Part shown: in pieces, positions 1-64,000 of the stretch | How positions within the stretch are numbered: position 1 is the stretch's first letter | Layout of the letters: each line of letters starts with the position of its first letter | From: Methanobacteriota archaeon | Lineage (GTDB): Archaea > Thermoplasmatota > Poseidoniia > Poseidoniales > Thalassarchaeaceae | Reading direction: 5' to 3' | Assembly: GCA_002718995.2 (NCBI GenBank) | Contig: PBGL02000007.1 | Coordinates: 2,306 to 66,305, forward strand | DNA length: 64,000 nt | Position numbers and translations under genes: made by a program | Notes under the pieces: generated by a model | Told to the model about the DNA's origin: nothing | The model's database searches: none | What the model saw: the letters and a program-made list of their open reading frames with translations, nothing else

Positions 1-390
1 TCCCCCGGGGATGTGGCGAAGGCTTTCGCGGCCGGTTCGGACTTCGTGATGCTGGGCGGGATGTTCGCTGGGCATGATGAGTCCGGGGGGGAGCTAGTTG
101 AGGCGGATAACGGAAAGAAGTACAAGTCCTTCTACGGCATGTCGTCCGCCAAGGCAATGGAAGAGTACTACGGGGAGGTGGCTAAGCACCGAGCCCCGGA
201 GGGCAAGGAGGTGAGAGTCCCTTACCGCGGTTCTCTCGAGGATACGATCCAATCCATACTTGGGGGAGTGAGGTCTGCTTGCTCATACGTCGGTGCGCGC
301 AGAATCAAGGACCTCCCCAAATGCACGACCTTCATCAGAGTCACACAGACGACCAACGAAGTCTACCAGAGGTTCAACGTCGAAGAGTGA
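1..390 (+). CDS. guaC: GMP reductase, C-terminal part (5' end outside window)
   Basis: [42 protein letters not shown] and [12 protein letters not shown] motifs are typical of type-1 GMP reductase. Confidence 0.9.
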
Positions 391-392
391 AG

Positions 393-869
393 TCACACAT
401 CAAGAACGACTTGGGCGACCCATCCGGGACCCTCGAATGAGGGGATATCATTACTCACTCCTGGCAGCAACTCGCCCTCTTCGACCCTCCTAAGGATGAG
501 TTCGTGCATCGTTACTGCCTTGACTTCTATCTCTCTCTCCACTGAATCAGAATCGACCCAGGAAACCTGTGAGGAAATTATTCCATCGTTAATCGAGATT
601 GAGTTTCCCACGAGCCACTTGTCTTCGCCATCGCACCTGTAGAGCACCTCCTCCATCCACCTTACCATGCCCCTAGGTAGGTCATCGTCCTCGATGGAGA
701 CTGACCAGGTTCCTGTGTGTCTCACTAGTGAGTTTACTGTTTTAGCTCCTGACTCTGAGAGCTGGATGGCCTGCATTCCCAATGTGGCCTCCTCTATCGC
801 GCCCTCTGGGCTACTGGAAAATGCCCTGATTCCTATGTCGGCCGTAGTCGGTAGAATCCACCATGACAT
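393..869 (-). CDS. Archease (RtcB activator)
   Basis: N-terminal TTADIGIR and C-terminal EVKAVTMH...AQVVLDV archease motifs. Start moved to ATG 869, which follows a GGAGTGA SD-like sequence. Confidence 0.85.
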   Translation of the reverse strand: MSWWILPTTADIGIRAFSSSPEGAIEEATLGMQAIQLSESGAKTVNSLVRHTGTWSVSIEDDDLPRGMVRWMEEVLYRCDGEDKWLVGNSISINDGIISSQVSWVDSDSVEREIEVKAVTMHELILRRVEEGELLPGVSNDIPSFEGPGWVAQVVLDV

Positions 870-912
870 CCTATCGTCACTCCCAGTAAGCCCCATGGCA
901 TGAACGAAGCGG

Positions 913-3900
913 TCAGGAGAATGAGTCGCACAACTCTCCCTGTGAGGGGAAGCTGGTTGGATCCTTCGGGTGTGTATTCCACTTATTCTCGCACTTGTTG
1001 GTGAATCCATCTCCATCAGAGTCTACGTTCGAGTCGGCGGGGTCGAATGGATCGAATCCGAAGTAATACTCCCATCCTGCCCACATCGAGTCGTCGTCCT
1101 GATCCTGGTGATATACCTCGGAACCGTCCTCCCAGATATCGCCGTCTGTGTCCGGATCGACGGGGTTTGTGCCGTTCTGGAACTCCTCGAAGTTGGTGTA
1201 ATTCTCCAGGTCGTTGTAGAACCTCTCTCCCTCCACGGTCTGGGGGTCGATGTGGCACTCTGAGTTCTGGGGGTTGTTCCAGCCCGGGCAGTATCTATTC
1301 ATCAGGTGAGTGCGATTGAGACCATCGCCATCGAAGTCCTGTTGTCCGTCGTCGGTTCCGTCTAGATCCGAGTCTGGCATACGAGGGTCCATCGGCCCCC
1401 TGGCGCCTAGAGCAGTGAGGGTGTAATTGTCGACGAGTCCGGACATTAGTGCCTCCTCGGAGTAGGTGACCTCCCAGCCATCGGGCAGCTTGTCGCCATC
1501 GGTGTCGTCATCGACGGGGTTTGTGTCCCACCTATCTGGTGCCTCCATTGCATTGAGTAGTGTGTCATTGTCTATGTCGAATGCCGAATCGGGCATTGAT
1601 CCGTAAGAAGGATCGAGGGCCCATCTCCCGTTGGCGGGAATGTTGAATCCGGAGATATTCATCTCCCACAGGAAATACTTGGGGTCCATCTGGCCGTCCC
1701 CATCCCTATCTCCGGAAGTCGAGAATCCTGTAAGGTAGTTGCTCCATACCCAGCCACCCGGCCCTAGTCCGCATTCAACTATGGAATCGCAGCCAGGAGG
1801 GAGCCACCAGTCAGTTACGACCCAGAGGCTGTGGCTCTTCGTATTCTGTTGGACTGAGAACACTTGCATCTCCCAGCCATCGGGTTGCATGTCCCCGTCC
1901 GTGTCATTGTTCAGCGGGTTAGTTGGTTGCTGCCATGGACGAGGGACGTATAGGACCTCGCCCCCGTCATTTAGTCCATCGCCGTCACTATCTGCGTTGT
2001 TGGCGTGGGTGATATACTGATCTTCTCCATCGATCACCTCCTCGCCATCCTGTAAACCGTCATTGTCGGTGTCGAACGCGGATGCGTTGGTGAAGTAGAC
2101 GGAGCCGTTCCAAACGAATCCGTCCATTGCCTCGGTGAAGTCCTCGAGGCCGTCTGAGTCCGTATCGCTGTCGGTGGCATTGGTGAAGGTCGTGTAGTAC
2201 TCCATTGAGTCCGAGAGTCCGTCCCTATCGGTATCGTAGGCACCGGGGTCGCTCCTGACTATCACGTCCCTTACTCCGTGGTCGACGATTCTAATTGTCC
2301 ACCCTATTACTTCGATTCCATCAATGAGTCCGTCCGAGTCAGTGTCGGGATTTAGTGGATCTGTGGAACGGCCATCGACTAATCCGTCTCCGTCTCGATC
2401 ACGTGCATTGTACTCGTCCAGATTTGTGAACCTCTCTGACTCTTCGACTACGATGATTAGGTCCTGTAGCCTACTGGTGACTTCTTGGCCTACTGAGACT
2501 TCTATGTGGTAAACCCAACCAGCCGTCTGGGTCTTGATTGGGATATTCACATACTCGCTGTCCTGAACTGTCCTGACCCAGAGGACCGTCCTATTGACTT
2601 GGACGAAGTCGCCCACTTCAACGGTAATCGACTGGACTGTGGATACGCCCACCATTTCGTCATACCTGACAGCTCCATCTCCATCGGCGTCATAACCATC
2701 GAAGTCAGGATCCTCATCGGCGTTACTTCCGTCGTTCGGGTGGATACCGCTGAGGTATTCCCAGCCGTCTGGCATCTGGTCATTATCGGTGTCGGGATCC
2801 AATGGGCTGGTGAAGTTGGATGGCCCCCATGTGTATGCGACCTCGTATTCCTCGACATTGTTCAGTCCGTCTTCATCATTGTCGCCGTAAGCATCTGTGG
2901 CGTTTGCCGGGTCTAGCAGGCTCCCGTAGCAGTACTCGAAACCATCTGGCATTCCATCTCCATCAGTATCCCAGTCCCCTGGTCCATTCAGCCTTCCGTC
3001 GTTGTCCATGTCCTGCTCGAACCAAGTCAAGTCTCCTGGCTCACTCATGAATTCTGTGTAGGGGGCCTGTAGGCTCAAAGTCCCGAATACGGGGACTCCG
3101 CAATGGACTCCGAGATCTATGTAGCCAAATGCGATCTCATGCCTGTCAGCAATTAGGTCGCCATCACTGTCCTCCTCAAGGGGGTTTGTGTCGTACCTTT
3201 CCTCTACGAAGTTCCTAAGTCCATCAGGAGTCGGTTGCTCTAGATCCAAGGCCGCATCGCACGAAATCTCATCATCTGCATTTGAAACCATGCCATACTC
3301 GGCATTTGTTAGTTCGTTCTTGATCTGCTCCCTCATTTCAGGACCTTGGCTGTTGATTGTCCCATCGGGGGTCAAGAAGTAGCAGTCCCTGTTTGCATTT
3401 AGTGGGTCCAGGAGCCTGAGAACCCCTGCAGGGGTATCGATTTCGTGAACGTACATTGATTCCCACTTGTCGTTTAGTCCATCATCATCCGAGTCACTAT
3501 CCATGGGCTTGGTGCCCAATGCGGCTTCCTCGGTATTTGTTAGTCCGTCTCTATCGGGGTCCCCATAGGGGCCATTATCTGGATTTGGGAATGTCTCGTT
3601 CTGCTCCCCAGTATCGTCTTCATTGTCGGTAGAGTCGAATGGTATCTCTGACTCTGCCGGTTGCCCGTTGTCCAATGGGTCCAGTCCGTTTCGGACCTCC
3701 CAGCCATCGCTCAATCCGTCGTCATCGGTATCCGGGGTTCTCCAATCTGTGCCATACAGTGTCATTTCCATCCTATCTGAAATGCCATCCCCATCGGTAT
3801 CGAGCCCCCCTTCGCCGGAGTTCCCTGACATATCAATATCAGAACCTGCTGGGTTGAATCCGCCTGATTCAGTAGTCGAGAGTCCCGCTCCTATGATGGT

Positions 3901-3969
3901 GTAAATTCCTGCGAGACACAGCGTTGCTACGATTGCAGTGACCGCGTACTGGTTGTGATTCATAGCCAT
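913..3969 (-). CDS. Large membrane-anchored protein with many DxDxDG(L/M)xDGWE Ca-binding (TSP3-like) repeats and an inserted lipoyl-like domain
   Basis: N-terminal hydrophobic helix (AVTAIVATLCLAGIYTIIGAGL) followed by roughly 20 or more repeats such as DTDDDGLSDGWEVRNGLDP and DTDGDGMPDGFE. Start estimated at ATG 3969. Confidence 0.8.
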   Translation of the reverse strand: MAMNHNQYAVTAIVATLCLAGIYTIIGAGLSTTESGGFNPAGSDIDMSGNSGEGGLDTDGDGISDRMEMTLYGTDWRTPDTDDDGLSDGWEVRNGLDPLDNGQPAESEIPFDSTDNEDDTGEQNETFPNPDNGPYGDPDRDGLTNTEEAALGTKPMDSDSDDDGLNDKWESMYVHEIDTPAGVLRLLDPLNANRDCYFLTPDGTINSQGPEMREQIKNELTNAEYGMVSNADDEISCDAALDLEQPTPDGLRNFVEERYDTNPLEEDSDGDLIADRHEIAFGYIDLGVHCGVPVFGTLSLQAPYTEFMSEPGDLTWFEQDMDNDGRLNGPGDWDTDGDGMPDGFEYCYGSLLDPANATDAYGDNDEDGLNNVEEYEVAYTWGPSNFTSPLDPDTDNDQMPDGWEYLSGIHPNDGSNADEDPDFDGYDADGDGAVRYDEMVGVSTVQSITVEVGDFVQVNRTVLWVRTVQDSEYVNIPIKTQTAGWVYHIEVSVGQEVTSRLQDLIIVVEESERFTNLDEYNARDRDGDGLVDGRSTDPLNPDTDSDGLIDGIEVIGWTIRIVDHGVRDVIVRSDPGAYDTDRDGLSDSMEYYTTFTNATDSDTDSDGLEDFTEAMDGFVWNGSVYFTNASAFDTDNDGLQDGEEVIDGEDQYITHANNADSDGDGLNDGGEVLYVPRPWQQPTNPLNNDTDGDMQPDGWEMQVFSVQQNTKSHSLWVVTDWWLPPGCDSIVECGLGPGGWVWSNYLTGFSTSGDRDGDGQMDPKYFLWEMNISGFNIPANGRWALDPSYGSMPDSAFDIDNDTLLNAMEAPDRWDTNPVDDDTDGDKLPDGWEVTYSEEALMSGLVDNYTLTALGARGPMDPRMPDSDLDGTDDGQQDFDGDGLNRTHLMNRYCPGWNNPQNSECHIDPQTVEGERFYNDLENYTNFEEFQNGTNPVDPDTDGDIWEDGSEVYHQDQDDDSMWAGWEYYFGFDPFDPADSNVDSDGDGFTNKCENKWNTHPKDPTSFPSQGELCDSFS

Positions 3970-4053
3970 CGGAACACCCCGGCCCCCTAGGGGGCCGACC
4001 CTTTGACATTGGGGACGGATATAACGTTTCACCGAAGTAGCGCGAAGGCGATA

Positions 4054-5160
4054 TCAGCTAATTTCCCTGGCGGGGCGTATTTCGATAGTTAATTTAGAGT
4101 CCCTGATGACTGCATTTAACCTGCCATTTCTTCCGAATGCCCTTTCCCAGCAAGCAAGGAGAATACCACTAGAAATGGCAGGATGGAATGTTGATGAGAA
4201 ATTGAATGCAACACCTCCATTTTCGCTGGTTGACTCTGCTGAAGTAACTTCTCCGAGGCCATTTCTCGACAAGTGCCTACGTGCCACTTGAATCCAGTCT
4301 GAATTGTTTCTTACCAAAACGTGGTGCCCCTCTGAGACGAATCTCTCTCTTGCCGAGTCCGCAGCGGCGGACCACCACAATGAGCGCGTGGACTCAATTC
4401 CCTCCCAAATGAAAGACTCACTTCTACCGTCATGAATAGCATCGATATAGGGCAAACAGTATTCCTCGAAGCGTCGCATTAAATCGAGATGGATGAACAT
4501 CCTTCTGTCACCCATGATTGACCATTTGCCGGGCGAGTCGATCCTCAAGTCCTGCCAATTTTCCTCACTCCCGGCATCCTTCCCTGGAGATAAAACAGAG
4601 GGATTTTTCCACTCCAAATTTGGAGGTTTTGGAGATGGGAATTTCGCGTCGTCTTGTGTAAGTGTAACGACTAATCCATCCTCCTTGCCCTCACTCCATA
4701 GAAACCGATGCCTCTTTCCCGTAGCGGCCTCCCATGAGGCAGTGATTACACCGGAGCAGATTGGTCCCGATGAGGGGTTTTCAATAAGTAATCTTGATTC
4801 CTCTTCATCTTCTAACAAGCCGAACCTGCCTAGGCCACTGGTCTCCCATAACAGGGATGTTCGCGACCACGTCCTTGGGTCTCTGCCAGTGGGCGAGTCG
4901 GACGTTCCAAGACCGATCATATACTCCTCATGCTCGAGAGCTGCATGGGCCAGGCGACGTCCGAGACTCTGGGCAGTCCTCCTCTCCAAACCTTGGAACC
5001 ACAATTCAAACCACCCGGTCCCCACCCTCCATGCAATCTCATTTCTTCCCCTCATGGCATCGGAGTAAATTCCGTTTTCCAGAGGCCATCGGCCGATTAT
5101 TTGGTCTTCGGAAGTTTCAGTGTTTCTTGAATTGGTCCTCAGGAAGTCGAAAAATCCCAT
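4054..5160 (-). CDS. Hypothetical protein with two V4R/HNOX-like ligand-binding repeats
   Basis: Internal duplication: WETSGLGRF...PICSGVITASWEAATGK versus HLSRNGLGEV...PAISSGILLACWERAFGR. Start ATG 5160 lies 2 bp after the upstream stop. Confidence 0.55.
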   Translation of the reverse strand: MGFFDFLRTNSRNTETSEDQIIGRWPLENGIYSDAMRGRNEIAWRVGTGWFELWFQGLERRTAQSLGRRLAHAALEHEEYMIGLGTSDSPTGRDPRTWSRTSLLWETSGLGRFGLLEDEEESRLLIENPSSGPICSGVITASWEAATGKRHRFLWSEGKEDGLVVTLTQDDAKFPSPKPPNLEWKNPSVLSPGKDAGSEENWQDLRIDSPGKWSIMGDRRMFIHLDLMRRFEEYCLPYIDAIHDGRSESFIWEGIESTRSLWWSAAADSARERFVSEGHHVLVRNNSDWIQVARRHLSRNGLGEVTSAESTSENGGVAFNFSSTFHPAISSGILLACWERAFGRNGRLNAVIRDSKLTIEIRPAREIS

Positions 5161-5162
5161 TT

Positions 5163-6362
5163 TCAGACACCTAGGAACGACTCTATTCGGTCGAATGCTT
5201 CCGATAGGATATCTTCTGTAGGGAGGCAGACCATCCGGAAGTGCGACCTTCCGAACTCGGGCGAAAATCCAGAGCCATGGACCACGAGCACATGATGCTG
5301 GTGAAGCAGGTCCAGAACCCATTGTTTGTCAGAGTCGATTCTGTCATCAGAGATCTTCACAAATAGGTAGAATGCACCACCCGGTACTTCGCACTCCAGG
5401 CCCTCAATACCTCCTATTCGACTTATGCAATAGTCCAATCTCTTCTTGATACGTTCACGGTGCCCTTCCAACCAACCATGCTCATCGGTAAGGCCTGCAA
5501 GATACCCATGCTGTGCCGGAGTAGATGCACAGAGCCGACTGCGCAACAGACGCTCGACACCGTCTCTGACCAACGAGAGCCTTTCCTCGGGGTCATGCCA
5601 CGCCATGTAGCCGATTCTCCACCCGGGGGCAAAGTACACTTTGGAGACACCATTCAAAACGATTACTGGAACGCTGGTTGATCGTGATGCTGCTGAGCAG
5701 AGTTTTCCTGTGAAATCTAGTCCGTCGTAAATCTCGTCGGCAATTATCGTGCATTTGGGGTAGTCCCGGGCTATTTCGATAAGTTGGTCGATTTCTGAAG
5801 ATGTAGCGACATTTCCAGTCGGGTTATTGGGATTGATGAGGACCAAAAGACGGACGCTATTGTCCATTTTGGAACGGATATCGTCGAAGTCTATTCTCCA
5901 GCCATTGTCCTGGTCGAGGCGGTACTCAACGGTAGTGGCCCCATACATCTGCGGGTAGGCCATGTATGGAGGGTAGTGTGGACCTGGCGCCAATACTTTG
6001 GTTCCGTCTTCGAGGAAGGCGGCGAAAATAATCTGAAGAGCCTCTGTAACGCCATGGGTTACGTAAACGTCCTCATTGGAGCAGGCCCAGCCTTTTGCCG
6101 TCTCTGCAGCTGCGATTGCTTGGCGAAGTTGCGGTATGCCATACGAGGGGCCGTACCCATTGTCTTGGGAGTCGAGAGCCCTCTTGTAAGCTTCAATCAT
6201 GTGCTCCGGAGTCGGCAGCCCCTCGAATGCGAGTGGGTCTCCAACATTGAGCCTGATAATTTCATGCCCCTCACTCTCTAACTTTATTGCAGGGACGACG
6301 ACATCTCGAATTGCATACTCTATTGCTGCGGCCCGAGCTGATACATCGACCTTTTCGACCAT
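5163..6362 (-). CDS. PLP-dependent class I/II aminotransferase, alanine aminotransferase-like
   Basis: IEYAIRDVV, LNVGDP, INPNNPTG, IIADEIY and NGVSKVYFAPGWRIG (PLP lysine). The N-terminus resembles Thermococcales alanine aminotransferase. Confidence 0.88.
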   Translation of the reverse strand: MVEKVDVSARAAAIEYAIRDVVVPAIKLESEGHEIIRLNVGDPLAFEGLPTPEHMIEAYKRALDSQDNGYGPSYGIPQLRQAIAAAETAKGWACSNEDVYVTHGVTEALQIIFAAFLEDGTKVLAPGPHYPPYMAYPQMYGATTVEYRLDQDNGWRIDFDDIRSKMDNSVRLLVLINPNNPTGNVATSSEIDQLIEIARDYPKCTIIADEIYDGLDFTGKLCSAASRSTSVPVIVLNGVSKVYFAPGWRIGYMAWHDPEERLSLVRDGVERLLRSRLCASTPAQHGYLAGLTDEHGWLEGHRERIKKRLDYCISRIGGIEGLECEVPGGAFYLFVKISDDRIDSDKQWVLDLLHQHHVLVVHGSGFSPEFGRSHFRMVCLPTEDILSEAFDRIESFLGV

Positions 6363-6366
6363 CTTC

Positions 6367-9237
6367 TCACAACCCAAGTAGCTCGCGAGCTGCATCAAGA
6401 GCTGCAGGTATCCCATCGGGCTTTGACCCTCCCCCTTGGGCCATGGTTGGACGGCCTCCGCCCCCTCCCTCGATATGGCCCGCTATGGCCCGCAGGATTT
6501 CTGTGGCATCGTGCTTTTCAGCTGCTATGGTACCCTCCGTACATGCGACAATCAATTTTCCACCGTCATGCCTTGTCCCAAGGATGGCAAGCGTCGGATT
6601 GGTAGGATCGAGTGTCAAATTCTTCAGCATGGCCATGGGATTCGCATCGGGATCTATTTCCATAACAACGTAGGAAATACCGTCCTTGAGAACGGCTTCG
6701 TCGCCCCCTCCACTAGTCCTCAACCTGATTATCTCCGCCTCAAGCGACTCTATCTTTTTCTTCTGAGACTTCCACTCTTCGAAAAATCTAGTAACAGTTC
6801 CAGGGAGGTCATCGGGAGAGACTCCGAGGACTTCGCTTGACTCGTTGAGAAGGCGCTCTTGCGCCCTTGCATGCTCGCGCGCCGTCTCCCCTGCCACGAC
6901 TTGCAGACGCTCCACCCCGTCTTGTACCTGACTGGACCGGATTATGCGTAACTCGCCAACTTGGCCTGCTTCATCATGATGCGTGCCCCCGCATGCCTGG
7001 GTATCAAAATCGCCAATTTTGATGATCCTTATCTCTTGATGCTTTGGAGGCCCTCCTTGGTATATCTGGAACCCGAATCTCGAATCCGCATCGGATCTAT
7101 CCAAGACAATCTTCTCTACTGGTGGGTTGGAGTTTACTACTTCATTGGCCATATCTTCAATTTCATCAAGTTGCTCCCTTGAAAGTCTGGAGAAATGTGT
7201 AATGTCGAGTCTTGCATACTGGGCGCCTTTGCTGGAGCCAGCTTGCCAGACATGTGGCCCTAGCAACTCCCTAGATGCCCCTCCTACAATGTGAATGGCA
7301 GTGTGGTGATCCATGAGCTGCTTCCTCCTAGTCCAGTCGATCTCGCCCTCGATCGGGCCGGCAATCAATTCGGTGTCGGCAAGATGGATGATAATGCCAT
7401 TCTGCGACCTTGTGTCCAGGACACTTGCTCGGATACCGCCTTGCGAAATTGCGCCCTGGTCGCCCAATTGGCCGCCTCCTTCGGGATAGAAGAGTGTTCT
7501 GTCCAGGATTATGGCATGGCTCGGAGAGCCTTCGACCTCTCCAGTTAGTGATAGCGCGTGGAGCTGCTCCTGTGAAATTTCGATACACCTGAGAATCTCG
7601 GCTGAGAATTTGGTTGAGCTTGTATCATTGTAATAATCAGCGGATGTTTGATCCAAACCACCAAGATCGAAAATCTCGGCCTGCTTCCGCGCCTTTGCTG
7701 CCGCCTTGGTCATTATTGCATTTCTAGCCGCCATGTCTGCGGCAAAACCGACCCTTACAGAGAGGTTTTTCCAGCCGAGTCCTGCGGCTATTGATACGAC
7801 CATCTCAGGATTAAGGCCCCTCTCCTCGGAAAGTCTGAATAGAGTCTGGTCATCAATTTCCAAAGATTCTTTGGAGACTCCCTTCAGTGCAGTCCTCACT
7901 GCTGCCTCTCCCTTTCTCAGCATCTCGTGGTACCTCGACTCCTCCAATTCTAGAATCATGAGTATACCCGATCTGCTCTGGGGGAATGGCGAGATATCCA
8001 TGTTGTTGTCCATGTGGTGGGCTGCGAGTTCAGACAGGCTGGCGTTAATTGAGAGGGAGTCCCTCATCCTGCAAACTCTCCTAGCCAGCATCCTGGATAG
8101 ATATCCTGCCTTCGAATTACTTGGGACTAGGCCATCACCAAGCATGTTACAAATTGCGTGCATATGATCGGGTATGGCGTAAATTGAAGAGAGCGGTTCT
8201 GTGACCCTCTTCAACTCATCAACAGAAACCGAGATTCCGCTTTCGGAAAGACGTCTCGAGAGGTTCACGTACAGCTCCTCAACATCCGTGCCGACATCGA
8301 TATTGAGAATCCCTGCTAGTCTTGACAATTCGCCGAGTAAAGAGTCCATATTGGCGTCTATTCCGGACGAAGAAAGGATCTTCTCAAAACCGGACAAGCC
8401 CTTCAGCCAATTGACAGACTCCGGATATATCGCCTCGTAGATCGTCGGAGTTCCAGCAGCAGCCCAACAGAATCTCTCCAATCCGTATCCCGTGTCTATG
8501 ATCTGAAGATCCATTTCACTATACATCTGCCCCTTGATTTCGATATCCCCTGAGTCGTCTTCCTCAAGGTTCATGAAAACCAGAGTAGCTAATTCGAGGC
8601 CGCCGACTATCACCTCCAATGCAGGTCCCGCATTGCCCCCTCCCGACCATGGATTCTCTACATATGTAATTGATATTGGATCGATTCCAAGAGTTTTCGT
8701 CAATAGCTCGTCGCAATACCTCACGCACTTATCGATCCAATAAACCACGTCGTCATCTTTGGGCCTATTGAATGCGTGATGTGCCATCATCTCGAATGTT
8801 GAAAGGTGCCTTCCCGATCGTCCGACTGCAGCCACGTCAGTAAGTCTGATGCAGGGTTGACTGATGGTGAGGGGATTTTCCGGAGGAGGGACCTGACCGC
8901 TAGTGACATGAGGCTGGAAGTCGGCAATACTGGCAATAGTCAGGTGGATATCGTCCCTCCACCTAGCAATCACAGGATATGGGTCTATTCTGGAATGGCC
9001 CCTTTTCTCAAAGAACGAAAGGAAGACCTCCCTCATTTCGTCCTTGAGTTCTTTTCCCCTCGACTGGAAACCACTGATTATTGGGCTTCCAATGAATGTA
9101 TATGGGTCCTCGGAGGTGTCTCCGCAGGTATCCCTTCCCGCATCCCTGGTCCAGAATCTCAAACCGGAAACTCTGCAAATTCGCAAGGCATGTTCGGACT
9201 CTTCCCAGAAGGGAATCTCGATATTACCGAAGGTCAC
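6367..9237 (-). CDS. alaS: Alanine--tRNA ligase (archaeal type)
   Basis: YPVIARWRDD...TIASIADFQP, GRSGRHLSTFEMMAHHAFN, IDTGYGLER, editing motifs HHTAIH and CGGTH, C-Ala GGGGG...AQGGG. GTG start. Confidence 0.97.
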   Translation of the reverse strand: MTFGNIEIPFWEESEHALRICRVSGLRFWTRDAGRDTCGDTSEDPYTFIGSPIISGFQSRGKELKDEMREVFLSFFEKRGHSRIDPYPVIARWRDDIHLTIASIADFQPHVTSGQVPPPENPLTISQPCIRLTDVAAVGRSGRHLSTFEMMAHHAFNRPKDDDVVYWIDKCVRYCDELLTKTLGIDPISITYVENPWSGGGNAGPALEVIVGGLELATLVFMNLEEDDSGDIEIKGQMYSEMDLQIIDTGYGLERFCWAAAGTPTIYEAIYPESVNWLKGLSGFEKILSSSGIDANMDSLLGELSRLAGILNIDVGTDVEELYVNLSRRLSESGISVSVDELKRVTEPLSSIYAIPDHMHAICNMLGDGLVPSNSKAGYLSRMLARRVCRMRDSLSINASLSELAAHHMDNNMDISPFPQSRSGILMILELEESRYHEMLRKGEAAVRTALKGVSKESLEIDDQTLFRLSEERGLNPEMVVSIAAGLGWKNLSVRVGFAADMAARNAIMTKAAAKARKQAEIFDLGGLDQTSADYYNDTSSTKFSAEILRCIEISQEQLHALSLTGEVEGSPSHAIILDRTLFYPEGGGQLGDQGAISQGGIRASVLDTRSQNGIIIHLADTELIAGPIEGEIDWTRRKQLMDHHTAIHIVGGASRELLGPHVWQAGSSKGAQYARLDITHFSRLSREQLDEIEDMANEVVNSNPPVEKIVLDRSDADSRFGFQIYQGGPPKHQEIRIIKIGDFDTQACGGTHHDEAGQVGELRIIRSSQVQDGVERLQVVAGETAREHARAQERLLNESSEVLGVSPDDLPGTVTRFFEEWKSQKKKIESLEAEIIRLRTSGGGDEAVLKDGISYVVMEIDPDANPMAMLKNLTLDPTNPTLAILGTRHDGGKLIVACTEGTIAAEKHDATEILRAIAGHIEGGGGGRPTMAQGGGSKPDGIPAALDAARELLGL

Positions 9238-9336
9238 AATGCGCCGCTCCTCGTTTCCGCATTGAAGGGGTCGACTTGAATTCGATTGTCTTCAGACGTG
9301 CGTCGTGTTGAAAGCCGACGGTATTCAGGGTGGACC

Positions 9337-10809
9337 ATGACGTCCTCGTGGAGGAAGAATATCGAGAGCGATGGCCCCGGAAGGATCAGGATCCGGAAAC
9401 ATGGCCAAATGCTCACCGATGCCATCCTTGTTGCGGATGAATCACAAATTGGCGTAGGGATAGACGACAGGTCCCCCTCTCAACTGGTAAACACTGCTTC
9501 TATGCCTGGAATCGTGGGTGAAGCATGGGCCATGGCTGATTGGCACTTCGGATACGGATTCCCAATTGGAGGCGTAGTCGCTACGGACGTCGACTATGGC
9601 GAAAATGGGGGTTCGATTTCCCCAGGGGGAGTTGGATTCGATATTAATTGCGGAGTCAGGCTATGCTCTACGGATCTAGCAATCGATGATGTGGATCCGA
9701 AGTCACTGGTCTCGGAGCTTTCAGAATGCATTCCTTCGGGGGCATCAAGCAAGGGAGGAGTAATACTGAATTCGGGTGAAATGGACTCAATACTATCCAG
9801 GGGCGCTTCGGCCGCAGTAGATTTAGGGCTGGGGGAATTCGATGATTTGGCCGCCATAGAATCGAATGGCGTACTGGAGAGTGAAGAGCGCTCTGTTGGC
9901 GATAGGGCCCGAAAGAGGGGGACAAAGTCAATGGGGACTTTGGGCTCGGGGAATCACTTCCTAGAGTTGCAGGTAGTGGACAGGATTGTTGACGAGCAGG
10001 CAGCATCGGCATTTGGTCTTCGTGAGGGGCTGGTAACTGCGATGATACACACTGGCTCTCGTGGCCTCGGCCACCAAGTATGTTCGGAACATGTTGCCAA
10101 CATCGAGTCGAGGTACAAGCAAGATGGGGAATTATGGCACTCTAGTGAGTGGGGCATTACTCTTCCAGATAGGCAGTTAGCGGCCGCACCCATCCATAGT
10201 CGCGAGGGTGCTTCCTATCTCGATGCGATGAGCGCTGCGGGGAACTTCGCATTTGCAAATAGATCGACACTCACGCAGAAACTCAGAGATGTGATGCGAG
10301 GGAGGTTCGGGAGGGATGGGGACCTCGATGTGGTATACGACGTGAGTCACAATATTGCTAAAATCGAGGATCACGTGGTTCATGGTAAATCTTGCAAATG
10401 CTGTGTTCATAGGAAGGGGGCCACCAGAGCACTGGGTGGCGATCACGCCGAGCTTGCCGCGCGTTTTTCTGGAGTGGGGCAGCCGGTTTTGGTACCAGGC
10501 GACATGGGGACTGCATCGTGGGTACTAGCTGGTCCAAAGAAGGGCGCGAATGCGGCCTTCTCCTCGTCCTGTCATGGTGCGGGAAGGAAGATGTCGAGGA
10601 CTGCGGCCAGGAATTCGATAGACTCAGGCCAGTTGCTCAGGAGGCTGGAAGAGAGCGGGGTGCATGTGCGTGCTAAAACTCCGAATGTTCTCTCCGAAGA
10701 GGCCCCAGAGGCATACAAGGACGTTGATGACGTAATTGAGCTGACTTCCAAAGCCGAGCTAGCTAGGCCAGTGGCCAGATTGAGGCCTTTCGCGGTAATT
10801 AAGGGATAG
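9337..10809 (+). CDS. rtcB: tRNA-splicing/RNA repair ligase RtcB
   Basis: MADWHFGYGFPIGGV, DINCGVR, GTLGSGNHFLE, IHTGSRG, DVSHN, HRKGAT, SSCHGAGR and EEAPEAYK motifs. Confidence 0.96.
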   Translation: MTSSWRKNIESDGPGRIRIRKHGQMLTDAILVADESQIGVGIDDRSPSQLVNTASMPGIVGEAWAMADWHFGYGFPIGGVVATDVDYGENGGSISPGGVGFDINCGVRLCSTDLAIDDVDPKSLVSELSECIPSGASSKGGVILNSGEMDSILSRGASAAVDLGLGEFDDLAAIESNGVLESEERSVGDRARKRGTKSMGTLGSGNHFLELQVVDRIVDEQAASAFGLREGLVTAMIHTGSRGLGHQVCSEHVANIESRYKQDGELWHSSEWGITLPDRQLAAAPIHSREGASYLDAMSAAGNFAFANRSTLTQKLRDVMRGRFGRDGDLDVVYDVSHNIAKIEDHVVHGKSCKCCVHRKGATRALGGDHAELAARFSGVGQPVLVPGDMGTASWVLAGPKKGANAAFSSSCHGAGRKMSRTAARNSIDSGQLLRRLEESGVHVRAKTPNVLSEEAPEAYKDVDDVIELTSKAELARPVARLRPFAVIKG

Positions 10810-11298
10810 TCACTTGTCCCTGTAGACTATTTCGATAGCATCGCCATCTTGGATAGAGTAGTTTTCGAACTCATCAGAAATTTCCCCATTGACATACATC
10901 ACGATTTCACTATCCTCATCTGCTAAGCTATCGATGATCTTGCTCTCACTGAATTCCTTTTCCCATATCTGGAAAAAGGCCCCTATGGGGGCTTCCATTG
11001 CACTGGGGGTCTCGATATGGAGTGTCCCGGAGTCATCATGAGTATGGATGCCCCTCATCCCATCGCATGTTGAGTCAGAGATACCCACATTTGGGCCCAC
11101 GGGATACTGCTCGCCATTAATCACGATACTCAGGGACGCATGGATATGAGTCACTAATCCGTTGTGACCATCCAGGCAAACGCTAGTTATTTCCCACTCT
11201 TCAACCAGTGGCGTATCATCGGAGGGAATTGCCAGAACAACGAGGAACGCTATCGTCATGGCCCCTGCAAGAGTCAGGGCAGCAGACTCGGCCTTCAC
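10810..11298 (-). CDS. Membrane-anchored hypothetical protein with HxH and HTHD motifs and a C-terminal beta-grasp-like segment
   Basis: N-terminal TM helix, then THIHASLSIVING, GIHTHDDSGTLHIE and MYVNGE...IQDGDAIEIVY. GTG start is an estimate. Confidence 0.65.
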   Translation of the reverse strand: MKAESAALTLAGAMTIAFLVVLAIPSDDTPLVEEWEITSVCLDGHNGLVTHIHASLSIVINGEQYPVGPNVGISDSTCDGMRGIHTHDDSGTLHIETPSAMEAPIGAFFQIWEKEFSESKIIDSLADEDSEIVMYVNGEISDEFENYSIQDGDAIEIVYRDK

Positions 11299-11323
11299 AT
11301 GTCCCCGGTGAGGAGGTAGTATT

Positions 11324-11494
11324 TCACATGCAGTATCCGCGTTTGGGCTGGTTCGGAATTGTTGGAGCGGCTCCTGTCTGGACCCCATCGGACTCCTCCA
11401 TGATTATGGTCAGGAGGGTTTTCACCAAGTTCCTTAGTTCCTCGACCTCTTCCATCATTTCGTCAATCGTTAAGCTATCGCCTTCCTCAGTCAC
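11324..11494 (-). CDS. Small acidic 56-aa protein (below ORF-track cut-off)
   Basis: GTG 11494 to TGA 11324 reads MTEEGDSLTIDEMMEEVEELRNLVKTLLTIIMEESDGVQTGAAPTIPNQPKRGYCM. It has a coiled-coil pattern and fills an otherwise empty gap. Confidence 0.6.
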   Translation of the reverse strand: MTEEGDSLTIDEMMEEVEELRNLVKTLLTIIMEESDGVQTGAAPTIPNQPKRGYCM

Positions 11495-11612
11495 GCAATC
11501 CCATCCCGAGGAATCCCTTCCTCAGATTGCAAAGCGTCAAAATTGGCCTATAAACACCTAAGGTAACTGGGTTGATGAGGCGCCGATTATGGATGACTAT
11601 TTGGGTTCCCGA

Positions 11613-14600
11613 CTAGTCTTCGTCTTCACTCCAGGGCTCATCCTCGTAGTATTCGTCATCCTCATCGTCGTAGTAGTAGTCATCGTCGCCCCTTCCTCTG
11701 GTCATGAAGAAGCCGATCATCGCTACGGCAAGGACAACTACCGCACCGATAATCATGATCGATGAATCCGTCCCTCCTTCGGATGTCGGAGGGGGGACCA
11801 CACTGATTCCCGTTACAGGCGTGTTTGCAGCCGCGAAGTCGATCTCTGTCAACTGCCCATCCCCATCAATGTCCATGACGAGATAAAGGTCTGGCTGCCC
11901 GGGTGATGTGGCCTCCCACATGAAGGTCGCTCTGACACTAGTTGTCTCTGCTGGAAGGTCGATTTCGGTGTCTCCTGACTGAGTGGTAACAGACGGCTTC
12001 CACCTCTGCTCCAGAGTTCCATCAGCTCCCTCTTCCAGAGTAAGCTCGTATAGGCCGACAGTGACCGTTCCGTCCCTCTTTCCAGTGTTCTCCCAGAATG
12101 TGTCTATCTTGACCGTCTCGCCCATCAGAGGGGTGGCGGTACTCACTATTGAGCGTGAATATTGACCCAGGAACTCCATAATTCTCAGAGTTGGGATCCT
12201 TGGAGCGGCCTCACTTCCCAGTCCTGAAACCTCGTTTCCTGCCTTGTCGGTTGATGTCACATAGAATGCGATCTGATCACCCTGCTCTATCTTCATCTGA
12301 TTGAGGGGGGTGAAGTCCAGGTGGGCCTGATACAGAGCGCTACCGTCACCGGACGAGATTAGCTGGAGCTCTCCGGTATCCTCTGTGCCTGCAACCTGGA
12401 TTCCTCCCCTGAGGTAGTACCATGCAACCTGCAGGGTGTTTTCATCCTGCATTCCAATTTCGTCATTCATTGTTATTGAGACAGTGACGTCATCTACGAG
12501 ATCCGACTCTATTATTGTCAAAGAAGAATCAGGATATGCCATCTGATCGAAAAGGGCTGTTGGTGACTTGCTGTCCACTGTGACTGAAACATCACTATTC
12601 GTAATTGATGTTCCCTCTCCCCTTACATTCAGTACGTCGGTCTGCACGGGCATGGTGGGATTCAGTGGAACCCTGGCTGGAAGAACCATTGATACCGAGA
12701 ATGAGCCATCCAGCTCCACCCCGGAGTTAACGACAACTTCCTGGGTCCCGTATATCACCATGGCCTCAACAGTTAGGTCATCTGGGATATCCGAGGCAAC
12801 TACTCCTGAGCCAGCATAATAGACGTGTCCGTCGATTGTGAACTCGTCCCCCTGCCTGAGGTAAAGGGCGGATCCATCATTCTCCATGATGGGAGGGGTC
12901 AGATCTTCCAGTAAGTCCGGGATTGCTACGTATCTGTTATCTAGGTCCCATGACAATGCGCCGATATTGTTATCCCATTCTACCGTGTTCAGATCGTCCA
13001 TTATGCTGACGCTTGGCTTACAGCTTGATTGCTCCTCGTTTCCTTCAGTATCAGGGTCGTCGTGCTCCCAGGGGAAGTACCACGAAATCTCGAATTGTAT
13101 GGATAGTTGAGTCACGGATGAAGTCACTTGCTGTGTTTGCGCGGATATTGGCGTGACGAGACTGTCGGACGCAGACCAAAGTGTACCCCTCGATGGGTCG
13201 TAGGACATCTTTCCGATTTGTGTCGGCCCATCTCCGCATAGCATCACAGTTACATTGTCCAGAGTGTTGATTCCATTCGCCTCATCTATCTGCATAGTGA
13301 ATGTGTGCTGAACTCCAGCAAGAAGGAAGCCTATCTCAGAGTCAAGATCGTATCCCGATGAAAGTATGGAAGTTGGCTCATCCGTCGCGACTATGACTGT
13401 AGCCCATGAATTCTGTGCGCCGGGACTTCCTCCCGTTCCTCCATCCTGATAAGAAAGTCCAGCCCAGTCCGTCCCCTCTAGGTAGAGGTGCACGGGGCTG
13501 TTGAATTCTTGTGCCGAAACATCGATTGCTACGAAGTTTACTTGCTGTTGCCCTGTCATGCCCGGAGAGAGTGGTTGAGACTGAGACTGGTACTCCGACT
13601 CGTCCGCGATACCATCGGAGTTTGCGTCGTCGACGCTGCCCCTCCAGTATCTCAGGGTCAGTAGTTCGCCCCTAGCCTCCCCCTCGTCAATGGTGACGAA
13701 AACTGAGAGTGGGACTGTTGGCTCCCAGACCTTGGCATGCGCGTCCTGCAGCCCGGTAGGGGTGTTGACCTGAATCGGACCAGCAACTGGAGGATTGGAA
13801 TCCATAGTCACTGTAATTTGAGGCGGCACCCCGGTCACGTCCTCTGCGCCGACGCTGAATCCTGTGGGTCCCACAGACAACATTAGTGGAGACAATGTGA
13901 CCTGTGAAAGACCTGGGTCAGGCGTTACTATGCCGCCGAATTGCCCATCATCGCCGACCGACAAGGAGAATAGGCTTCCTGACATGTTCAGTCCGACTTG
14001 GAAGTCCGACATGTCAGGTCTAGCATTGGGCGAGTCCTGGAACCTTACCGTGCCAGTAATGTTGAGGTCGTTGCCCTCCTTTGCAGGGAATGGGTAGAAC
14101 GAAGAGTACTGGTTTGAAAGGAGTCTTCCATACTCGTCTCTAACTTCGAACGAATCAATCTGGAGATCGTTCTCGACAGCCTTGGAGCCACCTTGGCCAC
14201 TGTGGGAAACCGCAGGCCAAACAGTCTCGCCATACTCGTCATAGGCCTGAGCGACCCATCGAATCGAGTCGACGTCGTCCCAATTCCAATTTACATCGAA
14301 TACCCAAGTTACCGTGACGTCGTCATAGCCGTCATTGTGCGTGGTAATGGCGACACTTGAGGCACCCATGGGGGCCACGTTGCTCCCATACGACTGTGTG
14401 AATGAAACTGAATCAGTGCCTTGGCCCCAGAGGCCGTCGGCACTATTCTCAACTTCGAACATCAGTATCTGCCCGTCGGAAGCGGTGCCCTTCAGTGTGA
14501 TGTGGGATATCATCGAATTATCATCCAAATGGTGGTGCATGGTTTCAATCTCCACTGAATTGCCGTCTGGGAATAGCGTATTGGGAACCTGGAAATCCCT

Positions 14601-17600
14601 GTTTGTTAGGACATAGTCGAATTTCATATCCCCGTCTATCGAAACAGCTCCAGAGACTGCAGAAATTGTGACTGGGATTGAGACATCGGTCGGAGGTGGA
14701 TCGTCCTGCGTCTGTGAATCGTGATATGATGAAACCATAGGCCCGAGTCCCGAGACATTCTCGAAAATCAAGTAGCTAATCCCTAAACGGGTGAGGGAAA
14801 CGGTCTGTGCGGTGTTTGAAGTCACACTGACTGGGACTTCCTTCCATACCCTGCCCGTATCGACATCGGTATGGCTACCTGCAATTGCGTTAATGGCCAT
14901 AATCTGACTGGAGTCGAGAATTGAATGGAATGGTTTCAGTGGCGATGTACTTGACTGAGAGGCCCCTGCAATCGAGACGCTTACTGGTGTTTCGAAGCCA
15001 TCGGAATCCGGAGCGACCGAAACTATCCCATTATTGACGACCGCATTTGCTGGTAGTCTGACATTGACCGTGGTTGCGGTGGAGCCATCCAGATACATCA
15101 CATCACTTGTTGTGAATGTGTCCATACCATCGGAGATTAGTGACTGCCATCCATAGTGGCCATAGTCGGAGCCAATTGGGAATGACCATTCTGTGGTTCC
15201 ATCATCGAGGACATCGATTGAGGGGGAATCGGCTGGCTCAGCGAAATCGGCAGTCACCACAAGTCTGTCAATCCAGCCATTTGTTGGTAGGCTAACTGAA
15301 ACTCCAAATCCTGGTTGTGGATATGTGAAAGATACTCCTCCCTGAGTCGTCTGACCCAGAGTCGCGCCATTTGAGTCTAGGATTGTGACCATTATGCCAC
15401 CTGAGTAGTTCCCACCAAGGCTAACGCTCTTGATTGGTCTTGAAGATGGGGTGAACTGGGACGTTATCGTGCCGGCAATACTTGTTGCGTTGAGGAGACC
15501 GTCCACTACCTCTACTCCCGTGGACATACTCCATCCGTTGCCTCCTGAAGATGCAGCAGCGAGAATCCTCTTGCCTCCAACGTGTACCTTGAGTATCTCG
15601 GGAGATGATTCTTCATCATCTGTGTCCATCAGGACCTTGAGTCTGATCTGAGGATGTGTAGTTGTGTCAACACCAGAAAGTGAAATTGGGAATGATACGT
15701 TTGTGAATCCCGGGATATCAAGTCCAGAGTCCTTGTCTACGAGAGTCCCACGGACCCATGTATCATCAGGGATACTGGCAGTCACATCTATCCAGCCTAG
15801 GTTGAATTCGTCCATTGCAGAGGCATCTATTGTTGGGCTGAGCCATGCCCCTCCTTCGCCATAGTTTGCCAGAAGAACGCCGAAGTTGTCGATGTACCCC
15901 CCAGCATACTGAACGGACGTGTCGGTGTCTATCCTAAATCTAAACTTCAGATCGTCGCCGGCATAGGAATCGAGTGGTGCGATCAGGGTCTCGAATACGT
16001 TTCCATTGCCGCAGTCACCGCTCATCCATGCATTGTTTCCATACATTGCATTTCCTGAGTAACCTACAGAACCGTCGTACCATCCGGCAATTCCTGGGTC
16101 GAAGTACTGCCAGCCGCCGTTGTTTACCTTGATGTACAGGCCTACAGCATCCCAGTAGTTCTCCGTACATATCCACTTGTCGAATGTCAGTTGTGTAGAC
16201 CCGTTTGCAGGTATCGAATAGGTTGGTGAAATGAGGTAGGCATCCGCGCCATTGCAATAAACACCGTTCAGGTTTGTCCCGTAAAGATACGGGAATGATG
16301 GCTCCTGAGTGCCTACTCCGGACGAGGATCCCAATTGGCCGTACTGCCAACCGCAAGAGCCAGACGAACCCGACTTGGACCATCCTGCTGCGTTATTGGT
16401 AGCGGGATCGCTGGCTGTGCTGTCCTCGAATCCCATCCCGACACTCTGGGTGCCTCTGGTCCAGATATAGTGAGTCCACTGATCCGCCCCGGCGGTACCA
16501 CTATTTGTGGTCGCGCCGTAATGGAACATGGAAGACGGAGTTTCGACTAAGTCCTGGAACAGAACGCTGTCATTGTAGTCTACGACCCTGATGGCATCGA
16601 CGGTGAGGCCTTCCTTCTCGTCGCCTGGATAACTTCCGCCATAGTGGGTATACTGATCCGTGTCAACAATTATCCTCATGTAGACATTGGCCTGATTTCT
16701 GAATGAAGTGGGGATGTCCAGAGAGATTGTTCTGATTCCATTGCTCTGCTGGCCGTAGGAAGTTCCAGAGGCGTCAGTGTAACCGTATCCGGGAATGGCC
16801 CCTGCCCTGTCTTCGCAATTCGACGCAGTTGACGAAGTTGATGACGAGATGTCTGTCCATGTGTTGTTGTTTAGTGAAAGCTCGACACATGCATTGTCAT
16901 TGTAGTACCCGTAGAGGTCCCACTCCATGTCTATCTCTATTGCAGATGTGCTGTTTGTTCCAGTCAGGTCTATTGTCCTCTGGAGAGCCCCATATGCGTT
17001 ACCAAGATAGTTGCAATATGTTGCTGTGGTGGTGTAGCAGCCGTGATGCCAGACTCCGTACTGGACACCATCATTGTTGAAGTGTATGTTGTCAATGAAC
17101 CAGCCTGGCCTCTCGTAAGATGCACCTGGGTCAGTCCAGACGTGGAATTTTAGCTGCAAGTGAGTGGCTGACGATATCCCACTGATTGACTGGAGAGAGA
17201 AATTGGAAGACACCCACCCGCTGTGAGTGGTGGAAGCGAAGACTGGCATTGTGCCGGTCGGCGCGCCGGTAACAGAGGGTGCGTCGCTAGAGATGGTGCT
17301 TGGGTAGCCGCCGTCCGGCGCTATCCAAGTCCAGTCCCCCCATGCAGTGGGACCGTCCCTGATCCTGTATTCCACCCATGCTCCGTCACCACCGCCCGAT
17401 GGCGTACTGTCCAGATGGTACCAGTGATCGAATGTGACGTAGAAGGCGTTCATCTCTGATGAGTCAGGCACGGATATGGCCTCGGTAAGGAGGAATGTGT
17501 CGGTGCCGGCAGGAAGAGGCTCCCCGGGGAGTGTCGCAGCCACGACCAGTCCCTCGGTGGCTTGTGCCGGGATGACTCCGTAGGACATGTTAATCTGGTC

Positions 17601-18833
17601 GCCCCAGAGAGTCCCATTCATTCCAGACAGAGTTGTGGCCTGCCACATCCTAGGGCCATTGCAGATGTATTCTGTCGAGGAAACCTCGTTGGTATCGAGT
17701 GATCCGTCTTCATCGACGTCGAGGCCTGATTCGACCTGGTAGCCACCATAGTCACAGTTCGATCCTTCTGCCTCCGAGGTGACGCTTAGCTCGTAATCAA
17801 AATATCCCCCCAATGTTGCAGTTACTGAGCCACCGGAGCCAGTAGTATCGCTGATTGAAATTGATGGCGCGCTAGAGTATCCAGATCCGCCGGAGATTAT
17901 CTCAGTACTGTGAATTGGCCCTGAAGTACCTACAACGGCGACTAGCTGGGCACCAGAGCCACCGGATGGTATTGCGTAAATCGTATCTGAGCTTGTGTAG
18001 CCTGATCCAGAGTTAGAGACAACTACCGAGGTAATCGCTCCCGAGCCACTGACCGTTCCTACGTAGGCAGTAGCTCCAGATCCCCCGCATGCTCCCGGAC
18101 AGATTATGTTGATGCTGGAGTTTACTGAGTAGCTGGTCCCTCCTGATTGGATAGTGATGCTGTCAATACCCGAACTGATCGAGTAGTTTCCTGAGAATCC
18201 TGAGCCACTTCCTCCCGAAGCCGAAAGCGTTCCAGCGGTGTAGCTCGAGCCTGCACTGGCCACTGTTAGGCCGGTGACTACGTCCGATAGTGCATTGGCG
18301 CTACAATAGTAAATGACATCGGTAATCTCACCAGAGTCCAATGAAGAGTCGAAGTCATTGTCCGGGCCATGGCTTAGGTATGTTCCATTGCCACCATTGC
18401 AAGAAGTTAGGTTAGTACCCTCGGATACATCGTAGACCCTTTCCCAACCCGGAGTGTAGGTGAATCTGTCGTTCATCGAAACCGTGATGTTACCAGTATC
18501 AAAGGTATCGATACTAGATCTAGTGCCGTCGTCCTTGATCACGATCGACTCGTCGTCTGTGTACTCAGTGTTGTAGAACACGCCAGAGTCTAAATCGGTT
18601 CCTTCCCATGTGAAGCCGGAGTCTGTATCACTGGCCATTTGAGAGTCAGTGACATGGAGCCATCCATCCTGAATCGTAGCATTCCCAGGAACCTGGAAAC
18701 CGGAAACCGTGACCGATTCATCGGGGTTCACCGATGAGGGCCCACTCCAAGAAGAAGTGGCGGCGTTCGTTAGGGGTGCAAGCAACATCAGGAGGACTAA
18801 GGCTCCAGCGAGCCTCCTGCGGTCTGTCGACAT
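11613..18833 (-). CDS. Giant (about 2,400 aa) surface adhesin-like protein
   Basis: Signal peptide RRRLAGALVLLMLLAPLTNAA, jelly-roll modules ending in GWFIDN / GLTVDA / GGYIDN, Ser/Gly-rich GSGY repeats, Ig-like domains, C-terminal TM helix and acidic tail DDDYYYDDEDDEYYEDE. Confidence 0.8.
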   Translation of the reverse strand: MSTDRRRLAGALVLLMLLAPLTNAATSSWSGPSSVNPDESVTVSGFQVPGNATIQDGWLHVTDSQMASDTDSGFTWEGTDLDSGVFYNTEYTDDESIVIKDDGTRSSIDTFDTGNITVSMNDRFTYTPGWERVYDVSEGTNLTSCNGGNGTYLSHGPDNDFDSSLDSGEITDVIYYCSANALSDVVTGLTVASAGSSYTAGTLSASGGSGSGFSGNYSISSGIDSITIQSGGTSYSVNSSINIICPGACGGSGATAYVGTVSGSGAITSVVVSNSGSGYTSSDTIYAIPSGGSGAQLVAVVGTSGPIHSTEIISGGSGYSSAPSISISDTTGSGGSVTATLGGYFDYELSVTSEAEGSNCDYGGYQVESGLDVDEDGSLDTNEVSSTEYICNGPRMWQATTLSGMNGTLWGDQINMSYGVIPAQATEGLVVAATLPGEPLPAGTDTFLLTEAISVPDSSEMNAFYVTFDHWYHLDSTPSGGGDGAWVEYRIRDGPTAWGDWTWIAPDGGYPSTISSDAPSVTGAPTGTMPVFASTTHSGWVSSNFSLQSISGISSATHLQLKFHVWTDPGASYERPGWFIDNIHFNNDGVQYGVWHHGCYTTTATYCNYLGNAYGALQRTIDLTGTNSTSAIEIDMEWDLYGYYNDNACVELSLNNNTWTDISSSTSSTASNCEDRAGAIPGYGYTDASGTSYGQQSNGIRTISLDIPTSFRNQANVYMRIIVDTDQYTHYGGSYPGDEKEGLTVDAIRVVDYNDSVLFQDLVETPSSMFHYGATTNSGTAGADQWTHYIWTRGTQSVGMGFEDSTASDPATNNAAGWSKSGSSGSCGWQYGQLGSSSGVGTQEPSFPYLYGTNLNGVYCNGADAYLISPTYSIPANGSTQLTFDKWICTENYWDAVGLYIKVNNGGWQYFDPGIAGWYDGSVGYSGNAMYGNNAWMSGDCGNGNVFETLIAPLDSYAGDDLKFRFRIDTDTSVQYAGGYIDNFGVLLANYGEGGAWLSPTIDASAMDEFNLGWIDVTASIPDDTWVRGTLVDKDSGLDIPGFTNVSFPISLSGVDTTTHPQIRLKVLMDTDDEESSPEILKVHVGGKRILAAASSGGNGWSMSTGVEVVDGLLNATSIAGTITSQFTPSSRPIKSVSLGGNYSGGIMVTILDSNGATLGQTTQGGVSFTYPQPGFGVSVSLPTNGWIDRLVVTADFAEPADSPSIDVLDDGTTEWSFPIGSDYGHYGWQSLISDGMDTFTTSDVMYLDGSTATTVNVRLPANAVVNNGIVSVAPDSDGFETPVSVSIAGASQSSTSPLKPFHSILDSSQIMAINAIAGSHTDVDTGRVWKEVPVSVTSNTAQTVSLTRLGISYLIFENVSGLGPMVSSYHDSQTQDDPPPTDVSIPVTISAVSGAVSIDGDMKFDYVLTNRDFQVPNTLFPDGNSVEIETMHHHLDDNSMISHITLKGTASDGQILMFEVENSADGLWGQGTDSVSFTQSYGSNVAPMGASSVAITTHNDGYDDVTVTWVFDVNWNWDDVDSIRWVAQAYDEYGETVWPAVSHSGQGGSKAVENDLQIDSFEVRDEYGRLLSNQYSSFYPFPAKEGNDLNITGTVRFQDSPNARPDMSDFQVGLNMSGSLFSLSVGDDGQFGGIVTPDPGLSQVTLSPLMLSVGPTGFSVGAEDVTGVPPQITVTMDSNPPVAGPIQVNTPTGLQDAHAKVWEPTVPLSVFVTIDEGEARGELLTLRYWRGSVDDANSDGIADESEYQSQSQPLSPGMTGQQQVNFVAIDVSAQEFNSPVHLYLEGTDWAGLSYQDGGTGGSPGAQNSWATVIVATDEPTSILSSGYDLDSEIGFLLAGVQHTFTMQIDEANGINTLDNVTVMLCGDGPTQIGKMSYDPSRGTLWSASDSLVTPISAQTQQVTSSVTQLSIQFEISWYFPWEHDDPDTEGNEEQSSCKPSVSIMDDLNTVEWDNNIGALSWDLDNRYVAIPDLLEDLTPPIMENDGSALYLRQGDEFTIDGHVYYAGSGVVASDIPDDLTVEAMVIYGTQEVVVNSGVELDGSFSVSMVLPARVPLNPTMPVQTDVLNVRGEGTSITNSDVSVTVDSKSPTALFDQMAYPDSSLTIIESDLVDDVTVSITMNDEIGMQDENTLQVAWYYLRGGIQVAGTEDTGELQLISSGDGSALYQAHLDFTPLNQMKIEQGDQIAFYVTSTDKAGNEVSGLGSEAAPRIPTLRIMEFLGQYSRSIVSTATPLMGETVKIDTFWENTGKRDGTVTVGLYELTLEEGADGTLEQRWKPSVTTQSGDTEIDLPAETTSVRATFMWEATSPGQPDLYLVMDIDGDGQLTEIDFAAANTPVTGISVVPPPTSEGGTDSSIMIIGAVVVLAVAMIGFFMTRGRGDDDYYYDDEDDEYYEDEPWSEDED

Positions 18834-18859
18834 GTGATGTGCTTGACTTGTCACTATTA

Positions 18860-18875
18860 TGAACCAATTGGTTCA
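18860..18875. promoter_or_regulatory. Perfect 16-bp palindrome TGAACCAATTGGTTCA, candidate operator
   Basis: Exact inverted repeat 27-42 bp upstream of the giant surface gene start, in an AT-rich intergenic region. Confidence 0.55.
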
Positions 18876-18942
18876 ATATTGCGATTAGGAGCAAAAGGGA
18901 GTAAAATTTCCAGTAATTTTGAATCTTTTAGAGAATCGTGAA

Positions 18943-19017
18943 TGGAGCCACTGGGGAGAATTGAACTCCCGACCTTCCCATTACCAATGGGATGCTATAC
19001 CCCTAAGCCACAGTGGC
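18943..19017 (-). tRNA. tRNA-Thr(GGT)
   Basis: GCCACTG acceptor stem, anticodon arm TCCCA-TTGGTAA-TGGGA, T-loop GTTCAAT, encoded CCA. Confidence 0.95.
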
Positions 19018-19109
19018 GCGTTCAGAGCGGGGGCGGTTTCCTCTTTGGGTGTTACGCCAGCTTCCAGGGGCGATTAACTCAAGACTAGGTCGGCGCTCGG
19101 AAGGTCGCT

Positions 19110-19195
19110 GCCGAGATCGCATAGCCTGGTATTGCGCATGACTGGAAATCATGTGGGTTCATCCCTCCGGAGTTCAAATCTCCGTCTCGGCGCCA
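19110..19195 (+). tRNA. tRNA-Ser(GGA)
   Basis: GCCGAGA acceptor stem, anticodon arm CATGA-CTGGAAA-TCATG, long variable arm, GTTCAAATC, encoded CCA. Confidence 0.95.
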
Positions 19196-19254
19196 CTAGG
19201 CCATAAACAAACTGAGCGCTTGTAATATGGCGCGCCCCTTATTTCATCGGACCT

Positions 19255-20433
19255 TTGGCAATGCCCATGGAAGACGGGACGATGGAGCCTCTCGAGGCCG
19301 ATACCTCTTCCGATAGCCTGGTAAGATTATCTGAAATAGAGCGCTTGACCAGCTTTGGTGGCAAGTACGAATTTCTTGGAATTGTGGATACCCTGATACA
19401 CCAGGCTGTGTTCCACATCAGAACTTCCAAGAAGATGTGGGGAGTCAATGAGGCTTCGATACTAATCCTAGCCTCGGCTTCACTCATCCTAGGATCTTGG
19501 GACTTCGGAATTGGCGAGCTTTCGGGGGGTGGCGACTGGGGGAGATCTGGGATCTTCGGAGAGGACAGTGGTTTCCTACACTTGGACGAATGGACTAGGA
19601 TGCTAGCCCTACTTTCAATAATGGCATGGGCGTCATCTATTGCACTTATGTGGGTCAGATTTCCAATAATGAGGGAGAACTTCTTCTTCCTAATTGTGGC
19701 TATGTTCGCCGTTCAATTTGGATACATCTTCTCACACACTAGCTCTCCTAATTTTCCGTTTGACTCGGAGATTACGGACTGGGGAGGGGTAATTTTTACC
19801 AACCTCATACTACTATTCGTCTGCTGGTTCGTTGTGCACAGAGCCGTAGTGGAGACTAGGGACATCCACGTCGAGGAAAGGCACGCTCATCCAGATCCGA
19901 GGGTAGTTGAGAGAGCATGGGATGATCATCGACTTCATGCATGGAGTTCTAGTCTAGCCATTTGGGGGATTCTCGTCAACGTTGTGTCGTGGTCTGGATC
20001 ACATGCAATAGCGGATAGGCCGCCATTTGACTATGATTACGGGATTATTGGACCCTCCACGCTGTTCGTTTTTTCTGGAGTTGTTTCGTACTTTTTCCTG
20101 CTTCATATCCTCTGGTACCCCCACTTCATGCTAGGTGGCGGAGATCATCAAATCTGGTCATCGAGAGCCAGGGAGGTGGCAGGGCAGAGCAATGTTTCAG
20201 TGGCTCGTAGCATACAGGGAAGCTGCCCTGTCTGCGGCGGTGAGACTCCCGTTACGAAAAGGCCCTCGGGAAGGATCGAAGTGCGTTGCTCGAATTCTGA
20301 CTGCAGTGGCCAGGGGAAGCCCGGGGACGCCTGTGTTAAGTGCGCGGAGATTTTGCCTTCGAGGGTCGTCTGCCCGTCGTGCAGCTCTAACACCACCGTA
20401 GTCAGCCACTTCTCTAAGGCCGAGGCTTGGTGA
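19255..20433 (+). CDS. Polytopic membrane protein with C-terminal double zinc ribbon
   Basis: About 6 hydrophobic helices. C-terminal CPVC, CSNSDC, CVKC and CPSC. Confidence 0.7.
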   Translation: MAMPMEDGTMEPLEADTSSDSLVRLSEIERLTSFGGKYEFLGIVDTLIHQAVFHIRTSKKMWGVNEASILILASASLILGSWDFGIGELSGGGDWGRSGIFGEDSGFLHLDEWTRMLALLSIMAWASSIALMWVRFPIMRENFFFLIVAMFAVQFGYIFSHTSSPNFPFDSEITDWGGVIFTNLILLFVCWFVVHRAVVETRDIHVEERHAHPDPRVVERAWDDHRLHAWSSSLAIWGILVNVVSWSGSHAIADRPPFDYDYGIIGPSTLFVFSGVVSYFFLLHILWYPHFMLGGGDHQIWSSRAREVAGQSNVSVARSIQGSCPVCGGETPVTKRPSGRIEVRCSNSDCSGQGKPGDACVKCAEILPSRVVCPSCSSNTTVVSHFSKAEAW

Positions 20434-20452
20434 AAACCAAGAGGATGGCAAC

Positions 20453-21757
20453 ATGGATCATGAGAGCGAGTTAGTCAGTCACACTCCGACTGAACAACCT
20501 AGTGAAATTTCTGAGCAAAACGAAGGAAGTTTATTTCAGGACGCTTTGCCATGGGTCATTGGCGCTGTAACGTCACTAGTGGTCTTCCTCAGCATACTCA
20601 TTATCGGACTCTGGGCCTGGGCGCAGGTCGAGGATGTACAACTGGGTGGCCCAGCCTCATCGTTACTTTCTTGGGAGGACCAATATAGGGACATGACCGG
20701 GATTGATGACGTCTCCGAGTTTGATGGTAGCGGGGTCGAGTTGTGCATAGTTGATACGGGAATTGACGTTAGCCATCCGGACCTCAGAGACATAGATTTA
20801 GTCTCTTGGAGCGATTTTGTCTCGGGCATTGAAAGTCCGTACGATGACGAAGGGCACGGTACGGCTATGGCAGGAATAATTGTGGCGGAGGGCGGTTTGA
20901 CGGGAGTTTCCCCGGGCGTTTCACTCATGGTGGCAAAGGCGATTGGATCTGATGGTTCCGGGACTGACTCGGTGATCGCGGAAGCGGTCGATTGGTGTGT
21001 TGACGAGGGTGCTGAGGTCATCTCACTAAGCCTGGGGGGCGCACAGGGCATCGGTTCCGGACTCTTCACCACAGATGCACTGGAGCAATCTGTCGAGGAC
21101 GCCATCCAAGACGGTGTTTTTGTCGTGGCAGCAGCAGGTAACGATGGGGACGATGATGATGGGGACGTAGAGTCGCCCGGATCTGTGGAGGACGTGATCT
21201 GCGTAGGGGGGATCACTAGGACCGGCGCAACTTGGAGCGGTAGCTCCCAGGGGGACAATGATGGGAGGCTTTGGCCGAATCCCATACTACCTCGACAGGA
21301 CCCTGACAAGAAGCCAGAACTGGTAGCCCCCGGGCACGAAGTTCCAGTATTGATGGCTAGTGGGGTCGGCAATGGAGTCTGGTGGGGCTGGTCTAGCGGT
21401 ACGTCTGCAGCTACTGCTTGGGTCTCAGGTTCAATCGCGATTTTGCTACAGGCGCACCCGGAGATGCAGAGAGGGGGGGCGCAGGGGGGAGAGGGAGCGA
21501 TCGAGGAAGTAAAGAGCGTGATCATGGAGAACTCGCAAATGAAGGATGGGCAGGATGGGCACGATGATCACTATGGATACGGGCTACTGAGCGTCAAATC
21601 ATTGATCGATTCTTTCGGCAACGCAAGCGATGCCGGCACAATCGTAAATAATGGCCTGATGAAGTCTGAAGGAGAAGGATTGGATAAAGAGAATCAAGCT
21701 GCCCGACGGATGACCGCAAGGGTCCCCCCAGTGAGCTCGACAAAGGCCAAAGTGTGA
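20453..21757 (+). CDS. Membrane-anchored subtilisin-family (S8) serine protease
   Basis: Catalytic Asp (IVDTGID), His (GHGTAMAG), oxyanion Asn (AAAGND) and Ser (SGTSAA). N-terminal TM helix and HYGYG C-terminal motif. Confidence 0.92.
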   Translation: MDHESELVSHTPTEQPSEISEQNEGSLFQDALPWVIGAVTSLVVFLSILIIGLWAWAQVEDVQLGGPASSLLSWEDQYRDMTGIDDVSEFDGSGVELCIVDTGIDVSHPDLRDIDLVSWSDFVSGIESPYDDEGHGTAMAGIIVAEGGLTGVSPGVSLMVAKAIGSDGSGTDSVIAEAVDWCVDEGAEVISLSLGGAQGIGSGLFTTDALEQSVEDAIQDGVFVVAAAGNDGDDDDGDVESPGSVEDVICVGGITRTGATWSGSSQGDNDGRLWPNPILPRQDPDKKPELVAPGHEVPVLMASGVGNGVWWGWSSGTSAATAWVSGSIAILLQAHPEMQRGGAQGGEGAIEEVKSVIMENSQMKDGQDGHDDHYGYGLLSVKSLIDSFGNASDAGTIVNNGLMKSEGEGLDKENQAARRMTARVPPVSSTKAKV

Positions 21758-22488
21758 TGGTCACTTACCGATTTTATGAAATCAATCCACTCATTGAAAG
21801 AGGCCACCTTCTTCTGTGCGTCGGTTGGTTCTTCACCCGCAGATGGAGTTCCTACGTCGCCGGTCGGAACCTCCGGCTCAGGCACAATCATTACTCCACC
21901 TGGTCCGAGTATATCGAATGCTGATTTTGCAGCATTCGATCTTTCCGCATCTGGCAGATCGATGATTATTAGCTGAACAGCAGTGGGTATTGAGGAAGGC
22001 CTAGCTGACTCAGGAAGGGATGCAGACGCTGCTGACCAGGTCATTGCCTCAGCCACTACTTCAGACCACTTACTGCCTACAACTCTAGCCCAGTTTTCGG
22101 CATCGTATCTCCTGATAAGGCGATCAATTATCACTCCAAATCTCGCACCCTCCTCGACTATTATGAAAGAGTCTGGTTTGGGTCCGTTGTCGGGAAGATC
22201 ATCAGACGGATCACCGCACCACATATCTAGGAGCCAAGCCGAAAGATGACCTATGCCGCCCCCTACAAGAACAACATCTCCAACCGGCACCCTGGAAGAA
22301 ATGTCTCGAATTCTGGCCCTCACTGACCTAGGCATTGTTCTGAGTCCCATCAGTAACATCTGCTCCCCAATTGAGGAGGCGATTTGTGGCTCTGTGTCCC
22401 CTCTCTCTGAATCCTCGGAAAGGAGTTTTTCCAACATTTCCCTCTCGGACATTTGCGGTAGGCCGAAACCGTTGGAGCCCTCTGCCAT
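21694..22488 (-). CDS. Divergent class I SAM-dependent methyltransferase-fold protein
   Basis: VVLVGGGIGHLS (motif I), FIIVEE, LIIIDL and ILGPGGVMIV. Start placed at 22488, about 30 nt after an AT-rich TATA-like element. Confidence 0.55.
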   Translation of the reverse strand: MAEGSNGFGLPQMSEREMLEKLLSEDSERGDTEPQIASSIGEQMLLMGLRTMPRSVRARIRDISSRVPVGDVVLVGGGIGHLSAWLLDMWCGDPSDDLPDNGPKPDSFIIVEEGARFGVIIDRLIRRYDAENWARVVGSKWSEVVAEAMTWSAASASLPESARPSSIPTAVQLIIIDLPDAERSNAAKSAFDILGPGGVMIVPEPEVPTGDVGTPSAGEEPTDAQKKVASFNEWIDFIKSVSDHHTLAFVELTGGTLAVIRRAA

Positions 22489-22563
22489 GTATTGCGGAAG
22501 GGTTGCCACTATTGAAAATAAACTGCTCGGTGGCTTCAAGTGAGACATGGTGGCCGTAAGGCC

Positions 22564-23160
22564 ATGAAGGGAACTGACGGGGACGAGGGCGTGGCTGATG
22601 TCGCGCAGTGCCCTGAGTGCTCGGAGCTGACTGAGCATGAGGTCCTAAGTAGGACTGAGAAGGGAGCGGGGGAGGATCTTCTGGTGAGGTGCATATCATG
22701 CTCAAGCGTCTACAGGATTAGCCTTAGGCCCCCTTCCTCCGCTTCAGTGAGGACCACTCTTTCCGATGGCGCGGATAGCTTTTCTGCCCTTATCGAATCT
22801 GATGCGGATGAGGAAATTTCGAAGGACGAACTTTTCCAATTTAATGGGTCTCACTGGCAAGTTACAAGAATAGAAATCGGAGACAAGATGCCGGTAAATT
22901 CTGCAGTAGCTGGAGACATAGCATCGATGTGGGCAGTTCGGAAGGATGTATGCACAGTCAGGCTTACCCTCACAGAGGGGGAGGTCAGTACCCCTTCGAG
23001 TCTGGAATGCGATCCAGAAAGAGTCTTCTCATGTGGCACTGTTATGGTCATAGACGGGAAAAAGTGGAGGATTAGGGCGATTCATACTGGAGTTGGGAGG
23101 ACTCTTCGAGGAAAAAGAGTCGCTGCAGAAGTGAGAAGAATGTATCTACACTTGATATAG
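22564..23160 (+). CDS. HVO_0476-family archaeal zinc-finger protein
   Basis: CPEC...EHEVL...LVRCISC, followed by two repeats ending in WQVTRIE / WRIRAIH. Confidence 0.75.
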   Translation: MKGTDGDEGVADVAQCPECSELTEHEVLSRTEKGAGEDLLVRCISCSSVYRISLRPPSSASVRTTLSDGADSFSALIESDADEEISKDELFQFNGSHWQVTRIEIGDKMPVNSAVAGDIASMWAVRKDVCTVRLTLTEGEVSTPSSLECDPERVFSCGTVMVIDGKKWRIRAIHTGVGRTLRGKRVAAEVRRMYLHLI

Positions 23161-23163
23161 GAT

Positions 23164-24117
23164 CTATCTGCGATTTGTCCACGGCATTAGAAGGGCCTTC
23201 ACAACATGGCTGGCTACTTCTGGATTCTCCCTTAGCCTCCTTATGCCGTACTCATACCATCTAGTTCCATACGGAACATAGACCCTTGTTAGATGACCCT
23301 TGGAGGCGAGATCCCTCCTTACATCGCCTCTGACCCCCAAAAGGAATTGGAATTCATAACCGGGCCCCTTTTTCTCCAATCCTGTAGATTCTCCGTCAGT
23401 CATACCCCTACTTCTCAATTCGGCCAGTGCGTGTTCTATAACCGGGATGTCGTGTGATGCGATTGCAGTGTAAGCCCCTCTTTCCAACATTGATGTGACT
23501 GCGGCATTCGTTGCTTCGACGATTTTGGAATATTTTGTATGAGCGATGTCTTCGGACTCAAGATATATCCCCTTACAAATCCTGAAGTCAGATTTGTCGC
23601 CAAGGGATGAGCAGACGGAATCAATATCGGATTCAGTGCGATACAGCCTTCCTTGAAGGACCACCCCTATGTTGGTAAGACCCTTGGAATGCATGGCCAG
23701 CATTACATCAATTGTTTCCTGCGTGACCCTGCTATCTTCCATGTCCAACCTCACGAATGAGCCTAGCTTCTGCGCCTTCCTGGTGATTGACTCTATGTTT
23801 GAATAGGCGGATTCCCTGTTTATTAGTAACCCAAATGCCGTTGGTTTGATTGAGATGTTGGCATTCAGCCCATGTTCTTGGATAGCATCCAAAAGTCTCG
23901 AGTACTCTTCGTGAAAGTAGCTCGCTTCGTCCATTGAGCTGATTTCTTCCCCAAGTACGTCTACTGTGAAACAGGCTCCCTCCGCAGAGAGTTCGTGCAT
24001 CGTCATGATGGCATCGGACATCTCAGATCCTGCCACGTACCTCATAGCTACACGCTTAACGATGAACTTTGGAGCTAATGGCATTGATGCCACGATGAGT
24101 CGCCCGAACAGTGCCAT
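23164..24117 (-). CDS. Proline dehydrogenase (monofunctional)
   Basis: RYVAG, DVLGE, SIKPT, VRLDMED, RICKGIYLE, IASHD, YEFQFLLG and VYVPYG...YGIRRLRENP. Confidence 0.93.
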   Translation of the reverse strand: MALFGRLIVASMPLAPKFIVKRVAMRYVAGSEMSDAIMTMHELSAEGACFTVDVLGEEISSMDEASYFHEEYSRLLDAIQEHGLNANISIKPTAFGLLINRESAYSNIESITRKAQKLGSFVRLDMEDSRVTQETIDVMLAMHSKGLTNIGVVLQGRLYRTESDIDSVCSSLGDKSDFRICKGIYLESEDIAHTKYSKIVEATNAAVTSMLERGAYTAIASHDIPVIEHALAELRSRGMTDGESTGLEKKGPGYEFQFLLGVRGDVRRDLASKGHLTRVYVPYGTRWYEYGIRRLRENPEVASHVVKALLMPWTNRR

Positions 24118-24150
24118 CTTACCTCCGAGGAGGCAGGAGAGACTTCACGA

Positions 24151-25092
24151 TTACTCTTCGGATAGGTCCCTTCCCCTGAGCACGGGGACTTCATTTTCTT
24201 CGAGAAAGTTGACCAATGAGGATCTTTGCCAGCCTCTGAAAGACTTCTTGTCGAGGTGAGCAAATATTTCCCCCCCTGGAAATGCCGCCCGCGTTGCTTC
24301 TATGGCAGCAGAAGCTGATTCCTTCCAGTTCCCCCCCGGGATGTTTGATCCTTCTTCCGGTTTTTCAAATCTAAGCGAGTAGTTTGCCAAAACATGTCCC
24401 AGCCAGAAGTTCCCTGACTCGACCACGGACTTGTGCCGTGGTGCGTAGTGACCGCCTCCGAAACCAACCATGACTAAGCCACTCCCACTCCAATGCCCCT
24501 TGGGAACTCCCCCATTGAGCCCTAGGACATCACAGATCACGCTTGACCAAACTAATGCCGCGTCTTCCCTATTCCACTCTGACTTAGTCGAGCCGATCTC
24601 GATGTAAAGAGTGGGAGTCTCGAGCTTTGGGCCATGATGAGTGGTCTCCATTGTTAAATCAAAATCATTTTCAAGACCGTTATTTCTTGCTACTTCTAGC
24701 ATATTACGATACAGGGAAGCAAATCGAGGCGAGGGGGGCACGACATGCCCATTCACCCCTCCTGAGACTCCTTTCTCTCCAGCAGGGGTTCCGCCTGGAA
24801 TGCCGATGGCATGAAGGGTTATTGCGGGCGTATTCGTTGAGGAAACATGCCTTGAGAGGACTAGAACTTCGTCGACCGAACTCCCTGTCTCATCCATATG
24901 GATAATGTCAATATCATCTGCATGAATATGCAATTCATCGATCTCAAGAATCGTTACTGGCATCCTAGCATGTCGACGGACCCTACCATGTGAGAAATCC
25001 TCTGCATTTCCCCAATCCGAAGATTCAATCAGTGCACGAGCTAGGTTCATCGAGGCCTCGTCGGAGGTGGAAGTGAGGATGAGTGAGGCCAT
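24151..25092 (-). CDS. dtdA: D-aminoacyl-tRNA deacylase (archaeal DTD2)
   Basis: LSRH, TLHAIG, ETTHHGP, YIEIGS, GFGGGHYAP and HLDKKS motifs. Confidence 0.9.
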   Translation of the reverse strand: MASLILTSTSDEASMNLARALIESSDWGNAEDFSHGRVRRHARMPVTILEIDELHIHADDIDIIHMDETGSSVDEVLVLSRHVSSTNTPAITLHAIGIPGGTPAGEKGVSGGVNGHVVPPSPRFASLYRNMLEVARNNGLENDFDLTMETTHHGPKLETPTLYIEIGSTKSEWNREDAALVWSSVICDVLGLNGGVPKGHWSGSGLVMVGFGGGHYAPRHKSVVESGNFWLGHVLANYSLRFEKPEEGSNIPGGNWKESASAAIEATRAAFPGGEIFAHLDKKSFRGWQRSSLVNFLEENEVPVLRGRDLSEE

Positions 25093-25164
25093 GTTTTGGC
25101 AAGGCGGGCCATACTTCAATGCTTTCAGCCACACCTTGAAGCGGGATGGTGGGGACGATATGGC

Positions 25165-26073
25165 ATGCAAGAGCTAGGGTTCAACCCAACTAGGGTCGAC
25201 AAGGGCGACCCAGTCTCGGTGATAATAGGGTCCATGGGGGAGATATTGAAGGTGGACCTAGAGGGGCGCGCAGTTGGAAAAATTTCGTTTCCGTTCCCAA
25301 CACAACCTAGCTTTGGAGCTGTTAGTTCTGGAAGGTGGATTGGGGCTTGGGTAGATAGGGGGCTGAAGAAGGCATGCATGGGTGCCATATCACTCGAATC
25401 GGAATCAGGCGATGGAAGGGGGCGTGATTTTCTAAGAACATGGAATAATTCGGCCTCCGAGGTGCTACCTGATTCTTACCTGTGGACGAGGGACATAGAA
25501 GGAGAGCCGATGGGGGTTTCTAGCAAGAGTGGGAAAGTAACATTCGGAGTATTGAATACTGGAATTTACATGGTCGACGAAGATGCAAGCGAAATCTGGA
25601 GGGTTCCATACCCCCAATGGCCAGAGCTTCAAGAATTCAGCAATGTTGACTCAATTGTAGACATTGTCCACACCCCAGAGGGAATTACAATTTGGTCGGA
25701 GTCGGGAGGGATCTCACTGGTATCGGAACATGATGGGAATACTCTGATGTCCAGAACACTCAGATTGCCTGAAAGGATAATCGGAGTAAGGCATGATGTG
25801 GAATCTGGGTGGATGATAATGATGAGTGGTCGTTATGCTGGGATGATGAAGAGTCTAGATTCGGAGCTTGAAATTTTGAAATTACCTGGACCCATGATGG
25901 ATTCCATTGGCACGAGTGGAGGGAATTGGATTTGGACTGGCTGGAGGCACGATGGGAAAGTCGAAAACGGTGCCATTGAGATTCAGGAAAGAGGAGATAT
26001 TGGAATCTCCATATTGGGCGGAAAGGTGCTAACCAACAGTGGATGTTGGAGCAGTCACAGCTTTTCCGAGTAG
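25165..26073 (+). CDS. Hypothetical protein, possibly a beta-propeller
   Basis: 302-aa ORF with Trp-containing beta-strand repeats (LWTRDIEG, EIWRVPY). No known motif recognised. Confidence 0.6.
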   Translation: MQELGFNPTRVDKGDPVSVIIGSMGEILKVDLEGRAVGKISFPFPTQPSFGAVSSGRWIGAWVDRGLKKACMGAISLESESGDGRGRDFLRTWNNSASEVLPDSYLWTRDIEGEPMGVSSKSGKVTFGVLNTGIYMVDEDASEIWRVPYPQWPELQEFSNVDSIVDIVHTPEGITIWSESGGISLVSEHDGNTLMSRTLRLPERIIGVRHDVESGWMIMMSGRYAGMMKSLDSELEILKLPGPMMDSIGTSGGNWIWTGWRHDGKVENGAIEIQERGDIGISILGGKVLTNSGCWSSHSFSE

Positions 26074-26222
26074 CCGCACTTTCCACATGACATCCTGTCG
26101 CTATGGACTGCCATGAATACCCCTGGCCCGCAAGTTGGACAATGTGGGGCCCTGACTAGCTTATCCCCGTCAGTGGTATACTTGGAGTGCTTAGCATTCT
26201 CGTTGGGCGAACCCTGCGGCAT
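26055..26222 (-). CDS. rps27ae: 30S ribosomal protein S27ae (eS31), missing from ORF track (55 aa)
   Basis: MPQGSPNENAKHSKYTTDGDKLVRAPHCPTCGPGVFMAVHSDRMSCGKCGYSEKL. CxxCGxGVFMA-H-DR-CGKCGY signature. Start overlaps the S24e stop. Confidence 0.93.
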   Translation of the reverse strand: MPQGSPNENAKHSKYTTDGDKLVRAPHCPTCGPGVFMAVHSDRMSCGKCGYSEKL

Positions 26223-26578
26223 TATTCATCCCCCCCTTCACCTTCTTCTGGGGAGTCTTCTACGCTGGCTTCCTCTGATTCAGAGTCGTCATCGCCCCCC
26301 TGTCTGAATTTATTGTGCCTCTTGGCGATATAGTTTGGTTCTATGGAAGCGGCTTCTTCGGAGCCGTAAATTAGTGCTAGGCCAATTGTCCTAGGCATTC
26401 CAAACCTAGTACTTACATCCTTTACGAAAACTAAATCTGATTTGGATCCAGGCTCCATCTTAGTCGCTGCGGCGACCATTTCCTCGAGTTTCGGGGTCGG
26501 GGAATTTGGATGGTCCCAAACAAACCTTATCTCAACCCTGTCTAGCAATGGATTGTCTTTCCTCTCAATTACTTGCAT
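26222..26578 (-). CDS. rps24e: 30S ribosomal protein S24e
   Basis: MQVIERKDNPLLDRVEI...TP...TRFG...GLALIYGS...IEP, in its conserved operon position. Confidence 0.9.
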   Translation of the reverse strand: MQVIERKDNPLLDRVEIRFVWDHPNSPTPKLEEMVAAATKMEPGSKSDLVFVKDVSTRFGMPRTIGLALIYGSEEAASIEPNYIAKRHNKFRQGGDDDSESEEASVEDSPEEGEGGDE

Positions 26579-26586
26579 TATTACAC

Positions 26587-26790
26587 CTACCTGATGTTGA
26601 CCTTCAACGCGTAGTTTCCGGGCCTTGTGATATTGAGCCTCTTTGCGACCTCGGACCTTTCTGGGTTGAGAATTACGACGAATCCCTGCCAATCAGTTGT
26701 TACAGGGGAATTTGGGCAGAAGAGGCACTGTCCCTCCCCATCTGCAAGAATTGCATTACAGTCCCCGCACGCAAAGGGCTGCTTTGGCAT
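26587..26790 (-). CDS. spt4: Transcription elongation factor Spt4 (RpoE'')
   Basis: ACGDC...CLFC...TTDWQGFVVILNPERSEVAKRLNITRPGNYALKV. Confidence 0.95.
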   Translation of the reverse strand: MPKQPFACGDCNAILADGEGQCLFCPNSPVTTDWQGFVVILNPERSEVAKRLNITRPGNYALKVNIR

Positions 26791-26791
26791 C

Positions 26792-27340
26792 CTAATCAGT
26801 CTCCTTTAGCCAATCTGCTGCCCCGAGGCCGTCCATCTTACAATTCAGGCCTATCTTACTCGCTCTCGGGTCATTCTGATTGATGGCCTTGGATACAACT
26901 CTGGATCGAACATGAGAACCTTCTTCGATGTGCTTTCCTGTCTGTGAACCTTCGATTCTCCTGACTCCCATATTTACCTGAATTGGTTCATCCAGGATTT
27001 GTGATTTGTGCAGTAACGCTTCAACAGGACCTATCCTAACGAAGGCACCATACTCTGAGACATCAGAAACGTATCCATCAACAACCTCATTATTCTCCAT
27101 GTTGAATAGTAGTGCCTTGAACTTCACAGCCTGATAGATTGCTCCGTCCCCATGGATAATCCTACCTCTGCCCACTGGTTTGTGATCAAAAGTCAGTACG
27201 GTGTAGTTCTCATCAGAATCGAATCTGCCCTCAAATGCGTCATTTGCCAGGCTGTCAATATGGTCCTCCAAGCTGTGACCCTCTCTGATGTACTCAGCCG
27301 GGATGCGAATTGTGTCCTCTCGCTCTATTATGCTGTACAT
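26792..27340 (-). CDS. rpoE1: DNA-directed RNA polymerase subunit Rpo7 (RpoE')
   Basis: MY...EDTIRIP, GRIIHGDGAIY, S1 domain EYGAFVRIGPVEALLHKSQI and KIGL...GLG...W. Confidence 0.95.
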   Translation of the reverse strand: MYSIIEREDTIRIPAEYIREGHSLEDHIDSLANDAFEGRFDSDENYTVLTFDHKPVGRGRIIHGDGAIYQAVKFKALLFNMENNEVVDGYVSDVSEYGAFVRIGPVEALLHKSQILDEPIQVNMGVRRIEGSQTGKHIEEGSHVRSRVVSKAINQNDPRASKIGLNCKMDGLGAADWLKETD

Positions 27341-27347
27341 TTTTTCT

Positions 27348-27465
27348 GCCTCAGTGACGGACCGCTCCGGGCAGCCTGGACGGGGGGTTTCCCTCCCGTC
27401 CGTCATCGGCTTAGCCTCTGGAGGAGAAGTCCGTGCGACCCGGCGACCTGCCACTCCTGTATAAG
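27348..27465 (-). promoter_or_regulatory. TATA box and structured 5' leader with candidate kink-turn
   Basis: CTTATA at 27465-27460 (minus strand). The leader contains GCC-GAU-GA...CUGA-GGC, a GNRA-capped hairpin and an alternative 8-bp helix. Confidence 0.5.
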
Positions 27466-27579
27466 CGCAACGGAAGGGGGAAAATTGCTGGCGGAGCTCA
27501 ATATATGCTCAGACCGTAGGTCTGAGTGAGAATATGGGGCGAACGTTCAAGTGGGTTACGAAAACCAAATCTGACTCTG

Positions 27580-30500
27580 ATGACGGTAGCCGCTGACCCA
27601 AAACCCTCTCAAAAAAAGTTCGGGGCAGCTTTTGCTGTATTGATTATGCTCGCTATGTCGCTATCGCCGTTGGCGATAATGGCAGAGGAGAAAGGGAGTC
27701 TTGAAGGAGAATCGACTAGGATACTGACTTCTGGAATTGAACCATGGACGGATGGCGGGCAGGCCTGGCCTCAGCCAGGTAGGACGCCGGACAGGGTGTC
27801 CATTCCACCCCAGCATGTGCATTCTTCGGATTCGGGTGCGGGTCTGCTCTCAATAGTTGACCCTGCGATAAACTGGGAGTTTGGTTCCGATCAACTGGGC
27901 ACTGATTCCCTCGGAACCCCAATTGCTGATTTCTCATCATCCTTGACCACTGTCCCTTCCTCTGAAGAAAGGTGCGGAGGGGACTCGCTCTACACCATCC
28001 TCGTACAAACCGACTCTGCATCGGGCGAGAGTTACATGAAAATTATCGAGGGAGAAGACTCAGATTTGGCATGGGAAGTGAGCCTTGGAACGACAGAGAT
28101 GGTCAAGGCCTCTCCCGTAATTGTGGATTTGGATGACGATGGGAAGCCCGAAGTAATAGTGGCTTATGACCAAAGTGGAACCCTGCACGTGGATGCATGG
28201 TCGCCAAGGCTATTCTGCTCGGTTACCGGATGGGACCCCAGTGCAGGCAGTTCGCAGCAGCCAGTCTGGACATGGGAAGAAGACGACTTGATGATAAGCG
28301 GAGAGCCGACAAGCACACTGAATGGCCTTGGTGGCCATCGCCCAACGACGCAGCCTTTGCTTGCAGACTTGGATCTTGATGGTGATGCCGAACTAGTTCT
28401 GGCGGCAATTGATGAGAATAGCGGGGACCCGGTTGTTGTCGCACTTAGCCTCCCCTCGAGCGGGACACCCGCTACACTGTGGGAGAAGACTCTGGACAAG
28501 GGGAGTCATCCATCGGATCCAGCATTTGCGCAGACGGATGAGAATACTGGCTATGTTGTTCTTACCACCACGGAACACACGAATGGCGGCATGTGGGTTT
28601 GGAGGCTTGATTCTACTTCGGGCGATTCAGGCTGGGATGGGCTTAGTTTGAGTAACGTAGACGGCGACTCCGACGTCCCTCATATCAGACTACCCGGCCC
28701 TGTAGTGGCGAATCTTGATTCTGATGAAGCCCCCGAGATTATTGTCACCATCCCAACTGATGCAGATGGGTCTAACACGATAGATGGTGCTGAATTCAGA
28801 GGGCTAGAAATAAGCACTGGTTCTGAGATATGGTCATTTCAGGCGGAGAATGGGTACGCTGATGCGCCCCCTCTTGTTATTGATACGGACGATGACGGTA
28901 CAGTGGATAGGGTCTGTTGGGTCACTTGGTGGCAGACGGCAACAGCTAGGCACGGGGTCACGGGTTGCCATGACGTCGATGGCTCTAGTCCGGAAGAAGC
29001 ATGGCACAGGGACCTTGAACAGAGCAGTGGTTCCCCTAATGACGAGATCGCAGTCTCCCCTCCCATCTGGATGGATATCGATGGTAGTGGCGAGCCTGAG
29101 CTTCTGGTGGCCTATGGGAGATCACTTTGGGCATTCGACGGGGCAGAGGGAACCGGGGCTGCCATCAATAGCGATTGGACCAATGAGTTGGAGTTGAGTC
29201 ATCGGACCTGGTCGTCGCCTGCAATGGCTGACATCGATGGCGATCGGACCCTTGACATAGTCATTGGAAGTACTGTCGTATCCCTTGAGCGATGTGACGT
29301 TAGGCCGCTTCTTGATGGCGGAGGCATAGAGTTGGATCCAACTGCCCCTAGCCCGGGAGAGGAAGTTACAGTTTCTGCATTTATCGAAAACTCAGGAACT
29401 GGGCCAATAGACTCCGAATTTGATGCTGTACTCTATGCTGATGGAATAGAGATTGGAAGGAGGACATTTGCTTCTCTGGATCCTGTAGAGCCAACTGGAT
29501 CTGGTTCCTTTGACACATTCAGTGTTGAATGGTCTGGATCACTTGGGGACCATGAATTCGTACTGGAGCTGGACGGTTTTGGGAACCTAACTCAGACTAG
29601 GACAGACAATGACATTACGAGCAAGACGGTCTCCATTGTCCCTACTTACAATGCTACATTTGAAATTCCCGCCGAGCCAATTAGAGTTTCTCCCGGGAGC
29701 AGCATTACTGCTAGTCCCACTGTAAGATCGACTGGCCGGCTCTCTGGGACATGGTCCCTCAGCGTAGATGGTTCCGAACTTCCAGACGGCTGGACTTGGT
29801 CTGATGCCACTCCGGGGGGGATTAGCGGTATTGAGATAGGGGTAGATCAGACATGGTCCCCTGACCTTACCATATCTGCTCCATCGGAAGCTTTGGGGTC
29901 GGACTCAGGATACCTTTCAATGACGCTAACTCTTGATGAGGACTCGAACATCTCTGTTTCCGCGAACCTTCCGATTGAGGCAAACAGGACCAGGGGGCTC
30001 TCACTTAGAGGCCCCGACGGAACGGCACAGAGCAGTGGCTACGGCCTACCAGGGCAAGATGCATCATCATGGTTCATGATAGAGAATCTAGGGAATGCCG
30101 AAGAAGGTCAGATTCTTCTCTCTTGGGACAGCACCGCTTGGGGAAATGATCTACGCCTATATGATATGGAGGGCAATGAAAGATCGGCTTTAGTTCTGGG
30201 CCCTGGAGAGGAGTTGGCCCTAATGGCAACCATGGATGTCCCTTCGGACTCCTCTGTTGGAGATTCAGTTAGCACCCCCTTGACAATGTGTGTAGGTACG
30301 GGAACGGAAGAAGAGACTTGTCAGACGATACAATTGACATTCCATTCTTCAAATGTAGTTTCAGGGAAGCACATAAGGAGTGTTCCTGCGAATGGCCTTG
30401 AATGGACGGTGATTTCCGAAATGACCCCTGATAGTGGGACTCTTACATGGTCTCTTTCTGATATGGGAATGGCGATGCCCGGATGGTCTTGGGCGGGGAC

Positions 30501-33213
30501 TGGTGACCTTTCAGTTTCAGGAGATTCAATAATTATGACAGGGGCCCCGGGAGGGACTTCCTCTGGTTCGATTATTGCGAGCCTCCCTGAAGACGCGCCT
30601 CCAGCATTCCACTATTTCTCAGATACGAGTCAAGAGTCATCAGAGCACCATCTAATAATCACACTAGAGGTTTTACAGATTTTCAGAGCTAATGTGACTG
30701 TGATCTCGCCCCAGGAGCAGCCATATTTGGTTGAAGTGGAAGAGGGTTCGCTGGTGGTTCTGAGACTTGAGAATCCTGGAAATGGCTTAGACGAGTACTC
30801 CCTCAGCTACTCAGTTATCTTGGACTCCAATATTTCCAGTGACCCAGGGGTCGTTGTGCAGTTCTCGATTGGTCAAGTCGAGCTTACCCCGGGGAGCCTG
30901 ACCACAATACCGGTAACAGTGACCCTCCCCGAAAGCACTCCCGCAGGAGTGCCACTTTGGATCGAGTTCACTGTATCTTCAATGGGCGACGAGGGAGTCT
31001 CGTCGTCTGACATGGTGGCCCTTGAGGCAAGGCAGGACCATAGGTGGGACATAGTCGCTAGCGTCGATTCAGTACCCATGTCCAATGGGAGTGTTTTCAT
31101 CATTGACCCCGGCACGACATTCTCACTAGATGTTGGTGCGAAGAACACGGGTAATCTGGCGGACCAAATTAGTCTTGATGTGATGACCACGCTAGATCTA
31201 GTTGATGGTGATACTTCCACTGGTTGGGAATCAACGGGCGATTCAGCAGAGGAAGTTTCTGTGAATCAGACAGTTTCACTTAGCATTGATTCAACGGTTG
31301 CTGCTGAGTCTTGGAGTGGGTCATCTATGACCGTCACGGTTTCTGCGTCGGCCCAGGGAGAGGAGGTTTCAACATTCTCATTCACTATCGAGGCGGGTCA
31401 CGTACCATCTTGGAACGCGATAGGTGACCAGGCGAATCTTGAGATAGATCCACTGGGCTCAGAGATAGAGCTCACAGTTGTACAGTCTGGGAATTCACCA
31501 ACTAGGGCCTATGCATCCATGTTCATTACCGGTGAATCCGGATGGACCATAGGCGAGCCTGATGAGTTGCCCATACTTTCCCCAGGAGAAACTTCGCCAC
31601 TCATCCTCAATATCACGCCCCCTCAGAACGCAGTATATGGGAAAGCGGTAGAACTTCACCTCCGTCTCAGAGAAGGTGACTCAAGCGTAGTTTCTGAGGT
31701 AGTTTTCCCACTTAGGGTAGCAGTAACTCATGATTTCACCCTTTCGGGAGAAGGGGACTGGCTAGTGAGTGATCTAGGAGGGTACCCCTTGGCTATGATC
31801 GAGAATCTCGGTAATGCTCCTAGCACGATTTCCTTACAGGTTCTGAGTCTACCACTAGGATGGTCAGTATCGGGTAGGACTGAGGCTATCCTCGGGGTCG
31901 GCGAGGTGTCCGGTGTACCTCTTGAGTTAATGCCAAGCGAAGATTGGGACGGTAGTGTCAAGACTATTCGGATATTGGCGGAAGATTCGGCTGGAAACCA
32001 AAGAGAAATCAATCTGGATACCCGGAAGGGAGAGTTTTCATGGGCAACGTCCCCGGTCATCATCTCCACCAGCGGAGATAGTGCACTTTTGGAAATTCAT
32101 GGAACTGACCAGTCATCCAGCGTCACAGATTCTGATTCAGGAGAATTAGAGTGGAATGACCTAGGAGGTTGGGCTTGGCCTGCCTCATCTAGTGGAGTTG
32201 GAGTTATCGCAGTTTCATCTGGAGCTAATCAAGGTAGTTTGGATTATAGATCAATAGTGGTAGATCCGGCTAGTAGAAGCGCTAGTTGCTCCATCTACGG
32301 AACTGTTGGAGAAATTGTCGCTACATGTTCGATAGGCAACGGGACTGATCCTTTCGAATACACGATTATGTTAATCGATGACCTAGGGAATATGATGCAG
32401 TCCGAATCGGGCTCGGTAGGGAGAAATTCCTCGGCATTGGTTAACCTGACCTCTGAGGAATGGGAGCCCACCCCTGGGAATAGGGAGGTATCTGTTAGAT
32501 TGCTAGATTCAAGAGGAATCCTAGTGTCGTCCTACTCGCAGATTTACGAAGTGCGCCGAACGGATTGGAATGTCGGATTGGTGCAGCTAGAATTGGAAGG
32601 GCAAGGTTCGAGCCAGAAAATTGAAATCTCTACCAGAAGAGACAATTACGAACTACTTCCCTCGGGAACGCGGTGCAGTGTTTCCATTGTAGCAGGGCAG
32701 TACTCATCCGTGCACATCGTAGACATGACATCAGCAAATGCCCTTGCGCCAAAGCCATCCATAGATAGGCCGGATGTTGACGATGATATCGAAATGATTG
32801 CCACGATAAGTTGCGATTTCCCCTGGGATCAGGATTCCGATCCTTCGGATGATGAGGCCAGAATAGTGCTATCTGGAGGCGATGACTTTGAAGGAGGAAT
32901 TAGTGATTCTAGTACTGCCTTGGCCGCAGCTGCCATAGTCATAGGGACTTCGATTGCACTGTCATGGATGGTCAGTAATTACAGAGAGGGACGGGAGATG
33001 ATGGAGAAGACGAGATTGGCGGTTGAGAAGAAGGCGAAGGAGAAGAAGGCCGCTGTGGAAGAGAGACTGGTTGAAAGCGAGGAAGAGGCTTCCCAACAAA
33101 CTTCAGATGAAGAAGAGCCTCAAGATGAAGCCTCCGAAGATTCAGATTCCTCTGAATTACGTCAAGATGACTCATTCGAAAGTCGTCTAAACAGACTAAT
33201 GGGTGAAAGGTAA
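27580..33213 (+). CDS. Giant surface protein with FG-GAP propeller, CARDB and tandem Ig-like (NEW3-like) domains
   Basis: Signal/TM helix; SPVIVDLDDDGKPEVIV, LADLDLDGDAELV and SSPAMADIDGD repeats; CARDB-like (PSPGEEVTVSAFIENSG...TDND); repeated ENLGNA / ENPGNG / KNTGNL; C-terminal TM helix and charged tail. Confidence 0.82.
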   Translation: MTVAADPKPSQKKFGAAFAVLIMLAMSLSPLAIMAEEKGSLEGESTRILTSGIEPWTDGGQAWPQPGRTPDRVSIPPQHVHSSDSGAGLLSIVDPAINWEFGSDQLGTDSLGTPIADFSSSLTTVPSSEERCGGDSLYTILVQTDSASGESYMKIIEGEDSDLAWEVSLGTTEMVKASPVIVDLDDDGKPEVIVAYDQSGTLHVDAWSPRLFCSVTGWDPSAGSSQQPVWTWEEDDLMISGEPTSTLNGLGGHRPTTQPLLADLDLDGDAELVLAAIDENSGDPVVVALSLPSSGTPATLWEKTLDKGSHPSDPAFAQTDENTGYVVLTTTEHTNGGMWVWRLDSTSGDSGWDGLSLSNVDGDSDVPHIRLPGPVVANLDSDEAPEIIVTIPTDADGSNTIDGAEFRGLEISTGSEIWSFQAENGYADAPPLVIDTDDDGTVDRVCWVTWWQTATARHGVTGCHDVDGSSPEEAWHRDLEQSSGSPNDEIAVSPPIWMDIDGSGEPELLVAYGRSLWAFDGAEGTGAAINSDWTNELELSHRTWSSPAMADIDGDRTLDIVIGSTVVSLERCDVRPLLDGGGIELDPTAPSPGEEVTVSAFIENSGTGPIDSEFDAVLYADGIEIGRRTFASLDPVEPTGSGSFDTFSVEWSGSLGDHEFVLELDGFGNLTQTRTDNDITSKTVSIVPTYNATFEIPAEPIRVSPGSSITASPTVRSTGRLSGTWSLSVDGSELPDGWTWSDATPGGISGIEIGVDQTWSPDLTISAPSEALGSDSGYLSMTLTLDEDSNISVSANLPIEANRTRGLSLRGPDGTAQSSGYGLPGQDASSWFMIENLGNAEEGQILLSWDSTAWGNDLRLYDMEGNERSALVLGPGEELALMATMDVPSDSSVGDSVSTPLTMCVGTGTEEETCQTIQLTFHSSNVVSGKHIRSVPANGLEWTVISEMTPDSGTLTWSLSDMGMAMPGWSWAGTGDLSVSGDSIIMTGAPGGTSSGSIIASLPEDAPPAFHYFSDTSQESSEHHLIITLEVLQIFRANVTVISPQEQPYLVEVEEGSLVVLRLENPGNGLDEYSLSYSVILDSNISSDPGVVVQFSIGQVELTPGSLTTIPVTVTLPESTPAGVPLWIEFTVSSMGDEGVSSSDMVALEARQDHRWDIVASVDSVPMSNGSVFIIDPGTTFSLDVGAKNTGNLADQISLDVMTTLDLVDGDTSTGWESTGDSAEEVSVNQTVSLSIDSTVAAESWSGSSMTVTVSASAQGEEVSTFSFTIEAGHVPSWNAIGDQANLEIDPLGSEIELTVVQSGNSPTRAYASMFITGESGWTIGEPDELPILSPGETSPLILNITPPQNAVYGKAVELHLRLREGDSSVVSEVVFPLRVAVTHDFTLSGEGDWLVSDLGGYPLAMIENLGNAPSTISLQVLSLPLGWSVSGRTEAILGVGEVSGVPLELMPSEDWDGSVKTIRILAEDSAGNQREINLDTRKGEFSWATSPVIISTSGDSALLEIHGTDQSSSVTDSDSGELEWNDLGGWAWPASSSGVGVIAVSSGANQGSLDYRSIVVDPASRSASCSIYGTVGEIVATCSIGNGTDPFEYTIMLIDDLGNMMQSESGSVGRNSSALVNLTSEEWEPTPGNREVSVRLLDSRGILVSSYSQIYEVRRTDWNVGLVQLELEGQGSSQKIEISTRRDNYELLPSGTRCSVSIVAGQYSSVHIVDMTSANALAPKPSIDRPDVDDDIEMIATISCDFPWDQDSDPSDDEARIVLSGGDDFEGGISDSSTALAAAAIVIGTSIALSWMVSNYREGREMMEKTRLAVEKKAKEKKAAVEERLVESEEEASQQTSDEEEPQDEASEDSDSSELRQDDSFESRLNRLMGER

Positions 33214-33227
33214 TTCGAGGTCTCTCA

Positions 33228-33854
33228 ATGTCTAGAGCCCCTCCGACCCCAGCATTCTACACATTTGACCCGATAGTCGCTGACTTGATCGATCTAGTGC
33301 CTCCAATACAGTCTTCCCTCGGTGGTGATCACGTTGAATTGATCTCCATGTGCCCTCTTTCTACAGATATACAAGGACTACACCACGGTCGTGAAGCACC
33401 ATTCGACCCTGCCACATTACTCTACTTAGCAAGTGGTGATTGGGGTCCCGATGGAACTCCAGCAGAGCCATTGGATACGATGGCCAACAGGGAGAAGCTG
33501 GGTAGATTCCCCAGTGATGACGGCAATGTGATATCGTATCTAATTTCATTCACTAGGCAGAAAGGGGATATGGTCGTATTACACGAACTACTAGCCAAAC
33601 TTTGCGACGGACTTTCAGAAGAGAATCTCGGAGAGCCGGGCTTTCGAGATGGTTTCGGCGGGATGTCGTTGCTTGGGTGGATTAACTCAGCAGAGGTCGG
33701 AGAGCTACGATCATCAATACGATCTGGAAGATGGACTACATTGGGCGATGAGCCTCTCGACGGAGGGGTCGACTATGGTTTCAGGCACTTACTATCGATA
33801 CTCAGATCGGCCGAGAAAAGAGGTTGTGGGGTCCTAATGAGGCGTCACTCGTAA
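33228..33854 (+). CDS. Hypothetical protein
   Basis: 208-aa ORF 14 bp downstream of the previous gene with plausible composition. No motif recognised. Confidence 0.6.
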   Translation: MSRAPPTPAFYTFDPIVADLIDLVPPIQSSLGGDHVELISMCPLSTDIQGLHHGREAPFDPATLLYLASGDWGPDGTPAEPLDTMANREKLGRFPSDDGNVISYLISFTRQKGDMVVLHELLAKLCDGLSEENLGEPGFRDGFGGMSLLGWINSAEVGELRSSIRSGRWTTLGDEPLDGGVDYGFRHLLSILRSAEKRGCGVLMRRHS

Positions 33855-34766
33855 TCAGAATTCATTCCCGGTGAGCCTCTCATACATATCAGAATACAAA
33901 TTCGCAGTTCTAGAAATAATCTCTTCTGGCAGGGGCGGAATAGGCGGCTCCGGTGAACCAGACTCTCTGGCATTGTGTAGTTCACTATGGTGGCCCGTTC
34001 CCAGATAGTGCTCGCGGACAAATTCCTTCGATAGCGAAACTATCTCGCCTCCATCGTATGTCTCGGCATCCCACCAACGGTCTTCATCAAGAGTTCCGAA
34101 TGAGTCCACCAGAACTGGCTTCCTTCCAGCCCCCAATGCAAATTCTTTCTTGCCATCAACGTGGATTAGGCCCCTAGCAGAGGCTTCTCTCTCGATTATC
34201 TTGTCTATAGCTAGAACGCATTCCATAATTGAGTCGAATTCATCATCGGTCAAATTTGAAATCTGGAGAGCTTCTTCCCTGTCAAGAAGCCTGTCGAATT
34301 TCTCGAACTTCGTTGACACTTCCAAGTAGGGTCTAGGGAGCTTGACGCCCATTTCCAGGGAAAGGCCTGGTTCGAAACCAAACTCATCGGACCCGACCTC
34401 TCCGCGTTCATAGCGCCTCCACCCTGAACCTGCGAGATGATGTCTGCAAATTACTTCCAGAGGAACGAAAACATTCTCCATATCCCTTGGAATGGCGCCG
34501 GGCTCTTTTATCACCTCGAACTTTTTTGCTAGGCAACGATCTGGGGCATTCATCTCTATCAGGTGGGTTTCGCAAATTCCCTCTTCTTCGACCATTCTAA
34601 ACCAGTGACATGTAGTTCTGTTTAGACTCTCTCCCTTCCTTGGGACCAAGCTCGGAATAATTTGATCGAATACACTGATCTGATCTGTATACCTGAACTC
34701 AATTACTCCGGGGTCATCAGTACTCCAAACCTGCTTTACCTTTCCCTGATACATCATCTCTGCCAT
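33855..34766 (-). CDS. purC: Phosphoribosylaminoimidazole-succinocarboxamide (SAICAR) synthase
   Basis: YQGKVKQVW, TDQISVFD, KGESLN, PLEVICR, VDGKKEF, DSFGTLDEDRWW and SLSKEFVR. Confidence 0.93.
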   Translation of the reverse strand: MAEMMYQGKVKQVWSTDDPGVIEFRYTDQISVFDQIIPSLVPRKGESLNRTTCHWFRMVEEEGICETHLIEMNAPDRCLAKKFEVIKEPGAIPRDMENVFVPLEVICRHHLAGSGWRRYERGEVGSDEFGFEPGLSLEMGVKLPRPYLEVSTKFEKFDRLLDREEALQISNLTDDEFDSIMECVLAIDKIIEREASARGLIHVDGKKEFALGAGRKPVLVDSFGTLDEDRWWDAETYDGGEIVSLSKEFVREHYLGTGHHSELHNARESGSPEPPIPPLPEEIISRTANLYSDMYERLTGNEF

Positions 34767-34812
34767 AGCACGTTTCGGAAGGGGCACGACGATGAACATT
34801 ACTGAGGGGATG

Positions 34813-35790
34813 TCAGTCCTTTCTGAGCACTTCTCTCACTATGAATACTGAAAGTACGAATATTGCAACTATCCTCAAATCGAATTCGGATTCCTCCTCC
34901 TGTGGCTTCTGGGAGTCGAATAATTCCATGGCAGAATCTATCTCAGGAGATTCTGAAGAAGAAAGAATCACAGTTCCCCCAACATGGTACGGAGATGACG
35001 AAATGAAGTCTCCGGGAATCTGATCTTGCTTCACCGAAGACATTGCGATGTCACAAAGATCAGACTCGGACAAGTCACTTAGGGAATTGTCGAACACTCC
35101 GCTATCGTGAGTGAAAAGCGTTAATTCGACCTCATAATGACTGGCTATGCTATTCATAATCAATTCTGCCATATCAACCTCGAAACCGACTAACTCTCCG
35201 TTATTTCCATACCTAGTCATTGGTGACTCTTGGTCCAACATACAGACTCCCAAATCCGAATCCTCGTACAGTATTCTATGAAGCGTACCGCCTTCGGTGG
35301 GTGTAGGCCATGCATCCTCATAAGACTCGAAATCTGAAAAATCCAACTGTGGCCTGTCAGCGAACCAAAGTTGGTGTGTCGAAATTGCTGTTCCCCTCTG
35401 ATGAATATCCGCCAGCGCGGAGTTGACTGCGTACCTCAGTTCGTCGTTCCCCAATTCCTGGGAATTATCCGATCTAATAATCGCGACGAAATAATCAGAA
35501 ATATCAAACATCTCATCTACGGCAATTGTGGGCCATTGAGCGATTACCTCGGAATCGGCCATTAAATGATGCGGGCCAATTAAGAAGTCAACTTCCCCGT
35601 CCCTTAGTGATCTAATCGCAAATTGCACATTCTCAAACTCCATTTCCTCTAAGTCTGAATTCTGAGCTATGAAATGTGAGGACCCTTCTTCCGAAATAGT
35701 GCCAATTGAATAGATTGCTTCACCTGAAGCGACAAGCCAAGAAGAAGAGAGCAAAATCGGGACGATTAGCACAGCGGCAATCCCCCTCAT
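34813..35790 (-). CDS. Family-3 (polar amino acid) solute-binding protein, circularly permuted, C-terminally anchored
   Basis: The C-half motifs (AIRSLRDGEVDFLI, ELRYAVNSALADI...GT...WF) come before the N-half motifs (TLHRIL, P...NGELVGFEVDMAELI, CDIAMS, SSPY). Signal peptide and C-terminal TM helix are present. Confidence 0.75.
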   Translation of the reverse strand: MRGIAAVLIVPILLSSSWLVASGEAIYSIGTISEEGSSHFIAQNSDLEEMEFENVQFAIRSLRDGEVDFLIGPHHLMADSEVIAQWPTIAVDEMFDISDYFVAIIRSDNSQELGNDELRYAVNSALADIHQRGTAISTHQLWFADRPQLDFSDFESYEDAWPTPTEGGTLHRILYEDSDLGVCMLDQESPMTRYGNNGELVGFEVDMAELIMNSIASHYEVELTLFTHDSGVFDNSLSDLSESDLCDIAMSSVKQDQIPGDFISSSPYHVGGTVILSSSESPEIDSAMELFDSQKPQEEESEFDLRIVAIFVLSVFIVREVLRKD

Positions 35791-35920
35791 GAACGAATCA
35801 AGGAGTGTTTTGACTTAGAATTGGCGGTCCGCCTAGACTATATCCAAGGAAGAATGCCAGACATTGGGGCTCACCATGCTTGAAGGGAATTCTCGGCTCT
35901 CCAAGCCAAGGAGGGGGAGT

Positions 35921-38059
35921 ATGTCGGCTCGGACAGTTTGCGTTGCCATAGTGATTCTTCTACTGACTTCTGTAAACCCTAGTCAAGCTACTGAATTTGA
36001 GAGTAGTTGGGAAATTGTAGAAAGCGGGACATCTGAAGATTTGCTGACCGCTGCTGAATTTGAGGGGGAGGTTTGGGCGTTTGGAACTGCGGGCGTCATG
36101 CTACGCAGTGGTGATAACGGGGCTTCATGGACGGTTTACGAATCGCCGACCACAAGTGATATTCTGAACTCGGCCTCGGGTTTTGGTTCCTTGCTAATCT
36201 CCGGAGATTCTGGATTGGTACTCCTCAGGGAAAGTGAGAGCGATTCGTGGATCGATATTTCACTCCCAGAAGAGGATTCCGTAAATGGGATCTCGTTGAC
36301 TGGCAGCGATACAGCCGTGGCAGTAGGAAATCATGGGACAATATGGAATCTGGATGGTGGCGTCTGGACGGAGACCGCTCTATCCATAGAAAGTGACCTT
36401 CTTGATGTGTCATTCCTGGATGAGGAACTAGGAATAATAGTCGGTTCCGAGGGGACGATTCTCTTTTCCGAAGATGGAGGAGAAAGTTGGGAGTATCGTG
36501 AGTCGCCCGAGGGAGCTGCCGGTGCAGTTATTGTGTCAGTAGAGTTCTACAGCCCCACTCGAATTTATGCCATTACAGATGATGGGAGGGTCCTTATCTC
36601 GATGAGCAATGTAGTTACTGGGACTGATGTCGGATACATATGGAATCTTGTTGAGTTCGAGAGACACTACCCTCCAGGAACAAATGAGTACATCCTAGGG
36701 CCAGAGAAACTAGACGTACAATTGACCTCTATCGAAGTGGTTACAACGTCTAAGTTCCTGATGACGGGAGATGGGGGTTATATCTCCATGAGCGTCAATG
36801 GTGGGACGATAGTTTCGCAGCAGATTAACCCCCTTGGAAATAACAGTAACTTCAACGATATTGTGATGGTGACCGGATTCACGGGCGTGGCTGTCGGAAA
36901 CGAGGGTAAAATCCTGTGGACAGAAAATGCTGGTGCAGACGATCAAGCGGGATTCGTAGTTCCTGAATACGGGAACTTCGGAGTATTTGTTGATGAGACA
37001 AAGGCCATGTTCCTATCCGGATTTATCGCGACGCTGAAGATAGTAGCATTTGGAATTGTTCTGGGCTTTCTTCTGGGAGTTACCCTGGCAATGTGCAAAA
37101 CATCACCAATTTCACTAAGGAACGTCGTAGAGCGATATGAACCGAAATATGTCAGAATCATTGGAATACCCCTACTGGCTGGCGGACTGCTGCAAATCTA
37201 CTCCGCCATTCCGGGAGCGAGTGGTCTTGGACTTCAGGGTATTGAGTACATCTTCCTCCCAGTCGGGGCACCTGTTTCTTTTGCTAAGATTCTCTTAGGG
37301 ATAGCGCTAATATTCATTGGCACACTTTTCATTAGCAACGACAATAAATTTTCGAAAATCAATATTGGCCCATTTACATTGAATCCTTGGAGAGTAAGGC
37401 CACTGAATGCCATAGCGACAGTTTACACTGACTTCTTCCGTAACACCCCCTTAATTGTGCAGTTCCTATTCATACACTTTGGACTTCGGCTAGGGGCACT
37501 AATTCAAGGTCCCGGATTGGAGATTTTTAGCTTCGAAAATTTGGAAAATAATCATAATTTTATGACAGACATTATTGCCACATATGATCATTCAGAGGGC
37601 AATTATGGAACACTGATCGGCGGTGTTCTATACGACTCTGCTTTCATCAGTGCGATATGTGCTCTGGGATTCAATTCGGGTGCCTACCAATGTGAAACTA
37701 TCAGGGGCGCGATACAGGCGATCCCATCTGCCCAGATGGAAGCTGGCAGGAGTATTGGCCTAACCTATCTTCAAACCATGCGAAGAGTGATCATGCCACA
37801 AGCAATCAGAATCTGCATCCCTCCAATGGGCAATGAGATGGTCAATCTTGTACTAAACTCATCTCTTGCTATGATTATAGGATATGCTGAGTTGACTAGG
37901 CAGGGGAAGTTGATAGTCGCTAGTACGTTCCAATATGCATATGCTTGGGGGATGGTTCTGATTTCTTACTTCGTGGTGACGTGGACTCTTGCCCTGATAC
38001 TCAGATGGCTAGAGGAAAAAACTAGAATTCCAGGATTGGGGATAACTGGGGGTGATTGA
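35921..38059 (+). CDS. Fusion of a YCF48/BNR beta-propeller and a HisM/GlnP-family amino acid ABC permease
   Basis: Signal peptide; Asp-box repeats RSGDNGASW, FSEDGGESW and MSVNGG; permease motifs YTDFFRNTPLIVQ, AYQCETIRGAIQAIPSAQMEAGRSIGL and NSSL. SD GGAGGGGGAG before ATG 35921. Confidence 0.88.
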   Translation: MSARTVCVAIVILLLTSVNPSQATEFESSWEIVESGTSEDLLTAAEFEGEVWAFGTAGVMLRSGDNGASWTVYESPTTSDILNSASGFGSLLISGDSGLVLLRESESDSWIDISLPEEDSVNGISLTGSDTAVAVGNHGTIWNLDGGVWTETALSIESDLLDVSFLDEELGIIVGSEGTILFSEDGGESWEYRESPEGAAGAVIVSVEFYSPTRIYAITDDGRVLISMSNVVTGTDVGYIWNLVEFERHYPPGTNEYILGPEKLDVQLTSIEVVTTSKFLMTGDGGYISMSVNGGTIVSQQINPLGNNSNFNDIVMVTGFTGVAVGNEGKILWTENAGADDQAGFVVPEYGNFGVFVDETKAMFLSGFIATLKIVAFGIVLGFLLGVTLAMCKTSPISLRNVVERYEPKYVRIIGIPLLAGGLLQIYSAIPGASGLGLQGIEYIFLPVGAPVSFAKILLGIALIFIGTLFISNDNKFSKINIGPFTLNPWRVRPLNAIATVYTDFFRNTPLIVQFLFIHFGLRLGALIQGPGLEIFSFENLENNHNFMTDIIATYDHSEGNYGTLIGGVLYDSAFISAICALGFNSGAYQCETIRGAIQAIPSAQMEAGRSIGLTYLQTMRRVIMPQAIRICIPPMGNEMVNLVLNSSLAMIIGYAELTRQGKLIVASTFQYAYAWGMVLISYFVVTWTLALILRWLEEKTRIPGLGITGGD

Positions 38060-40218
<2,159 letters not shown>

Positions 40219-40311
40219 TTACAGGTACCGGGCGCTCTGGCGAGCCGAATCGCCCTTTTGAATGGTATCCTCCTGAGATGTGCCATAATGCCTCTATTCC
40301 AGGTAGATGAA

Positions 40312-41628
40312 TTAGGAGAAAACCATTCTATCGGCAATTTCTGACACCTTTTTCTCATGTCCGGGCAGGGTCATGATGTATACGGCGGCTTGACTCACCT
40401 GACGTATCTTCAGGGCGTCGGCTATCGGGGTGTGATCCTTGAACCAGCGAGTCTTCCCGTCGTCCCCAATAATCCTGATATCAACTTGGGACATTCTTGG
40501 CTCTGCCAGAAGCAGTTTGATATTGGGAACATCAAGAGCTACGTAACCCGGCTGAAGGCCCGCCCTCAGGGCCATCTCATCTTCGAATAGCCTGCGTTTT
40601 TCGGAGTCTGATGCAAGTCCTGCCAGGAGTTCCACCTGTCCATCAGTCAGATCTTGACGCCTTCTGCTAGAGCAAACCTTCAGCAGTTGCCTATACTTGA
40701 GTCTCCTAATCATGTCTCTCGCGTAATCTCCAGCCCCGTACAATGCTTGCCATATCTCAGCATCTACGCGCCTCTGTAGATCGACTGAATCAGGAAGTTG
40801 GTCCGCACTTCTTTCGACCGCCCTGGAGAGCATTATTTCGGTTACTCGGGTAACTCGGTGGAAATATACAGCGCTGTACATCAGTCCTCGAGCCATCAAC
40901 ATCCCCTCCAATGCAGGGATGCCCCCTTCCTCAACTGCAATATCCCCGCCATGCCTTTCTAAGCACATAATTAGTCTGCGATAGTCAATCACTCCGTGAT
41001 TAACTCCTGTGAAATGAGAGTCCCTAAGGAGGTAGTCTATCTGATCGCAATCAACTGGCCCGTGGACAAGATGAGCGAGTGTGTTGTCCTGCTCGACAAA
41101 GTCTGAACGGCCCTCTGACCAATCCATTAGATTCCTCTCCGAACCACCTGCATCCGGGCCCCTAATTAGGCTGGCAACCTCATTGGGATCAATTCCATGG
41201 CCCTCGAGAATTTCAGGGATGGATTTTCTATCGTTGATTGAGTTGAGCTCTCCCTCTCTTAGTACATCATAGTCACCTGTAATGATCCCCTCTGTTATCG
41301 ACATGTGATCCATGCCCCCTCTCTCGTGAAGGATGTGCTCTAGAGTGTGAGAGTAGGGGCCATGCCCCACATCATGCAACATTGCAGCGACCTGCACGAT
41401 ATCCTTCTCAGAATCATCTAGGGACATTGAGTCGGCCATCATCCCGGCAACATGTGACACCCCTAGTGAATGCTCAAAACGGGTATGATGGGCACCGGGA
41501 AAAACTAGGTGTGCAAGTCCGAGTTGCTTGATGTGGCTAAGTTTGTTCATCTCAGGTGTCTTCAGTAAGTCCTTCCTGACGCCATCGATTCTGAACTGGC
41601 CGTGGATTGCATCATTGATGGTCTTCAT
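40312..41628 (-). CDS. HD-superfamily phosphohydrolase (SAMHD1/dNTP triphosphohydrolase-like)
   Basis: IKQLG...FPGAHHTRFEHSLGV, LHDVGHGPYSH, DQIDYLLRDS and MYSAVYFH. Confidence 0.9.
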   Translation of the reverse strand: MKTINDAIHGQFRIDGVRKDLLKTPEMNKLSHIKQLGLAHLVFPGAHHTRFEHSLGVSHVAGMMADSMSLDDSEKDIVQVAAMLHDVGHGPYSHTLEHILHERGGMDHMSITEGIITGDYDVLREGELNSINDRKSIPEILEGHGIDPNEVASLIRGPDAGGSERNLMDWSEGRSDFVEQDNTLAHLVHGPVDCDQIDYLLRDSHFTGVNHGVIDYRRLIMCLERHGGDIAVEEGGIPALEGMLMARGLMYSAVYFHRVTRVTEIMLSRAVERSADQLPDSVDLQRRVDAEIWQALYGAGDYARDMIRRLKYRQLLKVCSSRRRQDLTDGQVELLAGLASDSEKRRLFEDEMALRAGLQPGYVALDVPNIKLLLAEPRMSQVDIRIIGDDGKTRWFKDHTPIADALKIRQVSQAAVYIMTLPGHEKKVSEIADRMVFS

Positions 41629-41690
41629 ACCGTTCCCTGCGGCCTCCGGAGAGTATGCTTCCCCTTGAATGGCACTCTATGCGGGATTCT

Positions 41691-41750
41691 TACAATGGAA
41701 GTCAAGGTCTTATTCATTGTATTTCATTTGCATTTCAATTGAGATACAAT
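41691..41750. promoter_or_regulatory. Cluster of TACAAT/ATTGTA inverted repeats, candidate RHH operator
   Basis: TACAATGGA...TTCATTGTA and ATTGTATTTCA...TGAGATACAAT, each with one mismatch, directly upstream of an RHH gene. Confidence 0.5.
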
Positions 41751-41790
41751 TAAGACCCCTTGCCTCTCTGTGCGGATCGGAGGAAGCAAG

Positions 41791-42159
41791 ATGGCCGGCC
41801 ACAGCCCCATGGTTTCGCTAAGGATTCCAGAGGATCATCTACTGGAATTGGAGAGGCTAGTGGGCCTTGATGGGATGAGGAATAGATCCGACGTGATCCG
41901 ATTTGCAGTAAGGCAGTATCTTTCTTCCGAGCACCAGGTATCGGGAGATAGGGTCCAAGTTGACTTGGGGCCCGATCTGAGTGCCAGAATTAGTGACTAC
42001 TGCAAGTTGCATGGAGAGAGTCCGGATGTTGTGCTTAGACAGGCAGCCAGGGAGCATATCAGGCGAGTAGCCATCGAGGATGCTACCGTTGAGGATATTC
42101 TTGCTGCTCGGATGGATGCCCTGCGTGCAAGATATGATGATGATTCAAACGCTATTTGA
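41791..42159 (+). CDS. Ribbon-helix-helix (CopG/NikR-N-like) transcription regulator with two RHH units
   Basis: MVSLRIP...LERLV...NRSDVIRFAVRQYL and RVQVDL...ISDYC...SPDVVLRQAAREHI. SD GGAGG. Confidence 0.85.
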   Translation: MAGHSPMVSLRIPEDHLLELERLVGLDGMRNRSDVIRFAVRQYLSSEHQVSGDRVQVDLGPDLSARISDYCKLHGESPDVVLRQAAREHIRRVAIEDATVEDILAARMDALRARYDDDSNAI

Positions 42160-42170
42160 GGCGAGGGAAA

Positions 42171-42296
42171 ATGTGTGAGGACGGGATGCACGGAACCAAC
42201 GCGGGGGGGCGCACTATGCGCCCTCTCGCACCCAACTTCGAAGGCCTCTTAGACCGAGCCAGGAAGGCAAACTCAATGATGAGGGCCGATGCTTAG
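42171..42296 (+). CDS. Possible 41-aa small protein
   Basis: ATG 11 bp after the RHH stop, preceded by GAGG. Reads MCEDGMHGTNAGGRTMRPLAPNFEGLLDRARKANSMMRADA. Confidence 0.35.
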   Translation: MCEDGMHGTNAGGRTMRPLAPNFEGLLDRARKANSMMRADA

Positions 42297-42360
42297 AATG
42301 GCTTGTTGAGTTGGACATGAACCCAATCTTCTTGGTCGTTCTACTGACAGGGCGCTTTCC

Positions 42361-44385
42361 ATGACGGCATCCGAAACGCCGAATCTCGGAGTTTACCTCG
42401 CTCATGAGGAGATGAGAGATTCCCAAATTGAGATGATCGTGGACGGTATCGATTCTCTTTCTGAGAGAGGTTTTCTCCTAGCTGCAGCGCCGACTGGCAT
42501 CGGTAAGACTGCGGCATCCCTGGCTTCGGCCTTACATGTGGCAAATAATAGAGGTGAAAATGGCTTGAAGCCAAAAATAGTGTTCATGACGGGAAGGCAG
42601 TCGCAACACAGAATTGTTGTCGATACAGTGAGGATGATTAACTCGAGGCTTCCTTCGGGCATCCCTAGGGTGAAATTAGTTGACATAATTGGAAGAGAAG
42701 GGATGTGTGAAGTGATTGACAAGTCCACGGGTAAATGTGACTGTGAGAAGGGGACAACTGAGGAAGGAAGACATAGAAAAAGAGGGATAATGAGGGATAT
42801 TATTCTCTCAGAACCTCAACATGTCGAATGGGGAATTAGGTATGGCAAGCAGCAGAAAGTCTGCTCTTGGGCAGCTGCCAGATCTGCGGCCAGAGATTCG
42901 GATGTTTTGGTATGCGACTACAATCATGTTTTCATCGAGGGAGTCAGAGATAGTTCACTGCCTGCCATGGGGATTGACCTTGGAGACTCCATATTGATAG
43001 TTGATGAGGCACATAACCTCCCCGATAGAATTAGGAATGGCCTAGAAAGAAGAATTACTGACCAGGTTTTCAGGAGGGCACTAACCGATGTCCAAGAGTA
43101 CAAAGACAAACTGGAAAAGATTGCTTTGCAACTAGATACTGGAGAATCATACGGTTTCGGGGAAGCTGTGATACTCGAGAATCAGATAAAGGCCCTGCGG
43201 GACGATGTTGGCCTCAGGAAATGGTTCGATACTAAGACTCAGGAAAATAATGACTCCGATTGGGATGACCTCAGGGTCGATACAAATGAGTTCCTAGACA
43301 TCATAGGAAGGGCGATAGAGGGAATAGGCGAAAATGGTGAAAAGGGGCAAATTGCGATTATTCGAGAGATGATTAGAGGTCTGATGAGAGTAAAAATTGA
43401 TGAGGACGAGTCGTTGGAGGATGAAGAACAAAACGACTGCATCAGACTTGCGGAGATGCTAGATGTTTGTGTCCAATACAGAAACAATGATGCTCTGGCC
43501 ATAGTTTTTGATAATTTACTGGAAGAGCCCCGAATCACTAGTCACTTACTGGATCCGGGAGTTGTGGGCGCCCCAATATTCGAAGAATGCGCGGGCTCCA
43601 TACTGATGTCGGGAACACTATTCCCTCCAATAATGTATGGCGAAATTTTAGGGATTCCCGAAGTCGGTTACAAAGGCAAGGAGTATGATTCTGGATTTCC
43701 TCCCGAGAATAGACATGTACTAATTGCAAGCGATGTTACGAGTAAGTTCTCAGAAAGAGAGTCTAGTTTCAGTACAATCAGTGAACATATTGCTTCAGTA
43801 TTGGAGAAGACCCCGGGGAACGTTGCAATCTTCGCTCCTAGCTACTCCATGATGGAGAGAGTTGTGTCTGAGACTGGATATGTATTCGGGAGACATCGCC
43901 TGGAAGAGAAAAGGGGGATGTCCAAGCGCTCGGTGGATGGGATGGTCAATAGGCTTCACGAGCTAAAATCAATGGGCAAGAATTCCGTAATATTCGGAGT
44001 TTTGAGCGGTAAGCTGTCAGAGGGGATTGATTATTCGGACAATATCCTCGATGCAGTAGTCTGTGTCGGTCTACCACTTCCCCCTCCTAGTGCCAAGCAG
44101 GATGCCCTGTTTAGTTACTACACTAGCCGATTTGGCAGATCTAGTGCTTGGAAGTATGCCAGTTTACAGCCAGCAGTCAATAGCATCCTACAGGCACTGG
44201 GCAGGCCAATCAGGAAAGCGGAGGATAGGGCAATTGTGGTACTTCTAGAGAAGAGGCTCTTAGAGAGCAGGAGCAGGGATTGTATGCCTGGCTCAATGGA
44301 CTCACTCAGGACCTCTAGCCCATCGAGAACCGGTAAGCATGTAGAGCGTTTCTTCCGGATACCTAAATCAATGGGTTCATCTTAG
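42361..44385 (+). CDS. xpd: XPD/Rad3-family (DinG-like) ATP-dependent DNA helicase
   Basis: Q motif RDSQ, APTGIGKT, Fe-S Cys cluster (MC...CDC...VC), CDYNH, VDEAHNL, MSGTL, SEGID and QALGRPIR. Confidence 0.92.
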   Translation: MTASETPNLGVYLAHEEMRDSQIEMIVDGIDSLSERGFLLAAAPTGIGKTAASLASALHVANNRGENGLKPKIVFMTGRQSQHRIVVDTVRMINSRLPSGIPRVKLVDIIGREGMCEVIDKSTGKCDCEKGTTEEGRHRKRGIMRDIILSEPQHVEWGIRYGKQQKVCSWAAARSAARDSDVLVCDYNHVFIEGVRDSSLPAMGIDLGDSILIVDEAHNLPDRIRNGLERRITDQVFRRALTDVQEYKDKLEKIALQLDTGESYGFGEAVILENQIKALRDDVGLRKWFDTKTQENNDSDWDDLRVDTNEFLDIIGRAIEGIGENGEKGQIAIIREMIRGLMRVKIDEDESLEDEEQNDCIRLAEMLDVCVQYRNNDALAIVFDNLLEEPRITSHLLDPGVVGAPIFEECAGSILMSGTLFPPIMYGEILGIPEVGYKGKEYDSGFPPENRHVLIASDVTSKFSERESSFSTISEHIASVLEKTPGNVAIFAPSYSMMERVVSETGYVFGRHRLEEKRGMSKRSVDGMVNRLHELKSMGKNSVIFGVLSGKLSEGIDYSDNILDAVVCVGLPLPPPSAKQDALFSYYTSRFGRSSAWKYASLQPAVNSILQALGRPIRKAEDRAIVVLLEKRLLESRSRDCMPGSMDSLRTSSPSRTGKHVERFFRIPKSMGSS

Positions 44386-44399
44386 TCGGGCCATTGGGG

Positions 44400-44891
44400 G
44401 TGAGTGATAGCATGACATGGAGGCGGTTGGAAATAGGCGACTCGAACGAAGGTGTGGGAGGTGAGTCTGATGTCGGAGGAACTTCCCTAGGGCTCGACGT
44501 TACTGCTTTCGAAGCGCATTCGCAATTCATCTCAGACCTACCTCACATGTCAGAGGTTTCGGAAGCTCATGGAGAATTCTTGGGGCAAGCTGGGAACGTA
44601 CCTGAATCAGCTAGGATGGCGAATAGCGATATCACAACTATGGGCGAGATGGTAGCTGATCTGGGGGGTTCAATAGAAGGTCATTTCATGGAGATTCCGA
44701 TGCCTTCGGCGGATAGAAGGGGAGTTGTCCTCGAAGTCATGGAGGGAGAGAGTGGCACCATAGCCAGAATTATTGCCCCCAGTGGCTTTGGAGGTGTATT
44801 GAGGACATTTAGATTACCCGCTGGCTCCTTCATCTCTGGTGCGTCGTGGAATGGCCATAACCTGGGGCTATCTCTAGAGGATCATTCCTGA
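44400..44891 (+). CDS. Hypothetical protein with a weak Hsp20/alpha-crystallin-like C-terminus
   Basis: C-terminal RTFRLPAG...ASWNGHNLGLSL resembles the R-x-x-LP...A-x-x-x-NG-x-L motif. Confidence 0.45.
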   Translation: MSDSMTWRRLEIGDSNEGVGGESDVGGTSLGLDVTAFEAHSQFISDLPHMSEVSEAHGEFLGQAGNVPESARMANSDITTMGEMVADLGGSIEGHFMEIPMPSADRRGVVLEVMEGESGTIARIIAPSGFGGVLRTFRLPAGSFISGASWNGHNLGLSLEDHS

Positions 44892-47800
44892 GGAACTATC
44901 GCTGACTCCCTAGATGGGACTTCCTCGAGTTGGTCGATCTCCTGTAGAACGGCACTAAGTGCCATCTGAGCACCTTCCCTGTGGGGCTCTCCGAGAACGT
45001 GGCTTGAGTATCTGGCCTCTTCGAAAATTCTATCCAGGGACAGGAGGGCCTGTTCGCTTATCGGAAGTGCGTTTCTTATTGCCAATTCGAACTCCCTGAC
45101 TGTCTCGAAATCCCTCCTCAGGAAACCCCTGCTCATCAAAATCTGGCATAGTCCCTCGTAGCAGTTGAATATCGCCTCTCTGACCTCATCGCCAGCCGCT
45201 AGGAGTTCTGCTGTGTAGCTGAACACCCCGGCCAACTCGTCGATGGCTGCTTGCTTCCTCCTCCTGAGTAAAATCGCTCCGACTGCGGCTAACCCGATTA
45301 TCACGAGCATGGCCAAAGCGGCCATGGCTGGACCGACGAGAGATGCTCCCTGCTCAGGCTGGTACTCCACTTCGACCACAGCGAACTGTGAGAGTCGGGC
45401 GGCGTCAATGGGGTCGATGATATCTGAGTCCGAACTGAACTCTACCGAAAGGTCTCCCCAGAAGTCCCTGTCCCAAAGTGGGTGGCCCTCATGGAATGAC
45501 TCGAAGTTGTACGTGAATATACCATCCTGATTGGTGACTCCCACAACTGTAAAGTGAGTACTAGTCGCATTTACCAGTCTAGCTGTAATTGAGACGCCCT
45601 CGATGACCTCGACCCTGTCAGTGGCAGTGACATTGACCCTTCCCGAAAGGGAACTTTGGCCTATCTCCAGATACAACGAGTCGGGGATGAACTCGAAGTT
45701 TACAGGTACTTTGATTACCACCTCGAACCCGATCTCGCCACCGTTCAGGAACCTGGAGGAGTCGGGGTCAACCACTATTGACATGCTCGCCGTACCAGGT
45801 GGCATTGTTGAAATCGCATTCGACTCGACCAGGAATTGCCCCGTAGTCTCGTCCCATGAAATCTTGGTATTCGGCCTTAGGGAGTCCCCCCAGTAGAGCG
45901 ATAGGTCCATCTCCTCCATTGTATTTCCTTCCCCGCCGATTTCAATAATCCTACCAAGGACCCTTATTGGCCTATTTCCGTCACTTCTGACGACTTCGTC
46001 CTCCAGGAATAGTATCTCTATCTGAATGTCTGCCCTTGCATAGACGGTGGCATTGATGGAATTCGAGAGGTATAGTTGCTCCCCGGCAAAAACCAATGAA
46101 ACATCATGCGAACCCCTTGATATCAGATAGCCAAGCTCGTGACTAATGCTGAATGTACCATCTATGCTGGTTGTTATGGTAGAAACTTCTTCTCCGTCCA
46201 GTAGGAAGGATAGCTCCCTCCCTTCCAGGCCGGGATTGCCTGTGGAGTCTGCATCGAATAACCTCCCCGTGAGATTCCATGAACCGCCTCTTGTCACCAC
46301 GTTGTTCTCAACTTGCAGAGTCATTCCCGTGTGATACGCGATTGTTAGATTTGCCTCTACTGAACCTTCCCGGTGATAACCCTGATTCGGAGCTACTACA
46401 GTTAGCGTGTGCTGGCCCACATCCAAGAACTCTGAGACTACCCACGAATGGGACCAGAGTCCATCCTCGTCAGTTGTAGTTGTACCAATCAGGATTCCAT
46501 CTATGAAAATCTGCAGTGAGTGGTTCTCTAGCCACCCATCCGGAAGGTTGTCCTTGACAGATCCACTGAGCTGAAGCACATCTCCAACTGCTACTGGGGA
46601 TGGCTGTTCCACACTAACCTCGGCAGGCCCGAAAACAGTGAATATGGTGGTCGAATTTGAACCTATGACAAACTCCTCGCCGCCGAACTCTATTCTGACA
46701 TTCCTTGGCCCGAGAGGCATGTCCGGAGGTACTGGGAAGAATAGGCTAAACGTGCCGTTTTCAGTGACTGACAGTGAAGTTAGGAATTGATCATTCATGT
46801 AAACGTCGAGATTCCTTCCTGGAAGCACCCTTCCTGCTCCATCGGTTAGCATTCCCTCGATGAGCAATAGCTCGTTTCTATCGACCTCTCCCGGAGGCGT
46901 AGTGAGGACGACCTGAGAGGTCTGGGTCGCGTTGAATTCGTGTGTTAATGTGGAAGGGAGGTAGTACTCGGGATTCAACGAGTCCCCCTGGCCCATTGGA
47001 TCTACCCATGTGAATCCACCTAGGAAATCGACAGTGAAGGTGTGGACCCCATAATCGGTATCTAGTGGCAAATCGTAAGTTATGCTCCATACCCCGGTGG
47101 AAGAGTTGGAAATGGAAGTATAGACAGGCCCCACATCAATTCCGTCAATAGAGAGGTGTACGACTCCCCCTTGGTCTTCGCCATTCTCGACAAGCGGCAA
47201 TCCATGCTCATCGAGTAGCGTGCCGGTGAATGTGACTGTCTCACCAGCGATAGCGGAGCCAGTGACCGAAATCACATCTAGAACCGAGGGGGCGAGTATT
47301 ACCACCCTAGTCCACGTCTCGTCACCCAGTAGTCCGGTTGTACCATTGATACCCGCGAATGTAGCTGTAATGGTCATTGGCCCGGGAGCCCTGTTGGGAT
47401 CAGTTGTGATCACAGTTGTAAGAATGCCCCCTTCATCGGTAAGGCCCGACCAAGATTGTACGCCGTCTATTGAAACATCGACTTGAGCCCCGGGTACAAA
47501 CTGTCCGGAGTTGTCGATAAGGGACATGTTTAGTGTTATGTTGTCCCCTCTTACCGTCCTCTCATCGGGATCTAAGTCCGTAGGGGATATTATTGAGAGC
47601 ATTGAGAAACCCCTGCTATCAAACGTGCCATCCTCTGAGCTGGGGCCGTAGTAGTTGACGGAAGGGGTGTATGATGCAGTGATATTGTGTGTACCGCGGG
47701 GGAAAGAGAGGTCAAGGAATATCCTAGCTGACCATGATCCGTTTGCGTCCACGGTCCCGCCTGTTACTGAGAATGAGTTTGTATCCCCGTCGATCGCGAA

Positions 47801-50800
47801 GTTGAGTGTAGGATTTAGGGCGTTACCGGCTCTGTCGACTATTCCACTGCCATTGCTTGAAGTGAGTGTTCCGCTGATATCCAGGAACTCACCAGCAGCG
47901 GGATTTGACGTAATTGGATCAAATGTTATGTTGGTAGGGGATCTGACTGTGATTGTGTTGATCACCGTAGAGGAAGGGTGAAGGGTATCTGAGCCGTTGG
48001 AGCCGTTGAAAAAGAGGAAAATTGGCATTAGCCCCAGAGGGTGAGAATGGGGGACAGAGAATGTGAAATTGACTAAACCCTGGCCATTAGTAGGTTGTTC
48101 CGGTATCAGCCAGGTCTCATGGAATAATGCCGAAACTGACATGTCGGAGAGTTGCCTATCCCCATCACTTGATTCGACCAGCCTTGCTCCGAATGTGATA
48201 GACGTCCCTCTGTCCACTATGGTGTTTAGGATGGGATTCCTGTCAGTAATTTGGGTAACGCCACGAACTAGGATAGTTTCATTCCCAGTTCCCGTCAGAT
48301 AGAAGGGAGTACTGCCATTTTCCACGCTCACAACTACCGTCTTGAGACCATTAGTTACGCCGTCCCCAAGTGGATCGGTGGGGACTGATATTGAAAACGA
48401 GCCATTTGCTGCAGTAACGTGTCCTGTGATTAGAGTCTCACTGGGGTCATTCAAGAAAAATACCTCCACCGTCATAGGCCCCGATACCGAGCGATTCTCA
48501 TCCACGCCATCTAGGACCTGGCCCTGTAGTTGGAAGAACTGCCCGGCAGTTACTTCTGGCAATGGCGAGTTGTCGATTCTTATGCTACTCGCAACCTGCA
48601 CCGTCAGGTTGACCACGCTCTCGTTCCCAATCCACCTTCCAGCATTTGGTGTAGTCAAACTATCAGTTAGGTCGTCAGGGGCGTGGAGTCTGACATCATA
48701 GTAACCAGGGGGGGCATCTGCGGGGATTGTCGGGGTGAACCTCGCGACACCATCCGACCCAGTGACAGTGGAATTGAGAACCTGCTGCAGAGGGCCGCCC
48801 CAATCGAAGTACAGATCGACAGTAGTATTCTGCAGTCTGTTATTGCTCTCGACATCGGTGACTGTGGCATTCGAGATCAAAGTCTGGCCCGCGATTACGA
48901 TTGACTGCAGTGGTTCTGCTTCCACCACATACTCGGTCTGGACCCCTGCTTGGAGGACCACTGCCCCGGGAACCAAGTAGTAGGCCCCGCCTGTGGGAGG
49001 GCTCTTCTCAAAGTCAAGAATCAGCCTGAGGTCGTACACACCGGCTCCAACGCCAGCGGGCATCTGGAAGGTGATGTTGTACTCTCCTGTCGTATTATCT
49101 ATCCACTGCTCCCCGAGCCTGTAAGTTACTGGCGGGGCGTCTAGGCCATCGGGAGTAGGGGGTTGGTCGGATGGGACTTCCATGTTGATAATGATCGAGG
49201 AGTTATTGCCCAGTATTGTGCTGTTTAGGTTAATGTCTCTCGCAAAGCCGGAAATCCATGAGGACTGGCCGCGGGGAGTCCATTCCGAGCCAAGCGTGAA
49301 TGAGACGTCAGCTCTTCCTTGAACTCTTACGGTATCTAAAACGCTGTTAGGAAGAAGCCAAGTTGACCCACTGAAGTTCAGTTGCCAGGGGTAGTCTCCG
49401 GCCTCCATATCTATGGTTGGCCTGAACGAAACCATCACACGGGGAAGCTCTGGATCAGACTGGTTCCATGCCAACTCACCGTTGAAGTCCAGTGTGTAGT
49501 CTCCAACGAAACTCGCAACAGAATTACCAGTGTGGTCAGACAGCGTAACTTCGACCTCAGAGTCTGATCCGACAGGGGCTGGATTCAGTATGTAACTGAA
49601 ATTTACATAGCTCTTTACGCCATGCTCATCGATTACTACTGATTCGTCTTTCGCGAACAAGCCATCAGCTTCGAACTGATATCTGATTTCCACAAGACCG
49701 GCAGGAACTGGAACCTCTGACGCCGAGAATGACCAGTTGACTGCGAATTGGCCCAAGGCCCCCGTCCAGTCTGAGTCATTGAGGTACCATGAGTTCAGTG
49801 TGGTGAAGGGACCGTTGGCTGCGGATCGGCGCATCTGCAATGTTAGGGTGCCATTGAGTGCCTCTGGGATGATTGACCTGCTGAGTACGGTGCCGTTCAG
49901 ATATATCGGCTGGTCGATTTCTAGAATGGTATTGTTCAAACCCTGGCCCTCCAGAGTCACTGTGAGATTAGGTGCTGGAGTAAGGTTGAGATTGAGTCCT
50001 ACTGACTTGGGGCGCAGGTGGTAGAGGGGTGAGCTTGCATTGTTGAGGTCCTCTTCGTGCCAACCTAAGAAATTCAGAGTAGCGGAAATTAGCCCCTCCT
50101 GCTCCGATTCATCTATTGGGACCGAGAATTCGTAATATCCGCCTGCACCAACACTGGAAATCAGACTAACTGGACCATCGGCTGAGGTAGTATAGTTTAG
50201 CACCACTTGCAGGCTATCTAACTGTGTAATATCGTTGTAGGGCTCACTTGATAGAGAAATTTCCCCCACGAGTGTCGTGTTGACTCCGATGCCTATCTTT
50301 GGCTCGTCCGCGGGCTCAGGCTCTGTTATTGACATGGCCACATCGTCAGTGATATTCAACCTCCATGGGAAAGTAATGCCCTGTGAGCCGACATATCCAT
50401 TCTGGTACGTACGAAGTACAAGGGCGCCATAGCCCGGATTAATCACCTCCTGAGGCTGTCCTGTGATATTGAAAGAGCCGTTCTCATCAGTCACAGCGGA
50501 TCCCACATAATGCTCTTCCAATGCTGCAGAACCGGGTATATTCTCGGTCTGATTTGACTTCACCAGATACATGTCAATTGTAATATTCCCAACAGAAGTC
50601 TGATTTTCAGTGAACCTCAATACCCCATCGAGGGAGAGATTCCCTGAAGACAGATCCCTTTCAAACCAAATCGGACCCCGATTCTCATCTACGACTTCGA
50701 CGGTAGAGAGGGAAGGGCACGCCTCAAATGGGATCCAACCGAGATCGGCATTACCCAAGTTGGAGTTAGTCTGGAGATGGACCTCGACCCATGTCGTGAA

Positions 50801-53800
50801 GTCTTTTCCATACACCTCGAAAGACGTGCCTGTCCACTTTCCTCCGGAGAAGCCAGTAACCTTACGAGCAGGTATTCCAGCGGAACGTAACATTACAGCA
50901 AAAAGCGTACTGAACTGATCGCAATCGCCCTCGAATGAGTTATTCAAGATCCAGTAGGATAGGTCGTCCTCATCATCTAGAACCCCCACTTCTGTCCCAT
51001 TGTGATTCCTCAGGAAAGTAGTAGTGGAATTTCCATTAATGATAAAGTCCTGAATTGCCGACACTCTATCCCAAGCCGAGAAGGCGCCTGACTCGTTGAT
51101 TACTGTCGTTGTTATGGAATTGACGAAGTTGGCTGCGTTCCCCTTTGCCAGATATGAGCTAGGAAGGTCGGTCGCATAGGTACTATTGGCGAATTCAGTG
51201 GTATTTTCCCTAATAGCCTGTGTAATCAAAACTTGTGGAGCGGTGACGAATAGGGTATCTATGGTGGCACCGTCCACTATTGCGTCCCTGGTGAAGTTCG
51301 AGAAATTGAGTCCTGCATTCGCATCGGTCCATCCTGTGTAATTGACAGCATTGTGAGGGGCTATGATTTCCTCACCGGGGAAAATCAGAGCTCCGGACTC
51401 GAGGGATATCTCCCAACCGAGTACCTCGGAGCCGTCCCAGAACTGTTGGTCGGCAACGCCCTGCGTCGTAGAGAATCCGGGGAACATCTGAGTGTTTCCA
51501 ACGAGGCTGGTGTTGACACCCCAAGAAATCCCCGTGTAGAAGTCGTATGTATGCCACCTCCAGTAATGAGTGATATTGGGATCGACCCCAGCAGATGTGT
51601 TCGTGGCCTCGAAGAACATCATGTTGGCATCTATATCGTCTGCGGGATCCCAAGGATTTCCATCGGCATTTAGGCAATTAATGTCCCAAAATTCGGAAGT
51701 ACACTCCTGGCCATCAGGTATTCCTCCTCCGTCTGTATCCGGATCCCTCCAGTCTGTGCCGGTGGAATTCTCGATTGTGTCCGGTATTCCGTCCCCGTCG
51801 GTATCTACTGGGTTAAGATCGTCATTAGGGTTATTCTGGGGATTTGTCCCATCTAGGTACTCCTGGAAGTCGGTCACCCCCCCATTGTCCGTGTCGGTTA
51901 CATTCCACAATGTGAAGTAAGTATCAGTAGTGGCGTTGCCCCCTAAGTCACCGAAGGCGACAAGGCAAACCGTTGTATTCTCAAAGTAGTTGTTTAGCCC
52001 GTCCCCATCTGAGTCCAGTAGGTTATCGCAGGGGTTGCTTGGATCGGTGAGGTTCAGGATCTCGTCTAAATCATTAACTCCATCGCCGTCGGTATCTGAC
52101 ATATTCCAGTCAGATAAGAAACCAAAACTTCCTGTTGATTCCTCCCAGTCAGCCAGGCCATCCCCATCAGTATCGAAATAGTCATCGTCGCATATCGGAT
52201 CATTGGACAACCCGAGCGATTGATCCCAGCACCAAGAGAAATTTACGAATGTCACGGATGTAGCGTCAGGAGGCTTGTCCGTGTCTATGCCCCTCAATGC
52301 ATCTCCATTGATGGATGTGAATCTAAAACCGGTTAGACTGCCATTAGTTGATGAGACATAGAATCCCATTGGCTCCCCATTCTGCCTCCAATCCTCGGGG
52401 GTCTGGTCGAGCGCGGAGGTATCGTTCAACGTAAGTACCATATTAGTGGCATCGAAGTCTATGATAGTCAAATTCAGCGTTTGCAGGGAGGTGCATGGAT
52501 CGGTGCCATGAGATGGGTCGAGTTCAGAACCGTCACTAATTCCCCCTCCGTCTGTATCCGCAACATTCCACAGGGTACATGTCATATTTTCTTCCCAATT
52601 TGGTATTCCGTCATCATCGAAGTCGCCCGAATCCTCAATCCTAGTTGGATCAGTCTCATTTTCATCGACGATGCCGTTTCCATTCAGATCCTCCTCGCCG
52701 TCATCGAACTGGTCATCATCTGTATTGTTGTCCCTTGGATCGCTTGCTAAAGGAGGGTCACCATACTGCGCATTGACCTCGACGCCGTCGCTAATTCCGT
52801 CTCCATCGGTATCGGAGGAAGTCGGGTCAGTAAGCAAGACGAGTGCCTCATATGAGTCATTTAGGCCATCGCCATCAGTATCATTCAGTTGGGGGTCTGT
52901 GGAGGTTATTCCGTCTACCTCGGCGGTGAAAATAAGACAACCGCCCGGACCCAGCAGAAGTACCGGGTTGCAAGGCGATTCTGTGGCCGTCATGCTCAAA
53001 GGACCAGGGCGGAAATATTGGGTGGGAGGAGTGGTAGAACCATTCCTGGTCCCCCAAGCAGGGTTGACGAATTCCTTCAGGTTGACCAGCCCATCGCCAT
53101 CTGGATCCCCGAATGCTCCGTCTTGATTGGTGCGGGAGGTTGGATCTAGGCCATTTGCTACCTCCCAGCCGTCTGGCATACCATCTCCATCGGTGTCCCA
53201 ACCATTGGGATCCTCATCGATGGCTCCATCGCCATCATCGTCATCACTGGTGCAGTTTGAGTCCCCGTCCCCGTCTGCATCGAAATTATCGACCAGTCCA
53301 TCCTTGTCATCATCGAATGAATTGAAGCAGATATTACCCCAGGGATCCTCATCGGCTCCGTCTGAACCCAATCCCTGAATGAGCTGCATGGCGCTCTCCT
53401 CGTCCCAATTACTTACTGGGACGGTACCATTCCACCAAACGCCATTGTCCAGCTCATTTGGAGTATTTGTGGAGTCCCAATTCGCTGGAATTCCATACAT
53501 GTACTCATTCAGATTAGAAAGAGAGTCGCCATCTGGATCGCCGGTTGACCCATTATCGCCTGTTGCGGAAAGGGGATTAAGTCCGTATTGCCATTCCCAG
53601 CCGTCAGGGAGGCCATCATTGTCAGTGTCCCAGTCCTGGGGCTGAGTATTGATGTAGAACTCAAGACCATAGGAAAGGCCGTCGCCGTCCTGGTCGGTGG
53701 ATGCCAATGCCTCCCATGAAGCAAACTCCAATGCTGAGTATGAAGAAAGGAGCATCAAGATAGAGAAAATAATGGCTGACCGGCTCTTACTGAGCCCGTC

Positions 53801-53836
53801 CTTATCCAACCCTTTGGATTGATTGAATGAGCCCAT
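44882..53836 (-). CDS. Giant (about 2,980 aa) surface protein: Ca-binding DxDxDG repeats, transglutaminase-like domain, tandem Ig-like domains, TM helix and DUF4129-like tail
   Basis: N-terminal TSP3-like repeats, YWRWHTYDFYTGISW, GDCDQFSTLFAVMLRSAGIPARKVTGF, repeated TxxxGxF Ig strands, TM helix, then ETVREF...LDRIFEEARYSSH. Confidence 0.85.
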   Translation of the reverse strand: MGSFNQSKGLDKDGLSKSRSAIIFSILMLLSSYSALEFASWEALASTDQDGDGLSYGLEFYINTQPQDWDTDNDGLPDGWEWQYGLNPLSATGDNGSTGDPDGDSLSNLNEYMYGIPANWDSTNTPNELDNGVWWNGTVPVSNWDEESAMQLIQGLGSDGADEDPWGNICFNSFDDDKDGLVDNFDADGDGDSNCTSDDDDGDGAIDEDPNGWDTDGDGMPDGWEVANGLDPTSRTNQDGAFGDPDGDGLVNLKEFVNPAWGTRNGSTTPPTQYFRPGPLSMTATESPCNPVLLLGPGGCLIFTAEVDGITSTDPQLNDTDGDGLNDSYEALVLLTDPTSSDTDGDGISDGVEVNAQYGDPPLASDPRDNNTDDDQFDDGEEDLNGNGIVDENETDPTRIEDSGDFDDDGIPNWEENMTCTLWNVADTDGGGISDGSELDPSHGTDPCTSLQTLNLTIIDFDATNMVLTLNDTSALDQTPEDWRQNGEPMGFYVSSTNGSLTGFRFTSINGDALRGIDTDKPPDATSVTFVNFSWCWDQSLGLSNDPICDDDYFDTDGDGLADWEESTGSFGFLSDWNMSDTDGDGVNDLDEILNLTDPSNPCDNLLDSDGDGLNNYFENTTVCLVAFGDLGGNATTDTYFTLWNVTDTDNGGVTDFQEYLDGTNPQNNPNDDLNPVDTDGDGIPDTIENSTGTDWRDPDTDGGGIPDGQECTSEFWDINCLNADGNPWDPADDIDANMMFFEATNTSAGVDPNITHYWRWHTYDFYTGISWGVNTSLVGNTQMFPGFSTTQGVADQQFWDGSEVLGWEISLESGALIFPGEEIIAPHNAVNYTGWTDANAGLNFSNFTRDAIVDGATIDTLFVTAPQVLITQAIRENTTEFANSTYATDLPSSYLAKGNAANFVNSITTTVINESGAFSAWDRVSAIQDFIINGNSTTTFLRNHNGTEVGVLDDEDDLSYWILNNSFEGDCDQFSTLFAVMLRSAGIPARKVTGFSGGKWTGTSFEVYGKDFTTWVEVHLQTNSNLGNADLGWIPFEACPSLSTVEVVDENRGPIWFERDLSSGNLSLDGVLRFTENQTSVGNITIDMYLVKSNQTENIPGSAALEEHYVGSAVTDENGSFNITGQPQEVINPGYGALVLRTYQNGYVGSQGITFPWRLNITDDVAMSITEPEPADEPKIGIGVNTTLVGEISLSSEPYNDITQLDSLQVVLNYTTSADGPVSLISSVGAGGYYEFSVPIDESEQEGLISATLNFLGWHEEDLNNASSPLYHLRPKSVGLNLNLTPAPNLTVTLEGQGLNNTILEIDQPIYLNGTVLSRSIIPEALNGTLTLQMRRSAANGPFTTLNSWYLNDSDWTGALGQFAVNWSFSASEVPVPAGLVEIRYQFEADGLFAKDESVVIDEHGVKSYVNFSYILNPAPVGSDSEVEVTLSDHTGNSVASFVGDYTLDFNGELAWNQSDPELPRVMVSFRPTIDMEAGDYPWQLNFSGSTWLLPNSVLDTVRVQGRADVSFTLGSEWTPRGQSSWISGFARDINLNSTILGNNSSIIINMEVPSDQPPTPDGLDAPPVTYRLGEQWIDNTTGEYNITFQMPAGVGAGVYDLRLILDFEKSPPTGGAYYLVPGAVVLQAGVQTEYVVEAEPLQSIVIAGQTLISNATVTDVESNNRLQNTTVDLYFDWGGPLQQVLNSTVTGSDGVARFTPTIPADAPPGYYDVRLHAPDDLTDSLTTPNAGRWIGNESVVNLTVQVASSIRIDNSPLPEVTAGQFFQLQGQVLDGVDENRSVSGPMTVEVFFLNDPSETLITGHVTAANGSFSISVPTDPLGDGVTNGLKTVVVSVENGSTPFYLTGTGNETILVRGVTQITDRNPILNTIVDRGTSITFGARLVESSDGDRQLSDMSVSALFHETWLIPEQPTNGQGLVNFTFSVPHSHPLGLMPIFLFFNGSNGSDTLHPSSTVINTITVRSPTNITFDPITSNPAAGEFLDISGTLTSSNGSGIVDRAGNALNPTLNFAIDGDTNSFSVTGGTVDANGSWSARIFLDLSFPRGTHNITASYTPSVNYYGPSSEDGTFDSRGFSMLSIISPTDLDPDERTVRGDNITLNMSLIDNSGQFVPGAQVDVSIDGVQSWSGLTDEGGILTTVITTDPNRAPGPMTITATFAGINGTTGLLGDETWTRVVILAPSVLDVISVTGSAIAGETVTFTGTLLDEHGLPLVENGEDQGGVVHLSIDGIDVGPVYTSISNSSTGVWSITYDLPLDTDYGVHTFTVDFLGGFTWVDPMGQGDSLNPEYYLPSTLTHEFNATQTSQVVLTTPPGEVDRNELLLIEGMLTDGAGRVLPGRNLDVYMNDQFLTSLSVTENGTFSLFFPVPPDMPLGPRNVRIEFGGEEFVIGSNSTTIFTVFGPAEVSVEQPSPVAVGDVLQLSGSVKDNLPDGWLENHSLQIFIDGILIGTTTTDEDGLWSHSWVVSEFLDVGQHTLTVVAPNQGYHREGSVEANLTIAYHTGMTLQVENNVVTRGGSWNLTGRLFDADSTGNPGLEGRELSFLLDGEEVSTITTSIDGTFSISHELGYLISRGSHDVSLVFAGEQLYLSNSINATVYARADIQIEILFLEDEVVRSDGNRPIRVLGRIIEIGGEGNTMEEMDLSLYWGDSLRPNTKISWDETTGQFLVESNAISTMPPGTASMSIVVDPDSSRFLNGGEIGFEVVIKVPVNFEFIPDSLYLEIGQSSLSGRVNVTATDRVEVIEGVSITARLVNATSTHFTVVGVTNQDGIFTYNFESFHEGHPLWDRDFWGDLSVEFSSDSDIIDPIDAARLSQFAVVEVEYQPEQGASLVGPAMAALAMLVIIGLAAVGAILLRRRKQAAIDELAGVFSYTAELLAAGDEVREAIFNCYEGLCQILMSRGFLRRDFETVREFELAIRNALPISEQALLSLDRIFEEARYSSHVLGEPHREGAQMALSAVLQEIDQLEEVPSRESAIVPQE

Positions 53837-53918
53837 GCTACGCAACCCCTTGCTCTTGGGCGCAAAGTAGGGCACTTAAGAGGAATGGAGCGTCGTTCGG
53901 ACAATGACTCGCTACTAA

Positions 53919-56852
53919 TCAAACCAGTTCGATGTCATCATCCTCATATTGGTCGTCTTCTTCCTCTTCTATAGACACAACTGGAGCTGGTAAATCATCA
54001 TCTTCATCATCCTCCAAATCATCATCTGAATCATCGGAAATAGCATCCAAATATGCCATGTGTGCCTTCCATCTCCTCCTGTTCATGGCACCTTGTATTC
54101 CTGCGATTAGTAGCATTGCTGCAACTAGGCCGACGACGTAGGTAGAAAGCCGCGGGTGCGTGATCTCGTTTACTAGCCTGTCAATCAGAGAGGAAATGCC
54201 CACCCTCATCACTACCGTCTTCTCTGCTGTGGCATCGTCGGGCCAGCTCTGCTGGGTATCGAAGGGGGTTGCCGAGACTAATACATCAGCTGTCTCGCCA
54301 TTGTTTGCTGAATCTGGAACGTTGACGTCCAAGACGAATGTTACTTCCTCAAATGCATCCAGTACTATCAGAACTGATCCTGAAGGGCCGTCGATGTCGA
54401 CTGTCCATCCAGTTCCATCGACCTCGGCCTCTAGCAGGACTGTCAATGGGCTATTACCCAAGTTCTTGACCTTCATCTGGATAGGGTATGATTCGCCGGG
54501 GACCAAGAGCCTATTGGGCGTAACTTGGACAATTTCCAAATTGGGGTCATCGGCGTCTATCTCAAACACCATTGGTAGGTCGAAGTACTTGGCATCGTCA
54601 TCCGTAGTATCTTCGACTATCCTCAGGTAAACTGTATGATTTCCGAATTCAACCTGATTTGTCAGAGTCACAGTCACGAAAACCTCAGTCTCATCTCCCG
54701 GTGCCAGAGACACACGGGGAACTGCATTCCCCGACGAGTCCTCGATTCTGAATTGCCATTGCCCATATGCCGCGTTTCTGTCGGTGTTCTCATCCAAAGA
54801 TGCAGGATTCTGGATCCTCCACCAAGTGGCCGATTCGCCGGATGTCATTGTATTGGTGATCTTTGCCCTGAGTGAAACTTGTGCGTTTCCTGGGCCTGGT
54901 GCACAGAGGGAAACTGTGATGTGGCCAAGTGGGGAGCCATCGCAGTCATAGGAAACCTCAGCCCTGATACCAAAGGTACGTTGGATGGTGAATAATACAG
55001 TAGATCTCAATGAGGCGTTTCCAGAGCTTACCACCTCTATCTCGACTGGGCCAATGTCTGGGTCCTCCCTGTCAGCAGAGGGCTTGATCATCAGCCTCAG
55101 TGTTTGTGTATCGTGCCTGTCCAAGAGGACGGTGTGAAATGTTCCGTCGCCTTCATCTTCCAGAATCCGCTGACCTGTGTCGTTGTCATAGACATGGATA
55201 ATCGCCTTCGACCTTTGCAGAACGTCGATTCTGAATGTGTCGGCATCGAAACCGGTATTGAAAATCTCGAGGAGGAATGGTGTGAATTGGTCGTAGTCAA
55301 CATATCTAGGTATGGTTGAATCTATGTCATCGGGACGCGAGGAGTTTGCGATGGGTACATCGTGATCTTCTGACCAAATGGAAACTTGTGGTGGCTGGAA
55401 AACGTCAATCTTCTCCAAGTCAATTTGCAGAGTGTCTTGGTGGACAACGGTGAGTACCCCGTCGACCTCTGCTTCTGCAACTGCCCTGATGTCTATGGAG
55501 CCTGGAGCGCCAGTCAGATCCTCGGGTGCAGTAAGAGTGAGGATTGGATTCAGAATATCTCCGCCCGCATTCAGGGTGTAACCACCGGGTGAGTCGAATT
55601 CTAACAGCCAAGAGCTTGGGAAATTTGTTAGAACTTCCAACTCCACGTCCATCGACTTCGTCGAGTCGCCCCTGTGGACTAATTGTAGTGGAACGGGTGT
55701 TGTCTGACCTGGGGCCATATATTCTGTAGTGCGATCTAGCCTGTGATTCAATGCAACGCCCCACTGCTCCATGGTTACAGGCTCGTGCTCGATGATTACG
55801 CTGTTACCCTGAATATCAGAAACCTCGAGTTCTACAGAATATTCTCCAGACGGTATTCCGCTCGGATATGACCATAGATACTCTCCAAAGATTCCTTGGC
55901 TGGTATCTTCGATTTCCTCATCATCCTCATCGATGACATGGTCTATTCTATACATGCCATCAGGATCTCTCATCAGCAACCTCACAGAGTCTACGTCATA
56001 CCTGCCAAAACTACTCTTCACATCGAACGAGAATTGCATTACCCTCTCTGATAGAATGTCGTTCGGGTACCATTCCAACTCTGGCCCCTCTGCGAGTTCT
56101 GCACCCTCTCTCTGAAGGAGTACAAGACTGTTGGAAATTGCATTTGCCTCGATCTCGAGTGTGCTGAACCTGTCATCGCCATCGATCTCATTCCATGCCA
56201 CCTCTGCCTCGCAACTTGAGCCGAATGGACTTCCGCCGCTATCACATCCAGACATGTCAGCATCGACAATCAACTCAAGACGCTCGTCCTTGTCGATTGT
56301 GAATCTTTGGTTATTCCCTAAATCAATCTCAAATGTCTCGTGATCGAAGCTGCAGCTCTGAGTGATTCCGGGGTTGCATGCGTCTGTACTCCAAGAAACT
56401 GAGCCGACTTGGCTTCCCGATGACTTGAGGGTGATTGTCCATTCTACCGTAGAGGTGTCCGGACCAGTTGCCCTCATGAATAGGCCCAATGGGAGATAGT
56501 AAGATCCAGAGCCCGAGCCATGATTGGGTCGGCCTGCGACGTCCAATGACGAAAGCATGGGACTTGTTCGAAACTCTATGCTGTTATCGAGAGCGCTCAT
56601 TGACTCCTGGCCCCCGGACTCCGGGACCTGTGTTGTGATGTACCCATCGCCACCCGCAGAGGAGTTCTGAGAAGCGAAATACATTGTATAGAGGTTTAAT
56701 TGAACGTCTGAACTTGCTTTAATCGTGGATTCTTCCGGGAGTTCGTATTGGTTGTCTGAAACCATTCCAAATGGCATCAACATCAGTACTGAAAGTGCTA
56801 GAGCCAGCCTGAAACGGCGGGACGCGCTATTCGCTATGCTGCTCGCATACAC
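53919..56852 (-). CDS. Large surface protein with Ig-like domains and C-terminal membrane anchor
   Basis: Signal peptide RRFRLALALSVLMLMP, Ig-like segments (FNTGFDADTF, KVKNLGNSPL), TM helix and an acidic tail. GTG start. Confidence 0.78.
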   Translation of the reverse strand: MYASSIANSASRRFRLALALSVLMLMPFGMVSDNQYELPEESTIKASSDVQLNLYTMYFASQNSSAGGDGYITTQVPESGGQESMSALDNSIEFRTSPMLSSLDVAGRPNHGSGSGSYYLPLGLFMRATGPDTSTVEWTITLKSSGSQVGSVSWSTDACNPGITQSCSFDHETFEIDLGNNQRFTIDKDERLELIVDADMSGCDSGGSPFGSSCEAEVAWNEIDGDDRFSTLEIEANAISNSLVLLQREGAELAEGPELEWYPNDILSERVMQFSFDVKSSFGRYDVDSVRLLMRDPDGMYRIDHVIDEDDEEIEDTSQGIFGEYLWSYPSGIPSGEYSVELEVSDIQGNSVIIEHEPVTMEQWGVALNHRLDRTTEYMAPGQTTPVPLQLVHRGDSTKSMDVELEVLTNFPSSWLLEFDSPGGYTLNAGGDILNPILTLTAPEDLTGAPGSIDIRAVAEAEVDGVLTVVHQDTLQIDLEKIDVFQPPQVSIWSEDHDVPIANSSRPDDIDSTIPRYVDYDQFTPFLLEIFNTGFDADTFRIDVLQRSKAIIHVYDNDTGQRILEDEGDGTFHTVLLDRHDTQTLRLMIKPSADREDPDIGPVEIEVVSSGNASLRSTVLFTIQRTFGIRAEVSYDCDGSPLGHITVSLCAPGPGNAQVSLRAKITNTMTSGESATWWRIQNPASLDENTDRNAAYGQWQFRIEDSSGNAVPRVSLAPGDETEVFVTVTLTNQVEFGNHTVYLRIVEDTTDDDAKYFDLPMVFEIDADDPNLEIVQVTPNRLLVPGESYPIQMKVKNLGNSPLTVLLEAEVDGTGWTVDIDGPSGSVLIVLDAFEEVTFVLDVNVPDSANNGETADVLVSATPFDTQQSWPDDATAEKTVVMRVGISSLIDRLVNEITHPRLSTYVVGLVAAMLLIAGIQGAMNRRRWKAHMAYLDAISDDSDDDLEDDEDDDLPAPVVSIEEEEDDQYEDDDIELV

Positions 56853-56969
56853 GTCTTGTCGCCCACAGGAGTGGCGTTAAAGCGTTCGTGCCCTAAGGGC
56901 ACGTGATAAGTCGGTTCTGGGGGTTGTCAAAGCGCTCGATTCAAGGAGGAGGACCCGCGCTCAGGGGTT

Positions 56970-57055
56970 GCAGAGGTACCCGAGTTGGTCAAAGGGGCCG
57001 GACTTAAGCTCCGGTGCATAGTGCTTCGCAGGTTCAAATCCTGCCCTCTGCACCA
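56970..57055 (+). tRNA. tRNA-Leu(TAA)
   Basis: GCAGAGG acceptor stem, anticodon arm CCGGA-CTTAAGC-TCCGG, variable arm, GTTCAAATC, encoded CCA. Confidence 0.95.
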
Positions 57056-57056
57056 A

Positions 57057-57461
57057 TCATCTGATGCGTGTCATGGAACAGCCGAGCTCGCCCTCAATCC
57101 CTGCAATGTCGAGTTTCTTGATAGACACAGTAGCAGCAGCTATCTCTGCAGGGGACATTATCTCGTCCAGCAATTCTGATGCAAGGGTCTCCAAAAGGGC
57201 GTTCCTACCCCTTGTGGCGACTCTATCAATCGAAGAAGAAAGAAATTCGTAATCGAGAACCATGTCAATCTGATCCTCTTCCGGCTTGGATGCGCCCTCT
57301 AGGATTACGTAAAGATCGAAACTAACCCTTTGGGGATTGCCAATCTCATGATCATGGACGCCGATATCGAGCTCCCTCACGGAGTTCTCCAAGAACAGAG
57401 TCGTAAACTCGTTGGCCCCAGATTTTGCCATTTCTCTTAGCAACTCCGCATATGAACTCAA
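57057..57461 (-). CDS. folB: Dihydroneopterin aldolase (bacterial FolB type)
   Basis: IGVHDHE...QRVSFDL, VLDYE, LLETLA and the catalytic Lys region SIKK. Confidence 0.82.
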   Translation of the reverse strand: MSSYAELLREMAKSGANEFTTLFLENSVRELDIGVHDHEIGNPQRVSFDLYVILEGASKPEEDQIDMVLDYEFLSSSIDRVATRGRNALLETLASELLDEIMSPAEIAAATVSIKKLDIAGIEGELGCSMTRIR

Positions 57462-58225
57462 TCCATTCCCTCCGTTTCAAAATAGACATCCCTCTCCCTA
57501 GCAAGGAACCTCTCCCCAGAGTCCACGAAAATGGTCTGACCTGTGATGGATCTGGAACGCATGAGGAAGACAACTGCATCTGCTATGTCTCCCGGGGTCG
57601 GACCGAATCCCAATGGGGCCTCGGATTGAGCTCTAGCGAAACCTGCCTCGGTCTGTTCCGGGCTTGGCAGAGTATGCCCCGGTGCCACGGCATTCACTCT
57701 AATGGCTGGTGCTAGGCCTCTTGCCAGAGCATCAGTAACTCCCAACATTGCATACCTTGAGGCAGTGTAAGAAAGGTGGTCGGGATTCGGCTGAGCGACC
57801 TTTTGATCCAATATGTTCACGACGCAAGCCCTCTCTCCATCGGGAAGTCTTCTAACAAGTTCGCCGATTAGCATAATTGGAGATAGGGCATTGACCTCCA
57901 AATGGCCAGACCAAGACTCTGTTGAGATGTTTGAGATGTCGTCATGAGAAAACTTGGATGCATTGTTGACCAGTCCGACAACAGGGCCGAGAGAATCTTC
58001 GGCCTTTGTGATGATTTCCGATACTGACTTGGGGTCGGACAAATCGCATCTGACATGCGTGGCACTACCTCCGTGAGATTGTATCTCTGAAACTACCTCC
58101 TTGGCTTCATTCTCGGAAGAAAAATAGTGGACTGCTACTGAGAATCCACTCTGAGCCAGAGCCAAAGAAATCTGCCTGCCTATCCTAGCTGCCCCGCCAG
58201 TAACAACCACTGTACCGCCGAGCAT
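57458..58225 (-). CDS. Pteridine reductase-like SDR (FolM/PTR1 family)
   Basis: VTGGAARIG, AVHY, LVNNAS, VVNILD, SYTASR, IRVNAVAPG and ITGQTIFVDSG. Translationally coupled to folB. Confidence 0.85.
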   Translation of the reverse strand: MLGGTVVVTGGAARIGRQISLALAQSGFSVAVHYFSSENEAKEVVSEIQSHGGSATHVRCDLSDPKSVSEIITKAEDSLGPVVGLVNNASKFSHDDISNISTESWSGHLEVNALSPIMLIGELVRRLPDGERACVVNILDQKVAQPNPDHLSYTASRYAMLGVTDALARGLAPAIRVNAVAPGHTLPSPEQTEAGFARAQSEAPLGFGPTPGDIADAVVFLMRSRSITGQTIFVDSGERFLARERDVYFETEGMD

Positions 58226-58326
58226 GACACCCCGAGTTAACACACCCCTATTACGGGTTGTTCTTGATAGGCTCTAAGAGGACCTCATGAGAATGGTTAA
58301 TTTCGTACCTCCATCCGAAGGAACTG

Positions 58327-59385
58327 ATGGCCACTCGCCTGCCACTCGCTGGGGACGCCCCTGAAAGTGGCAGCGGATGCGGCGCAACCCCTTCAGGGAG
58401 TACCAAATTAAGAAGTCCCAGGGAAAGGAAGAGGCTTCCAAAGTGGTTCAAAACCTCGCTTCCAGTGGGTGATTCTCAAGTAAGGTACAACGAAACAAAA
58501 AATAGAGTTGTTGAGAATGGCTTGAATACAGTTTGCGAAGAGGCTCGGTGCCCCAACGTTCACGACTGTTGGGGAAGGGGTACTGCGACATTCATGATTG
58601 CAGGGGACGTCTGTACCCGGGGTTGCAGATTCTGTGCGATTGATACTGCTAAGAATCCACCTCCACTCGATTCTTCGGAGCCTGAATCATTGGCGGAAGC
58701 GGTAGGCAGGATGGGCTTGAGTCATGCGGTAATCACGGTTGTCAACAGGGATGATCTGCCTGATGGAGGAGCTAGTCATTACAGAGATTGTATCAAAGCG
58801 ATTCATGAGAGGTCGCCCGATGTTGGCCTTGAGCTACTTTGTTCTGATTTAGACGGAGACATGGGTTCCCTTTCCGCGCTTCTTGAGGAGTTGCCTCTGA
58901 AGGTGTTTGCACATAACGTCGAGTGTGTACCTAGGCTCGACTCGGTAGTCAGGGATCCCAGAGCATCATTCGAACGTTCAATCTCAATCCTAGCAGAGGC
59001 CAAGAGGATTAGACCTGACCTCCTAACAAAAAGCAGCATTATGGTGGGCCTTGGTGAAACGGATGAGGAGGTATCCGAAGCGATGATGAGGCTCCGTTCA
59101 GCAGGAGTGGACATGATTACCTTAGGCCAGTACCTTCAACCTGGCGACAGGCATCTCCAAGTGGATAGATTCCCCGAGCCATCTGCATTTGCGAAATGGG
59201 ACAGGGAGGCAAGGGAAATCGGATTCAGCGCTGTCGCTAGTGGGCCTCTAGTAAGGTCCAGCTACAGAGCGGGTCTACTTTGGGAAGAGGCCAAAGGTGG
59301 GGAGCCTGTAGTCACCAGAGAGTCGACGGGTTCGGCTGTAAGCTTCCTAAAGATCAGCCAGATTGGCCAAACCCAAACAATATGA
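58327..59385 (+). CDS. lipA: Lipoyl synthase
   Basis: CEEARCPNVHDC (CX4CX5C), CTRGCRFC radical-SAM motif, HNVE, GQYLQP and VRSSYRA. Confidence 0.96.
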   Translation: MATRLPLAGDAPESGSGCGATPSGSTKLRSPRERKRLPKWFKTSLPVGDSQVRYNETKNRVVENGLNTVCEEARCPNVHDCWGRGTATFMIAGDVCTRGCRFCAIDTAKNPPPLDSSEPESLAEAVGRMGLSHAVITVVNRDDLPDGGASHYRDCIKAIHERSPDVGLELLCSDLDGDMGSLSALLEELPLKVFAHNVECVPRLDSVVRDPRASFERSISILAEAKRIRPDLLTKSSIMVGLGETDEEVSEAMMRLRSAGVDMITLGQYLQPGDRHLQVDRFPEPSAFAKWDREAREIGFSAVASGPLVRSSYRAGLLWEEAKGGEPVVTRESTGSAVSFLKISQIGQTQTI

Positions 59386-59408
59386 GCATGAATAGAGAGT
59401 GATGAATC

Positions 59409-60650
59409 ATGGCCGGAGATAGTTCTGACATCCCCCTCCATATCCCGGACGCCCCCCATAGGCCTGGTGATGAGTCGGAATTTGCCGATTGGCCATGGAA
59501 GCCGGAAGACCTGGAAATGTTGGAAATTGATTGCTCTGCAGAAGAGTCATCTGAGCATGCAATAGGGCTAGTTAGAGTCCTAGGTGATGATAATAAAGCC
59601 TCTGGGAAGTGGAATCCAGAACTTCCTACAGAGGATCTAAAGAAGGGTCTTGAGCATATGCTAAGGCTTCGAATTTTTGATGATCGGATGATGAAAATGC
59701 AGCGCACTGGTAAGCTTTCCTTCTACATGAGGTCATTTGGCGAGGAGGCAGTAGCAATAGCCCAGACAATGGCTCTAGAAACTCAGGACTGGTTATTCCC
59801 CACATACAGGCAGCCAGGGGCCCAATTTGTCAGAGGGCGTGATATGGTTAGCATGATTTGTCATTGCATTGGTAACGAGGAAGACAACGTGAAGGGCAGG
59901 CAGATGCCAGTCCACTATACGTACAAGGAGGGGAGGTTCATTTCCGTCTCAAGTCCTGTTGGAACACAATTCAGTCAGGCAGTCGGAGTTGCTCTGGCCT
60001 CCAGGTACAAGGAGCTCGACGAGGTGACCATTACATGGATTGGTGATGGTGCTAGTGCTGAGGGGGACTATCACTACGCACTGAACTTTGCAGCCATTTT
60101 CAAGGCCCCGGTCATCCTTAACATCGTAAACAATCAATGGGCGATTTCGACTCACAGTAACTTCGCAAGCGGGCTACAGAATTTTGCCATCAGGGGGATA
60201 CCTTACGGAATACCTAGCATCAGGGTGGATGGAAATGATTTCTTGGCGCTATTCTCAGTAACCAGGTGGGCCAGGCAGAGGGCAGCTAGGGGATTGGGAC
60301 CAACCCACATAGAAGTTCTGACCTATCGCGCTGGGGCCCACAGCAGCAGTGACGATCCGTCCAGGTATAGACCTCGAGATGAAAACGAATACTGGCCCGG
60401 AGGAGATCCAATCGACAGACTGAAGGACCATCTAATCAGTATCGGCGAGTGGACTGAGAAAGATCATGATAAATTATCCGAAAAGCTAGACAATGAGGTG
60501 ATGGCAGCATACAAAGAGGCAGTTAAATTCGGGGATTTAGCGAATGGCCCATACCCCTCATCAGACGCAATCTTTACCGAAGTTTACGAGACTCCGCCCT
60601 GGCACCTAATGGAGCAATGGGACGAAATGAAAAAGTGGAGGGAGGATTAA
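59409..60650 (+). CDS. 2-oxoacid (probably branched-chain) dehydrogenase E1 alpha
   Basis: ThDP motif GDGASAEGD...NNQWAIS, YR...HSSSDDPSRYR and KGRQMPVHY. Confidence 0.92.
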   Translation: MAGDSSDIPLHIPDAPHRPGDESEFADWPWKPEDLEMLEIDCSAEESSEHAIGLVRVLGDDNKASGKWNPELPTEDLKKGLEHMLRLRIFDDRMMKMQRTGKLSFYMRSFGEEAVAIAQTMALETQDWLFPTYRQPGAQFVRGRDMVSMICHCIGNEEDNVKGRQMPVHYTYKEGRFISVSSPVGTQFSQAVGVALASRYKELDEVTITWIGDGASAEGDYHYALNFAAIFKAPVILNIVNNQWAISTHSNFASGLQNFAIRGIPYGIPSIRVDGNDFLALFSVTRWARQRAARGLGPTHIEVLTYRAGAHSSSDDPSRYRPRDENEYWPGGDPIDRLKDHLISIGEWTEKDHDKLSEKLDNEVMAAYKEAVKFGDLANGPYPSSDAIFTEVYETPPWHLMEQWDEMKKWRED

Positions 60651-61660
60651 TGTCTAACATGAATATGGTAGAGTCAGTCAATAGTGCTCTGGACACCATG
60701 CTTTCGAATGACGAAGATGTAATAATTTTTGGAGAAGACGTGGGCTACTTCGGAGGAGTGTTCAGGACTTCTGATGGGCTTCAGGAGAAATTCGGAAAGC
60801 ACCGTGTCTTCGACTCGCCCCTCTCGGAAGGCGGTATTGCCGCCACTGCTTTTGGAATGGGGATAAATGGGCTACGGCCAGTAGTTGAGATTCAATTTGC
60901 GGACTATATTTTCCCGGCATATGACCAGATCGTAAATGAGATGGCAAAGGTTAGACACAGATCCGGGGGCGAGTTCTGGTGTCCCGTCACCATCAGAACT
61001 CCAGCCGGAGGGGGCATTAGAGGGGGGCATCACCACTCACAGTCTCCTGAAGCTCAATTCACACACACGCCAGGGCTCAAGGTCGTCTATTGCTCTACAC
61101 CCTACAATGCAAAGGGACTTCTAATCAGTGCAATTGAAGATAACGATCCAGTAATTTTCCTTGAGCCGAAAAGATGCTACAGGGGTCCATTCTATGGAGA
61201 TCCCCACAACGTCCCAACATGGAGCGGACACCCGGAGGCAGAGGTTCCCGAATCCCACTATTCAATTCCACTTGGAGAGGCTCGATTGGCATTGGAGGGA
61301 GATGACTGTACGGTAATCGCATGGGGCACCATGGTTCATGTTTGTGAACAGGCGATAAAAGATAGTGGCATTTCCTGTGACCTAATCGACCTTCAAACTC
61401 TAGTCCCGTGGGACAGAGAGGCGATTGAGAAATCAATATCCAAAACTGGTCGATGTGTGATTGTCCACGAAGCCCCAAAAACCAGCGGTTTTGGAGCGGA
61501 AATGGTTGCTTCGATACAAGAAAGGTGTTTCTGGAGCCTTGAATCACCAATCGAAAGAGTCACTGGTTGGGACACACCTTTTCCCCATACTACTGAATGG
61601 GATTACATGCCCGGACCGGACAGGATAGCCGCGGCGATCGCGAAAACACAGGAGGATTGA
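60650..61660 (+). CDS. 2-oxoacid dehydrogenase E1 beta
   Basis: FGEDVGYFGGVFR, VEIQFADY, HHSQSPE and DPVIFLEPK. Start overlaps the E1 alpha stop. Confidence 0.93.
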   Translation: MSNMNMVESVNSALDTMLSNDEDVIIFGEDVGYFGGVFRTSDGLQEKFGKHRVFDSPLSEGGIAATAFGMGINGLRPVVEIQFADYIFPAYDQIVNEMAKVRHRSGGEFWCPVTIRTPAGGGIRGGHHHSQSPEAQFTHTPGLKVVYCSTPYNAKGLLISAIEDNDPVIFLEPKRCYRGPFYGDPHNVPTWSGHPEAEVPESHYSIPLGEARLALEGDDCTVIAWGTMVHVCEQAIKDSGISCDLIDLQTLVPWDREAIEKSISKTGRCVIVHEAPKTSGFGAEMVASIQERCFWSLESPIERVTGWDTPFPHTTEWDYMPGPDRIAAAIAKTQED

Positions 61661-61662
61661 GC

Positions 61663-62946
61663 ATGGGAACTTACGAATTCAAGCTTCCAGACATCGGGGA
61701 AGGAGTAGTCGAAGGGGAGGTTGTAACATGGCATGTTTCTGTGGGCGACAAAGTCTCTGAAGATGATCCGCTCGTGGATGTTATGACTGACAAAGCAACG
61801 GTTACCATACCATCCCCCACGGACGGAGTAGTTTCTTCCCTGAGTGGGGACATAGGAGATATGATTGCAGTTGGCACTACTTTGGTAGAGTTCGAAACCG
61901 AAGGATCTCCGGCGGAAACAGAAGAGCCAGTGGAGGAAGAGCCAGTGGAGGATGACCCTGTTCCGGTTACGGAATCAGAGCCCGTGGAGGAAAGGACTGC
62001 AAAGACTGCTCCCCCGAAAGTTTCCCCTCCGCCACCTCAGATCAAAGTGCCTGATGTCACTAGGAAGAAATCGGGTTCCATTTTAGCTAGTCCCGCGGTA
62101 CGAAGAAGGGCCAGAGAATCTGGAGTCGACCTGTTGGGCCTCAACGGGAGTGGTCCTGCTGGGAGAATTCGGCATGCAGATCTCGATGCATTCTTGGCAG
62201 GAGGAGGGGCGGTCATGGGAGCTGCTCCAAGCGCTTATTCGACAAAGAGGACGGACATTACAGAGGTAAAGGTCGTAGGGCTGAGGAGAAAGATCTCCGA
62301 GCAGATGGTGAAGAGTGCTTTCTCCATACCGCATTTCTCATACTTCGAAGAGGTTGATGTTACAGAGCTTGAAGAATTGCGACAAATGCTAAACTCAAGT
62401 AGGTCCCCTGAACAGCCTAAACTGACCTACCTGCCCTTCATCATGCTCGCACTCTCCAAAATTATGCCAGAACATCCTGAATGCAATGGGCACTTCTATG
62501 ATGACTCTGGAGTGGTGCACAGGCACTCAGCAGTCAATCTTGGAATTGCCACTCAAACTGAACGGGGCCTCTATGTCCCAGTCGTCAAACATGTCGAGTC
62601 TCTAGATATCTGGGATGCGGCTAGTGAGTTAATCAGAGTTTCAGGAGCTGCCAGAGAAGGTACGGCGAGTTTGGATGACTTAACCGGTTCAACATTCACA
62701 ATTACGAGCCTTGGCAGAGAAGGCGGACTAGGGGCCACTCCAATAATCAACCACCCTGAGATGTCGATACTTGGTGTCCACAAGGCAAGGGAGATGCCTG
62801 TTGCTAGGAATGGCCATATCGTCGTTCGTAGAATCATGAATCTATCTAGTTCATTCGATCACAGAGTGGTCGACGGGGCCGATGGCGCCAGTCTTATACA
62901 ACACCTAAAGAGGATGCTCGAGCATCCTGCTTTGATCTTCATGTGA
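61663..62946 (+). CDS. Dihydrolipoamide acyltransferase E2
   Basis: Lipoyl domain with MTDKA, E3-binding ASPAVRRRARE and catalytic DHRVVDG. Confidence 0.94.
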   Translation: MGTYEFKLPDIGEGVVEGEVVTWHVSVGDKVSEDDPLVDVMTDKATVTIPSPTDGVVSSLSGDIGDMIAVGTTLVEFETEGSPAETEEPVEEEPVEDDPVPVTESEPVEERTAKTAPPKVSPPPPQIKVPDVTRKKSGSILASPAVRRRARESGVDLLGLNGSGPAGRIRHADLDAFLAGGGAVMGAAPSAYSTKRTDITEVKVVGLRRKISEQMVKSAFSIPHFSYFEEVDVTELEELRQMLNSSRSPEQPKLTYLPFIMLALSKIMPEHPECNGHFYDDSGVVHRHSAVNLGIATQTERGLYVPVVKHVESLDIWDAASELIRVSGAAREGTASLDDLTGSTFTITSLGREGGLGATPIINHPEMSILGVHKAREMPVARNGHIVVRRIMNLSSSFDHRVVDGADGASLIQHLKRMLEHPALIFM

Positions 62947-62955
62947 GGATTCAAA

Positions 62956-64000
62956 ATGGGCGAACTAAGGAAGTGTCAGGTTCTCGTTGTCGGTGCTGGT
63001 CCAGGAGGATACGTTGCTGGGATCAGATCGGGACAATTAGGTCTAGACACAATAGTTGTCGAGGGAGATAAGGCCGGGGGGACCTGTCTAATCAGGGGCT
63101 GTATCCCGAGCAAGGCGATGATTCACGCTGCAGAGCGTTTCGAGTCACTTAGCCAGCATGCATCGGAGGGAGGGCACATGGGAATTTCAGTTTCGGGAGA
63201 GGCTAGCCTAGACATGTCAGCCCTAGTTTCATGGAAAGATGGAATTGTTGAACGATTAAACAAGGGTGTCGAGGGGCTTTTGAAGGCAGCTGGTGTAGAG
63301 CTGGTCAAGGGTTGGGCGAATTTCACATCCTCCAATAGGTGTTTAGTGGATACTTCGGAGGGAACTATCGAAATCGAGGCGGAAAATGTCATACTGGCCA
63401 CTGGGTCTAGTCATATCGACTTACCATTTATGCCGTGTGATGAAGAATTTATTCTCTCATCAACTGGTGCCCTAGATCTTAAGAATCTACCAAAAAAGGT
63501 GGCAATTGTTGGAGGGGGGTACATTGGCCTAGAGCTGGGTTGTGCCCTCGCCAAGCTGGGTTCCGATGTAACTGTGGTCGAGGGCATGGACAGCATACTT
63601 GGCATATTCGACAAGGAATTGCGTAGGCCGCTAGAAATATGGCTGAAGAAACACGGAGTCGCCGTACACACCAACTCCCTCGCTAGAGGGGCAGAAGTGA
63701 AGGGGAAGGGTGCCTCGAAGAAGGTCGAGTTGAAATTCGAGAAGGAAGGGGAAGAGCACACTCTGAAAGTAGACAAGGTATTGGTTACTGTTGGAAGAAG
63801 TCCAAACACCAGAAACTGGGGATTGGAAAAGACTGGAGTGAGGATGGATGCAACAGGGCGATTCATCAGGATAGACAGACAATGCAGAACTAATGTTCCA
63901 GGAGTATATGCAATAGGGGATGTCTCCGGAGAACCTATGTTGGCTCACAAAGCCAGTGCCCAAGGAGAAATGGTAGCAGAAATAATCTCAGGGCTTGATA
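62956..64000 (+). CDS. lpdA: Dihydrolipoamide dehydrogenase E3 (runs off the window end)
   Basis: MGELRKCQVLVVGAGPGGYVAG, GGTCLIRGCIPSKA, GGGYIGLELG and YAIGDV...PMLAHKA. Absent from the ORF track because it has no stop in the window. Confidence 0.93.
   Translation, partial: MGELRKCQVLVVGAGPGGYVAGIRSGQLGLDTIVVEGDKAGGTCLIRGCIPSKAMIHAAERFESLSQHASEGGHMGISVSGEASLDMSALVSWKDGIVERLNKGVEGLLKAAGVELVKGWANFTSSNRCLVDTSEGTIEIEAENVILATGSSHIDLPFMPCDEEFILSSTGALDLKNLPKKVAIVGGGYIGLELGCALAKLGSDVTVVEGMDSILGIFDKELRRPLEIWLKKHGVAVHTNSLARGAEVKGKGASKKVELKFEKEGEEHTLKVDKVLVTVGRSPNTRNWGLEKTGVRMDATGRFIRIDRQCRTNVPGVYAIGDVSGEPMLAHKASAQGEMVAEIISGLD

Follow-up and report, generated by a model that had tools for sequence, protein, structure and literature searches.

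The gene set out below, which lies in the window (the whole 64,000-nucleotide stretch of archaeal DNA that was analysed), encodes a family-3 (cluster F, type II) solute-binding protein that is genuinely circularly permuted, and the residues with which canonical members of this family clamp an alpha-amino acid have been replaced in it. On balance we favour the interpretation that the protein is a retained and retooled auxiliary receptor with non-canonical specificity; its ligand binding, its docking and the order of events are what we infer from the comparisons below. The marine group II archaea, which are abundant and uncultured, consume dissolved organic matter, and it is their transporter receptors that decide what is taken up. 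The gene and its parts are as follows.

34813..35790, minus strand: whole gene for the circularly permuted family-3 (SBP_bac_3) binding protein, with an ATG start, 325 aa and a stop
35722..35790, minus strand: putative N-terminal export signal, residues 1-23, hydrophobic, MRGIAAVLIVPILLSSSWLVASG, read from the sequence
35350..35712, minus strand: equivalent of the C-half of a canonical binder, residues 27-147, matching 4zv1 118-232 and 5t0w 134-246
35287..35349, minus strand: junction from the old C-terminus to the old N-terminus, residues 148-168, an acidic stretch plus WPTPTEGG
34915..35286, minus strand: equivalent of the N-half, residues 169-292, matching 4zv1 10-119 and 5t0w 14-133
34882..34914, minus strand: acidic disordered spacer, residues 293-303, with pLDDT <50 at residues 294-303
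34816..34881, minus strand: C-terminal transmembrane anchor, residues 304-325, with a predicted helix at 305-324 and a basic/acidic tail, ..FDLRIVAIFVLSVFIVREVLRKD

Residues 27-147 correspond to the second part of lobe 2, the hinge strand and the C-terminal helices of lobe 1, and residues 169-292 to the N-terminal part of lobe 1, the hinge strand and the first strand and helix of lobe 2. Within the junction P162 is invariant and G168 nearly so in an alignment of 84 sequences. The export signal as read from the sequence lacks a lipobox Cys, and residues 1-22 have low pLDDT in the AlphaFold model; the C-terminal anchor is kept across the subfamily.

The reversed order of the two halves was proposed in the original prediction, whose quoted motifs are all present in the ORF translation in the order claimed, and it is borne out on Pfam, NCBIfam and PDB chains, where the matches run C-half and then N-half along the protein. 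Pfam SBP_bac_3 (PF00497) matches in two stretches with 36.9 bits (cut-off 26.4) and E 3.6e-9, and in the single-sequence search its profile positions 3-97 fall on residues 182-284. Positions 41-147 of the NCBIfam cystine binder model fall on residues 178-290, and the last ~35-100 positions of the GlnH/ArtI models on residues 114-147, 45-144 and 43-144. On PDB 4zv1 (AncQR, 233 aa), chain residues 124-232 are matched by query residues 29-144 and chain residues 27-108 by query residues 195-283. The family profile made from the 84 sequences, which matches 453 PDB sequences at E<=1e-3, extends these alignments and rules out a chance match: against 4zv1 (E 1.6e-52) profile positions 174-289 align with chain 10-119 and 32-141 with chain 118-232, and against 5t0w positions 165-289 align with chain 14-133 and 32-141 with chain 134-246. 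As both profile stretches abut on the solved chains, nothing has been lost or duplicated and the permutation is a clean one. The cut is situated in the loop of lobe 2 that leads into the 'vGVq.GT' strand, at ~118/119 of 4zv1, and the protein does not follow the colinear N-half-then-C-half order of cluster F members.

An AlphaFold model built on the 84-sequence alignment (pLDDT 85.4, pTM 0.78), which supersedes an unusable one made with only the 8 close homologues (pLDDT 34.6), predicts a bilobed alpha/beta flytrap fold of the kind expected for this class. Model residues 25-98 superpose on domain 2 of TmArgBP (residues 116-187; Z 8.4, rmsd 2.1) and residues 169-275 on its domain 1 (residues 1-99; Z 9.4, rmsd 2.6), and the strong fold matches are solely type II binding-protein folds. 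Foldseek comparison with the PDB gives low TM scores (0.21-0.36), as expected when a sequential aligner is applied to a permuted, pseudo-symmetric fold, and the ESM Atlas returns generic SBP_bac_3 clusters and nothing more specific. It could be argued that the fold is not completed inside a single chain, the two halves instead complementing each other between chains in a domain-swapped dimer or being half-domains of a truncated tandem, as permutation by duplication passes through tandem forms and one such tandem (P0030) exists. We consider this very improbable given that the halves abut on solved chains with nothing missing, that the monomer model is confident, and that more than 100 relatives of ~320 aa among the matches listed have the same single-chain layout.

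The gene is real and is under strong purifying selection. Eight close homologues are found at 75-98% identity, seven of them 319-325 aa long and one a 222-aa fragment, and 30 subfamily proteins were collected in all. The dN/dS of the gene is 0.045-0.076 compared with 0.045-0.057 for the neighbouring permease. The original prediction had named a misassembly found nowhere else as a possible refutation; an assembly artefact or a pseudogene is in our judgement virtually out of the question, as nothing was found in its favour and it is opposed by 15 independent MAG loci, by contigs from three studies (runs X5, X9 and X7) that read through the junction without an indel and with 1-2 differences, and by intact open frames of equal length with dN/dS of about 0.05. 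Contigs from one RNA library reach only 35405-35703 and may be DNA carry-over, and four other RNA runs have small word shares for the locus. Between genera this is the fastest-evolving gene of the locus, with 29-36% identity, whereas in the same comparison the ATPase keeps 75-85% and GDH 84-87%. Several pocket positions also vary among sub-clades of the clamp-less subfamily, and together with the fast divergence this could reflect relaxed constraint.

In binders of the GlnH/HisJ type the Arg of the TxxR helix binds the alpha-carboxylate and an Asp after the 'DAVV' strand binds the alpha-ammonium. As a reference for these and other ligand residues we used 45 canonical relatives with the same permuted topology, in all of which (45/45) the G/V/Q/G/T of the GTT loop, D78, D183, Y186, F189, E190, T250, K251, T252, R255, R263 and W231 are invariant. 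The protein studied here and the 23 other subfamily members have different residues at these positions, and the Arg/Asp/Thr clamp is replaced in 31/31 subfamily sequences and in this subfamily only. The position of R255 is occupied by I258 (or by D256 in other registers, the register near the TxxR loop being uncertain by ~2 residues), and we found no Arg in residues 247-262 in any register; D78 becomes P73. None of the other 23 members has Arg at the R255 column, and at the D78 column they have Ser/Thr in 21 cases, D in one and a gap in one. The GTT loop changes from GVQSGTTSD to GTISEEGSS, and the aromatic lobe-1 loop from D..YPPFE to LDQESPMT. The loss of the carboxylate Arg and the amine Asp that had been read from the sequence alone is thus confirmed by alignment with the canonical relatives. 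The subfamily has a conserved set of its own, comprising C183 (31/31), M191 (30/31), Ser/Thr192 (31/31), Y268 (31/31), D186 (27/31, with N in the other four) and Q187 (28/31), and a changed site therefore fits better than a decayed one. That the whole canonical clamp has been lost under strong selection beside a transporter points to an unrecognised substrate or role.

The same cut is seen in more than 100 Poseidoniia proteins among the matches listed, every one of which keeps the canonical ligand residues. The permutation is therefore not special to this gene, and since the cut is common to a large canonical-residue family, permutation and clamp loss are two separate events. Invariance of the canonical residues in all of the same-topology reference sequences likewise indicates that the topology itself does not require loss of the clamp, and it bears on a further interpretation, namely that the protein is an ordinary alpha-amino-acid receptor that holds the same class of ligand through substitutes, such as Lys or Ser/Thr for the Arg and Asp. 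Such a receptor would suit the PAAT-type permease and ATPase that are its partners and the conserved neighbours encoding glutamate dehydrogenase and the aspartate-using SAICAR synthetase; hydroxyl residues are retained at positions 31, 192 and 254, and a Lys is present near the TxxR position in 17/23 sister sequences and in 3/8 close ones. We nevertheless regard it as unlikely, as the whole subfamily lacks the GTT loop and the two charged residues of the clamp, and the SEEG loop of this protein, together with the invariant D256 in the Arg region, would make the carboxylate site acidic. For the clamp-less subfamily the automatic label 'amino acid ABC transporter substrate-binding protein' is probably a misannotation.

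The gene lies next to, and divergent from, genes for an ABC transporter, which are as follows.

35864..38059, plus strand: 731-aa fusion of a Ycf48/BNR-like beta-propeller (about residues 43-380) with a PAAT-type ABC permease, assigned by Pfam (PSII_BNR 2.2e-14, BPD_transp_1 1.7e-18)
38060..38836, plus strand: ABC ATPase of the same transporter (Pfam ABC_tran 7.5e-39)

Across 15 Poseidoniales MAG loci the gene order is HD, GDH, ATPase, permease, the permuted binder gene (divergent) and purC. The binder gene adjoins the propeller-permease in 15/15 of these, and the ATPase directly follows the permease in 14 of the 15, the remaining locus stopping inside the permease. The gap between the binder gene and purC is 13 bp. 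With genes for a BPD_transp_1 permease and an ABC ATPase alongside its own, the protein would qualify as a component of a PAAT importer. Among 67 sampled genomes with the propeller-permease, however, the gene is kept in 15, always adjacent and divergent, and is absent from 52. In 4/5 inspected loci that lack it purC and the permease start are 94-233 bp apart and no binding-protein gene lies between them, and the fifth (L047) stops at a contig end. As the propeller-permease occurs without the gene in most genomes, the transporter evidently works without this protein. Permease genomes lacking the gene have only two other family-3 proteins.

These patterns give more weight to the accessory role that had been suggested as one outcome for this protein, most relatives having the same transporter without the gene. 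One rival reading is a ligand-independent accessory or regulatory flytrap module, which would no longer bind a solute and would instead act on the propeller-permease by gating, stabilising or modulating it. Family-3 modules with functions other than transport include the murein transglycosylase MltF and the BvgS/EvgS sensors, and MltF and EvgS/BvgS flytrap chains are among the sequence or fold matches. Replacement of the canonical clamp in the entire subfamily, dispensability of the gene and its fast divergence between genera are likewise consistent with such a module. Strong purifying selection and the conserved alternative set of cleft-loop residues argue against it, as does the absence by Pfam of any fused catalytic or signalling domain, and we consider it rather unlikely, although it deserves some weight. 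A predicted complex between the binder ectodomain and the permease propeller scored 0.00 ('no answer') and carries no weight either way.

Returning to the retooled auxiliary receptor that we favour, the gene product would be a functional, surface-exposed Venus-flytrap binder of the polar-amino-acid class (family 3, cluster F, type II), anchored in the membrane at its C-terminus. Its chain would run from mid-lobe 2 to the old C-terminus, through the conserved junction to the old N-terminus, and back into lobe 2 before the anchor. This topology may have been inherited from an ancestral Poseidoniia receptor that served the neighbouring propeller-permease/ATPase ABC importer, and other pocket residues, conserved in the subfamily, would then have taken the place of the alpha-amino-acid clamp (Arg, Asp, Ser/Thr loop and aromatic lid) in this marine group II lineage. 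In this view it is an auxiliary receptor, kept by a minority of species, whose lobes would close around a non-canonical solute and which would dock on the same permease. Pairs of canonical and retooled receptors, and species with and without the gene, provide a ready natural experiment.

Comparison with known systems places the protein among the canonical cluster F binders (GlnH 1ggg/1wdn, LAO/HisJ 1lst/1hsl, ArtJ 2pvu, AncQR 4zv1 and AncCDT-1 5t0w), with which it shares homology over the whole fold, a bilobed type II model and an accompanying PAAT permease and ABC ATPase. It differs from them in its swapped chain order, in its C-terminal transmembrane anchor, where they have a free or lipid-anchored N-terminus, and in the replacement of the Arg/Asp/GTT/aromatic ligand residues. 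Closer in layout are the P0012-like Poseidoniia binders (~320 aa), which have an identical cut point, junction and C-terminal anchor although they share only 23-25% identity with it and keep the canonical residues. Their database names are only 'transporter substrate-binding domain-containing protein' or 'ABC-type amino acid transport substrate-binding protein'. They occur in another family of the class (f4), in 11/43 genomes, and no full-length member was found among the 201 Poseidoniales genomes sampled. In the other order of the class, all four loci inspected have a canonical binder of the same topology beside homologues of the propeller-permease (31-34% identical along its length) and of the ATPase (66-68%).

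In the main texts of the open-access library searched we found no natural family-3 permutant, only engineered permutants and TpMglB-2 (Tp0684) of Treponema pallidum. TpMglB-2 binds glucose and is classed as 'Type Ic / Cluster Bc', and its circular permutation was tied by its authors to membrane tethering; it too is a natural, membrane-tethered permutant of an ABC-transporter binding protein and is still a working receptor, but it is bacterial, has a type I (cluster B, sugar) fold and retains its ligand residues (PMC4990184). The protein described here is homologous to family 3, is not MglB-type and does not have the type I fold with a permuted N-lobe; judged on sequence, the two are analogous only. 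The best structural match is PfVFT1 of Plasmodium falciparum (PDB 5jkq; Z 15.6, rmsd 2.6, 156 residues, over lobe 1), whose chain 26-197 is colinear with model residues 110-273, so that in both proteins beta1 comes after the helices that canonical binders have at their C-terminus. Sequence searches detected no similarity between the two, and PfVFT1, a surface protein of a eukaryote, lacks a transporter and has a chain order that resembles the 'type C' cut described below, unlike that of the present protein. GlnPQ of Lactococcus lactis (SBD1-SBD2, 6h30/4la9) also places family-3 domains at the membrane beside a PAAT permease, and its tandem arrangement is the kind of intermediate needed for permutation by duplication. 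Its binding domains keep the colinear order and form one polypeptide with the permease, in contrast to the separate, permuted and self-anchored product of an opposite-strand gene described here, where the permease N-terminus carries a beta-propeller in place of GlnPQ-type binding domains.

The wider family suggests how the permutation arose. One conserved junction, '..TATAYPTPTEG(S/G)TL..', is common to permutation types A, B and C, whose chains are opened at three different places (in the middle of lobe 2, behind beta1-alpha1 and ahead of the final helix). The WPTPTEGG segment, originally read as a linker, is probably the old N-terminal pre-beta1 segment, because colinear P0018 has 'PVPTEGSTL' before beta1. 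Origin by duplication and trimming is plausible: besides the junction shared by three cuts, in P0030 two permuted copies naturally follow one another head to tail, and bacterial tandem binders align straight across the junction. The tandem-duplication origin of the original prediction gains from these observations but lacks its two-domain ancestor, none with this junction being found in searches for near-length homologues, which gave the bacterial tandems P0023 and P0029, the permuted-copy tandem P0030, and colinear or permuted domains within the large proteins P0018 and P0015. A tree of the junction region (112 columns) separates archaeal permuted forms from bacterial tandems (98/94) and recovers the clamp-less subfamily (99/95), and leaves a single origin of the type A cut unsettled because canonical type A, B and two C rows share an open fork (93/88).

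This wider archaeal family, with its fold cut open at several different places, is apparently undescribed. We tentatively suggest, as a possibility well short of an even chance, that Poseidoniia hold a natural permutation series of one amino-acid-binding fold in which a single ancestral junction was recut at three sites or more and tandem permuted copies persist, and that in marine group IIb the transporter-linked receptor became redundant (possibly because the canonical family-3 module of a triple SBP-LivJ-LivJ lipoprotein serves the propeller-permease in trans) and was then lost, or rebuilt for a non-amino-acid solute of marine dissolved organic matter. In nature the polar-amino-acid binding fold can be circularly permuted at several sites, which is useful for understanding fold rearrangement and for sensor engineering, a field in which permutants of this kind are constructed artificially. 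As a separate observation, the P0154 cluster includes proteins named SAICAR synthetase.

The following features of the window concern a family-3 (SBP_bac_3) binding protein, to which we will refer as the binder.

34813-35790, minus strand: binder gene, a single ATG-started frame of 325 aa
Binder residues 1-23, minus strand: hydrophobic segment resembling an export signal, read from the sequence
Binder C-terminal end, minus strand, also from the sequence: acidic spacer, then a hydrophobic helix and RKD (helix part, residues 304-325)
33855-34799, minus strand: SAICAR synthetase gene (purC), its start 13 bp from the binder stop codon (34813-34815)
35864-38059, plus strand: propeller-permease gene, 731 aa, divergent from the binder gene and 73 bp away; an ABC ATPase gene comes after it

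All motifs quoted in the original prediction occur in the translation in the order given, and its claim that the two halves of the protein are swapped is upheld against PF00497 (36.9 bits, cut-off 26.4). In single-sequence searches against family-3 models and solved chains, residues ~29-147 match the C-terminal ~100 positions and residues ~178-290 the N-terminal ~100; NCBIfam models give the same reversed placement, and on PDB chain 4zv1 query residues 29-144 fall on 124-232 and 195-283 on 27-108. A profile built from 84 family members has 453 PDB matches at E<=1e-3, the best of them 4zv1 (1.6e-52; profile 174-289 on chain 10-119, 32-141 on 118-232), with 5t0w matched likewise (165-289 on 14-133, 32-141 on 134-246). 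As the two matched stretches abut on the solved chains, the fold is complete, with a single cut in the lobe-2 loop that joins the helix after the first strand of lobe 2 to the 'vGVq.GT' strand. Judged by these alignments the half-swap is not due to chance, and the binder is a clean, inherited circular permutation.

Structure prediction provides a second view of this arrangement. AlphaFold gave a pLDDT of 34.6 from eight close sequences, and from the 84-sequence alignment a model with pLDDT 85.4 and pTM 0.78, in which beta and alpha elements alternate and residues 305-324 form a C-terminal helix. The only Foldseek matches to this model were type II binding-protein folds, at low TM because a sequential aligner meets a permuted fold, and a wide VIA-align search was used for domain-level comparison. 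TmArgBP domain 1 (residues 1-99) matches model residues 169-275 with Z 9.4 and rmsd 2.6, and domain 2 (residues 116-187) matches model residues 25-98 with Z 8.4 and rmsd 2.1; for the predicted structure, these superpositions confirm the swap at domain level. The top match is Plasmodium PfVFT1 (5jkq; Z 15.6, 156 residues, rmsd 2.6), with model residues 110-273 colinear with chain 26-197; lobe 1 would therefore be contiguous in both, with the C-terminal helices preceding the N-half.

An assembly artefact, in which the swap would be a product of misjoined reads, is excluded: contigs from three studies' runs span 34700-35900 (X5 and X9, both near-identical, with the source sample possibly among them) or 34700-35833 (X7), each with 1-2 differences and free of indels and joints. 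Eight homologues share 75-98% identity, seven of them with lengths of 319-325 aa and the eighth a fragment of 222 aa, and the subfamily profile (binder plus closest relatives) finds 30 proteins at E<=1e-10. Near-full-length relatives are encoded at 15 MAG loci (Poseidoniales, Euryarchaeota or Thermoplasmatota records) among 19 retrieved, the other four being bacterial partial matches. At all 15 the permease lies divergently upstream and the SAICAR synthetase gene downstream; the ATPase is next in 14/15 and glutamate dehydrogenase in 13/15, the absences being locus ends. Since the order from binder to SAICAR synthetase is held in 15/15 loci, co-transcription of binder and purC is possible. The binder is under purifying selection, with dN/dS of 0.045-0.076 against six relatives (0.049 for the least saturated pair, dS 0.86); the permease gives 0.045-0.057. 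The 90%-identity cluster of P0154, a 326-aa binder, also has members of 303-314 aa that bear the name of the neighbouring gene's product, SAICAR synthetase. An artefact of clustering or naming seems likely, so that cluster sizes are unreliable for this family.

At E<=1e-5 a profile search gave 341 matches; among those listed (120 of 341), more than 100 are ~320-aa proteins with 99% query coverage, 23-27% identity and only generic names. These ~320-aa relatives with the binder's cut, junction and C-terminal anchor we call type A. A search of 1.84 billion representatives gave 21 matches at E<=1e-3. Two further arrangements share the type A junction '..DDT..TATAYPTPTEG(S/G)TL..': type B chains (P0015, P0020, P0024, P0027) begin after beta1-alpha1 and finish with it, and type C chains (P0017, P0019, P0026, P0028) begin at the last helix. 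The first helix of type C is thus the last helix of canonical binders, the order in which PfVFT1 is colinear with the binder model. A hydrophobic tail ends P0017 and P0028, that of P0028 without basic residues. The WPTPTEGG motif, previously read as a linker, is suggested to be the old N-terminal segment instead, because in P0018 a colinear domain follows 'PVPTEGSTL'.

Tandem proteins bear on the same junction. In the metagenomic P0030 (695 aa) two nearly identical type A domains follow one another head to tail, with a Cys/acid-rich spacer between them; the middle of this protein reads as a colinear domain in canonical order (Pfam, residues 169-468 on positions 1-131). With the bacterial tandem binders P0023 and P0029 the alignment runs straight across the junction. 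A tree made from 112 alignment columns around the junction places the archaeal permuted forms apart from bacterial tandems (98/94), the binder subfamily in one clade (99/95) and canonical type A in another (98/92), and is compatible with one or several origins of each cut. Residues ~187-273 of the canonical type A proteins P0012, P0037 and P0120 match PF10613, the S1 model of glutamate receptors. The match reaches profile position 110-112 of 115 and ends ~25 residues ahead of the C-terminal membrane anchor, so the type A cut lies near the S1 model end, about one helix beyond; its position may, we presume, be likened to that of the channel insertion in glutamate receptors.

The canonical ligand residues were also predicted to be missing, and alignment of 45 canonical type A sequences with eight close homologues and 23 further subfamily members bears this out.

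Ligand residues in canonical type A proteins (45/45 sequences) and in the binder
GVQSGTTSD loop: GTISEEGSS
D78: P73
D183, Y186, F189, E190: L185, E188, M191, T192
T250, K251, T252, R255: residues 247-262, without any Arg
R263: S266
W231: F233

These positions we take, from the GlnH/HisJ literature, to be the carboxylate- and ammonium-binding sites. The canonical clamp is completely replaced, and in the binder subfamily only. The subfamily has conserved cleft-loop residues of its own, namely C183 (31/31), M191 (30/31), Ser/Thr192 (31/31), D186 (27/31, otherwise N), Q187 (28/31) and Y268 (31/31), while remaining cleft positions vary between sub-clades. C246 is invariant in a five-sequence alignment (A4), and a C183-C246 disulfide is possible. 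An unchanged amino-acid function is the less likely reading, as the acidic SEEG loop and D256, an acidic residue unchanged in every close homologue, speak against binding of a carboxylate.

The partner permease fuses a Ycf48/BNR-like beta-propeller (PSII_BNR, 2.2e-14) to a PAAT-type permease (BPD_transp_1, 1.7e-18). The propeller comprises ~340 residues at the N-terminus, where GlnPQ-type permeases instead carry binding domains, and evolves faster than the membrane domain (60-62% versus 73-82% identity, loci L014-L019). Canonical type A binders occur in 11/43 genomes of f4, a family-level group of another order, and are divergent to propeller-permease and ATPase genes at 4/4 loci inspected; these partners share 31-34% (permease, over almost full length) and 66-68% (ATPase) identity with those of the window. 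The module of type A binder, propeller-permease and ATPase is therefore old.

In a sample of 201 Poseidoniales genomes searched for both proteins, the fusion is kept in 67, all of family f1 (g1 12/12 plus the source genome, g5 16/16, g6 9/9, g8 14/14, g12 11/12, g13 4/4), as well as in the f4 loci, and was not found in family f3 (0/99). One match (G137:C3:12427-14550) has a single in-frame TGA. Retention of the binder is patchy: a full-length copy, always adjoining the permease, is present in 15 of the 67 genomes (g1 4/13, g6 8/9, g12 3/12). Among five of the 52 binder-negative loci inspected, one runs off its contig; at the other four the family HMM matches nothing in any ORF of at least 150 aa, and 94-233 bp separate the start of the permease from purC, which directly adjoins the permease in binder-less relatives. 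Four binder-less genomes (81-97% complete, one single-contig) have only two family-3 proteins each: the type B module, and an AapJ-like protein of ~404-432 aa, represented in G161 by an open frame of 227 aa. The absence is a clade-level pattern rather than independent events, and MAG completeness of 79-97% limits absence claims. The binder gene is dispensable in relatives, which favours our main rival explanation, a ligand-free accessory role.

Type B protein occurs in 61 genomes, all within the 67 with the propeller-permease, and from this co-occurrence type B might serve the permease in trans. Outside the window (G000:C8, about 43.8-47.0 kb, L001), the source genome encodes a lipobox lipoprotein of 1049 aa. 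This lipoprotein, which stands before a Liv-type permease, has a type B module with the canonical residues retained and then two LivJ-like domains. It is odd for a family-3 module to adjoin a HAAT transporter. We propose that an ancestral type A receptor of the importer became redundant in the binder's lineage, and would have been lost in most species and retained with a rebuilt pocket in a few. In preference to the accessory role, the retained binder is probably still a flytrap receptor, now for another solute.

We find the permutation moderately surprising. TpMglB-2, a type I sugar binder, is a documented natural circular permutant among binding proteins (PMC4990184), and engineered permutants are common in sensor work; the open-access literature searched gave no description of a natural family-3 permutant or of this Poseidoniia family. 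With permutation, an erased ligand site, a permease fused to a propeller and presence/absence polymorphism combined, the binder makes a good experimental system.

Two giant ORFs elsewhere in the window are probably both surface proteins.

27526-33213, plus strand: 1895 aa, FG-GAP-like and NPCBM-associated domains
44882-53875, minus strand: 2997 aa, transglutaminase core, Ig-like group 3 domains and TSP3 repeats

Follow-up and report, generated by a model that had tools for sequence, protein, structure and literature searches.

A Ycf48-like beta-propeller fused to a polar-amino-acid-type ABC permease beside a circularly permuted binding protein in Thalassarchaeaceae

Art(QN)2-ArtJ from Thermoanaerobacter tengcongensis (PDB 4YMS-4YMW; ArtJ, 4YMX) is a homodimeric type I ABC importer for polar amino acids. 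In GlnPQ of Lactococcus lactis (fused binding domains, PDB 6H30 and 4KQP), the binding domains are placed N-terminal to the permease. A naturally circularly permuted ABC binding protein, Tp0684 (MglB-2) of Treponema pallidum, is said to have retained both its fold and its role. The closest solved relative of the propeller described below is Ycf48/HCF136, an assembly factor of photosystem II (PDB 2XBG, 5OJ3, 5OJ5, 5OJP, 5OJR and 8AM5). According to PMC10403576, Ycf48 is a propeller tethered to the membrane; it docks on polytopic D1 from the extracytoplasmic side and has a conserved Arg patch binding D1. The available text of PMC6233128 describes a non-canonical mechanism for MetNI-MetQ and cites MalFGK2 mutants that are independent of their binding protein.

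The locus studied here lies in a window of 64,000 nucleotides, the whole stretch of DNA analysed, from a member of the Thalassarchaeaceae (MGIIb). Marine Group II archaea, which rank with the most abundant archaea in surface seawater, are believed to feed on organic nitrogen, both dissolved and particulate, and PMC9723583 lists genes for amino-acid uptake among those that they transcribe most. A literature search, largely of openly accessible articles, returned no description of a propeller-permease fusion in these archaea, and the labels now given to the genes (“ABC transporter permease subunit”, “YCF48-related protein”, “amino acid ABC substrate-binding protein”) hide the unusual design. The features of the locus are as follows.

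34813..35790, minus strand: circularly permuted substrate-binding protein (SBP), 325 aa, with a C-terminal membrane anchor (Pfam, NCBIfam, AncQR)
35791..35875, no strand: short divergent intergenic region between the SBP gene and the permease gene (read from the sequence)
35864..35992, plus strand: N-terminus and cleavable-type signal peptide; the hydrophobic core ends SQA before TEFE; starts TTG/ATG/ATG
35993..36955, plus strand: Ycf48/BNR-like beta-propeller ectodomain, about 321 aa, seven repeats, two strict Asp-boxes (PF14870, blade HMM)
36956..37105, plus strand: short tether, conserved pre-TM1 segment (FGxFVDxxK) and TM1 (alignment with ArtQ 4-48, hydropathy)
37106..37396, plus strand: MGIIb-specific insertion with two extra TM helices joined by a conserved outer loop (LGLxGIExIFxPVGxP), then NPWxVRP (profile, hydropathy)
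37397..37501, plus strand: canonical TM2 (FRNTPLIVQF motif), aligning with ArtQ 47-85
37502..37636, plus strand: enlarged TM2-TM3 outer loop, about 45 extra residues (comparison with ArtQ)
37637..38059, plus strand: TM3, EAA coupling loop (about 37733-37810), TM4, TM5, conserved RIPGLG tail and stop (ArtQ 87-215)
38060..38836, plus strand: GlnQ-like ABC ATPase, 258 aa, its start codon immediately after the permease stop

The fusion is encoded by a single ORF, read in the window at 35864..38059 (+) and giving 731 aa when counted from the TTG. The earlier note on this DNA had begun the gene at 35921, which is an ATG inside this longer frame; because the N-termini of homologues align at ATG 35876 (MLEGNSRL...), this codon appears to be the likeliest start, ahead of TTG 35864 and ATG 35921. 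The chain consists, in this order, of a signal peptide, a Ycf48/BNR-like propeller of about 320 aa and an ArtQ/GlnP-type ABC permease, and this combination in one chain with an intact EAA loop, as first proposed from the letters and translations, was borne out by Pfam, NCBIfam and the ArtQ alignment. In the domain scan that had been suggested as a check, PSII_BNR (PF14870; 53.9 bits, cut-off 27; best stretch, profile positions 8-104 of 303) and BPD_transp_1 (PF00528; 67.5 bits, cut-off 26.4) both scored above their Pfam cut-offs, the N-terminal 345 residues giving the PSII_BNR match and no SBP_bac_3 match in Pfam or NCBIfam. The ATPase was recognized by PF00005 (E 7.5e-39), its best NCBIfam match was GlnQ (284.8 bits, under the 379-bit cut-off), and its translation has Walker A, signature, Walker B and H-loop motifs. 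RNA-library contigs from four runs map to the propeller part, the ATPase and the permease/ATPase junction (37885-38225, X17 record 3); they are weak evidence of expression, as such libraries may contain DNA. No contig of the four runs, which covered small shares of the stretch, mapped to 34841-35827 over the SBP gene, an absence that carries no weight.

The permease belongs, judging from its profile matches, to the polar-amino-acid (ArtQ/GlnP/HisM-type) family without being an orthologue of any named member, because all of its NCBIfam equivalog scores fell far under the cut-offs: the best matches, over residues ~590-722, were GlnP (121.3 bits, cut-off 303), cystine (TcyL-type), EhuC and HisM permeases. 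The family profile aligned with ArtQ (PDB 4YMS) with an E of 1.5e-43 in three colinear blocks, 358-403 with ArtQ 4-48, 497-534 with ArtQ 47-85 and 580-708 with ArtQ 87-215, and the EAA loop (EAGRSIG-x9-VIMP) aligned with that of ArtQ. About 93 extra profile positions, with two hydrophobic helices by hydropathy, lie exactly between TM1 and TM2, and the TM2-TM3 outer loop has about 45 extra positions; the two-helix insertion and enlarged loop reported initially were thus confirmed. The lengths of the insertion and the outer loop vary among the homologues (loop classes of 44 or 62-64 in 118 parsed homologues), while the spacing of the blades is constant (44-47; 118/120 homologues parsed). A contact between the propeller blade 5-6 loop and the permease insertions was considered as a candidate and rejected, there being no covariation of lengths.

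A blade HMM made from three blades and run on the 712-aa form placed seven repeats within residues 31-338, with i-E values, in order, of 1.6e-17, 2.4e-3, 1.8e-15, 2.9e-19, 0.094, 0.03 and 4.9e-6, the fifth and sixth being weak. From this repeat count and the homology to Ycf48, the propeller would be seven-bladed. It occupies the N-terminal extracytoplasmic place of GlnP-type binding domains, as had been suggested, with only about 14-20 residues between the last blade and the start of the canonical permease. Ycf48 structures matched the family profile with E values of 1e-23 to 1e-18 in blade-shifted alignments, and the score against the Ycf48 equivalog NF010237 (52.3 bits, cut-off 326) was below equivalog level. 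The blade shift precludes mapping to the Ycf48 Arg patch of R193 (invariant in 21/21 rows of alignment A3), R214 (invariant in alignment A1 and at least 90% conserved in A3) and R248 (its invariance confined to the 22 MGIIb sequences of A1).

The propeller might instead be an enzyme, sialidase-/glycosidase-like or a peptidase, freeing small substrates from polymers at the pore, a possibility near to what the earlier note had proposed. BNR/Asp-box propellers do include glycosidases, a weak NCBIfam match to “F510_1955 family glycosylhydrolase” was obtained (30.5 bits, cut-off 175), and the nearest non-fused relatives are large secreted bacterial multi-propeller proteins with T9SS sorting domains. 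We nonetheless judge an enzymatic role very improbable. The best matches are to the non-enzymatic Ycf48 proteins, and a Pfam search for BNR, BNR_2 and sialidase families gave no match at E ≤ 0.01. BNR sialidase-like enzymes are expected to have an Asp-box in most blades; of the four motifs that the earlier note had quoted as Asp-boxes, two are strict ones (SGDNGASW at 63 and SEDGGESW at 183) and the other two correspond to a GxxGxI strand motif. Most of the propeller positions that do not vary between or within MGIIb and MGIII hold Gly or Trp.

Of 226 Thalassarchaeaceae (MGIIb) species genomes, 131 contain the fusion; it also occurs in MGIII, and none of 58 MGIIa genomes has it. A scan with the MGIII protein as query, sensitive to close relatives alone, returned no Asgard sequences. 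This count of the architecture shows it to be widespread rather than unique to the assembly, uniqueness having been named as damaging to the original proposal; the fusion is genuine and no assembly artefact. Across six MGIIb genera it occupies one syntenic site, hyp208-purC-[SBP]-fusion-ATPase-GDH-HD. Bacterial Atlas clusters combining BPD_transp_1 with PQQ_2/WD40 (Bacillota) or with WD40 and PSII_BNR (Chloroflexota), with scores of ~0.8, were noted as leads only.

The neighbouring, divergently transcribed gene encodes an SBP in which the signal peptide is followed by the canonical C-half, a WPTPTEGG-containing linker, the canonical N-half and an acidic spacer; the chain ends with an FDxR motif and a TM helix. 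SBP_bac_3 (36.9 bits, cut-off 26.4) matched residues 182-284 with profile positions 3-97, the C-terminal parts of NCBIfam profiles matched residues 45-144, and the family profile aligned with AncQR (4ZV1) in two inverted blocks, 32-144 with chain positions 126-231 and 193-293 with 24-116. By these alignments the protein is circularly permuted and lacks the canonical N-half-then-C-half order; its C-terminal anchor is conserved across homologues. An adjacent ABC ATPase and an SBP_bac_3 receptor gene thus accompany the fusion, as in an importer. The SBP gene was adjacent to and head-to-head with the fusion in 21/21 MGIIb loci fetched, which were chosen by SBP match and are hence all SBP-bearing, and adjacent in 8/8 MGIII-type loci with enough upstream DNA, MGIII loci likewise showing the head-to-head orientation; the 26 full-length SBP homologues in the 226 genomes all lie inside fusion-bearing genomes. 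Among eight close genomes, with dS near saturation, dN/dS was lowest in the core membrane domain (0.009), followed by the ATPase (0.031), and was similar in the SBP ectodomain (0.069), the propeller (0.072) and the insertion (0.077): SBP, propeller, permease and ATPase are all under purifying selection. The statement of the earlier note that the propeller stands “instead of a binding domain” therefore does not hold, a dedicated and selected SBP gene adjoining the fusion here, in every SBP-bearing MGIIb locus fetched and in the MGIII-type loci.

The SBP has unusual residues at two positions which, by analogy with HisJ/LAOBP, would anchor the alpha-carboxylate and alpha-amino groups of the ligand. 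In alignment A4, the Arg column (S-x-T-x-x-R) holds Ile in 19/19 MGIIb rows and Arg in both MGIII rows, and the Asp column (GxxD-x4-D) holds Pro in this genome, Ser/Thr in genus g17 and Asp in g4 and MGIII. Because the SBP of this genome is without this Arg and Asp, by which an alpha-amino acid is normally held, it may bind something other than a standard free amino acid.

MGIII also has the trio of permuted SBP, propeller-permease and ATPase, with a permease of the plain five-helix form, from which the TM1-TM2 insertion is missing, and an SBP in which the canonical Arg and Asp are both retained (identities of 59-67% for the SBP versus 52-59% for the fusion). As the same trio is present in MGIII, it is probably ancestral; and since the MGIII propeller coexists with an SBP keeping its canonical residues, the propeller coexisted with a canonical-looking SBP from the outset and therefore did not originate as its substitute. 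With moderate confidence, we consider the system to be a three-gene type I importer in which the permuted, anchored SBP is the receptor and the propeller is an accessory ectodomain rather than a replacement receptor.

This interpretation has to accommodate the many loci at which only the fusion is seen. A linked SBP gene was not found in 105/131 fusion-bearing genomes, a count inflated by the incompleteness of MAGs, and SBP presence/absence requires at least four changes on the fusion tree. No SBP gene was detected in the fetched flanks of 16 loci without a linked SBP (L010-L012 by ORF list; L031-L043 by BLAST with three SBP types as queries), so the transporter evidently persists there without a dedicated neighbour. 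Four SBP-less genomes, including one that is a single 1.6-Mb contig, contain no SBP_bac_3 genes other than an AapJ-like one and that of a ~1040-aa multi-domain protein beside Liv-type permeases. The AapJ-like 412-aa SBP was tried as a relative of the permuted SBP and rejected (hhalign probability 2%). Four propeller columns (T43, P76, L102 and G123) are invariant in 16 SBP-bearing rows and kept in at most 31% of 16 SBP-less rows, only a lead, as the SBP-bearing rows are closer kin of each other; no such SBP-linked columns were seen in the membrane domain.

These absences could mean that the propeller is itself a substrate-capturing or gating receptor, that the importer is SBP-independent or becoming so, and that the permuted SBP is degenerating or a non-canonical helper that docks and activates without delivering. 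The loss of the canonical Arg from all MGIIb SBPs aligned, and here of the Asp as well, would fit, as would the hairpin and outer loops that MGIIb permeases have gained and MGIII permeases lack; the available text of PMC6233128 supplies a precedent, in MetNI-Q, for an SBP that does not deliver, along with the binding-protein-independent mutants. We regard this as unlikely. Selection on the SBP is as strong as that on the propeller, the MGIII propeller stands beside a residue-keeping SBP as conserved as the permease, the counts of missing SBP genes are inflated as stated, and the propeller bears no ligand-binding signature that we could identify. A related suggestion, which we advance tentatively and hold to be improbable, is that a stepwise hand-over from SBP to propeller is preserved in these archaea, running from MGIII with its canonical-looking permuted SBP, through the selected SBP of this genome and its kin, devoid of its ligand-anchoring residues, to the SBP-less majority of MGIIb with their enlarged permease. 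The propeller would then serve an ABC importer as a receptor or gate of a novel kind and, if this were true, the system would be a natural binding-protein-independent type I importer in which a non-SBP fold captures or gates the substrate. The proposal that the propeller captures peptides or particle-bound polymer is also left some room by the many fusion-bearing genomes in which a linked SBP gene went undetected; a search of the propeller for catalytic or ligand signatures was negative.

The SBP and the propeller-permease differ in their histories. L016 and L014, of the same genus, share 82% identity in the SBP, 43% in the propeller and 60% in the membrane domain, and the window locus and L016 share 37%, 71% and 88%, respectively. 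AU tests, for groups named after the trees had been seen, rejected congruence of the SBP and fusion trees with both the fusion data (p = 7.4e-5 and 8.9e-51) and the SBP data (p = 3.2e-4 and 4.0e-4). The SBP gene has recombined independently of the propeller-permease, and these differing histories argue against a tightly co-adapted SBP-propeller interface. The fusion itself occurs as divergent types at the one syntenic site, with identities to the window of 48-88% in the membrane domain and 33-73% in the propeller, between flanks that are uniformly diverged (purC 69-79%, ATPase 75-88%, GDH 80-87%). The fusion gene tree conflicts with the genus labels, and MAG G178 holds two fusion types.

Such deeply divergent types, and the conflict of gene tree and genus labels, would fit a propeller that acts outside transport proper, as an envelope or partner contact module or as a Ycf48-like factor assembling or stabilizing its own membrane domain; being an exposed surface structure, it may come in types that lineages exchange under, for example, virus pressure. 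Ycf48 itself docks on a membrane protein in its role as an assembly factor (PMC10403576). We find a role of this kind decidedly unlikely: selection on the propeller within a type is purifying, not diversifying, and the retention of the fusion to a transporter subunit across MGIIb and MGIII points to a role tied to transport.

In the three-gene importer that we favour, of the polar-amino-acid (ArtQ/GlnP/HisM-like) type I class, the core would be a homodimeric (permease)2(ATPase)2 assembly, because there is one permease gene and one ATPase gene. Each permease chain would be exported by means of its cleavable-type signal peptide and bears, on a short tether before TM1, the seven-repeat Ycf48-like propeller, such that the mouth of the transporter would be flanked on its outer side by two propellers. 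Its membrane domain comprises the five canonical helices, the added helical hairpin and the longer outer loop. As ArtJ does with Art(QN)2, the divergently encoded SBP_bac_3 receptor, tethered by its C-terminus, would dock on the permease dimer from outside and so set off transport driven by ATP. The propeller may sit on the outer loops of the permease and could form a vestibule or docking frame beside the tethered receptor; its job is most likely structural, by analogy with the docking of tethered Ycf48 on the outer face of polytopic D1.

Two textbook rules for type I ABC importers are broken by this arrangement: the membrane subunit carries a non-SBP ectodomain, and a C-terminal helix holds a receptor that is circularly permuted. 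Among the related lineages, forms that depend on a receptor grade naturally into others that apparently have none, which makes testable the old question of whether the binding protein is needed for delivery or for gating.

Among the systems compared, Art(QN)2 is the best solved relative of the membrane domain, with TM1, TM2 and TM3-TM5 aligned and the same EAA loop; single permease and ATPase genes and an SBP_bac_3-class receptor are further points in common. ArtQ differs in being without an ectodomain and a TM1-TM2 hairpin and in its short TM2-TM3 loop, and ArtJ is soluble or lipid-anchored with the canonical chain order, whereas the archaeal SBP is permuted and anchored by a C-terminal helix. 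GlnPQ resembles the archaeal system in having an extracytoplasmic domain after the signal peptide, which a short linker connects to the N-terminal end of a GlnP-type permease, and in being a homodimer, hence with two copies of the ectodomain. Its binding domains match the profile of the family to which the neighbouring archaeal SBP belongs, but the archaeal fused domain is a beta-propeller with no SBP_bac_3, and the archaeal SBP is a separate, permuted and anchored protein. Tp0684 is of another, glucose/galactose-type SBP class, with a different cut point and an N-terminal lipid anchor, and it has no propeller-bearing permease partner. MetNI-MetQ offers, in the available text of PMC6233128, a model for a type I importer working with an anchor-defective SBP or none; it differs in its MetI-family permease, in resting on engineered or mutant proteins rather than a natural lineage-wide state, and in having no propeller. 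Ycf48 has seven blades, the number predicted from the repeats of the archaeal propeller, but the latter is not its orthologue, photosystem II is presumably absent from this heterotroph, and the tether of the archaeal propeller is a covalent fusion to a transporter.

The gene for the propeller-permease protein (hereafter referred to as the fusion) lies between a divergently oriented gene for a substrate-binding protein (hereafter SBP) and an ATPase gene, downstream from a gene for a large surface protein.

27526-33213, + strand: acidic surface protein of 1895 aa, with FG-GAP-like, CARDB and NPCBM-associated domains, a C-terminal helix and a charged tail
34813..35790, - strand: SBP_bac_3 protein (Pfam) of 325 aa, divergently upstream of the fusion
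35864..38059, + strand: open frame of the fusion, 731 aa counted from TTG
Residues 1-24 of the fusion (712-aa form), + strand: signal peptide, ending in SQA
Residues 25-345 of the fusion (712-aa form), + strand: propeller, seven repeats by blade HMM
38060..38836, + strand: GlnQ-like ABC ATPase with all the usual motifs, beginning on the base after the permease stop

The structural description in the earlier note, of an ABC permease carrying a YCF48/BNR propeller, held on all points except two. The ATG at 35921 that it took as the start is internal to the longer frame, and ATG 35876, with which the N-termini of homologues align, appears the likelier start codon. The propeller contains only two strict Asp-boxes (residues 63 and 183, numbered here and below in the 712-aa form starting at 35921), the other two that had been listed being a GxxGxI strand motif. 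The domain scan proposed in that note placed both expected domains above the Pfam cut-offs: PSII_BNR (PF14870) towards the N-terminus, with 53.9 bits against a cut-off of 27, and BPD_transp_1 (PF00528) towards the C-terminus, with 67.5 against 26.4 bits. A blade HMM trained on three blades of the propeller identified repeats at residues 31-70, 74-110, 112-149, 153-190, 203-226, 267-295 and 305-338, the fifth and sixth being weak matches. The top NCBIfam matches for the C-terminal 130 residues were GlnP, a cystine permease, EhuC and HisM, every one scoring far under its equivalog cut-off. At E 1.5e-43, the family profile aligned with ArtQ of Art(QN)2 (PDB 4YMS) as three colinear blocks corresponding to TM1, TM2 and TM3-TM5. 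Compared with ArtQ, about 93 positions are inserted after TM1 and before TM2, and the outer loop linking TM2 to TM3 (hereafter the long loop) is about 45 positions longer. According to hydropathy, the first insertion (hereafter the hairpin) contains two helices, joined by a conserved loop, and the topology of the permease is therefore preserved; the EAA loop is intact. Outside the window, contig C14 of genome G000 (L009:2460-8213, - strand) carries a second amino-acid ABC system, with an AapJ-like binding protein of 412 aa and two oversized permeases (699 and 517 aa) in which BPD_transp_1 is confined to the C-terminal part.

The fusion is not unique to one assembly, as the earlier note had considered possible: it was present in 131 of the 226 species-representative genomes of Thalassarchaeaceae (Marine Group IIb, MGIIb), in six of the 13 genera (21/21, 25/27, 16/18, 11/13, 21/21 and 36/44), and was not found in the other seven genera. 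The window's organism itself falls in Candidatus Thalassarchaeaceae/Thalassarchaeum, going by the source names of close homologues. The count across genomes that the note had called for also extended to MGIII, another family in the class that contains Thalassarchaeaceae. Among 401 genomes sampled across the phylum, propeller plus TM1 was detected in 23/36 Thalassarchaeaceae plus the window's genome and in 4/10 MGIII genomes, and nowhere else; the order's other large family, which we take to be MGIIa (Poseidoniaceae), gave 0/58. Among the candidates scored in the protein database, at least 435 were relatives at E ≤ 1e-3; nearly all of the 120 relatives listed had both Pfam domains, four that matched just 59-70% of the query having one each. 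With the propeller alone as query, an exhaustive HMMER search yielded 23,087 relatives, of which single-stretch, end-to-end matches were restricted to archaeal fusions and a few fragments, the remainder being large, secreted, bacterial multi-propeller proteins.

Three further observations concern distribution. A 7.7-kb contig titled as a Gemmatimonadetes bacterium MAG (L045) encodes a propeller-permease 99% identical to an MGIII one and an ATPase 93% identical; it is most likely a mis-binned archaeal contig rather than a transfer. One MAG (G178; 97% complete, 3% contamination) has two divergent fusion types, on contigs C53 and C23, 80% and about 44% identical to that of the window; either two types coexist in one genome or the bin is strain-mixed. 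ESM Atlas look-alikes of 35921-38059 (scores near 0.8) were bacterial clusters in which BPD_transp_1 occurs together with propellers from other families, namely PQQ_2/WD40 in Bacillota and, in Chloroflexota, WD40/ANAPC4 and PSII_BNR+DUF6242_C; these are leads only and, if real, would mean that propeller-on-permease fusions arose several times.

The proposal that the propeller stands in place of a binding domain was contradicted by the SBP_bac_3 gene divergently upstream. This SBP is circularly permuted: positions 32-144 of the family profile match residues 126-231 of AncQR (4ZV1), positions 193-293 match residues 24-116, and the same swapped match was obtained with other solved amino-acid binding proteins. 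The chain consists, in order, of a signal peptide, the canonical C-half, a conserved WPTPTEGG linker, the canonical N-half, an acidic spacer, a conserved FDxR and a transmembrane helix, such that the permuted domain ends near canonical residue 116 and passes directly into the anchor. The family is large (500 clusters from a profile search at E ≤ 1e-5). Among the 120 clusters listed, lengths were 222-325 aa, 119 were colinear over 86-100% of the query, the exception, P0128 (222 aa, 68% of the query), was a fragment, and those with names were labelled Poseidoniia or Poseidoniales. A full-length SBP homologue was found in 26 of the 226 Thalassarchaeaceae genomes, all 26 of which have the fusion, and the order SBP(-), permease(+), ATPase(+) was found in 21/21 fetched SBP-bearing loci. 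In the SBP alignment, the Arg column of the S-x-T-x-x-R motif is Ile in 19/19 MGIIb rows, and the Asp column is Pro in the window's group, Ser/Thr in genus g17 and Asp in genus g4; we take these Arg and Asp residues to hold the α-carboxylate and α-amino groups of the ligand, as in HisJ/LAOBP. A 1044-aa protein outside the window (G000 contig C8, L013:2091-5225, - strand), with SBP_bac_3, ANF_receptor and Peripla_BP_6 domains and a lipobox-like N-terminus, has its SBP_bac_3 domain permuted at another cut (canonical ~70-116, 126-231, a YPSPSEG linker, ~24-56). It retains the canonical Arg and Asp, and adjoins Liv-type permeases fused as one open frame of ~1250 aa. Its linker resembles WPTPTEGG, which suggests that both permuted forms derive from a tandem-domain ancestor.

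The trio of SBP, fusion and ATPase probably predates MGIIb. All eight MGIII loci with sufficient upstream sequence (four of these being the same contigs seen twice) carry these genes, arranged as in MGIIb. The MGIII SBP is also permuted, because it is colinear with the MGIIb family (hhalign 98.9%), and it retains the Arg of S-x-T-x-x-R and the Asp after the hinge motif. The MGIII fusion is a plain form of 606-619 aa, without hairpin or long loop. Within MGIII, the SBP is equally conserved (59-67% identity vs 52-59% for the fusion); in MGIIb it is the fastest-evolving part, with 29-37% identity to the window's outside the window's subclade, whereas the membrane domain reaches 48-88% and the ATPase 75-88%. 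The MGIII SBPs L028:2255-3223 (-) and L029:3456-4415 (+) end in PGL/PSL, a hydrophobic helix and RRR, presumably resembling a PGF-CTERM archaeosortase signal. In MGIIb SBPs, a conserved FDxR precedes the helix in place of PGL/PSL, and the anchoring chemistry may differ between the two groups.

We are confident that the system is a homodimeric ArtQ/GlnP-type type I importer with two propellers on its outer face, and that its receptor in the window's genome, the SBP, is dedicated, permuted and tethered to the membrane. This receptor would dock on the permease dimer in the manner of ArtJ with Art(QN)2. The propeller is probably an accessory to the receptor rather than its replacement, because the common form already paired a propeller with a canonical-looking receptor. 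We favour a structural role, in which the propeller would form a vestibule or docking frame upon the outer loops of the permease, by analogy with Ycf48, described in PMC10403576 as a lipid-tethered, seven-bladed propeller that has a central channel and uses an Arg patch to dock on the lumenal side of D1, a polytopic protein.

The locus is syntenic across genera (hyp208, purC, [SBP], fusion, ATPase, GDH, HD protein); in two relatives, large ORFs with a C-terminal motif similar to that of the acidic surface protein occupy the equivalent upstream position. No SBP gene was found in the fetched flanks of 16 loci from SBP-negative genomes (L010-L012 by ORF list; L031-L043 by BLAST); purC lay directly upstream of the fusion in L011, L012 and 12/13 of L031-L043, and was not seen at that position in L010 and L043. 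On an MGIII-rooted tree of 40 fusion proteins, SBP presence/absence required at least four changes. This tree conflicts with the genus labels, the window's group being nested within g17, beside L016, and SBP-less members of the window's genus being placed elsewhere. AU tests rejected monophyly of either genus on the fusion data (p = 7.4e-5 and 8.9e-51) and, on the SBP data, the groupings of the fusion tree (p = 3.2e-4 and 4.0e-4), all p-values being weakened by the choice of groups after the trees were seen. The SBP tree itself agrees with the genera. L016 and L014 are 82% identical in the SBP and 43% in the propeller, the window and L016 are 37% identical in the SBP, 71% in the propeller and 88% in the membrane domain, and the flanking genes are evenly divergent. 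These contrasting identities and even flanks indicate that divergent propeller-permease types have been swapped at one fixed site, independently of the SBP. Such separate histories argue against a tightly co-adapted SBP-propeller interface.

In the main rival explanation, substrate capture or gating would fall to the propeller itself, with MGIIb lineages shifting toward receptor independence. This explanation draws on the repeated loss of the SBP gene, the loss of ligand residues in the MGIIb SBP, four SBP-less genomes without any spare PAAT-type SBP, and the precedent of a non-delivering binding protein in MetNI-Q, as presented in PMC6233128. Against receptor independence, the SBP of the window's genome is under purifying selection. 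The ratios below are rough, dS being near saturation (0.9-1.7).

Table. dN/dS by region of the trio among eight close genomes.
SBP ectodomain: 0.069
Propeller: 0.072
Hairpin insertion: 0.077
Long loop: 0.028
Core membrane domain: 0.009
ATPase: 0.031

Four RNA libraries contained contigs matching the propeller part and the ATPase, including one that spans the permease stop and the ATPase start, with DNA carry-over possible in each case.

Among the papers retrieved from mostly open-access literature, none dealt with the fusion or with its association with a receptor that is permuted and helix-anchored. The architecture is real, it occurs widely in a group that is abundant worldwide, and the related lineages provide a natural series informing the purpose of binding proteins. 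By its domains, motifs and structural homologues, the system belongs to the polar-amino-acid ABC importer family; on NCBIfam scores, its permease is not orthologous to any named permease. Natural permuted binding proteins, such as Tp0684, are reportedly already known. The fusion resembles GlnPQ in having an ectodomain at the permease N-terminus, but the fused domain here is not a binding domain, the defining feature of GlnPQ. The propeller is Ycf48-like, yet it is not Ycf48.
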